24,000 nucleotides of DNA from assembly GCF_034931325.1 (NCBI RefSeq), contig NZ_JAYGHX010000012.1:49061-73060 (forward strand), given 5' to 3'. Source of the DNA: Cyanobium gracile UHCC 0139 (GTDB lineage: Bacteria > Cyanobacteriota > Cyanobacteriia > PCC-6307 > Cyanobiaceae). Numbering within the stretch: position 1 is the stretch's first letter; each line of letters starts with the position of its first letter. Both the position numbers and the translations under genes were made by a program. Below the pieces are notes generated by a model. The model saw only the letters and a list, made by a program, of their open reading frames with translations. It did no database searches and was not told the DNA's origin. Of this stretch, positions 1 through 24,000 are shown piece after piece.

Positions 1-354
1 GGTCACCATCAAGTCGGCCATTCGGTTTGACGACTGCTCGACACCTTCCTGCGCCACGGCGTCGGAGGGAGCATGGGTGCCGTGCTGACGGGGATGCTCG
101 CTTCCAAGTCCCTTGTGCCGGGGGATTCCTTCCCCTTGTCGGCCAAGATCCTTGAGGAATCAGGAAACTTCGGCCCGCTCATCGCCCAGTTCAAAGCCGT
201 TATCCTCACCTATGGATTTGTCGGGCTGGGTACGGCTATTATTCTCTGGATTCTCGGTGTCCTGATGCCCCTTCGTGTCAGCATCGAAGAGGAAGAGCGC
301 GGTCTCGACTTCGTGGCTCACGGGGAAGAGGCGTACCATCCAATGACCAACTGA
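1..354 (+). CDS. amt: Ammonium transporter (Amt/AmtB family), 3' end running in from the left edge; reading frame interrupted near nt 28-40
   Basis: Frame +1 from nt 31 reads LLDTFLRHGVGGSMGAVLTGMLA ... LRVSIEEEERGLDFVAHGEEAYH. This matches the conserved Amt C-terminal signatures (DxF..HGVGG and the LRVxxEEExxGLDxxxHGExAY tail). Frame +1 has a TGA at 28-30. The preceding Amt-like residues (VTIKSAIRFDDC) lie in frame +2. Confidence 0.8.
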
Positions 355-368
355 CGACCAAACCTTCC

Positions 369-707
369 ATGAAAATGATCACGGCCATGGTCCGCCCCTC
401 CAAGGTGGATGCCATCAAGACAGCACTCGTCGCCCTTGACATCATCGGCATGACGGTGACCGATTCCCGTGGATTCGGTCGCCAGAAGGGCCAGGTCGAG
501 CGCTACAGGGGAACGGAGTTCACCGTCGAGTTCCTTCCCAAGGCAAGGATCGAGATCGTCGTCCCCACAGCCAAGGTGGACGCGGCGATCGCCGCCATCA
601 CCGAAGCTGCCCACACCGGTGAAATCGGCGATGGCAAGCTCTTCGTCACCCCGGTGGAATCGGTGATCCGGATCCGCACCGGCGAATCCGGCGAATCCAC
701 CCTCTGA
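369..707 (+). CDS. glnK: P-II nitrogen regulatory protein (GlnB/GlnK family), amt-linked paralog
   Basis: 112 aa, ATG start. T-loop GFGRQKGQVERYRGTEFTVEFLPK and B-loop/ATP motif TGEIGDGKLFV are classic P-II. It starts 15 nt after the amt stop. Confidence 0.9.
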   Translation: MKMITAMVRPSKVDAIKTALVALDIIGMTVTDSRGFGRQKGQVERYRGTEFTVEFLPKARIEIVVPTAKVDAAIAAITEAAHTGEIGDGKLFVTPVESVIRIRTGESGESTL

Positions 708-738
708 GAAGCTGCCGCCGACAACGGTGAGTCCCCCC

Positions 739-769
739 GGAGCTGGCCGACAAGGTCAGCTCCTTTTTG
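739..769 (+). terminator. Rho-independent terminator after the P-II gene
   Basis: GGAGCTGGCC (739-748) pairs with GGTCAGCTCC (754-763), including one G-T wobble. The loop is GACAA, followed by TTTTT at 764-768. It lies 32 nt after the glnK stop. Confidence 0.7.
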
Positions 770-847
770 TGATCTCCTGACGGGTCCAAAAGGCCCCTCC
801 CTGGCCATCCGCCAGGATTTCGGCACCCGCCGCCGCCGTCGCCGGCC

Positions 848-1570
848 ATGGAGAAACCCCGCACCCTGCTGATCAGCGGCGCCAGCCGTGGCATCGGCCG
901 AGCGATCGCGGAACGGGCCCTGGCCGAGGGCCATCGGCTCAGCCTTGGCCTGCGGGATCCCGCCGCCCTGGCGGAAGGCCCGCTTCGGGAGACCGCCCGC
1001 CAGGGGACCGACAGGGTGCTCCTGCATCCCTACGAGGCGCGCGACCCCGCCCAGGCCACGGCCTGGGTGGAGGCGACCCTGGCCCGGTACGGCGCGATCG
1101 ATGGGCTGATCCACTGCGCCGGGCTCTTCTCCCGGGTGGGCCTGCTGTTCCCGCCCGGCGGCGAAGGGGAGATCGAGGACCTGTGGCGCGTGAATCTGAT
1201 GGGTCCCTGGTGGCTCACCCGGGCCGCCTGGCCAGCGCTGGTGGCCAGCGGCGACGGCCGGGTGATCACCCTGGTGTCGATGAGCGGCCAGCGGGTGAAG
1301 GGTTCCCTGACGGCCTATCCCTGCAGCAAGTTCGCCCTGATGGCCCTGTGCCAGTCGATGCGCAACGAGGGTTGGGACGCCGGCATCCGGGTGACGGCGA
1401 TCTGCCCGGGCTGGGTCAACACCGCCATGGCCTCCCAGGTGACGGCCCTGCCGGCCGAGGCCATGACGCAGCCCGAAGATCTGGCCGCCCTGACCGCTCA
1501 GCTGCTGCGGCTGCCCGCCAGCGCCGTTCCCTTCGAACTGAAGATCAACTGCGTGCTGGAACCCTGCTGA
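848..1570 (+). CDS. Short-chain dehydrogenase/reductase (SDR family oxidoreductase)
   Basis: 240 aa. N-terminal cofactor motif ISGASRGIGRAIA and catalytic YPCSK (YxxxK) are present. Third-codon positions are G/C-rich. Confidence 0.85.
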   Translation: MEKPRTLLISGASRGIGRAIAERALAEGHRLSLGLRDPAALAEGPLRETARQGTDRVLLHPYEARDPAQATAWVEATLARYGAIDGLIHCAGLFSRVGLLFPPGGEGEIEDLWRVNLMGPWWLTRAAWPALVASGDGRVITLVSMSGQRVKGSLTAYPCSKFALMALCQSMRNEGWDAGIRVTAICPGWVNTAMASQVTALPAEAMTQPEDLAALTAQLLRLPASAVPFELKINCVLEPC

Positions 1571-1576
1571 GGCCGC

Positions 1577-2947
1577 TCAGATCAGCCGCGAGCCGGAGGC
1601 CGCCTGGCGCTGGGAGGGATCGAACACCGCCGCCACGGTGCGGATCAGCCAGCGGCCCGATGCGGTCACCTCCACCAGGCCCTGGCCACCGGCCTGGCTG
1701 AGCCGCACCAGGCCGTCTTCGGCCAGGTCCTCGAGGGCGGCCCACTCGGCGGCATAACGCTCCGGATTGATCACCACCCGGAACTGGCACATCACCTCCC
1801 GGATCAGCTCCCGCCGCTCCAGCACCTCCGGATCGCTGACCACCAGCCCCCGCTCCACCGGCAGCTGGCCGGCGGCGAGGCTGGCGGCGTAGGCCTTGAG
1901 ATCCCGCTGGTTCTGGCTGAACAGGCCGGGGAACTGGCTGATCGCCGTGGGGCCCACCCCAAGCAGCTCCAGTTCCCCGCCGGTGGTGTATCCCTGAAAA
2001 TTGCGGTGCAGGCGCCCCTCCCTGGCCGCCACGGCCAGGCTGTCGCCGGAGAGGGCGTAGTGATCCATGCCGATGGCGTCGTAGCCGCACCCGCCCAGGC
2101 GGGCGGCGGCACTGTCGAGCATCTGCAGCCGCTGAAGTTGGCTGGGCAGATCCGTCGCCGCGATCTTGCGCTGCAGGGGCAGTTGCTCGGGCAGGTAAGC
2201 GAAGGAGAACAGGGACACCCGATCGGGGCGCAGGTCCTGCACCAGGGCCAGGGTGGCGTCGAACCGCTCCGGGGTCTGGAGCGGCAGACCGCAGATCAGA
2301 TCCACGTTGACGCTGGCGAAGCCCGCCTCCCGCATCCAGGCCATGGCCCGGCGCAGCTGGTCGACCGGCACCACCCGGTTCACCGCCTGCTGCACCAGGG
2401 GGTCGGCATCCTGGATGCCGAAGCTGATCCGGGAGAAGCCCAGGCGGCGCAGCTCCATCACATCCTGGCGGCTGAGGGCTTCCGGATTCACCTCGATCGA
2501 GGCCTCCAGATCGCTCGCCAGATCGAAGTGGCGCTCGATCAGACCCCAGAGGCGCTCGCGCTCGGGGATCGTCAGATAGTTGGGGGTGCCCCCGCCCCAG
2601 TGCAGCTGGGCGAGGCGACGCCGCTGGGCGGAGAGGCGGGTGATCAGCTCCAGCTCCGCGGAGAGGGCCTCCAGGTAGGGCTCCACCACCTTCGAGCCGG
2701 CGCCGGTGGTGATGCGGTTGCAGCCGCAGAACCAGCAGGCGTTGCGACAGAAGGGCACATGCACGTACAACGACAGCGGCGCGTCGGTGGGGCGGGCCAG
2801 CTGGGCCTCCAGATCGGCCGAGCTGACGCCCCCGTGGAACGCCGCGGCCGTGGGGTAGCTCGTGTAGCGGGGGACGGGCCGGTCGTGCTTGAGCAGCAGA
2901 TCGATCGGGGTGCTGGGGCGAGGAGCAATGGTGGCCGCAGGTGTCAT
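1577..2947 (-). CDS. hemN: Oxygen-independent coproporphyrinogen III oxidase (radical SAM, HemN)
   Basis: 456 aa. N-terminal PRYTSYPTA motif, radical-SAM cluster motif CRNACWFCGC (CxxxCxxC), and HWGGGTPNYL are present. Confidence 0.93.
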   Translation of the reverse strand: MTPAATIAPRPSTPIDLLLKHDRPVPRYTSYPTAAAFHGGVSSADLEAQLARPTDAPLSLYVHVPFCRNACWFCGCNRITTGAGSKVVEPYLEALSAELELITRLSAQRRRLAQLHWGGGTPNYLTIPERERLWGLIERHFDLASDLEASIEVNPEALSRQDVMELRRLGFSRISFGIQDADPLVQQAVNRVVPVDQLRRAMAWMREAGFASVNVDLICGLPLQTPERFDATLALVQDLRPDRVSLFSFAYLPEQLPLQRKIAATDLPSQLQRLQMLDSAAARLGGCGYDAIGMDHYALSGDSLAVAAREGRLHRNFQGYTTGGELELLGVGPTAISQFPGLFSQNQRDLKAYAASLAAGQLPVERGLVVSDPEVLERRELIREVMCQFRVVINPERYAAEWAALEDLAEDGLVRLSQAGGQGLVEVTASGRWLIRTVAAVFDPSQRQAASGSRLI

Positions 2948-2996
2948 GGGGAGGGGGGTTGGGGGCTGAAGGGGCCGATGGGATGGGGAGAGGTGG

Positions 2997-3686
2997 TCAG
3001 GCGGCGAGGGTCCCCAGCTCCGCCAGCAACCGCTGGGTGTCCTGGAAGGCGATCACCGATTCCTCCAGCAGCTCCAGCTCCTCGTCTTCGCTGAGGTCCA
3101 TCCGTTCGATGGCGTCATGGAGCTCCTGCTTCAGCTCGGGGATGGGGCGCTGGAACTCCCAGAACTGCACGGGCGGCAGGCCCTGGCTGGCGAGGATGGC
3201 CTTGGCCTGCTCGGCCAGTTGCTGGCCCCCGGAGAGATCGCCGCCGTAGCGCACGTAGACGTGGGCCATGAACCGGTGCGGGGCCTGCTGGGCCAGGCGC
3301 TGCAGATGCTCCAACCAGATCGCGGCCGCCGCGGAAGCGGGCGTGGCCGGGACAACGGCCAGCCTGGCGATGTCCTGGTCGAGGGCCTGGCTGCGGGCCA
3401 GGTCGGCCCAGGGGAAACCCTCGGCTCCCAGGGCGGCGGCGAGCAGGGGACCCCGGGCCTCGATCAGGGCGTAGGCGGGGGCAAGGGCACGGATCAGGGC
3501 CGCCAGCTGGAGGGGTTGGGCCTGCCCCGCCAGCAGCGACCGTGAAAAGGCCATGCCCTCGGCCTGGTGGTGGGCAGCACCGATGCGGCCATGGAGCCGA
3601 CGCACCCGGGGGCCGAACCCCTTGCGGGCGAGGACATCGGCGGGCCTGGCGTGGTCGGAGATGGCGGCAGGGATGGCGGTGGTCAT
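2997..3686 (-). CDS. ho: Heme oxygenase
   Basis: 229 aa. Proximal-His region LHGRIGAAHHQAEGMAF and the HO signature HVYVRYGGDLSGGQ (canonical YTRYLGDLSGGQ) are present. It lies 49 nt upstream of hemN on the same strand, so a ho-hemN operon is likely. Confidence 0.85.
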   Translation of the reverse strand: MTTAIPAAISDHARPADVLARKGFGPRVRRLHGRIGAAHHQAEGMAFSRSLLAGQAQPLQLAALIRALAPAYALIEARGPLLAAALGAEGFPWADLARSQALDQDIARLAVVPATPASAAAAIWLEHLQRLAQQAPHRFMAHVYVRYGGDLSGGQQLAEQAKAILASQGLPPVQFWEFQRPIPELKQELHDAIERMDLSEDEELELLEESVIAFQDTQRLLAELGTLAA

Positions 3687-3733
3687 GGGGGACGGAACCG
3701 AAGGAGAACGGGCCCGGAGGGGCGCTGATGCCT

Positions 3734-3787
3734 ACGGTATAACGGTACTGTTGTTCCATGCTTCTGTGGCAACAAATTCGTTGCATC
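3734..3787. promoter_or_regulatory. AT-rich divergent promoter/operator region between ho (-) and the ycf54-like gene (+)
   Basis: Sequence: ACGGTAtaACGGTActgTTGTTccATGCttcTGTGGcAACAAATTCgtTGCATC. It contains a tandem ACGGTA repeat, a TTGTT..AACAA dyad and ATGC-N21-GCAT. The words ATAACG, TGTGG, ATTC and TGCATC recur in the same order at 7341-7404. Confidence 0.3.
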
Positions 3788-3834
3788 CGCCGCCTTCGCT
3801 CCCCGCCCCCGTCCCCTCCACGCCCCCCTCCGCC

Positions 3835-4260
3835 ATGTCCACCACCACCCAGAACCCGACCACCGCGCCCCTGCGCTCCCTCTCCTTTCTGGTGGCCCCC
3901 CTGGGCCAGCTCAGCGGGGACGGCCAGCTGCGGGAACTGATCGAGGAACGCCGCCAGCGCAAGGGCGCGGACGTGGAGCTCTGGTATCTGGGACCGGAGC
4001 TGGTGGAGGAGCTGCGCCTGGCCCAGGCCTTCCGCAATCCCCCTGCGAAAGACCAGGACCAGGCACGTCCACAGGAGACCATCGAAGCGATCGTGGCTGG
4101 GGACGCAGCGGTGATCACCTGGCTGGAGCTGCGCTTCGGCGGTTGCACCGGCAGCCTGGCCCTGCAGGCTGGCTGGCTGCAGGAGCGTGCCGGGGCGCTG
4201 CCGCCCCGGACCCCGGTCGCCGACACCGCCACCAGCACCGCCCGCTGCGCCCACACCTAG
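3835..4260 (+). CDS. Ycf54-like (DUF2488-type) protein, divergent paralog; putative partner of the AcsF cyclase
   Basis: ATG at 3835 inside the 3553-4260 ORF; 141 aa with high GC3. The pattern FLVAP..L....LRELIEERRQR.G.DVELWYLGPELV ... EAIVAGDAAVITWLELRF parallels Ycf54 as I recall it (ALASQKFLLEEEP..E.L.ERRR.Y.....IDFW...P.F ... AIVST...I.W.KLRLEY). Confidence 0.6.
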   Translation: MSTTTQNPTTAPLRSLSFLVAPLGQLSGDGQLRELIEERRQRKGADVELWYLGPELVEELRLAQAFRNPPAKDQDQARPQETIEAIVAGDAAVITWLELRFGGCTGSLALQAGWLQERAGALPPRTPVADTATSTARCAHT

Positions 4261-4265
4261 GGATT

Positions 4266-4314
4266 CCGGAGCCGGTGGCCTCCGGCTGCTGGCCGCGGGG
4301 AACACCCCCTGCGG
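4266..4314 (+). terminator. Two consecutive GC-rich hairpins downstream of the ycf54-like gene (possible terminator/attenuator, no U-tract)
   Basis: Hairpin 1: CCGGAG (4266-4271) pairs with CTCCGG (4280-4285). Hairpin 2: CCGCGGGG (4293-4300), loop AACA, then CCCC-ct-GCGG (4305-4314). Confidence 0.25.
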
Positions 4315-4458
4315 TGGTCCCGGGGCCGTGACAGCGACGCCCAGCGGTGTTTGTGTTGGGCTGACGGCCCGATCCCCCGGGCGGAGGCGCAGTGAAACCG
4401 ACCCCAACGAACCCACCGGCAATGACCCTTTCGAGCCATCCCCTGGCTCCTGCCGCCG

Positions 4459-5499
4459 GTGCCTGATCTCACCCCGGCCGTCGGCGGCACCTCCGCCGCC
4501 CCCTTCTGCAACCTGCTGCTGCCCACCGGCGCCCAGGCGCGGGGGCGCACCCTTCCCGGCCGCAAGGTCGTGATCGTGGGCTGCGGCGCCGTGGGCATGG
4601 CCTGCGCCGTCTCGATCCTGCATCGGGGCTGCCAGGAGGAGCTGGTGCTGGTGGATGTGGCCCACGACCGGCTGGAGGGGGAGGTGATGGACCTCTGCCA
4701 TGGCCTGCCCTTCCTGCCCCGCACCGACCTGCGGGCCGGGAGCGTGGAGGAGGAGGGACGGGATGCGGATCTGGTGGTGATCACCGCCGGTGTGGCCCAG
4801 CGGCCGGGCCAGTCACGGCGGGAACTGATCGAGCGCAATGCGGACCTGTTCCGCAGGCTCGTGCCGCCGATCGCCCTCCACTGCCCCCGGGCGGTGTTGC
4901 TGGTGGTGAGCAACCCGGTGGATGTGCTCACCCACATCGCCGGCCAGCTGAGCGGCTTCCCCGCCCACCGGGTGATCGGCTCGGGCACCGTGCTCGATTC
5001 GGCCCGCTTCCGCATGGCCATCAGTCGCCGGCTGGGGATCGATCCCCACGACGTCCAGGCCTGGGTGATCGGCGAACACGGTGATTCCGAGGTGCCGGTC
5101 TGGAGCCGGGTGGTGGTGGCTGGCTCCGGGCTCGTGGATGGCGGCTGGGAAGGCAGCCGCACCCTGGCGGATCCGGAGCTTCAGGAGCTGTTCCATGACG
5201 AGGTGCGCCAGGCGGCCTATGAGATCATCCGGCTCAAGGGCAGCACCTCCTGGGCGATCGGGCTGGCCACCGCCGAGATCGTCGAGGCGGTGCTGCGCAG
5301 CAAGGACCAGATGCTCACGGTGAGCAGCCGCAGCCACGGCCACTACGGCCTGCCCGATGTCTGCCTGAGCCTGCCCACGATCGTCAACGACAGCGGCGCC
5401 GCCGCCCTGGTGCAGATGGCCCTGACGGAGAAGGAAATGGGCCAACTGCGCCAGAGCGCCGAACTGCTGCGGGGCATGCTCGATGAGGCTGGGTTCTGA
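4459..5499 (+). CDS. ldh: L-lactate dehydrogenase (LDH/MDH superfamily, Gln at the substrate-specificity position)
   Basis: Motifs: KVVIVGCGAVG Rossmann fold, ITAGVAQRPGQSRRELIERN (Gln rather than the Arg of LDH-like MDHs), VSNPVD, GSGTVLDSARFR, VIGEHGDSEVPVWS. The track start is a GTG. About 32 residues precede the Rossmann motif, so the true start is uncertain. Confidence 0.8.
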   Translation: MPDLTPAVGGTSAAPFCNLLLPTGAQARGRTLPGRKVVIVGCGAVGMACAVSILHRGCQEELVLVDVAHDRLEGEVMDLCHGLPFLPRTDLRAGSVEEEGRDADLVVITAGVAQRPGQSRRELIERNADLFRRLVPPIALHCPRAVLLVVSNPVDVLTHIAGQLSGFPAHRVIGSGTVLDSARFRMAISRRLGIDPHDVQAWVIGEHGDSEVPVWSRVVVAGSGLVDGGWEGSRTLADPELQELFHDEVRQAAYEIIRLKGSTSWAIGLATAEIVEAVLRSKDQMLTVSSRSHGHYGLPDVCLSLPTIVNDSGAAALVQMALTEKEMGQLRQSAELLRGMLDEAGF

Positions 5500-5500
5500 C

Positions 5501-6187
5501 CTAGGCCGCCTGCGCCGCCCTGCCGGCCAGTCGCGCCACCAGCCCCCGGGCCTGGCGCGGCTCGAAGCCCACCGTCTCGATCGCCGCCTGGAAGCAGGCC
5601 ACGAATTCGCCGACCACGTCGGTGGGATCGATGCCGATCGCCGTCAGGTCGTCGCGGACGCTCTGGAGCATGGCCAGCACGATCGGCAGGGCGCGCTCGC
5701 AGCAGGCCGCGATTGGTGCGGCCACCTCCGGGAACCAGGCCGCCAGCCAGCGTCCGCCGTACTCGAGGTGTTCCGCCTCATCGGTGAGCACCGCCTGGAT
5801 GATCGGCGCGGCGAAGGGGTCGGCCACCGGCTGGTAGCAGCGGTAGGCGGCCACGGCGAAGCTCTCCACGATCAGGCACTGGATCACCAGGGCGCTGACG
5901 CGGTCGCCGCTGCGCACGGCCTCGCGGAACAGCCGGTGCAGGGGTGCGAACAGGCGGCGTGCCAGCGGCAGATCCGGGCGGATCCCCAGCTGCCTGCCGC
6001 AGCCGGAGAAGTCGCGGGCGTGGTGCCCCTCCATGGCGGCGAGGCGCATCAGGTCGTCGCGGTCCTCCGGCAGGAGGCCGGCCAGCAGGCGGAAGTGGCT
6101 GTCCGCCAGGCCTTCACCCACGATCACCAGGGCGTTGATGCGGCTGTAGGCATCGCGGTAGGCGGGGGTCATCAATGGCTGGGGCAT
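5501..6187 (-). CDS. Aldehyde-deformylating-oxygenase (ADO) family ferritin-like di-iron protein, non-canonical paralog
   Basis: 228 aa, ATG start. YRDAYSRINALVIVGEGLA, AAMEGHH, LVIQCLIVESFAVAAY, PVADPFA and TDEAEHLEYG align with the ADO family. The E / ExxH / E / ExxH di-iron ligands are retained. It lies 76 nt downstream of acsF on the same strand. Confidence 0.75.
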   Translation of the reverse strand: MPQPLMTPAYRDAYSRINALVIVGEGLADSHFRLLAGLLPEDRDDLMRLAAMEGHHARDFSGCGRQLGIRPDLPLARRLFAPLHRLFREAVRSGDRVSALVIQCLIVESFAVAAYRCYQPVADPFAAPIIQAVLTDEAEHLEYGGRWLAAWFPEVAAPIAACCERALPIVLAMLQSVRDDLTAIGIDPTDVVGEFVACFQAAIETVGFEPRQARGLVARLAGRAAQAA

Positions 6188-6263
6188 GGGGAAGGACGCA
6201 AGGGAACAGAAGCTGAGCCATCCGATGGGACGGCCTGCCGGACAAACCGCTGGAGGGCCGGGC

Positions 6264-7316
6264 TCAGCCCGCCTCCGCCCGCACCATCGGCTGCCAGAAC
6301 TGCTGCCACAGCAGCCCGCCGAAGCGCAGCCTCAGGCCGATCTGGCGCAGGGGGCCGTCCCCCTGGCGGCGGGCGACGCCCATCTCCTGGAAGCAGGCGA
6401 CGAGGCGATCCCGCAGGGCGATGTAGCCGCCGGACTCCAGATCGAACACCCAGGGGAAGGCCCGGCGGGCCGTGCGGTTGGTCTGACGCATCACCTCGGC
6501 ATCGAAGGCCTCCGGATCCATCCCCAGGATCCGGTAGAACTCGCCGCGCTCACAGACCGTGAGGCTGTGGGTGAGAAACACCGACCACAGGAAGAAGCGA
6601 CTCAGCAGCTTGCCGCGCAGGCCCTGGCGCAGGGCCGGCCAGCAGCGGATCAGCATGTTGAAGATGTCGCCATGGCGGTTTTCGTCCTGGCACCAGGGCT
6701 CGAAGAAATCGAACAGCGGTGCGAAGTTGCTGTCGGGGTGGGCCTTGAGGTGGCGGTCGATGAGGATGTATCGCCAGTAGCCGATCTTCTCCGACAGGAA
6801 GACGCTGTAGAGCACCCAGCTCAGGGGGAACCAGGTGATCGGCCGCTTGGTGCTGAGGCTGGGCAGATCGATCTCGATGCCCTCGGCCACCAGCGCCCGG
6901 TTGAGGAAGCCGGCATGGCGGGCCTCATCGCGGGCCATCAGCTGGAACAGCCGCCCCATCTCGGGACGCTGCGCCTGGAACAGCCGCCGGGAGAGCTCCT
7001 TGAACAGCAGAAAGCCGGAGAACTCCGACACGCAGGAGCGCACCAGATAGCTCTCGTAGGCCTCCTTCTCCTCGGGGCTCAGGTCCCGGAGCCGGTCCAG
7101 CTGTGCCTTGCGATCGAAGTGGTCGCGGTTGTAGTCCGCCTCCATCTCGGCGAGCATCGCGTCGAAGGCCGGCCGCTGCGGCTCCAGATCCGTGCGGGCC
7201 GCCTTGGCGATCTGGGTCGTGTAGAACCGCGGCGTCAGCAGGTCTTCCCGCAGGTGGGGGGCCGCCGGGGCGGCCACAGATGAGCCCGCAGCAGGGGAGG
7301 AGAGGGTGGCGGTCAT
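6264..7316 (-). CDS. acsF: Mg-protoporphyrin IX monomethyl ester oxidative cyclase (AcsF / ChlA / CycI)
   Basis: Start taken at the internal ATG 7316 (MTATLSS...), giving 350 aa. Motifs: LLTPRFYTT, SCVSEFSGFLLFKEL, ARDEARHAGFLN, CQDENRHGD (di-iron ExxH motifs). Confidence 0.92.
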   Translation of the reverse strand: MTATLSSPAAGSSVAAPAAPHLREDLLTPRFYTTQIAKAARTDLEPQRPAFDAMLAEMEADYNRDHFDRKAQLDRLRDLSPEEKEAYESYLVRSCVSEFSGFLLFKELSRRLFQAQRPEMGRLFQLMARDEARHAGFLNRALVAEGIEIDLPSLSTKRPITWFPLSWVLYSVFLSEKIGYWRYILIDRHLKAHPDSNFAPLFDFFEPWCQDENRHGDIFNMLIRCWPALRQGLRGKLLSRFFLWSVFLTHSLTVCERGEFYRILGMDPEAFDAEVMRQTNRTARRAFPWVFDLESGGYIALRDRLVACFQEMGVARRQGDGPLRQIGLRLRFGGLLWQQFWQPMVRAEAG

Positions 7317-7373
7317 CGGGAGGCGACGCTGTCTCACGTCATAACGACATCGTGATACTACGTGATCCGCCCT

Positions 7374-7403
7374 ATGCAGACTTGTGGTTTCACGATTCTG
7401 CAT
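7374..7403. promoter_or_regulatory. Candidate operator: perfect 7-bp inverted repeat ATGCAGA-N16-TCTGCAT in the acsF/arsR divergent region
   Basis: ATGCAGA at 7374-7380 and TCTGCAT at 7397-7403 are exact reverse complements. They lie in an AT-rich island, 58 nt upstream of the acsF ATG and 59 nt upstream of the arsR ATG. A tandem CGTGAT repeat (7351-7356 and 7361-7366) sits next to it. Confidence 0.4.
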
Positions 7404-7461
7404 CAACAATCTGAGACGCAAGCGTGGTAGTCTGCCCCAGTCCTGGGTCCCGCTGCGGTCG

Positions 7462-7767
7462 ATGGAATCTCTGGCCGACTACTTCAAGGTGTTCTCCGAA
7501 CCCAACCGGCTCACGGTGCTGGAGACCCTGCGCCCGGGCCCCCTGAACGTCACGGCCGTCGTCGAGAAGACCGGCCTCAGCCAGGCCCTGGTGTCCAAGC
7601 ATCTCAAGCTGCTCACCATCGCCGGGGTGGTGCGTCGCCGTCCCGAAGGCAGCCTGGTGTTCTATGAAGTGATTGACAAGGGTGTCTTCCAGCTCCTGGC
7701 CCAGGCCCGGAAGCTGATGCTCGCCTCCCGCCGCCAGCAACTCGATGCCCTTGCGGCCATCCTCTGA
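7462..7767 (+). CDS. ArsR/SmtB-family winged-helix transcriptional regulator (no Cys, one His)
   Basis: Start taken at ATG 7462 (MESLADYFKVFSEPNRLTVLETL...), giving 101 aa. It has the typical ArsR HTH_5/20 pattern (FxxLxxxxRLxIL..L, then LSQALVSKHLKLLTIAGVV). Confidence 0.85.
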   Translation: MESLADYFKVFSEPNRLTVLETLRPGPLNVTAVVEKTGLSQALVSKHLKLLTIAGVVRRRPEGSLVFYEVIDKGVFQLLAQARKLMLASRRQQLDALAAIL

Positions 7768-8413
7768 GCTCCCCGCCGATCTCCCCGTCGACCTGGACGC
7801 CCTCAAACGCGCCCTGGCCAAGGGGCGCCGTCACTTCGCCGGCCTGCGGCTGGGGGACCTTGATGGTGTGGCGCTCGATCTCGGCGACTGCGACCTGCAC
7901 GGCGGCTGCTTCAAGGAAGGCCGCTTCGGCCACGCCCGACTGGCGGGGGCGAACGTGGAGGCGGCCTGCTTCCAGCAGGCGCTGCTCTGGGGGGCCGACC
8001 TCTCCGATCTCAAGGCCGGCGGCTCCTTCTGGCACGACGCCGATCTGTCGTCGGCCCGGCTGCAGGGGGCCGATTTCAGCGCCGCCCTGATGCACCGCTG
8101 CTGCCTGCGGGGGGTGCTCGGGGCCCACAGCCGCTGGCGGTCCACCCGGCTGGTGGAAGCCGACTTCCGCGGCGGACTCGATCAGCGCACCGATCTGGGC
8201 TGGGCCGATTTCCAGGGGGCCGATCTCAGCTTCGCCCAGATGCAGGGGGCCCTGCTGCAGGGGAGTGATCTGCGCGGTGCCTGCCTCTACGGCACCAACA
8301 TGGGAGGGGCCGACCTGAGGGACGCCGATCTGCGCGGCTGCGATCTGCGGGACACCGATCTCCGGGACGCCATGCTGGAAGGCACCCTGCTCCACGACGC
8401 CCTGCTGCCATGA
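7745..8413 (+). CDS. Pentapeptide-repeat protein
   Basis: 222 aa of A(D/N)LxX-type pentapeptide repeats (GADLSDLKA, ADLSSARLQGADFSAA, GADLSFAQMQGALLQGSDLRGACLYGTNMGGADLRDADLRGCDLRDTDLRDA). The ATG overlaps the arsR 3' end by 23 nt. The stop overlaps the gor ATG (ATGA). Confidence 0.85.
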   Translation: MPLRPSSELPADLPVDLDALKRALAKGRRHFAGLRLGDLDGVALDLGDCDLHGGCFKEGRFGHARLAGANVEAACFQQALLWGADLSDLKAGGSFWHDADLSSARLQGADFSAALMHRCCLRGVLGAHSRWRSTRLVEADFRGGLDQRTDLGWADFQGADLSFAQMQGALLQGSDLRGACLYGTNMGGADLRDADLRGCDLRDTDLRDAMLEGTLLHDALLP

Positions 8414-9768
8414 CCGACTGCTTCGATCTGATCGTCCTCGGGGCGGGCTCCGGTGGCCTGGCCGCTGCCAAACGGGCGGCCTCCTACGGGGCCTCCGTGG
8501 CGATCGTGGAGGGCGACCGGGTGGGGGGGACCTGCGTGATCCGCGGCTGCGTACCCAAGAAGCTGCTGGTCTACGGCTCGGCCTACCGCCACGTGCTCGC
8601 CGATGCCGCCAGCTACGGCTGGCAGCTGGATGGCTTCCGACCGGACGCTTCGGTGCTGCTCGCCAACGTGCGCCGGGAGGTGGACCGACTCAATCAGCTG
8701 CACATCACCCTGCTGGAGAAGGCAGGCGTCGAGCTGGTGCGCGGCTGGGGCCGGTTCGCCGATCCCCACCACATCGAGGTGATCCAGGACGGCGAGACCA
8801 ACCGACGCCTCAAGGGCGAACGGATCCTGATCGCCGCCGGCGGCCGGCCGCACCGGCCCACCATCCCCGGGGCTGAGCTGGGCTGGGTCAGCGACGACAT
8901 GTTCCTGCAGGAAAGCTTCCCGGACCGGGTCGTGGTGGTGGGGGCGGGCTTCATCGCCTGCGAATTCGCCTGCATCCTGCACGGCCTTGGGGTGGCGGTG
9001 ACCCTGTTGGTGCGGGGCGACCACCTGCTGCGGGGCTTCGACCGGGAAGCCTCCCATGCGGTGCAGGAGGCCATGGAGGCCGAAGGCATCGAGATCCGCT
9101 TCACCCACAGCCCCGCCGCCATCACGGGCGTGCCCGGCGCCCTGGAGCTGGTCACCCAGAGCGGCGAGGTGCTGGCCTGCGGCGGCGTGCTGCTGGCCAC
9201 GGGCCGCAGGCCCTTCCTTGAGGGGCTGCAGCTGGAATGCGCCGGGGTGGCGGTGGAAGGCCACCGCATCCCGGTGGATGCCGACCAGACCACCAACGTG
9301 CCCCACATCCATGCGGTCGGCGATGTGACCGACCGCATCAACCTCACCCCGGTGGCGGTGGACGAAGGCCGGGCCTTCGCCGACACCGTCTACGGCAACA
9401 AGCCCCGCCAGGTCAACCATGACCTGGTGGCCAGCGCCGTGTTCAGCCAGCCGGAACTGGCTGGGGTGGGGCTGAGCGAGGAGGCGGCGATCGAGCGCTT
9501 CGGTGCCGAGGGCATCCGGGTGCACCGGGCCCGCTTCCGGCCCATGGCCCAGGCCCTGCCGGCCCGGGGGCCCCGGGTGCTGCTGAAGCTGATCGTGGAG
9601 AGCGCCACCGACAAAGTGGTGGGCTGCCACATGGTGGGCGAGCACAGCGCCGAGATCATTCAGATGGCGGCGATCGCCATCGGCATGGGCGCCACCAAGG
9701 CCGACTTCGACCGCACCATGGCCCTGCACCCCTCGGTGGCCGAGGAGTTCGTCACCATGGCCGGCTGA
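8410..9768 (+). CDS. gor: Glutathione-disulfide reductase
   Basis: 452 aa. Motifs: FDLIVLGAGSGG FAD fold, redox-active GGTCVIRGCVPKK, second dinucleotide fold VVVGAGFIACEFA, C-terminal HP(S/T)xxEE dimerisation/active-site motif (ALHPSVAEEF). Confidence 0.9.
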   Translation: MTDCFDLIVLGAGSGGLAAAKRAASYGASVAIVEGDRVGGTCVIRGCVPKKLLVYGSAYRHVLADAASYGWQLDGFRPDASVLLANVRREVDRLNQLHITLLEKAGVELVRGWGRFADPHHIEVIQDGETNRRLKGERILIAAGGRPHRPTIPGAELGWVSDDMFLQESFPDRVVVVGAGFIACEFACILHGLGVAVTLLVRGDHLLRGFDREASHAVQEAMEAEGIEIRFTHSPAAITGVPGALELVTQSGEVLACGGVLLATGRRPFLEGLQLECAGVAVEGHRIPVDADQTTNVPHIHAVGDVTDRINLTPVAVDEGRAFADTVYGNKPRQVNHDLVASAVFSQPELAGVGLSEEAAIERFGAEGIRVHRARFRPMAQALPARGPRVLLKLIVESATDKVVGCHMVGEHSAEIIQMAAIAIGMGATKADFDRTMALHPSVAEEFVTMAG

Positions 9769-9783
9769 ACAGGACCGGGGCGA

Positions 9784-10065
9784 TCAGAGCTCCTCTTCCA
9801 CCCCAGGCCGGATGGTGCAGTCCGCGAGGGGGTAGCTGACGCAGAGCAGGGCGAAGCCTTCGCCGATCTGGTCATCGTCGAGGAAGCTCTGGTCGGACTG
9901 GTCGACGCTGCCGGAGAGGATCTTGCCAGCACAGGTGCTGCAGGCCCCGGCGCGGCAGGAGTAGGGCAGATCAATGCCCTGCTCCTCGGCCGCGTCGAGG
10001 ATGTAGGTGTCGTCGGGGCAGCTGAAGGACTTCCCTCCTTCCAGGCTGATCGTGAAGCTCGCCAT
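9784..10065 (-). CDS. petF: Plant-type [2Fe-2S] ferredoxin
   Basis: 93 aa. The sequence [31 protein letters not shown] ... LLCVSYP carries the CxxxxCxxC...C cluster ligands. Confidence 0.93.
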
Positions 10066-10160
10066 GGTGCCGCAGGAGGACGATCAGGAAATCCTTGGGG
10101 AACCTGAAGCGGCGGTGTGTATCGCAGCGAACAGCGTTCGCGAGCCAGGACAAGGGGGCC

Positions 10161-10595
10161 TCAGGGTCCGGTGCCGGCCGGGGGGTGGCTGGGGAAGCCC
10201 CAGGCCCGGCGGAGGGCCGGGTCGGAGAGTTCCCAGGCATGTTCACTGGCCACCACGGCGGCCCGCACCCCCTCCCCCGTCAGCCCCCGGGCCGCCCGGG
10301 CGCTCTCCAGCAGCCGGCGGAACCGCAGGCTCTCCTGCAGCAGCCGATCGACCCGTTCGGCCCCCCCGGCGCTGGCGAGCATGGTCGGTTGCCGGGCGCA
10401 GAGTTCGAGGGTCTCGATGTGCTGCTCCAGCCAGGCGGCCTCGTAGTGGAGCATGGCGTCAGTGCAGCCCTCGAGCCGGGCGGCGTAGAGCGTCAGATGC
10501 TCCTCCAGCACGGCAGGGTCCCCGGAGCGGTCGACCGGGGCCGGAGCGGTGGAGCGGTCATGGAGCCGCTGCATGATCTGACGCAGGTAACTCAT
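10161..10595 (-). CDS. Hypothetical protein (predicted all-helical, no recognised domain)
   Basis: 144 aa, ATG start. G/C at the third codon position is very high in this frame and the amino-acid composition is ordinary. The overlapping plus-strand ORFs are G/P/R-rich shadow ORFs. Confidence 0.65.
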   Translation of the reverse strand: MSYLRQIMQRLHDRSTAPAPVDRSGDPAVLEEHLTLYAARLEGCTDAMLHYEAAWLEQHIETLELCARQPTMLASAGGAERVDRLLQESLRFRRLLESARAARGLTGEGVRAAVVASEHAWELSDPALRRAWGFPSHPPAGTGP

Positions 10596-10632
10596 GGGAG
10601 GTGGCCTCGCGGTGCTCGAGCGGTCGGTGGGG

Positions 10633-11613
10633 TCAGACGGCCGCCAGGCCCCGTTCGTTGAACACCCCTTCGAACAGCACCGAACTGAGGTAGCGCTCGC
10701 CGGAGTCGGGCAGCACCACCACGATCGTGCGGCCCTCGAAGGCCTTCTCCCTGGCGAGCCGCAGGGCGGCCACCGTGGCGGCGCCGCAGGAGATGCCGGC
10801 CAGGATTCCTTCCTCCTTCATCAGGCGGCGGGCCATGGTCACCGCCTCCTCGTCGCTGACGGCCTCGACCCGGTCGACCAGGCTGAGGTCGAGGTTGGCG
10901 GGAACGAACCCGGCGCCGATGCCCTGGATCTTGTGGGGACCGGGCCGGAGATCCTCACCGGCGATGGTCTGGCGGATGACGGGGCTGTTCAACGGCTCCA
11001 CCGCCACCGACACCAACGGCTGGCCGAGGGTGGTCTTGATGTAGCGGCTGACGCCGGTGATGGTGCCGCCGGTGCCGACGCCACAGACGAGGGCATCGAC
11101 CACACCGCCGGTGTCCGTCCAGATCTCGGGGCCGGTGGTGTCGTGGTGGATGCGGGGGTTGGCCGGGTTGACGAACTGCTGCAGCATCACCCAGCGGTCC
11201 GGCTCGGACTCCGCCAGCTCCCGGGCGGCGGCGATGGCCCCCCCCATGCCCAGGCGGCCTTCGGTGAGCAGCAGATGGGCGCCATAGGCCGTAAGCAGCT
11301 TACGCCGCTCCAGGCTCATCGTTTCCGGCATCGTGAGGGTGAGGGGGATGCCCCGGGAGGCGGCCACGAACGCCAGGGCGATGCCGGTGTTGCCGCTGGT
11401 GGGCTCGATCAGTTCCTTGCCTGGCCCCAGCAGCCCATCCCGCTCGGCCTGCCAGATCATCGCCGCGCCGATGCGGCACTTGACGGAGTAGGCCGGATTG
11501 CGGCCCTCGATCTTGGCGAGCACCCGGGCGCCGCATCCCTCCGTGACGCGATGCAGCTCCACCAGCGGGGTCTGCCCGATGCTGAGGCTGTTATCGGCAT
11601 GGATGGGGCTCAT
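10633..11613 (-). CDS. cysK: Cysteine synthase A (O-acetylserine sulfhydrylase)
   Basis: 326 aa. Motifs: [20 protein letters not shown] (PLP-binding Lys), [22 protein letters not shown]. Confidence 0.92.
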
Positions 11614-11748
11614 GGTGCTCCCTCTGGATCCGGTCCATGGGCACCTTAGTCAGCGCCCGATCCCTGGGGACTGTCAAGCAGCTGGGGCACGTCGTCCGGG
11701 CGACGTCGGCCCATACGATCGCCCCCGTCGGATGCAATCGCGCCAGGG

Positions 11749-12246
11749 GTGAAGACACCGGTCCCCGGGATCCATGGACCCATCGCCCTGTTGCTGCTGC
11801 TCCTTTCCATCGCCGTGGTGACGGTGGTGATCGACCGGGGCCGCTACTGGTGGGGCTGGTGGCGCGGCCGGGGCTCCCGGCGCCAGCAGTGGGAACGGGT
11901 GCTGGCCGACCAGGGCGGGTCGGCCGCCGGACGCCTGCTGGAGGACTGGGAGCTGGAGATGCGGTTCGGCGAGCCGCTGCTGCAGGCCGCCGTCGTGCTG
12001 GCGCCGCTGCTGGGGCTGGTGGGTACCGTTCTCGGTCTGATGCAGGTGCTCGCCAGCCTCGGCCCCCAGCTGCTGCTGCCGGCCGGGGCCAACCTGGCCG
12101 GGTTCGGCCAGGTGCTGCTGAGCACGGCCCTGGGCCTGATCCTGAGCCTGATCGCCAGCACCGGCCTGTTCGCCAACCAGTGGCTGCGGCACAGCCAGTG
12201 CCTGCGGCTGCAGCAGCTCGGCCGTACCTGGGCCCCGCCGGCATGA
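11749..12246 (+). CDS. exbB: MotA/TolQ/ExbB-family proton-channel protein (short, 3 TM)
   Basis: 165 aa, GTG start. There are three hydrophobic segments and the family motif APLLGLVGTVLGLMQV. Confidence 0.8.
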   Translation: MKTPVPGIHGPIALLLLLLSIAVVTVVIDRGRYWWGWWRGRGSRRQQWERVLADQGGSAAGRLLEDWELEMRFGEPLLQAAVVLAPLLGLVGTVLGLMQVLASLGPQLLLPAGANLAGFGQVLLSTALGLILSLIASTGLFANQWLRHSQCLRLQQLGRTWAPPA

Positions 12247-12596
12247 ACCACGCCCTGGCCGCCCTCGTGGGGCTGACCCTGCTGTTGTGCGGGTCGGTGG
12301 CGGCGCTGGCCGACCTGGCCCGGCAGCGCCAGCCGCGGCTGCGGCCCCCGGGGGGGCCATCCCTCACGGGCGCCGTCTGGATCGTGCAGGCGCCCGGGAA
12401 CCGCTGGTTCGTCAACGGAGAACCCGTCTCCCGCGGCCGACTTCCCGGCCTGCTGGGCTCCCAGCCGGCCGGCAGCGAGATCCGTTTCCTGCCGTCCGCC
12501 CGCCTGCCCCTGGGGGAGGTGGCCCGCTCCCTGGCCCACCTGCGGGCGATCAGCCCCCAGCCGGTGGGGCTGGCCCTGCCGGAGGCGGGGCCATGA
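12243..12596 (+). CDS. exbD: ExbD/TolR-family protein 1
   Basis: ATG at 12243 overlaps the exbB stop (ATGA); 117 aa. An N-terminal TM segment (ALAALVGLTLLLCGSVAAL) is followed by an ExbD-like periplasmic domain (FVNGEPV...EIRFLPSARLPLGEVARSLAHLRA). Confidence 0.65.
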   Translation: MNHALAALVGLTLLLCGSVAALADLARQRQPRLRPPGGPSLTGAVWIVQAPGNRWFVNGEPVSRGRLPGLLGSQPAGSEIRFLPSARLPLGEVARSLAHLRAISPQPVGLALPEAGP

Positions 12597-12958
12597 ACGC
12601 CGACGCCGGCCGCACGCCTCGCTGGGGGGCCGCCCTGGACGCGGTGGCCCTCGGGGCGATGGCCACCGCACTGGCGCTGCTGTCCCTGGCGCTGGTCCTG
12701 GTTCCGCAGCGGCTGGCCCAGCGTCCGGCGAGCCAGGGGATCGTCAGCCTGCACCTGGGCGCCGACGGACGGCTGCGGCTCTGGAACCAGCCGGTCCCGT
12801 CCGCTCAGCTGGCCGCCGTGCTCCAGGGTCTCGAGGCCAGCCGGGGTCGGCCCACCGTGCGTCTGATCCCCGATGCCGATGTCCCCTGGGGATCGGTGCA
12901 GCGGCTGATGGAGCGCCTGGGCCGTTCCGACCTGCCCCTGGAGCTCCAGCTGCCATGA
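12593..12958 (+). CDS. exbD: ExbD/TolR-family protein 2
   Basis: ATG at 12593 overlaps the previous stop (ATGA); 121 aa. A TM segment (AVALGAMATALALLSLALVLV) is followed by VSLHLGADGRLRLWNQPV...TVRLIPDADVPWGSVQRLMERL, which is typical of ExbD. Confidence 0.7.
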   Translation: MNADAGRTPRWGAALDAVALGAMATALALLSLALVLVPQRLAQRPASQGIVSLHLGADGRLRLWNQPVPSAQLAAVLQGLEASRGRPTVRLIPDADVPWGSVQRLMERLGRSDLPLELQLP

Positions 12959-13677
12959 ACGTCAGCCTGCTGCGCTGGCGCCATCTGGGGCTGCCGCTGC
13001 TCGGGGCCCTGGCCCTGAACGGGCTGGTGGTCGCGATGGCCCTGCGTCCGCCCGCCAGGACAGCACCCACCGTGGCGGCCTCACCGCCGGATGACACCCC
13101 CGAACTGCTGCGGTTCAGCCGCCAGCAGGCGCGGGAGCCGGCCCTGATGGCCCTGCCCCTGCCGCCGCTCAGCGCCCTGCCGCCGCCACCGCCGACGGAT
13201 CTGCCGGCCCGACAGCGCCGCGGGGCCGCCGGCCTCCGCGGCGGCGATGCGGCCACGGCCCGGAAACGGGGAAGGGCGGCGGCGGCCACCCCGGCACCGC
13301 CGGCAGCCGCTGATGATCGTGCCGGCGGCAGGACAGGCGCGGAGCTGGTGGTGACCAGCCGGATGCTGGCCCTGGCCCTGCAGGCCAGGCCCCTTGAGGC
13401 GGCCGAGGCCACCGCCCTTGCGGCCCTGTGGGAGCAGGCGGCGCCATCCCGGGAGGTGCCCTCCGGGATCGCCGCCGCTCCGGACGTGATGGAATGGCGG
13501 CGACTGCCGCTCGCCAAGGCCCGCGGCGCTGGGATGGCGTTCAGCGATCCCCTCGCCGTGCTGGCAGGCGGAAAGGTGCTGCTGCTGTGGCCGGACGGGA
13601 GCACGTTCTGGATGGTGGCGGCCGCCGCAGAGAGCCGTGCCGCCGGGGACAGCCGTGCCACAGGAATCAAACCTTGA
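12955..13677 (+). CDS. Membrane-anchored Pro/Ala-rich protein with TonB-like architecture but no recognisable TonB C-terminal domain
   Basis: ATG at 12955 overlaps the previous stop (ATGA); 240 aa. An N-terminal anchor (HLGLPLLGALALNGLVVAMAL) is followed by a Pro-rich spacer (LPLPPLSALPPPPPTDLP) and then a C-terminal region of about 110 aa that I cannot assign. Confidence 0.4.
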   Translation: MNVSLLRWRHLGLPLLGALALNGLVVAMALRPPARTAPTVAASPPDDTPELLRFSRQQAREPALMALPLPPLSALPPPPPTDLPARQRRGAAGLRGGDAATARKRGRAAAATPAPPAAADDRAGGRTGAELVVTSRMLALALQARPLEAAEATALAALWEQAAPSREVPSGIAAAPDVMEWRRLPLAKARGAGMAFSDPLAVLAGGKVLLLWPDGSTFWMVAAAAESRAAGDSRATGIKP

Positions 13678-13683
13678 GACGGA

Positions 13684-14889
13684 TCACTCGCCTGCGGCCT
13701 GCAGCACCGCCAGCGCCCTGAACAGGCGCCCCAGGGCCTCCGCCAAAGCGCTGGCGTCGAGCATGCCGTAGCTGAGCCGCAGCAGGGCCTGGCCTCCCGC
13801 CCGCGGCAGACCGAAGCTGTCACCCGGAAGGGCGGCCACTCCGTGACCCAGCACCAGATGGCGCATCAGCGGCTCGCCCCCCAGGCCGCTGGGAAACCGC
13901 AGCAGGCCATAGAAGGCGCCGTCGGGGGGGCCCAGCAGCTCCAGCGTCTGGCCGCCGGTCCGGGCCGCCGCCACCGCGTCGATCAGCTGCCGGCGCCGCT
14001 GGCCCAGGGTGGCGATATGGGGCCGGCACCAGGCCGGACCGGCCTCCAGGGCCGCCAGCGCCGCCCGCTGGCTCACCAGGGGCGGACAGATCAGCACCGT
14101 GTCCTGGACCTTGGCCAGGGCCCCCATCAGTTGGCGGGGCACCGCCGCGTAGCCCACCCGCCAACCGGCCATGCCGTAGGCCTTGGAGAGGGAGAACAGG
14201 GACACGGTGTGCCCCCCGCTGCCCGGCAGCCGGCCCGGGCCTCGATGGGGGACCGCCCCATGGATGAAATCGGCATAGGCCTCGTCGCTCACGTGCAGCA
14301 GGCCGTGGCGGTGGCAGAGGCCGTTGATGGCCGCCAGCACCTCCGGGGGCGTCACCAGGCCACTGGGATTGCTGGGGGAGATCGTCACGATGGCGCGGGT
14401 GCGGGGGGTGATCGCCGCCGCCAGCCGCTCGGGATCGGGCACCAGCCCCGCCGCCACCGGCACGGGCACGCCCCCGGCCAGGCGGATCGCCATGGCGTGA
14501 TTGAAATAGAAGGGCAGGGGCAGCAACACCTCGTCGCCCGGGTCGCAGAGCACCTGGGCGATGGCGTGGAAGGCCATGTTGCTGCCGGCGGTCACCAGCA
14601 GGTCGCTGCCCTCCAGATCCAGCCCCCGCACCTCGGTGAGCTCCCGCCGGACCGCCTCCAGCAGAGCCTCCTCGCCCTGCACCGGCCCGTAGCGGTCGAG
14701 CCGCCGGTCGGCTTCCACCATGGCCCGGCCGACGGCCTGGCACACCGCCTGCGGCGGCGCCCAACTGACCATGCCCTGGGCCAGGGAGAGGGCGTCCGGG
14801 CGCTGGCGCATCAGGGCCCCCACCTGGGGGATCACCGGATCGGCCACCGCCGCCATCCGCGCCGCCGCACCGGGAGATGTCCTCCCCAT
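13684..14889 (-). CDS. Class I/II pyridoxal-phosphate-dependent aminotransferase
   Basis: PLP-Lys motif SLSKAYGMAGWRVGY and the NPSG motif (SPSNPSGLV) are present. Start is ambiguous: ATG 14889 (1 nt after the phoR stop) or ATG 14856. The track's 14967 start would overlap phoR. Confidence 0.85.
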   Translation of the reverse strand: MGRTSPGAAARMAAVADPVIPQVGALMRQRPDALSLAQGMVSWAPPQAVCQAVGRAMVEADRRLDRYGPVQGEEALLEAVRRELTEVRGLDLEGSDLLVTAGSNMAFHAIAQVLCDPGDEVLLPLPFYFNHAMAIRLAGGVPVPVAAGLVPDPERLAAAITPRTRAIVTISPSNPSGLVTPPEVLAAINGLCHRHGLLHVSDEAYADFIHGAVPHRGPGRLPGSGGHTVSLFSLSKAYGMAGWRVGYAAVPRQLMGALAKVQDTVLICPPLVSQRAALAALEAGPAWCRPHIATLGQRRRQLIDAVAAARTGGQTLELLGPPDGAFYGLLRFPSGLGGEPLMRHLVLGHGVAALPGDSFGLPRAGGQALLRLSYGMLDASALAEALGRLFRALAVLQAAGE

Positions 14890-14890
14890 C

Positions 14891-15991
14891 TCAGGCCACC
14901 ACAGGCAGGAACAGCTCCAACACCGCCCCGCCCCGGGGATGGTTGGAGGCCTGGATGCGGCCGCCATGGGTGACGGCGATCTGCTGGACGATCGCCAGAC
15001 CCAGTCCGCTGCCGCCCCGGTCGCTGCGTACCCGGGAGGGATCGCCGCGGTAGAAGCGCTCGAACATGTGCTCGAGGTCGTCCTCGCTGAGGCCGGGGCC
15101 CTCGTCGCGCACCGTCAGCAGACACCAGCCCACCGTCGCTTCGATCTCCACCCACACGGTCCCTCCCTCGGGGCTGTAGCGCAGGGCATTGTCCAGCAGG
15201 TTGAGCACGGCTCGATGCAGCCGCGAGCCATCCCCCAGCACCGCCAGGTCCCCCTGGGCGGTGAACTCCAGGCGGATGGAACGCCGCTCGGCCAGGGGCC
15301 GCAGGCCGAGCCAGACCTGCTGCACCAGCTGGGGCAGGTCGACGCGGCCGCGGCGGCGCACCCCCTCGGGCAGGGTGTTCTCCAGCCGGGAGAGCTCCAT
15401 CAGGTCGCCGACGAGCCGCTGCAGCCGCAGCAACTCCCGCTGCAGCCGTTCCACCAGAACGGCATTGGCGTCGTTGACGTGGGCGGCCAGGCTGTCACCC
15501 ACCAGCAACAGCGCCGTGAGGGGTGTCTTGAGTTCGTGGGCCACATCGCTCACCCAGCGCTCCTGCTGCTCCAGCTGGGCTTCGAGCGAACGACGACTCT
15601 GGAGCAGCACGGCCACCCAGCCGTCGTCCCCGGGCAGGACGAACACGGCCAGCTGCTGCTCCCCGAGCTCCCAGTCGAGACGCTGGGGCCGCTCCCGCCG
15701 GCGGGCGTTGCGGATCACCTCCAGCAGCTCGGGCGACCGGCAGACCCGGTCGAGGGGTTCCTGGCGCCGCATCCCCGCTCCAGGGGCCTCCAGCAGCCGT
15801 TCGGCCCGCTGGTTGATCAGCTGGATGCGATCGCCGCTGTCGAGAATCAGCCAGCCATCGGGGGCCTCTCCGATCCAGCGCAGCAACTGCCGAAGGGACA
15901 GCCCGGAGAGGGATCGGCCGGGCCGACCGGTACGACGCGCCAGCAGCCAACCCAGGGCGAGACCCAGCAGCCCCGCCAGCAGAACCCCCAT
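14891..15991 (-). CDS. phoR: Sensor histidine kinase, PhoR/SphS type (N-terminal anchor, PAS-like, HisKA, HATPase)
   Basis: 366 aa. H-box VSDVAHELKTPLTAL, N-box LLDNALRYS and G-boxes RDEGPGL / GGSGLGLAIV are present. It lies immediately downstream of the OmpR-family regulator. Confidence 0.85.
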   Translation of the reverse strand: MGVLLAGLLGLALGWLLARRTGRPGRSLSGLSLRQLLRWIGEAPDGWLILDSGDRIQLINQRAERLLEAPGAGMRRQEPLDRVCRSPELLEVIRNARRRERPQRLDWELGEQQLAVFVLPGDDGWVAVLLQSRRSLEAQLEQQERWVSDVAHELKTPLTALLLVGDSLAAHVNDANAVLVERLQRELLRLQRLVGDLMELSRLENTLPEGVRRRGRVDLPQLVQQVWLGLRPLAERRSIRLEFTAQGDLAVLGDGSRLHRAVLNLLDNALRYSPEGGTVWVEIEATVGWCLLTVRDEGPGLSEDDLEHMFERFYRGDPSRVRSDRGGSGLGLAIVQQIAVTHGGRIQASNHPRGGAVLELFLPVVA

Positions 15992-16684
15992 TCAGCCGAA
16001 GCGGTAGCCGAAGCCCCGGACGGTGATCAGGTGCTCGGGGGCCGAAGGGTTGGCCTCCAGCTTCTCCCTCAGCCAGCGGATGTGGACGTCGACCGTCTTG
16101 CTGTCGCCGAAGTAGTCGTAGCCCCAGACCCGCTCGAGCAGCTTGTCGCGGCTCCAGACGCGGCGGGGATGCTGCATGAACAGCTCCAGCAGCCGGTACT
16201 CCTTCGGCGAGAGGTTGACCTCCAGGCCATCGCGGGTGACGCGGCACTCCTCGGGGAACAGGCTGAGGTTGGCGTGCTGAAGCACCTTGGCGGCCACCTC
16301 CACCGAGCGGCTGCGGCGCAGCAGGGCACGGCAGCGGGCCACCAGCTCCCGCAGACCGAAGGGCTTGATCAGATAGTCGTCGGCCCCCACCTCCAGCCCC
16401 AGCACCCGGTCGGTCTCGCTGTCGCGGGCACTGACCACCAGGATGGGGGTCTGGTTGCCGGCAGAGCGCAGCTGCCGGCAGAGGTCAAGTCCCCCCAGCC
16501 CGGGCAGCATCAGATCGAGAACGACGAGGGAGAACTCCTCACCCGGTGGGCATTCCTGCAGGGTGCGCAGGGCCTCCTTGCCGTTGCCGCAAGCGGTGAC
16601 GGAAAAGCCCTCCAGCACCAGAACGTCGCGGATGGTTTCGCGGATCGTGTCGTCGTCCTCGACGACCAGAAGCGGGGGATGCAT
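15992..16684 (-). CDS. phoB: OmpR/PhoB-family response regulator (PhoB/SphR type)
   Basis: Start taken at ATG 16684 (MHPPLLVVEDDD...), giving 230 aa. The receiver domain has the VVLDLMLPG acceptor Asp. The C-terminal winged helix reads VDVHIRWLREKLE...ITVRGFGYRF. Confidence 0.9.
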   Translation of the reverse strand: MHPPLLVVEDDDTIRETIRDVLVLEGFSVTACGNGKEALRTLQECPPGEEFSLVVLDLMLPGLGGLDLCRQLRSAGNQTPILVVSARDSETDRVLGLEVGADDYLIKPFGLRELVARCRALLRRSRSVEVAAKVLQHANLSLFPEECRVTRDGLEVNLSPKEYRLLELFMQHPRRVWSRDKLLERVWGYDYFGDSKTVDVHIRWLREKLEANPSAPEHLITVRGFGYRFG

Positions 16685-16728
16685 GCCGGCATTATCGCTG
16701 TCGGCGACGGGGAGATCCCAGAACTGTC

Positions 16729-17361
16729 TCAACGCCGTGGCAGATAGCTGACCACCAGACGCCGCTGGCTGTCGAGCTGCAGCCAGCCCTCGTCGCGGAG
16801 GGCGCCGATCACGCGGGTGACCGTGACACGGGTGGTGGCCAGGGCGCTGGCCACCTCCTGATGGGTCAGGCGCAGGTTGAGGCGCAGACCCGATTCACAG
16901 GGCTGGCCGTACTCACTGGCGAGAAGTTCGAGGAAGCCGCGCACCCGTTCGTCGACACGTTTCAGACCCATCAGGGCCAGCAGGGCCTGGCTCTGCTGGA
17001 TGCGCTGGCCCAGGGCTTCCAGCATGGCCACGGCCAGGGTGCCGTCCTGGCGGATCTCGCTGCAGCTGAGGCAGAGCAGGTCCGTGTCGGACAGGGTGGT
17101 GGCGGCGTAGGCCTCGACACCGTTGAGGGGATCACCGAAGGGCTCGTTGGGGCCGGCCAGACCGAGCAGCATCTCGTCGCCGTGGATGGTGATGGCACTC
17201 AGCTTGACCATGCCGCGAACCACAAGCCAGACGTTGTTCTTCAGCAGGGGGACGTGACTCCCGGCGCTGACATGAACCAGACTGCGTTTCTGGTAGTTCG
17301 CTTCGAGAAGCTCGCGGAATCCATCCTTGCTGCCGGATTCACGGGAGGGCGTGAATACCAT
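16729..17361 (-). CDS. CRP/FNR-family transcriptional regulator (PtrA-like by context)
   Basis: 210 aa. A cNMP-binding-like beta-roll is followed by the C-terminal HTH LTHQEVASALATTRVTVTRVIGALRDEGWL. It lies between the sphX-CHAD pair and phoBR. Confidence 0.85.
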   Translation of the reverse strand: MVFTPSRESGSKDGFRELLEANYQKRSLVHVSAGSHVPLLKNNVWLVVRGMVKLSAITIHGDEMLLGLAGPNEPFGDPLNGVEAYAATTLSDTDLLCLSCSEIRQDGTLAVAMLEALGQRIQQSQALLALMGLKRVDERVRGFLELLASEYGQPCESGLRLNLRLTHQEVASALATTRVTVTRVIGALRDEGWLQLDSQRRLVVSYLPRR

Positions 17362-17378
17362 CGGGGAAAGCGCATCGG

Positions 17379-17400
17379 ATGCAGCGAACTGTATGCAGCG
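17379..17400. repeat. Direct repeat ATGCAGCG-N6-ATGCAGCG upstream of the CRP-family gene
   Basis: Exact 8-mers at 17379-17386 and 17393-17400 (14-bp period), 18-39 nt upstream of the ATG at 17361. The adjacent sequence GCATCgGATGC (17372-17382) is palindromic. Confidence 0.3.
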
Positions 17401-17438
17401 ACACTCGGTAGATGGGCAAAGGGCTGGTAGTGCTTTGG

Positions 17439-18398
17439 TTAAGAGCTCGGTAAGGCGGATGGGGCCACCAGGCCCGGTTTCGGCAGACCCTCGCAGCGAC
17501 GTTCGAGCAACGCCATCGCCAGGCTGCGGCGCCGCTCGGGGAGGATCAGGCCATCGGCCCGCTGACGCCAGTGTTCCCAGCAGGTCTGGGCGCGGCGGCG
17601 CAGCAGGGCCTCCAGCACGGGCACGCTGCGCACCAGCCCCGCTGGCAGCTGGTCATCGATCGCCTTCTCCAGGACATGGAGATCGTTGAGTTCGCCGAGC
17701 AGCTCCTGCAGGTCCCGCAACTCGGCCATCCACTGCCGGCAGCGGGAGCCGGTAACGGCACCGAGGTTCTCCAGGCCATAGCGCGCCGTCTTCAGTCGCT
17801 TGCGCAGGTCGTGGACGAGCTCCATGTCGCCGTGACGATCCGCGATGAACCAGCCGGGGTGCTGGAACAGGCCGGCCACCATCGGGGCCTGCCACTCCTG
17901 GGTCCAGGAGCGCAGGGGAAGGGCCCCCAGCGGGGTGAGATCGGGCTCCCTGAGCCAGCCCTGCAGCTGGGAGAGCAGCTTCAGATAGCCGCCGCTGCGC
18001 AGGGCCGTGACCAGCTGCTCGTAGGCCAGGGCCCGCTCGCGCCGCAACTGCTTCAGCACCGGCCGCAGGGCCTTGCGCTCCGCCTCAGGCAGCTCGCCCA
18101 TGAGGTCCTGCTCCAGCCGCTGGCGCAGCACATCCAGATCCCGCGCCATGCCGAGCCGACGCACCGTCTTGGCGAGCCGGGGATCGCCGACGGCCCGGGG
18201 CAGCCGCAGGGCGGGGGCGAACTGCTGCAGACAGGTGCGCAGACGACGCAGGGACACCCGCATCTGATGCAGGGGTTCGGGGTCCCGGTCGGCCAGAACG
18301 GGTCCCTGGAGGGACACCAGCTTGTGGGTATGGCGGCCGATCAGATCAACGGCGAAGGCTCCGTTGCTGAAGGGATGGTCGTCGTGCGGGCTGGCCAT
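17439..18398 (-). CDS. CHAD-domain protein
   Basis: Start taken at ATG 18398 (MASPHDD...). The track start at 18419 is a TTG that overlaps the sphX stop. CHAD hallmarks are present: LHQMRVSLRRLRTCLQQF, VHDLRKRLKTARYGLENL, LRDLQELLGELNDLHV. Confidence 0.8.
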   Translation of the reverse strand: MASPHDDHPFSNGAFAVDLIGRHTHKLVSLQGPVLADRDPEPLHQMRVSLRRLRTCLQQFAPALRLPRAVGDPRLAKTVRRLGMARDLDVLRQRLEQDLMGELPEAERKALRPVLKQLRRERALAYEQLVTALRSGGYLKLLSQLQGWLREPDLTPLGALPLRSWTQEWQAPMVAGLFQHPGWFIADRHGDMELVHDLRKRLKTARYGLENLGAVTGSRCRQWMAELRDLQELLGELNDLHVLEKAIDDQLPAGLVRSVPVLEALLRRRAQTCWEHWRQRADGLILPERRRSLAMALLERRCEGLPKPGLVAPSALPSS

Positions 18399-18415
18399 GG
18401 AAAGGGCCAAGGGCC

Positions 18416-19507
18416 TCAACGGGGTGTCTTCGAGCGGATCTCCTCGAAGCTGCGGCGGATGGCCTGGCTGATGGTGAGTCCGATGGGCAGATCGCCGCCG
18501 AAGGAGGTGCCCAGCAGATGCCGATAGAGCTTGGACTCAACAATACGGTAGGTATCGGGAGGCAGGGGAATGGCGCCGGCCTGCTCGGTGAAGCGCAGAC
18601 CCCTCTGAACGGCGAACGTGATGAACCGGCGTACGTCCGGCCTCTCCCGCAGGTCCTTGTCGTTCACGTAGACAAACAGCGGACGGGAGAGGGGCTGGTA
18701 GCGCTCCCGCTGGACATTGTTCACCGAGGGCAGCCAGGCGCCCCTCGGACCGGCAATTTCAAGGGCTTTCAGCTTGCCGCCCTGGCTGCGGTAGTAGGAG
18801 AAACCAAAGTAACCGAGGGCAAGCGGATTTTTCTCAACACAACGTACCAGAACGTTATCATCTTCACTGCCGGTGTAATCGCTACGGGAGTTACCCGAAT
18901 CTCCGTTGATGGCTTTGTTGAAGTAGTCAAAGGTGCCAGAATCCTTGCCGGGGCCGCAAAGGCTGATCGGCCGATCCGGCCAGGCGGGATTGACCTGTTT
19001 CCAACGCTGGATACGTCCCTGAGCCTTGCGGTTCCAGAGGGTGGAGAGCTGGGCCGTACTGATGCGGCTGGCCCAGGTGTTGCGGGGGTTGACCACCACG
19101 GAGATGGCATCGAAGGCCAGCGGCAGTTCGATGAAGCGGACACCCCTGGCGGCGCAGGCCTTCAGTTCCTTGGAATTGATCGGGCGGGAGGAATTGCTGA
19201 TCGGGATCTCACCTCGGCAGAAGCTGCGCAGGCCGCCGGAGCTGCCCGTCTCCTTCAGGGCGATGGAGACCGGCGGACCACCCGGCCGCTCCTGGAAGGC
19301 CCTGGCGGCCGCCTCCATGATGGGGAAGACGGTGCTCGACCCCTCGATCCGCACCACCGGCGCCGGGGCGCTCTGGGCCTGGGCCCGCTGCGCCACCAGG
19401 GAGGGCCCCAGCCAGACCCCGATCAAAAGACCCAACCCAGCTCCGACCCGGTGGCGCTTCGCCCCCGGGCACGGCGTCGGAACTGTCGCGGACAGCTTCA
19501 GGACCAT
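18416..19507 (-). CDS. sphX: Phosphate ABC-transporter substrate-binding protein, PstS family (SphX-like)
   Basis: 363 aa. A signal peptide ending AQRAQAQS is followed by VRIEGSSTVFPIMEAAARAF, ISNSSRPI and AFDAISVVVNPRN, which are typical of the PstS/SphX periplasmic-binding fold. Confidence 0.85.
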   Translation of the reverse strand: MVLKLSATVPTPCPGAKRHRVGAGLGLLIGVWLGPSLVAQRAQAQSAPAPVVRIEGSSTVFPIMEAAARAFQERPGGPPVSIALKETGSSGGLRSFCRGEIPISNSSRPINSKELKACAARGVRFIELPLAFDAISVVVNPRNTWASRISTAQLSTLWNRKAQGRIQRWKQVNPAWPDRPISLCGPGKDSGTFDYFNKAINGDSGNSRSDYTGSEDDNVLVRCVEKNPLALGYFGFSYYRSQGGKLKALEIAGPRGAWLPSVNNVQRERYQPLSRPLFVYVNDKDLRERPDVRRFITFAVQRGLRFTEQAGAIPLPPDTYRIVESKLYRHLLGTSFGGDLPIGLTISQAIRRSFEEIRSKTPR

Positions 19508-19567
19508 GGGTCTTGACCAGCGAAGGGGAGGCGCTGGGCCGATCCTGCACCACGAAGACCGGGGGTT

Positions 19568-19586
19568 GGGTTAAGGGGAGATTGTG
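19568..19586 (-). promoter_or_regulatory. Weak Pho-box candidate upstream of sphX
   Basis: The minus strand reads CACAATCT-ccc-CTTAACCC. These are two 8-mers at 11-bp spacing resembling the cyanobacterial PyTTAAPyPy(T/A) repeat (5/8 and 7/8 matches), 61-79 nt upstream of the ATG. A third repeat is not evident. Confidence 0.2.
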
Positions 19587-19587
19587 G

Positions 19588-19628
19588 CTGGGACCGCGGG
19601 AGTGCCTTGGGCGGCGGATGGGTCCCAG
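19588..19628 (-). terminator. Stem-loop directly after the corA stop
   Basis: CTGGGACC (19588-19595) and GGTCCCAG (19621-19628) are exact reverse complements around a 25-nt G/C-rich loop. On the minus strand the structure starts 5 nt after the corA stop. There is no U-tract. Confidence 0.35.
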
Positions 19629-19632
19629 GCCG

Positions 19633-20754
19633 TCAGCCCTGCCCCGTCCAGTCCTGGAACCAGCCCCGCCGCCACAGCCACCAGGCCTGGAGCGTGGCGA
19701 TCAGCAGCATCAGCAGCATGACGAGGGCGTAACCATGGCGCCACTTCAGCTCGGGCATGTACTCGAAGTTCATGCCGTAGATGCCGACGATGAACGTGAG
19801 CGGCGCAAAGATGCTGGTGAGGATGGTGAGGGTCTTCATCACCTGGTTCATCCGGTTGCCCACGCTGGCCGCATAGGACTGGGTGATGGCATCGCACTGA
19901 TTCCGCAGCGACCCGCAGGCCTCGAACAGCTGGTCGACGAGTTCGGCCATGTCCCGGAAGCCTTCCAGCGCCTCGGTGCCCAGCAGTCGTTGCCGCTGGC
20001 GCAGCAGCAGACGGATCTGGTGGCGCAGGGGCCAGATCAAGGTGCGGATGATCCGCAGATTGCTGCGGAATTCGTAGGAGCGGCGCAGGATCAACGGCCG
20101 GGGATTCCGCAGGGAGGATTCCTCCAGGGCATCCAGCCGCTGGGACATGGCCTCCAGCATGGGGAAGAGGTCGTCGAGCAGGTCATCAATGACAAAGTGC
20201 AGGATGTCATCCAGATCCCTGTCGGCCAGCGATCCCGACTTGGACAGCAGCCACTCGGTGAGATCCGGGAAGGGATCCCCACCGCAGCCTTCCTCCAGGG
20301 TGATCAGCAAGCCGGGCAGCAGGACCAGGCCCACCTGCTCGCTGACCAGATGGGCCGGATCCTTGGCGAAACTGAGCCGGTGCAGCACCACCAGCAGCAC
20401 ATCCTCCAGTCCGTTGACCTGGGGCCGCTGGGGGACTTCGAGCAGGGGGGCCAGCACGACCGCCGGCACCTCCAGGCGATCCAGGAGCTGCTGGATGTAG
20501 CGGCGATCCCCAAGCCCCTGCAGGCGCAGCCACAGGGGAGTGCCGGCCTGGCGCAGGCTGGCCAGCAGCTCGATGGCGGGGGAGGGGGTCCGCACTGGCC
20601 CGGAATCCAGAAACAGCACCGCATCGGCCCGGGTGGGTCCGAGCCCGCCATGGACGTAAAGATGGGTAGGAAGGCCCGCCGGACGCTGCTCCAGGCGCTG
20701 GGAATTCAGCGCCCCTGGGGTAAGTCGCACGACTGACGTCCCGGTTGTTGCCAT
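19633..20754 (-). CDS. corA: CorA-family magnesium/cobalt transporter
   Basis: 373 aa. The C-terminal sequence FIVGIYGMNFEYMPELKW carries the GMN motif, followed by the last TM segment. Confidence 0.9.
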   Translation of the reverse strand: MATTGTSVVRLTPGALNSQRLEQRPAGLPTHLYVHGGLGPTRADAVLFLDSGPVRTPSPAIELLASLRQAGTPLWLRLQGLGDRRYIQQLLDRLEVPAVVLAPLLEVPQRPQVNGLEDVLLVVLHRLSFAKDPAHLVSEQVGLVLLPGLLITLEEGCGGDPFPDLTEWLLSKSGSLADRDLDDILHFVIDDLLDDLFPMLEAMSQRLDALEESSLRNPRPLILRRSYEFRSNLRIIRTLIWPLRHQIRLLLRQRQRLLGTEALEGFRDMAELVDQLFEACGSLRNQCDAITQSYAASVGNRMNQVMKTLTILTSIFAPLTFIVGIYGMNFEYMPELKWRHGYALVMLLMLLIATLQAWWLWRRGWFQDWTGQG

Positions 20755-20959
20755 GATTCAACCGCAATTGTCCGGGGGAAGGCCTGACGTGCGGCGATGC
20801 GCCGACGCAGGGTCTGGGGCGGTGGAGGGAGCTTTACGGAGCCTTAACACGGTCTGGCTAAGATTTCAAACCGATTGAAGAGTGACATTGACAAATCAGC
20901 CCTCCACGGGACCGCTCCATCCCGAACTCGGCCGGCCTGAAAGGGATGTCAAATCTCCC

Positions 20960-21175
20960 ATGGAGGCCCATAGCAGCTACCGGGGCAGCGACTGGAGCCC
21001 GGAGCGGCTGATGTTCCACCAGAACCTGGAGTCCTTCGCCGACCAGGTCGGCTTGATCGTCGGCCTGCAGGCCAACGGCAAGATGACCCAGGACGAGGCC
21101 TACGCGAAAATCAAGAAGATCTGGAAAGGGCTCAAATTCACCCGCAGTTCCCTCTTCGACGAATCCACGGACTGA
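20960..21175 (+). CDS. Small hypothetical protein (71 aa)
   Basis: High GC3 starts only at ATG 20960 (MEAHSSYRGSDWSPERLMFHQNLESFADQVGLIVGLQANGKMTQDEAYAKIKKIWKGL...). The track's upstream GTG at 20882 precedes a stretch with mixed third-codon positions. The antisense 115-aa ORF looks spurious. Confidence 0.6.
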   Translation: MEAHSSYRGSDWSPERLMFHQNLESFADQVGLIVGLQANGKMTQDEAYAKIKKIWKGLKFTRSSLFDESTD

Positions 21176-21177
21176 TC

Positions 21178-21210
21178 CTGCCGTCTGCGCTGTGACAGCG
21201 ATCACGGCAG
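21178..21210. terminator. Compound hairpin between convergent genes (possible bidirectional terminator)
   Basis: CTGCCGT (21178-21184) pairs with ACGGCAG (21204-21210). This encloses CGCTGT-g-ACAGCG (21188-21200). The structure overlaps the pyruvate-kinase-family stop codon. Confidence 0.45.
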
Positions 21211-23022
21211 CTGGTCGTCGGGTTCACAGTTGCTCCGGAACGCCAGGCAGGTGGGCAGGGGCAGGTTGCGATCGCTGCGGTCACTGGCGCTGCGGGCCAT
21301 GATCCCCTCCAGCACCTTCACGGTGGTCGTGATGTTGGGTCCCTTGTTGAGCATCACCGCATCGGCCCGGGCCCCCATCGCCGCATCGGTGATTTCGGCG
21401 CGCGTGGGATGGCCGTGCTGGGCCAGGGTGTCGAGCACCTCGGTGGCCCAGATGCAGGGCACATGCGCCGCCGCGCAGATCCGCAGGATCTCCTCCTGAA
21501 TCGGCGCCAGGGCCTCCCAGCCGCACTCGATCGCCAGATCGCCCCGGGCGATCATCACGCCCACCGGGGCGCCGTGGGCCATGGCCGCAAGCAGCAGCCG
21601 GGGCAGGTTCAGGAAGGCCTGGCGGGTTTCGATCTTGAGCACCACCGCCAGATCGCCCCGGTCCATCTCCTCCAGGCAGTGGCGCAGGGTCTGGATGTCG
21701 GACTCCCGGTGCACGAAGGAATAGCTGATCATGTCGGCGTGCTGCGTCACGAACGCCAGGTCCTCGATGTCCTTGGCGGTGAGGGCCGGCGTGCGCAGTT
21801 CACTGTCGGGGACATTGATCCCCTTGTCGGAGCGAAGCCGGCTGCCCCCGGCCTGCGCCGTGGTGACCTCCACCACCACCTCCTGGGAGGACACCCCACG
21901 GATCACGGCACCGATACGACCATCGTCGAAGAGCACCCGTTCGCCGAGGCCAAGATCGCCGAAGACCTCCGGCAGGGTGCAGGGGAGCGTGGCGCCGCCC
22001 TGGTCCGGCTCCGGTGTCAGGCGGAGGACGTCGCCCGGACGCAGCAGCCGTTCGCCGCTCACCGGCGCCAGCGGGCCGATACGCAGCCGGGCTTTGCCGT
22101 GCCGTTGGCGGAACACCAGGCCGGACGTGAAGTGGCAAGTCTTTTCGGCCTGCAGCAGCAGAACCCCATCGGGGCCGCGTCGAACCACCCGGAGGGTGCG
22201 CCGGCGGCCGGAGGCATCCCGCCCCTGCAGGCGATTCCCCCGCTTCAGCCGCTTCGCCCTCGACAGTCGCGCCGGCAGCCGCACGGCCTGCGTCTCCTGC
22301 GGCCGGGGCAAGGCCCCAGGCGGCACCACCAGGATCCGCACCGGCTGGGTGGGCCGCCCCATCCGGTCGCGGGGGGGACGGGCGCGGATCACCGCGGGCT
22401 GGGGGGCCAGCTGGCCGGTGCGCAGTTTCGGGCCCGCCAGGTCCATGGCGATCGCACAGGGACGGCCCGTGATCACCCGGGCCTGGCTGAGCGCGTCCAC
22501 CATCCGGCCCCAGACCTCGGGGTCGTCATGGGCGCAATTGATGCGGGCGATGGTCATCCCCGCCTCCAGCAGATCCGCCACCAGAGCGGGGCGCTCGGCG
22601 GCCTCCGCCGGCAGCGTGACCATGATTCCGGCGACCCCCGCGGCGGCCAAGGCGCCGAACAACCGGTCGCAATGCTGCTCCAGCGCGTCGGGACCGCCCA
22701 GCTGGATCCGGCCCCCCGCCGAGGGGCCCAGACCTTCGATCGCTTCCAGGGCGGTGATCACCGCCTCCAGACTGGCCAGCAGGTGGGCGTCACAATCGGC
22801 AAGGGAACACAGACCCCGTTGCCGCAGCGCCTTCGGCAGACCGGGGTGGGCATGGCGGTGGAAGGCAATGAAATGCAGCAGGTTGCGGGCACTGTCCCGG
22901 TAGTCGGGGTGAATGGCCTCCAGGCAGGCGACCTCCTCCACCTCGATGCGCTTCAGGGTGGCCCTGAGGGCCCGCAGGGTGTCAAGCAACCAGAGGGCCG
23001 GGGCAGGAGCGGGATCCTTCAC
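21202..23022 (-). CDS. pyk: Pyruvate-kinase-family protein, atypical long form (N-terminal extension, enlarged B domain, no C-terminal allosteric domain)
   Basis: 606 aa, GTG start. PK core motifs: GMTIARINCAHD, AMDLAGPKLRTG, LKIETRQAF, VMIARGDLAIECG, ATEVLDTL..HGHPTRAEITDAA, DAVMLN. About 135 residues precede the core (NLLHFIAFHRH...GLCSLADCDAHLL). Confidence 0.8.
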   Translation of the reverse strand: MKDPAPAPALWLLDTLRALRATLKRIEVEEVACLEAIHPDYRDSARNLLHFIAFHRHAHPGLPKALRQRGLCSLADCDAHLLASLEAVITALEAIEGLGPSAGGRIQLGGPDALEQHCDRLFGALAAAGVAGIMVTLPAEAAERPALVADLLEAGMTIARINCAHDDPEVWGRMVDALSQARVITGRPCAIAMDLAGPKLRTGQLAPQPAVIRARPPRDRMGRPTQPVRILVVPPGALPRPQETQAVRLPARLSRAKRLKRGNRLQGRDASGRRRTLRVVRRGPDGVLLLQAEKTCHFTSGLVFRQRHGKARLRIGPLAPVSGERLLRPGDVLRLTPEPDQGGATLPCTLPEVFGDLGLGERVLFDDGRIGAVIRGVSSQEVVVEVTTAQAGGSRLRSDKGINVPDSELRTPALTAKDIEDLAFVTQHADMISYSFVHRESDIQTLRHCLEEMDRGDLAVVLKIETRQAFLNLPRLLLAAMAHGAPVGVMIARGDLAIECGWEALAPIQEEILRICAAAHVPCIWATEVLDTLAQHGHPTRAEITDAAMGARADAVMLNKGPNITTTVKVLEGIMARSASDRSDRNLPLPTCLAFRSNCEPDDQLP

Positions 23023-24000
23023 GGCCGCAGGCCCTCGCTGGCTGCAGCTTCAGCCACGGCAACGGCTTCCACCGTGCAGTGGAGGCCCTGGCGACGCAGG
23101 TCCTCCGCCAGCTGTTCAGCCAGCTCGCGGTCGAGGGCCGGGGTGAGGTGCTCCTTTCCATCGAGCAGGGGATCCATCGCCCCCGGCGCGCCGCCCAGAT
23201 GCCTGGCCAGGGACTGCAGGGCCTCGAAACGGCCTTCTTCCCTGGGCGCACCCTGCAGGCGCAGGCGCCACCCGGGCGGCACGGGGCAGCCCAGCTCGAC
23301 CCGCCGCAGCTGAGCCAGGGTGGCCAGCACCACCAGTTGATCCCCCGCCGCCAGGACCAGATCGAGAGAGGGCAACACCAGGGGGGAACGGCGTCCTGGA
23401 CGCAGCAGATGGATGGTGGTGACGCCGTAGCCCTGCTCCACCCGGGAGAGGTTCAGCCCCCACAGTGCATCGCCCTGCTGGATCCGGTACCGCACCAGCA
23501 AGTGGTTGGCCCCATCGATGCGGCAGATCTCCTCCACCCGTTCGCCGAAGGCCGTGGCCACCACGGCATCGGCCACCAGGTCCATGCTGGAGATCACCGC
23601 CATGCCGCCAAGCAGATCGCCGAGTTGTTCGGCCGCCTCAACGGCATGGGAGAGGATCACGTAACGGGCCTCAGGCCAGGCCTTCTGCAGTTGGAAGGTC
23701 TCCTGAAGATTGGCCAGCAGATCCACCGAGAGCAGGCCGATCCCCTCCAGCCGGCAGGGCCGCAGCGCGGCGAGGGCCGCCTCCCAGCGCGGGACGACCA
23801 CCATCCCCGGCCGCTGCAGCACCGGCCCGGGTCGCGGATCGATCCGCAGCACCTGCAGGCCATCCCTGACCAGATTCCCGGCCACCCGCTCGGCCAGCTC
23901 CTCCCCTTCCGCCAGCAGGATCCAGCGACTCCCCCGGCGGAAGCGTCCGGGACGGCCCAGGCCGAAACTCTCCCGCAACAGGCGCTCCAGGATCACCGCC
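23019..24000 (-). CDS. RCK/TrkA-C-domain protein (putative K+ channel/transporter regulatory module), partial; continues beyond the right edge
   Basis: The open frame reaches the window edge. The segment ICRIDGANHLLVRYRIQQGDALWGLNLSRVEQGYGVTTIHLLRPGRRSPLVLPSLDLVLAAGDQLVVLATLAQLRRVE has the TrkA-C/RCK-C pattern. The stop TGA overlaps the GTG start of the PK-family gene (GTGA). Confidence 0.6.
   Translation of the reverse strand, partial: AVILERLLRESFGLGRPGRFRRGSRWILLAEGEELAERVAGNLVRDGLQVLRIDPRPGPVLQRPGMVVVPRWEAALAALRPCRLEGIGLLSVDLLANLQETFQLQKAWPEARYVILSHAVEAAEQLGDLLGGMAVISSMDLVADAVVATAFGERVEEICRIDGANHLLVRYRIQQGDALWGLNLSRVEQGYGVTTIHLLRPGRRSPLVLPSLDLVLAAGDQLVVLATLAQLRRVELGCPVPPGWRLRLQGAPREEGRFEALQSLARHLGGAPGAMDPLLDGKEHLTPALDRELAEQLAEDLRRQGLHCTVEAVAVAEAAASEGLRP

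Follow-up and report, generated by a model that had tools for sequence, protein, structure and literature searches.

Alternative tetrapyrrole enzymes are clustered in two described groups of cyanobacteria. In Synechocystis 6803 and Synechococcus 7002, the chlR-chlAII(acsFII)-ho2-hemN(-desF) system (PMC4500134, PMC13421787) has its chlAII genes in one operon, with a MarR-type regulator that carries a [4Fe-4S] cluster. In picocyanobacteria, an acsF2-ho2-hemN2 cluster was reported from AMZ Prochlorococcus and from Synechococcus RS9917, WH8101, and CB0101 (Ulloa et al. 2021; PMC7980375), and another from Cyanobium BSA11S (L024; PMC13588713). Here, we analyzed 24,000 nucleotides of Cyanobium gracile UHCC 0139 (the window), where an island at 1577-7767 can be set against both groups (table 1). 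With the 6803 and 7002 systems it shares the enzyme families, the divergent placement of regulator and acsF, and an additional di-iron enzyme of lipid metabolism that depends on O2, which is DesF in Synechococcus 7002 (PMC4500134), an ADO-family paralog (ADO-II) in the window, and a desaturase in relatives; yet it is arranged as two divergent units, and its regulator is a cysteine-free protein of ArsR type with no TTMCC-N3/4-GGWAA box nearby. With the cluster shown by Ulloa et al. (2021) it has in common the core genes, arsR, and a pentapeptide gene ("yjbL"), and it is directly syntenic with that cluster and with the one of BSA11S (L024); identity to the latter is 83% in AcsF, 72% in the heme oxygenase, and 69% in HemN. 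Between acsF and ho, however, the window has ADO-II, a Ycf54 paralog (Ycf54-II), and an L-lactate dehydrogenase, whereas BSA11S has desaturase, GT8-like, and transketolase-like genes. This synteny supports the proposal of the preliminary description that the island corresponds to the low-O2 module chlAII-ho2-hemN. The cluster itself, as far as these sources present it, is thus already published, and the window holds its freshwater Cyanobium version. Overall, we assign a probability of roughly 0.7 to the reading that the island represents the picocyanobacterial acsF2-ho2-hemN2 cluster as it occurs in C. gracile (subcluster 5.2), providing alternative enzymes for scarce O2 under a control other than ChlR.

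Table 1. Genes and putative regulatory elements of the island and its flank (window coordinates)
Feature	Position	Strand	Description	Basis
hemN (hemN2)	1577..2947	-	456 aa; oxygen-independent radical-SAM coproporphyrinogen III oxidase	TIGR00538 equivalog, PF04055
heme oxygenase (ho2 in published naming)	2997..3686	-	229 aa, divergent	PF01126
Shared element, heme-oxygenase type	3734..3751	-	ACAGTACCGTTATACCGT (core CGTTAT-N2-CGT)	48 bp upstream of heme oxygenase start
Inverted repeat	3769..3785	-	TGCAAC-GAATTT-GTTGC (includes CAAC-N6-GTTG)	ho/ycf54-like intergenic region
Ycf54-II	3835..4260	+	141 aa; divergent Ycf54 paralog	Profile and fold matches
L-ldh	4459..5499	+	346 aa; NAD-dependent L-lactate dehydrogenase	TIGR01771
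ADO-II	5501..6187	-	228 aa; ADO-family di-iron protein (ADO-II paralog clade)	PF11266
acsF (acsF2)	6264..7316	-	350 aa	NF010172, TIGR02029
Shared element, acsF type	7336..7353	-	ACGATGTCGTTATGACGT	20 bp upstream of acsF start
-10-like hexamer	7355..7360	-	TAGTAT (inferred promoter)	Directly upstream of acsF-type element
13-4-13 imperfect inverted repeat	7374..7403	.	ATGCAGACTTGTG/CACGATTCTGCAT, candidate operator	Mid acsF/arsR intergenic region
arsR	7462..7767	+	101 aa, no cysteine; ArsR/SmtB-family winged-helix regulator	NF033788, PF01022
Pentapeptide-repeat protein	7745..8413	+		PF00805
gor	8410..9768	+	Glutathione-disulfide reductase	NF004776

All seven genes of the island were confirmed on the strands given in the preliminary description, whose three-unit arrangement was equally correct. 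Two starts were revised, acsF to 7316 (MTATLSS...) in place of 7421 and arsR to 7462 (MESLADY...) in place of 7384, so that the divergent intergenic region between them spans 145 bp (7317-7461). HemN scored 453.6 bits against TIGR00538 (cutoff 324.95), AcsF 426.8 bits against NF010172 and 353.3 bits against TIGR02029, and L-LDH 332.6 bits against TIGR01771 (cutoff 303.55). The GTG start of the latter is backed by an N-terminal extension kept in its orthologs, and on inspection its sequence shows the Gln typical of LDH (in GVAQRPGQSR) together with DSAR and EHGD. Beyond arsR, the pentapeptide gene (PF00805, 100 bits; HetL-like, 131.6 bits, under cutoff) overlaps the arsR stop by 23 nt, as it also does in C. 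gracile PCC 6307, and is probably the gene drawn as "yjbL" in fig. 3A of Ulloa et al. (2021); it is followed, with a 4-nt overlap, by gor (NF004776, 527.9 bits; cutoff 480), probably a housekeeping gene. The heme oxygenase scored 80.9 bits against PF01126 in the Pfam search and had no match in the NCBIfam search, and it keeps the proximal His and the distal helix YVRYxGDLSGGQ; nevertheless, it is equally distant from Synechocystis HO2 (36.2 bits) and HO1 (35.7 bits), in contrast to the ho2 of the chlAII system. Orthology to Synechocystis HO2 is not demonstrable by this comparison.

The clustering is not a product of chance: the neighborhood was found again across 80 species-level genomes of the Cyanobium/Synechococcus subcluster 5.2 group, in a comparison set of 74 loci and 59 complete islands. 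A hemN gene lies downstream of the heme oxygenase gene in every complete island (59/59), and arsR with the pentapeptide gene upstream of acsF in 70 of the 74 loci. Three further genes had been singled out as extras of this locus. Two are widespread members, ADO-II occurring in 45 and Ycf54-II in 44 of the 59 complete islands, but L-ldh is found in just 13, all of the closest clade and 93-98% identical, and is a clade-specific insertion in a variable slot. Between ADO-II and ycf54-II, PCC 6307 has a 9-kb block of sulfur, phycobiliprotein-like, and carbonic-anhydrase genes, one relative (L008) an isoamylase, and another (L022) a response regulator, a 2OG oxygenase, and an ABC transporter. Nor is the window the "more complete" module it had been taken for: in many relatives a hemerythrin gene precedes acsF and a fatty-acid desaturase gene follows it, and the window lacks both.

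ADO-II shares with the cyanobacterial aldehyde-deformylating oxygenase (PDB 2OC5, 4RC5, 4Z5S; nearest 5UX2) its length, its Pfam family (PF11266, 206 bits), and the six di-iron ligands, all invariant in 121 family members. Yet it falls under the equivalog cutoff of TIGR04059 (209.1 bits; cutoff 222.65), with identities of 40-47% to canonical ADO (4Z5S) and 52-67% to 5UX2, and represents a clade apart from canonical ADO, adjoining acsF instead of an acyl-ACP reductase gene, which has no copy as its neighbor at the locus.

The 141-residue product annotated in databases as "hypothetical protein", and encoded by the C-terminal part of a longer mechanical ORF (3553-4260), had been called Ycf54-like, rightly so. 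Its sequence is 100% identical to that of a C. gracile UHCC 0139 protein. A profile of 19 orthologs matched only Ycf54 chains in the PDB (best E = 0.001), covering the whole core, and a Foldseek search with its AF2 model (pLDDT 76.6) returned Ycf54 as the best four matches (probability 1.00, TM about 0.6), the next having E of at least 0.19. The protein thus has the fold of Ycf54 (Slr1780; PDB 5M2P, 3HZE, 3JSR), the auxiliary subunit of the oxidative cyclase, although identity is only 17-21% and the Pfam score (16.2 bits) stays under the threshold of 25 bits. Counterparts of Ycf54 A9, E22, E26, W41, W78, and R82 are kept among its conserved residues (A21, E34, E38, W50, W96, and R100). R100, which is invariant, corresponds to R82, the residue required for cyclase binding (PMC5317394, PMC13297055); on the evidence of profile and model, then, Ycf54-II is a divergent Ycf54 that retains the AcsF-docking arginine. 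Gln, on the other hand, replaces F13, D39/F40 are not strictly kept, and, unlike Slr1780, which is encoded alone, the paralog has N- and C-terminal extensions and a variable insert, and its gene lies inside the low-O2 island.

The regulator adjoining acsF is of ArsR type (NF033788, 72.6 bits, cutoff 55; PF01022 also matched), and not ChlR/MarR, as had been proposed. The ChlR box is absent from both promoters even when two substitutions are allowed. A non-ChlR regulator cannot count as a novelty, since the arsR neighbor, together with "yjbL", is already drawn in fig. 3A of Ulloa et al. (2021). Its PDB relatives are ArsR, NmtR, SmtB, Rv0081, and NolR, and among its orthologs 72 of 73 have no Cys, with a near-invariant recognition helix. 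Like the non-metal ArsR/SmtB regulators RexT of Anabaena, Rv0081, and NolR, it is small, of the winged-helix dimer type, devoid of the metal sites of the family, and divergent from its presumed targets. RexT, however, senses redox via vicinal cysteines (PMC13421787); a cysteine-free ArsR cannot sense O2 by an Fe-S cluster or thiol, and the signal must thus arrive another way.

Both divergent promoters carry one shared element. With up to two mismatches, ACNNTNNCGTTATNNCGT has exactly two matches in the window, namely these two sites, versus 0.2 expected. Its core, CGTTAT-N2-CGT, is found at the two promoters in 73 of its 74 occurrences in 1.42 Mb, and in relatives it lies in 44 ho/ycf54-like intergenic regions and 27 acsF-operon promoters. 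The alignment of these 27 sites keeps the adjacent -10-like hexamer as GTAGTAT; in the window, TAGTAT was not called by the promoter consensus scan and no -35 element is evident. CAAC-N6-GTTG has its sole window occurrence at the table 1 site (0.12 expected), and 29 of the 33 TGCAACGAA sites in 1.42 Mb are within the ho/ycf54-like intergenic region. The arms of the 13-4-13 repeat are 85% complementary, and their outer ATGCAGA/TCTGCAT is partly kept, in the close clade only.

Which protein acts at the shared element can be argued in two ways. The controller is not ChlR, and most likely the adjacent ArsR would operate at the conserved elements, a binding predicted from sequence. The element could instead be bound by a regulator encoded elsewhere, such as an Fe-S or two-component O2/redox sensor, with ArsR autoregulating only arsR-pentapeptide-gor as a bystander to the tetrapyrrole genes. 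A protein with neither cysteine nor metal site has no obvious means of sensing O2, and the element, closer in appearance to a direct repeat or a weak palindrome than to a classic ArsR 12-2-12 operator, is no clean inverted repeat; the 13-4-13 palindrome and CAAC-N6-GTTG could be the true ArsR sites, and three loci (L032, L035, L037) have the motif with no adjoining arsR. Against this, nearly all loci (70 of 74) show linkage between arsR and the acsF promoter, the motif keeps to the arsR end of the operon in loci with an inserted hemerythrin gene, and recognition helix and motif are both highly conserved, which leaves a distant regulator conceivable, if on the doubtful side. We regard as unlikely, at least for ADO-II, that this protein and L-LDH are passengers of a permissive insertion site, functionally unconnected with the tetrapyrrole genes. 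The unrelated cargo of the slot in PCC 6307, L008, and L022 and the restricted occurrence of L-ldh speak for such a view, which is probably correct for the origin of LDH; ADO-II, however, wherever present, is on the same strand directly downstream of acsF, or of acsF and the desaturase, in PCC 6307 the two genes share 4 bp at the end of acsF and are translationally coupled, and the best 120 database relatives of ADO-II all belong to the ADO-II paralog clade.

A more radical alternative is that the island genes are the main, constitutive tetrapyrrole set and not low-O2 spares, clustered through shared pathway or cofactor needs with no oxygen response. In low-light Prochlorococcus, an AcsF2-type enzyme is reported as the only cyclase (PMC7980375), and gor, probably a housekeeping gene, belongs to the arsR operon. 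Furthermore, the sole published picocyanobacterial expression data, as given in PMC13588713, show the three BSA11S genes up by only log2 0.1-0.5 in dark anoxia versus light-oxic conditions, far from the on/off switch of ChlR. Nonetheless, HemN is an O2-labile radical-SAM enzyme, relatives add a hemerythrin, and most marine relatives are described as missing the island (Ulloa et al. 2021; PMC7980375). Duplicate genes point the same way: two ADO homologs occur in C. gracile PCC 6307, as in CB0101 and RS9917 (PMC3903477), and one genome (L078) has an AcsF1-type gene fragment on the contig of the island, 10 kb away. We therefore consider a constitutive main set improbable.

Under the favored reading of an acsF2-ho2-hemN2 cluster for scarce O2, these genes would supply alternative enzymes for chlorophyll, bilin, and heme synthesis. 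Two divergent promoter regions, each with the 18-bp element ACnnTnnCGTTATnnCGT, would drive acsF2 and then ADO-II one way and arsR, the pentapeptide gene, and gor the other, and, in the second region, ho2 and then hemN2 opposite ycf54-II and then ldh, with the adjacent ArsR most likely acting at these conserved elements. HemN would stand in for the O2-requiring HemF, while AcsF2 and HO2 would be low-O2-suited isoforms of O2-dependent enzymes. ADO-II may likewise be such an isoform, in its case of the O2-dependent di-iron enzyme that makes alkanes, in parallel to the desaturase DesF of the Synechococcus 7002 operon, and Ycf54-II a dedicated docking partner of AcsF2. L-LDH, as recently inserted cargo, may regenerate NAD+ by fermentation. 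In the accessible portions of PMC7980375 and PMC13588713 we found no discussion of ADO-II, the Ycf54 paralog, or the shared promoter motif. What is new to the cluster is that most of its versions carry a second Ycf54 copy and a putative second alkane-forming enzyme, ADO-II, and that one very specific DNA motif is common to both promoters.

Gene calls from Pfam and NCBIfam matches, with third-position G+C (GC3) content where needed (G+C ~70% over the whole window), agree with the preliminary description in placing seven clustered genes at 1577-7767 (see table). The mechanical open reading frames of acsF and arsR were too long at their 5' ends, and with the starts corrected the divergent intergenic region measures 145 bp. 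Downstream, arsR overlaps the pentapeptide-repeat gene by 23 nt and the latter overlaps a glutathione reductase gene (gor) by 4 nt; because of these overlaps we read the three as one operon. The reductase was considered as a dedicated redox sensor and the idea dropped, its scores being those of an ordinary glutathione reductase. Just past gor is a gene for a plant-type [2Fe-2S] ferredoxin of 93 aa, which is conserved among the 20 closest loci. Ferredoxin is the electron source for AcsF, ADO (aldehyde-deformylating oxygenase), and heme oxygenase, and this one could act as their electron donor. Farther along, a phosphate-related block (histidine kinase, response regulator, CHAD protein, CorA, PtrA, and a PstS-like binding protein) appears unrelated to the island, and a pyruvate kinase of unusual length (606 aa, PRK14725 type) is encoded ~13 kb from the island.

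Features of the window, with the basis of each assignment
Feature	Position	Strand	Basis
hemN	1577-2947	-	TIGR00538, 453.6 bits
heme oxygenase	2997-3686	-	PF01126
ACNNTNNCGTTATNNCGT match, ho-type	3734-3751		up to 2 mismatches
CAAC-N6-GTTG	3770-3783		only occurrence in window
141-aa ORF (Ycf54-like)	3835-4260	+	ORF call
L-lactate dehydrogenase	4459-5499	+	TIGR01771, 332.6 bits vs 303.55 cutoff
ADO-family di-iron protein (ADO-II)	5501-6187	-	PF11266; TIGR04059 209.1 bits, below equivalog cutoff 222.65
acsF	6264-7316	-	start corrected from mechanical ORF
ACNNTNNCGTTATNNCGT match, acsF-type	7336-7353		up to 2 mismatches
arsR	7462-7767	+	NF033788 72.6 bits and PF01022, both above cutoff
pentapeptide-repeat gene	7745-8413	+	3' neighbour of arsR
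pentapeptide-repeat and glutathione reductase genes	7745-9768	+	4-nt overlap
[2Fe-2S] ferredoxin, 93 aa	9784-10065	-	
phosphate-related block	14891-20754	-	PtrA: NF053664, 349 bits
pyruvate kinase, 606 aa	21202-23022	-	PRK14725 type

An acsF2-ho2-hemN2 cluster is known from AMZ Prochlorococcus and from Synechococcus RS9917, WH8101, and CB0101, with arsR and 'yjbL' named as its neighbors in the legend of Fig. 3A (Ulloa et al. 2021; PMC7980375); arsR and pentapeptide neighbors are also present in the window. In Cyanobium BSA11S (locus L024), a 2026 paper named CDS3229, 3233, and 3234 acsF2, ho2, and hemN2, and reported a log2 rise of 0.1-0.5 for the cluster in dark anoxia, the sole low-oxygen expression data available for any Cyanobium (PMC13588713). 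The BSA11S order, with arsR and the pentapeptide gene beside acsF and ho-hemN at the far side, is that of the window, at 83, 72, and 69% identity for acsF, ho, and hemN, respectively. Annotated directly from sequence, however, the BSA11S interval between acsF2 and ho2 holds desaturase, GT8-like, and transketolase-like genes and is without the three extra genes of the window (ADO-II, L-LDH, and the Ycf54-like gene). Thus, the low-oxygen tetrapyrrole module first proposed was right in outline, given its synteny with acsF2-ho2-hemN2, but mostly published already; likewise, the adjacent regulator is indeed of ArsR type, yet it is no novelty, being in that same figure. Because both the core cluster and its arsR neighbor were on record, that main claim adds little.

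To place the accessory genes, one genome per species was scanned with AcsF, and 80 loci were kept, all of Cyanobium/Synechococcus 5.2 type (AcsF identity 68-97%), onto which the window proteins were mapped by tblastn. The neighborhood recurs across these genera: acsF, ho, and hemN lie within 12.5 kb, our definition of a complete island, in 59 loci, and arsR with the pentapeptide gene stands upstream of acsF in 70 of the 74 loci with enough flank. The ADO paralog occurs in 45 and the 141-aa Ycf54-like gene in 44 of the 59 complete islands, whereas L-LDH is found in 13 and a GT8-like gene in 12; the exact window order (acsF, ADO, ldh, ycf54-like, ho, hemN) was seen 12 times, always in the closest clade. 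A hot spot for insertions separates the ADO gene from the 141-aa gene; it carries an isoamylase in one locus (L008), an ABC transporter along with a response regulator and a 2OG oxygenase in another (L022), and, in C. gracile PCC 6307, a 9-kb block between ADO-II and ldh (L081:10735-19524). The genes of the PCC 6307 block code for cysteine synthase-like, SrpI-like, and two phycobilisome-family proteins, for a rhodanese and a carbonic anhydrase, and for a hexapeptide transferase and aminotransferases. As read from its sequence, the L-LDH has an LDH-type substrate loop (Gln in GVAQRPGQSR, plus DSAR and EHGD). Together, survey counts and hot-spot cargo point to L-LDH as a recent, local addition and to the ADO paralog and the 141-aa gene as common island members; of the three extra genes initially singled out, two are therefore widespread and one is confined to the closest clade.

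Nor is the window the "more complete" form it had been taken for. A hemerythrin-like gene (PF01814) lies directly upstream of acsF in 27 of the 59 complete islands, and a membrane fatty-acid desaturase (PF00487) directly downstream in 16; both are absent from the window. The former sits between the shared motif discussed below and acsF (L022:9504-10004, L031:9453-9917, and about 30 other loci), and it is striking that the acsF operon should open with the gene for an O2-binding di-iron protein. The desaturase (L024:11032-11919, L052:11077-12000, and 14 other loci), often with a GT8-like gene after it, echoes desF of the Synechococcus 7002 low-oxygen operon.

The 141-aa protein scores only 16.2 bits against Pfam PF10674, under the cutoff of 25, and just 6 of 19 orthologs give a weak match; despite this, its designation as Ycf54-like was borne out. 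A profile of the 19 orthologs run against all PDB sequences gave five matches at E <= 10, all of them Ycf54 (best 3HZE, E = 0.001, then 5M2P and 3JSR). For an AlphaFold model based on 44 homologs (mean pLDDT 76.6), the top four Foldseek hits in the PDB were Ycf54 structures (probability 1.00, target TM-score ~0.6), the next hit having E >= 0.19. Seven residues of Ycf54 are highly conserved, A9, F13, E22, E26, D39, F40, and R82 (PMC13297055), and loss of R82 abolishes cyclase binding (PMC5317394). Four of these, A9, E22, E26, and R82, are kept, invariant or nearly so, as A21, E34, E38, and R100 of the 141-aa family, which also keeps Ycf54 W41 and W78; Gln (Q25) stands in place of F13, and D39 and F40 are loosely kept, as E48 (variable across the family) and L49. 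In the databases, the 100% identical entry (C. gracile UHCC 0139) is named "hypothetical protein", and none of the 120 homologs has a Pfam domain or an annotation other than hypothetical; exact look-ups of this protein (P0121) and of ADO-II returned no contigs on record. In our literature search, no paper reported that the acsF2-ho2-hemN2 cluster carries a Ycf54 paralog. Judged by profile and predicted fold, the 141-aa protein is a divergent Ycf54, which suggests that the low-oxygen cyclase AcsF2 of picocyanobacteria may have its own auxiliary subunit, with predicted AcsF binding.

ADO-II, in turn, finds its best PDB match in 5UX2 (248 bits), with canonical ADOs at <= 177 bits. Its top 120 database relatives, some on the same contigs as island loci, are 52-67% identical to 5UX2 and 40-47% to the canonical 4Z5S, and because they are nearer the former we regard ADO-II as a separate clade. 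The six di-iron ligands (E, ExxH, E, ExxH) are invariant in 121 aligned clade members. No acyl-ACP reductase gene was found in the window, where the neighbors of ADO-II are acsF and ldh; in PCC 6307 acsF and the ADO paralog are likewise adjacent, the latter overlapping the acsF stop codon by 4 bp. Two ADO homologs were noted in C. gracile PCC 6307, CB0101, and RS9917 (Coates et al. 2014; PMC3903477), the last two of which also carry the cluster (PMC7980375). The closest precedent is DesF, a low-oxygen isoform of an O2-dependent di-iron desaturase in a Synechococcus 7002 operon (PMC4500134), and by analogy we infer that ADO-II is a low-oxygen ADO isoform, its activity being predicted. The second ADO homolog long known from Cyanobium, CB0101, and RS9917 belongs to the island, which makes its role as such an isoform testable.

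The heme oxygenase keeps the catalytic His and the distal helix, and is equally distant from Synechocystis HO2 (1WOV, 36.2 bits) and HO1 (1WE1, 35.7 bits). Among 50%-identity representatives all cyanobacterial AcsF fall in one cluster, and the full-length representative P0241 stands at 66-73% from every island AcsF, equally distant. In one related contig (L078), positions 1-258, 10 kb upstream of its island, encode the C-terminal 86 aa of a second, AcsF1-type cyclase, 37% identical to island AcsF over that stretch; a database search with this fragment returned short metagenomic fragments only. This fragment, together with the two-ADO report, is indirect evidence that acsF, ho, hemF, and ycf54 may each have a second copy in UHCC 0139.

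The two halves of the island share a short element, CGTTAT-N2-CGT. It occurs 74 times in 1.42 Mb (loci and window), with 73 sites in front of the acsF operon or between ho and the ycf54-like gene, nearly always oriented toward acsF or ho; the extended 18-bp form, ACNNTNNCGTTATNNCGT, matches the 24-kb window at exactly two places when up to 2 mismatches are allowed, against 0.2 expected. A conserved TAGTAT precedes the acsF-type site, and a GCAAC-N6-GTTGC inverted repeat lies upstream of the ho-type site. The CAAC-N6-GTTG in this ho/ycf54-like region matches the palindrome described for SufR, an Fe-S regulator; other clades have GTTGC-N8/9-GCAAC there instead. A 13-4-13 inverted repeat is found in the acsF/arsR intergenic region, and a sigma-70 consensus scan of 1400-8000 found no promoter. 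An RNA element was considered and rejected: the leaders carrying the motif had no Rfam match and, compared with shuffled sequence, folded no better (z = +1.0 and -1.2), making a DNA element likelier.

Both the box and the type of regulator speak against control by ChlR. In Synechocystis 6803 and Synechococcus 7002, ChlR is a MarR-type protein with Fe-S-ligating Cys, and its box is TTMCC-N3/4-GGWAA (PMC13421787). This box has no exact match in the window and none with <= 2 substitutions in either intergenic region. The window regulator, in contrast, is a Cys-free ArsR, a true family member by its NF033788/PF01022 winged-helix HTH_5 and its PDB relatives, with MarR_2 at 26.8 bits, below cutoff; its placement outside the ChlR/MarR type is thus upheld. 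Cysteines are missing from 72 of 73 orthologs, which have a single conserved His in the recognition helix, and the metal- or thiol-sensing site of the ArsR/SmtB family (alpha3 Cys, alpha5 Asp/His/Glu) is lacking, so the island ArsR carries neither a ChlR-type Fe-S cluster nor a RexT-type thiol switch. From linkage and co-conservation we infer that ArsR probably binds the shared element, a distant regulator acting there in its place being a possible alternative. If ArsR is the regulator, it would need to sense a signal other than O2 itself, perhaps a tetrapyrrole or lipid intermediate that builds up, or a relay through the co-transcribed pentapeptide-repeat protein. That protein is constantly paired with the island ArsR.

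Overall, we propose, with a probability of about one in four, that subcluster 5.2 may carry a modular "oxygen-scarcity island" of the O2-using di-iron enzymes AcsF2, ADO-II, and desaturase with hemerythrin, a dedicated Ycf54 paralog, HO2, and HemN, under one conserved operator and a Cys-free ArsR. Beyond the available text of the published accounts, the additions are modest: the Ycf54 paralog and the second ADO placed in the island, the modular pan-island with hemerythrin and desaturase, and the operator shared with a Cys-free ArsR. If true, the control logic would be unlike the ChlR Fe-S switch. The very specific shared element, the absent ChlR boxes, and the Cys-free ArsR together define a small putative regulon in which low-oxygen sensing is directly testable. 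The findings bear on the persistence of picocyanobacteria in anoxic lakes, the Black Sea, and oxygen-minimum zones.

Follow-up and report, generated by a model that had tools for sequence, protein, structure and literature searches.

A second-type aldehyde-deformylating oxygenase gene within a low-oxygen pigment gene cluster of Cyanobium gracile

Low-oxygen pigment clusters and the gene layout of the locus

A cluster of the acsF2, ho2 and hemN2 genes accompanied by arsR has been published as a low-oxygen pigment cluster in RS9917, CB0101, WH8101, AMZ Prochlorococcus and Black Sea Cyanobium, with arsR named as its putative regulator (PMC7980375). The Black Sea Cyanobium version has three genes between acsF2 and ho2, and its acsF2, ho2 and hemN2 genes were reported to be up by merely 0.1-0.5 log2 units in dark anoxia. 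The counterparts in Synechocystis (chlAII-ho2-hemN) and PCC 7002 (chlR-acsFII-ho2-hemN-desF), for which micro-oxic induction of the core genes is known, share with the picocyanobacterial arsR-acsF2-ho2-hemN2 cluster, and with the locus described here, the acsF2, ho2 and hemN2 core and a divergent regulator, although the regulator of our locus is of the ArsR type and not the MarR-type ChlR. The desF gene of the PCC 7002 cluster encodes the low-oxygen isoform of the delta-9 desaturase, which is essential in micro-oxic growth (PMC4500134). In contrast to our locus, no aldehyde-deformylating oxygenase (ADO) gene is present in the AcsF2 cluster of either Synechocystis or PCC 7002, and in the literature searched we found no mention of an ADO-family gene, an L-lactate dehydrogenase (LDH) gene or a Ycf54-like gene as cluster members. 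At all canonical ADO loci that we examined, the gene lies in the order creatininase-ADO-AAR-accA, next to the gene for acyl-ACP reductase (AAR).

The window, that is, the whole stretch of 24,000 nucleotides from Cyanobium gracile UHCC 0139 analysed here, carries at positions 1577-7767 acsF, heme oxygenase and hemN-type genes with a divergent regulator, in an order that recurs in relatives and, as in Black Sea Cyanobium, with three genes between acsF2 and ho2. The acsF gene for Mg-protoporphyrin IX monomethyl ester oxidative cyclase (6264-7316, minus strand; NF010172, 427 bits; TIGR02029, 353 bits) likely starts with the ATG at 7316, which gives a product of 350 aa, and its stop codon ends at 6264; synteny with the published arsR/acsF2-ho2-hemN2 cluster identifies it as acsF2-type. 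The heme oxygenase gene (2997-3686, minus strand; PF01126, 81 bits) and the HemN-like radical-SAM gene of the oxygen-independent coproporphyrinogen oxidase type (1577-2947, minus strand; PF04055, 85 bits) are likewise assigned to the ho2 and hemN2 types by synteny; the tetrapyrrole island described in the initial annotation is real. Divergent from acsF is the gene for a 101-aa ArsR-family (HTH_5) regulator (7462-7767, plus strand). The ADO-like gene itself (5501-6187, minus strand) follows acsF on the same strand after a 76-nt spacer (6188-6263), exactly as originally noted, and is convergent with an LDH gene (4459-5499, plus strand; TIGR01771, 333 bits). Divergent from the heme oxygenase gene is a 141-aa ORF (3835-4260, plus strand) whose match to the Ycf54 family is below the cut-off (PF10674, E=0.013); however, 6 of 16 orthologs of this ORF do match Ycf54, and in a search with the profile of these orthologs five Ycf54 structures were the top five PDB matches (E 0.0015-0.089). 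The conserved flank beyond arsR consists of genes for a pentapeptide-repeat protein (7745-8413, plus strand), a pyridine-nucleotide disulfide oxidoreductase (8410-9768, plus strand) and a plant-type 2Fe-2S ferredoxin (9784-10065, minus strand). A 144-aa ORF at 10161-10595 (minus strand) gave a faint hint of a hemerythrin (E=0.42) that was supported by neither Pfam nor PDB sequence searches and was discarded.

The position of the ADO-like gene is not a peculiarity of one strain. The co-occurrence with acsF was assessed in 56 loci from species-representative genomes that hold the acsF-linked ADO clade: 50 of the 56 have a same-strand acsF upstream of the ADO-like gene, one has acsF adjacent on the other strand, and five stop at contig ends. 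Genes for ArsR, heme oxygenase and a Ycf54-like protein are present in 45, 43 and 41 of these loci, respectively, and HemN in 33, many of the HemN counts being limited by the locus end; LDH occupies the same position as in the window in 15, and AAR is found in none. Synteny is kept across the Cyanobium, Vulcanococcus and Synechococcus lineages, so the ADO-like gene has a conserved place in the low-oxygen cluster. In half of the loci with upstream acsF (25 of 50), acsF and the ADO-like gene are separated by 0.75-1.8 kb, the intervening gene being a DesF-like desaturase in 14 loci, from more distant relatives, and a GT8-like gene in others, which suggests a tighter link of the ADO-like gene to lipid genes.

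The 76-nt spacer contains no promoter-like or terminator-like site, and a scan of positions 2800-7900, spacer included, for sigma-70-type promoter and terminator patterns yielded nothing above chance. C. gracile PCC 6307 and several metagenome contigs have no such spacer, the two genes overlapping by 4 nt. Co-transcription of the two genes, as proposed in the initial annotation, therefore appears probable. The divergent acsF/arsR control region (7317-7461) contains four TCACGW half-sites (7334-7395) and the 11-mer CGTTATGACGT (7336-7346, minus strand), which also lies upstream of the heme oxygenase gene. Its second copy (3734-3744, minus strand) lies about 48 nt upstream of the heme oxygenase start codon; the joint pattern, CGTTATRMCGT, was derived after both sites had been seen, and related loci retain it at both positions. 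Low-oxygen induction of the ADO-like gene would be expected from this setting.

A separate clade of ADO-family proteins

The ADO-like gene, with its ATG start at 6187, encodes a protein of 228 aa that is an ADO-family paralog, here denoted ADO2-type. The profile search suggested in the initial annotation placed it well above the cut-off of the Ald_deCOase family (PF11266, 206 bits against a cut-off of 28), with residues 9-213 aligned to profile positions 6-210 of 218, in agreement with the near end-to-end family match reported there; the TIGR04059 equivalog score of 209.1 bits is under the curated cut-off of 222.65. Members of the acsF-linked clade score 199-238 bits with TIGR04059, compared with 410 bits for a canonical ADO (P0183). 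The di-iron ligands, which in ADO are defined by two E-x(28-29)-E-x2-H motifs (PMC4286721), had all been recognized at the outset: E32, E60, H63, E115, E144 and H147 (S. elongatus ADO numbering) are retained, six of six, and are 99-100% conserved among 121 clade members. The AF2 model of the protein (pLDDT 95.8) is predicted to adopt the eight-helix ferritin-like fold. In a Foldseek search, the top PDB match to this model was 5UX2 (TM 0.93-0.97, rmsd 0.6 A); canonical ADOs such as S. elongatus orf1593 and P. marinus PMT1231 (PDB 4RC5, 2OC5), with which the window protein shares the Pfam family and the eight-helix fold, aligned with a TM score of about 0.91, 25 other ADO chains fell within 0.90-0.93, and the next fold family scored at most 0.6.

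The hydrophobic fatty-aldehyde channel is shared with the canonical enzymes as well. Among the 17 channel residues listed for S. elongatus ADO (PMC5007808), 13 are identical in the window protein and the other four are conservative hydrophobic swaps (I27L, F86L, M193I and L198V), whereas G31, A118 and A121, which lie beside the aldehyde head, are invariant. By analogy, the protein presumably performs the same chemistry, namely, conversion of a Cn fatty aldehyde to a Cn-1 alkane and formate with O2 and reduced ferredoxin. Taken together with its genomic location, the gene is a real, intact second-type ADO copy within the low-oxygen pigment cluster.

Despite these shared features, the identity of the window protein to canonical ADOs is only about 40%, and clustering at 50% identity sets it apart from them, which, along with the TIGR04059 score, bears out its description in the initial annotation as a distinct paralog and not the orthodox enzyme. 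No identical protein is on record; its closest relative (L004) is 96% identical and the acsF-linked copy of C. gracile PCC 6307 (P0005, at about 1.028 Mb) is 89% identical; across the clade, identity ranges from 52 to 96%. At 18 positions, both ADO clades are fixed at 90% or more but with different residues. The altered sequence blocks singled out earlier in the window protein (VGEGLA, AMEGHH and DEAEHLE) are genuine and specific to the clade. Thus, EGEQEA is replaced by VGEGLA, with E30, found in 100% of canonical ADOs, changed to V in 98% of the clade, Q33 to G and E34 to L; the canonical K/R-M-E-x-R/K-H block becomes AMEG(R/H)H; and DEY(T/L)HLN becomes DEAEHL(E/D/N), with Y145, present in 100% of canonical ADOs, changed to A in 69% of the clade. 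The clade-specific substitutions flank the iron ligands (E30V, Q33G, E34L, K/R58A, L/M61G and F86L) and extend into residues 145-149 of helix H5 (including Y145A and T146E), a segment proposed to open the O2 path in ADO (PMC4286721). Judging from these positions, the substitutions by the ligands and in H5 might fit oxygen tuning, although they are suggestive only. Some clade members carry the database name 'aldehyde oxygenase (deformylating)'.

We also considered that the altered motifs are the norm for picocyanobacterial ADOs, given that all 120 homologues retrieved carry them; this was rejected because the related loci are all acsF-linked and, in picocyanobacteria, the canonical ADOs (PMT1231 with 120 relatives) keep the unaltered motifs (EGEQEA, KMExxH and DEYTHLNYG). 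The phylogeny against bona fide ADOs that had been called for separates the acsF-linked clade from the canonical one, with moderate support (66 and 72%, respectively) in an unrooted neighbour-joining tree. When two remote ferritin-like proteins, P0311 and P0350, served as the root, the tree had an unstable, long-branch topology; this rooting was dropped, and the unrooted split alone was kept. The identity range within the clade, the near-complete conservation of the ligands and the 18 fixed differences suggest that the clade is old and under constraint.

The best structural match, 5UX2, bears the PDB title 'Protein 19 with aldehyde deformylating oxidase activity from Synechococcus'. Its identity is 57-67% with members of the clade, against 42-43% with canonical ADOs, and it aligns with the window protein at 248 bits, with 56% identity over the structural alignment. 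Like the window protein, 5UX2 contains the VGEGLA, MEGxH and DExEHL motifs and it superimposes on the model with an rmsd of 0.6 A; it differs in coming from a member of the marine lineage, with approximately 56-60% identity. These comparisons suggest that 5UX2 belongs to the acsF-linked clade. A further probable member is the ADO of RS9917 (ZP_01080370), a '40-41% identity outlier' that yields heptane, pentane and propane in E. coli (PMC5699528, Patrikainen et al. 2017). This enzyme performed poorly in E. coli, which the authors put down to poor accumulation (PMC5699528), an explanation that leaves room for low intrinsic fatty-aldehyde activity as the cause. Two ADO homologs and the acsF2-ho2-hemN2 cluster have been reported for RS9917. 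ZP_01080370 is probably the clade member of this strain, and ZP_01080370, 5UX2 and the acsF-linked gene of RS9917 may well be one and the same; ZP_01080370 and 5UX2 would then be acsF-linked in their own genomes.

AAR docking and the canonical copy

The strongest sign of divergence, absent from the initial annotation, is that E196 and E200, the residues for AAR docking, have been lost. In S. elongatus ADO, the E196A and E200A substitutions abolish AAR binding (PMC7089970). In canonical ADOs, E196 is present in 100% and E200 in 96% of the sequences, whereas the acsF-linked clade has A, V, L or T at position 196 and G or A at position 200; at the helix-7 docking sites, the window protein has T196, G200 and E201 in place of the reference acidic residues E196, E200 and D201. 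The partner residues R73, R79 and K80 are retained in a picocyanobacterial AAR. That both E196 and E200 are consistently missing suggests that the enzyme works in a different way, and on this evidence the ADO-like clade probably acts independently of AAR docking; the loss could equally mean another source of substrate or another substrate. The absence of aar from the window, stated in the initial annotation, was confirmed by tblastn with a verified AAR query (TIGR04058, 610 bits), which likewise detected no aar in 59 related loci. Unlike canonical ADO, the gene thus lies in the acsF2 cluster and not beside aar-accA, and its product differs from the canonical enzyme by the E30V, Q33G, E34L, K58A, M/L61G, F86L, Y145A and T146E changes in addition to the missing E196 and E200.

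A separate canonical ado-aar pair elsewhere in the genome, the presence of which was raised as a question in the initial annotation, is listed for C. gracile PCC 6307, CB0101 and RS9917 in the tables of Coates 2014, and the coexistence of the paralog and the canonical pair rests on this table for these three strains; among the contigs that we compared, none represented one assembly with both. For PCC 6307, two ADO genes are listed, one with an IMG identifier consecutive with that of FAAR and the other 999 genes away (Coates 2014), a distance that fits the acsF-linked copy at about 1.028 Mb. Canonical ADO-AAR-accA loci are also present in Cyanobium-type contigs that are equally GC-rich (69% GC). 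It is therefore highly improbable that the gene is the organism's only, orthodox ADO, merely parted from aar: the window indeed holds no second ADO, but this reading is at odds with the approximately 40% identity to canonical ADOs and the separate cluster at 50% identity, with the canonical loci in Cyanobium-type contigs, and with the two genes of PCC 6307, one of which, the acsF-linked copy, matches the window protein at 89% identity.

Possible roles of ADO2 and their implications

The explanation that we favour, with moderate confidence, is that ADO2 is a low-oxygen, AAR-undocked and partner-independent ADO isoenzyme rather than an enzyme with new chemistry. Under this scenario, ADO2 would be a conserved member of a picocyanobacterial cluster in which arsR is divergent from acsF2-(desF-like)-ado2, followed by the ycf54-like gene, ho2 and hemN2. 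When oxygen is scarce, the control region between the divergent arsR and acsF2 genes would drive joint transcription of acsF2 and ado2, and the ado2 product would use the di-iron centre, O2 and ferredoxin-derived electrons to convert long-chain fatty aldehydes to alkanes and formate. In contrast to the canonical enzyme, ADO2 would operate without using the acidic patch of helix 7 to dock to acyl-ACP reductase and hence would take up free or membrane-dissolved aldehyde. A higher oxygen affinity of this enzyme is conceivable, and ADO2 would keep the hydrocarbon supply going once the housekeeping ADO becomes oxygen-limited, replacing it in the same way as AcsF2, HO2 and DesF replace AcsF1, HO1 and DesC. 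As in PCC 7002 with DesF, the cluster would have taken up an O2-dependent lipid enzyme in a low-oxygen form, in this case, as we propose, an ADO copy. The link to oxygen management, one of the roles offered in the initial annotation, is plausible given that the surrounding genes correspond to the acsF2-ho2-hemN2 cluster published for low oxygen.

The other roles put forward there, linked to the cyclase or to heme turnover, rather than alkane synthesis, fared less well. A neofunctionalised di-iron enzyme that acts on a different aldehyde or another substrate linked to tetrapyrrole metabolism, perhaps as an AcsF2 helper or in heme or chlorophyll turnover, would account for the conserved site directly downstream of acsF, the TIGR04059 score below the equivalog cut-off, the lost AAR-docking residues, the systematic second-shell substitutions at the di-iron site, among them the channel change F86L, and the poor alkane yield of the RS9917 enzyme. 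Nevertheless, we consider it unlikely. The channel is still long and hydrophobic, with 13 of 17 residues identical, four conservatively replaced, and G31, A118 and A121 invariant; ADO activity is stated in the title of 5UX2, which groups with the clade, and alkanes are made by the RS9917 outlier, probably a clade member. Moreover, AcsF2 clusters work without an ADO in Synechocystis and PCC 7002, and in half of the loci another gene, in 14 cases the DesF-like desaturase, lies between acsF and the ADO-like gene, which argues against a cyclase-specific or heme-turnover role; the cluster also has its own candidate cyclase partner, the Ycf54-like protein. Likewise unlikely is an AAR-free ADO with a new job in the micro-oxic programme, drawing on another aldehyde source, for instance products of lipid breakdown, or on another formyl-bearing metabolite, or working with ferredoxin, the Ycf54-like protein and AcsF2.

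Under low-oxygen or fermentative conditions, selection might instead act on the removal of toxic free fatty aldehydes, or of trace O2 and reductant near oxygen-sensitive enzymes such as HemN, by an AAR-independent ADO for which alkane supply is secondary. The lost AAR channelling interface and the proximity of the oxygen-sensitive radical-SAM HemN-like gene, LDH and a ferredoxin gene are in line with such a scavenger or oxygen sink, as is the chemistry of ADO, which consumes O2 and four electrons per turnover (mechanism summarised in PMC9743570). However, turnover is very slow, with a kcat of less than 1 per min (PMC5356278), which would make ADO a poor oxygen sink, and chemically this possibility equals the favoured isoenzyme, differing solely in what selection acts on; we regard it as improbable. 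Still less probable is a functionally redundant duplicate that rides along in the cluster with no oxygen adaptation. The channel comparison, by which the chemistry looks unchanged, is compatible with redundancy, but an apparently old and constrained clade with 52-96% identity, ligands conserved at 99-100% and 18 fixed differences, synteny across Cyanobium, Vulcanococcus and Synechococcus, and the consistent loss of E196 and E200 all speak against it.

To our knowledge, the alkane route of most cyanobacteria has ADO as its sole known enzyme. In biofuel engineering it is a major target, the bottleneck being its slow, oxygen-dependent and iron-labile catalysis. The diverged clade offers a ready comparison for what sets the oxygen reactivity and partner dependence of ADO, by virtue of three traits, namely, its site in a low-oxygen cluster, the fixed substitutions around the di-iron centre and in the putative O2-gating helix, and the dropped AAR patch; the crystal structure 5UX2, which groups with the clade, makes this comparison easier. 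The two ADO clades are named inconsistently by automated annotation, and this affects the counting of functional alkane producers in metagenomes. Should the doubtful reading of a new job in the micro-oxic programme be true, membrane hydrocarbon and lipid remodelling may be coupled to chlorophyll synthesis at scarce oxygen through the AcsF2/Ycf54-like variant. If the favoured reading of a low-oxygen isoenzyme is true, the picocyanobacterial low-oxygen isoenzyme set, comprising AcsF2, HO2, HemN2 and DesF, would extend to hydrocarbon synthesis, which would bear on the persistence of Cyanobium and Synechococcus in oxygen-minimum and anoxic waters.

Genomic context of the ADO-like gene

The 228-aa ORF on the minus strand at 5501-6187 (N-terminus MPQPLMTPAYRDAYS), attributed in the initial annotation to the aldehyde-deformylating oxygenase (ADO) family, produced a nearly full-length Pfam match to PF11266 (Ald_deCOase; 206 bits), which bears out this assignment; its score of 209.1 bits with the NCBIfam equivalog model TIGR04059 is under the curated cut-off of 222.65. 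No identical protein is on record. In a scan of one genome per species, the nearest relatives of the window are Cyanobium-type freshwater picocyanobacteria. A 359-aa plus-strand ORF (5483-6562) spans the entire gene and is regarded as spurious: because the G+C content of the window is ~70%, long spurious ORFs occur antisense to real genes, and none of those tested matched Pfam.

The acsF gene (6264-7316, minus strand; NF010172, 427 bits) lies 5' of the ADO-like gene on the same strand, separated from it, as originally described, by 76 nt in which a pattern scan detected neither terminator-like nor promoter-like sites. Downstream of the ADO-like gene, the minus strand carries a heme oxygenase gene, ho (2997-3686), and a HemN-like radical-SAM gene (1577-2947); the plus strand carries a 141-aa ORF (3835-4260), next to ho, and the L-lactate dehydrogenase gene ldh (4459-5499), between this ORF and the ADO-like gene. 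An ArsR-family regulator (7462-7767, plus strand) is divergent from acsF, as are the genes that follow it for a pentapeptide-repeat protein and a pyridine-nucleotide disulfide oxidoreductase, whose stop and start codons overlap; a plant-type 2Fe-2S ferredoxin gene on the strand opposite to the oxidoreductase gene completes this flank (7745-10065). Ferredoxin electrons are used by AcsF, HO, desaturases and ADO alike.

This layout is that of the low-oxygen acsF2-ho2-hemN2 cluster and its arsR gene, published for AMZ Prochlorococcus and for Synechococcus RS9917, WH8101 and CB0101 (PMC7980375), as well as for a Black Sea Cyanobium (PMC13588713). In the last of these, acsF2, ho2 and hemN2 are CDS 3229, 3233 and 3234, so that three genes separate acsF2 from ho2, as in the window. 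The papers on low-oxygen clusters (PMC7980375, PMC13588713, PMC4500134) do not mention an ADO-family gene, and literature searches that paired acsF2 or hemN2 with ADO terms matched only a general review of Synechocystis metabolism (hemN2 with ADO terms).

The 11-mer CGTTATRMCGT is present in only two copies in the 24-kb window, both on the minus strand, preceding the acsF start by ~20 nt (7336-7346) and the ho start by ~48 nt (3734-3744), although its chance expectation is no fair test because the pattern was derived from these two sites. It recurs at both positions in related loci, which hints at shared control of acsF and ho. Together with four TCACGW half-sites clustered at 7334-7395 in the acsF/arsR intergenic region and a conserved palindrome (TTGCAACGAAATTGTTGC) in the ho/ycf54-like spacer, the 11-mer is a candidate operator or promoter element.

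Conservation of the acsF linkage

Scanning one genome per bacterial species yielded 56 loci with relatives 52-96% identical to the window protein, and the linkage to acsF recurs across these species: acsF is located upstream on the same strand in 50 loci and is adjacent on the opposite strand in one, and in the other five the contig ends within ~1.1 kb upstream. In half of the 50 linked loci, the spacer is at most 234 nt, with a 4-nt overlap in C. gracile PCC 6307 and several metagenome contigs; in the remaining half, 0.75-1.8 kb intervene. This gap accommodates a DesF-like fatty-acid desaturase gene in 14 loci and a GT8-like glycosyltransferase gene in several. The desaturase, as in the more distant loci L023, L028, L031, L035, L044, L045 and L053, has ~295 aa and is of the membrane type (PF00487, motifs HRLLAHRSF/HRHHH/HNNHH). 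The GT8-like ORF often accompanies the DesF-like gene in more distant relatives, and the window lacks both. By analogy, these genes look like a lipid-related part of the low-oxygen cluster, reminiscent of desF in Synechococcus PCC 7002.

The flanking genes are conserved to varying extents (pentapeptide-repeat protein, 44/56 loci; oxidoreductase, 28/56; ferredoxin, 22/56). The 141-aa ORF, kept in 41 of the 56 loci and divergent from ho wherever examined, encodes a diverged Ycf54-like protein: its Pfam Ycf54 match is under the cut-off (E=0.013), and the five best PDB matches of a profile of 16 orthologs are the five solved Ycf54 structures (E 0.0015-0.089). This protein may be a dedicated partner of AcsF2.

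A verified acyl-ACP reductase (AAR; TIGR04058, 610 bits) used as query matched nothing in any related locus or in the window, for which the absence of aar had already been reported. The canonical ADOs that we looked up are always found in the order creatininase-ADO-AAR-accA, including on contigs of 69% G+C, like the window.

Several loci differ in detail. In C. gracile PCC 6307 and relatives (loci L001, L003 and L105-L112), ~9 kb are inserted between the ADO-like gene and ldh, encoding sulfur-related proteins (PALP enzyme, rhodanese, hexapeptide transferase, SrpI-like protein, aminotransferase) and phycobilisome genes, whereas in the window ldh directly follows the ADO-like gene. In the distant loci L018, L028, L035, L041, L044, L053 and L057, the arsR-acsF gap is ~0.7-0.9 kb versus 145 nt in the window, and its nucleotide alignment blocks resemble protein-coding sequence, possibly an extra gene missing from those 145 nt. 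Some cluster-bearing metagenome genomes have implausible titles, for example Tabrizicola, Bordetella parapertussis, Rhizobium, Sphingobacterium, Chitinophaga and Bifidobacterium breve (odd organism names at loci L012, L013, L017, L022, L026, L034, L037, L042 and L049); the cluster is plainly cyanobacterial, and the deposited records are evidently mislabelled.

A distinct clade that retains the ADO fold

A search of 5.8 billion proteins produced 217 relatives of the window protein, and the 120 listed are 57-92% identical to it, all carrying VGE(G/A/S)(L/M)A, AME(G/A)xH and DExxHL. PMT1231, our canonical reference (sequence confirmed identical to PDB 2OC5), has 3,549 relatives at E <=1e-20, which carry EGEQEA, KMExxH and DEYTHLNYG; the altered blocks noticed in the initial annotation are real. 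In an exhaustive search of 50%-identity representatives, the clade maps to the protein P0109 and canonical ADO to P0260, which is 40% identical to the window protein. A neighbour-joining tree (200 bootstraps) split the clade from all else at 66% and united the canonical ADOs, including the S. elongatus and Synechocystis enzymes, at 72%; corrected distances average 0.53 inside the clade and 0.32 inside the canonical group, against 1.16 between the two. The separate 50%-identity cluster and tree group argue, moderately rather than strongly, that the protein is not nested among orthodox ADOs and represents the distinct paralog proposed initially. The exhaustive search also revealed other full-length ADO-like groups, 27-35% identical to the window protein (representatives P0264, P0267, P0269 and P0276; in P0267, Lys replaces the ligand E144); among these groups may be the 'second ADO homologs' that have been reported from Cyanothece PCC 7425 and Leptolyngbya PCC 7375.

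The six di-iron ligands, all recognized previously, are 99-100% conserved across the clade (S. elongatus numbering throughout). Eighteen positions are fixed at >=90% in each clade with residues that differ between the two. Ligand-flanking changes include E30V, Q33G and E34L near E32, and K/R58A and L/M61G near E60 and H63; F86L is a fixed channel change. Y145, invariant in canonical ADOs beside E144, is replaced in the clade (Ala in 69%), and residue 146 is Glu in 71%, both within the helix 5 segment 144-150 proposed to unwind and open an O2 path (PMC4286721).

The most telling difference is in helix 7. In the S. elongatus enzyme, either substitution, E196A or E200A, suffices to bring acyl-ACP reductase binding below detection (PMC7089970). 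These residues are Glu in 100% and 96% of canonical ADOs, respectively, versus A/V/L/T at 196 and G/A at 200 in the clade (T196 and G200 in the window protein); the partner residues R73, R79 and K80 are retained in a picocyanobacterial AAR. The docking patch has therefore been naturally lost in the clade, which fits its separation from aar. Docking is not required for catalysis because a non-docking triple mutant still made half the product (PMC7089970).

Of the 17 residues of the S. elongatus fatty-aldehyde channel (PMC5007808), 13 are identical in the window protein and four are hydrophobic swaps (I27L, F86L, M193I, L198V). Its AlphaFold model (42 sequences; pLDDT 95.8) superimposes on PDB 5UX2, titled 'Protein 19 with aldehyde deformylating oxidase activity from Synechococcus', at 0.6 A (TM 0.93-0.97) and on canonical ADOs at 0.9-1.7 A. 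With 57-67% identity to members of the clade, against 42-43% to canonical ADOs, 5UX2 belongs, by sequence, to the clade. An RS9917 ADO, deliberately chosen as a '40-41% identity outlier', gave low heptane, pentane and propane in E. coli, which the authors mainly blame on poor accumulation (Patrikainen et al. 2017, PMC5699528). We infer that it is RS9917's clade member because identity to the Prochlorococcus enzyme would be ~75% for a canonical ADO of marine Synechococcus. The chemistry thus looks unchanged from that of canonical ADO, and the proposal of a role 'rather than alkane synthesis' is not supported.

According to published gene tables, a canonical ado-aar pair exists separately in three strains: two ADO homologs are given for each of C. 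gracile PCC 6307, Synechococcus CB0101 and RS9917, one with an IMG identifier consecutive with that of acyl-ACP reductase and the other hundreds of genes off, 999 in C. gracile (Coates et al. 2014). Among the assemblies that we looked up, none turned out to carry both copies. The acsF-linked C. gracile protein P0005, 89% identical to the window protein, is encoded at ~1.028 Mb of the 3.34-Mb chromosome, which fits the distant copy.

Possible functions of the clade

The cluster combines second isoforms of O2-dependent enzymes (AcsF2, HO2) with an O2-independent substitute (HemN) and a fermentative LDH. ADO itself requires O2 and ferredoxin electrons. The equivalent PCC 7002 cluster holds desF, a low-oxygen delta-9 desaturase isoform essential under micro-oxic conditions (PMC4500134); in the distant loci analyzed here, DesF-like genes are found beside the ADO-like gene. 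Following this logic of second isoforms and the O2 need of ADO, we give slightly better than even chances to the reading that the ADO-like gene encodes a low-oxygen ADO isoenzyme, which would be expressed jointly with acsF2. We infer the oxygen affinity, induction and AAR independence of the clade ADO.

A new cyclase-related or heme-related function, as proposed initially along with O2 management, is unlikely given the conserved lipid-type channel, the ADO activity indicated by the 5UX2 title and the RS9917 outlier, the acsF2 clusters elsewhere that lack ADO, the lipid genes that separate acsF from the ADO-like gene, and the presence in the cluster of a Ycf54-like candidate partner for the cyclase. 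A free-aldehyde scavenger or oxygen sink, which would share its chemistry with a low-oxygen isoenzyme and differ in selective rationale, seems similarly doubtful. Plain redundancy, with which long-term conservation and directional substitutions fit poorly, is quite improbable, and that the gene is the sole orthodox ADO is barely credible, as the clade analysis and published gene tables both contradict it.

The second ADO homolog of these strains, the low-oxygen cluster and the crystal structure of an enzyme grouping with the clade by sequence have already been published. What appears new, as far as the searchable literature goes, is an ADO clade that is a conserved component of the low-oxygen cluster across picocyanobacteria, lacks the AAR-docking residues and has its substitutions concentrated near the iron site and the helix proposed to gate O2.
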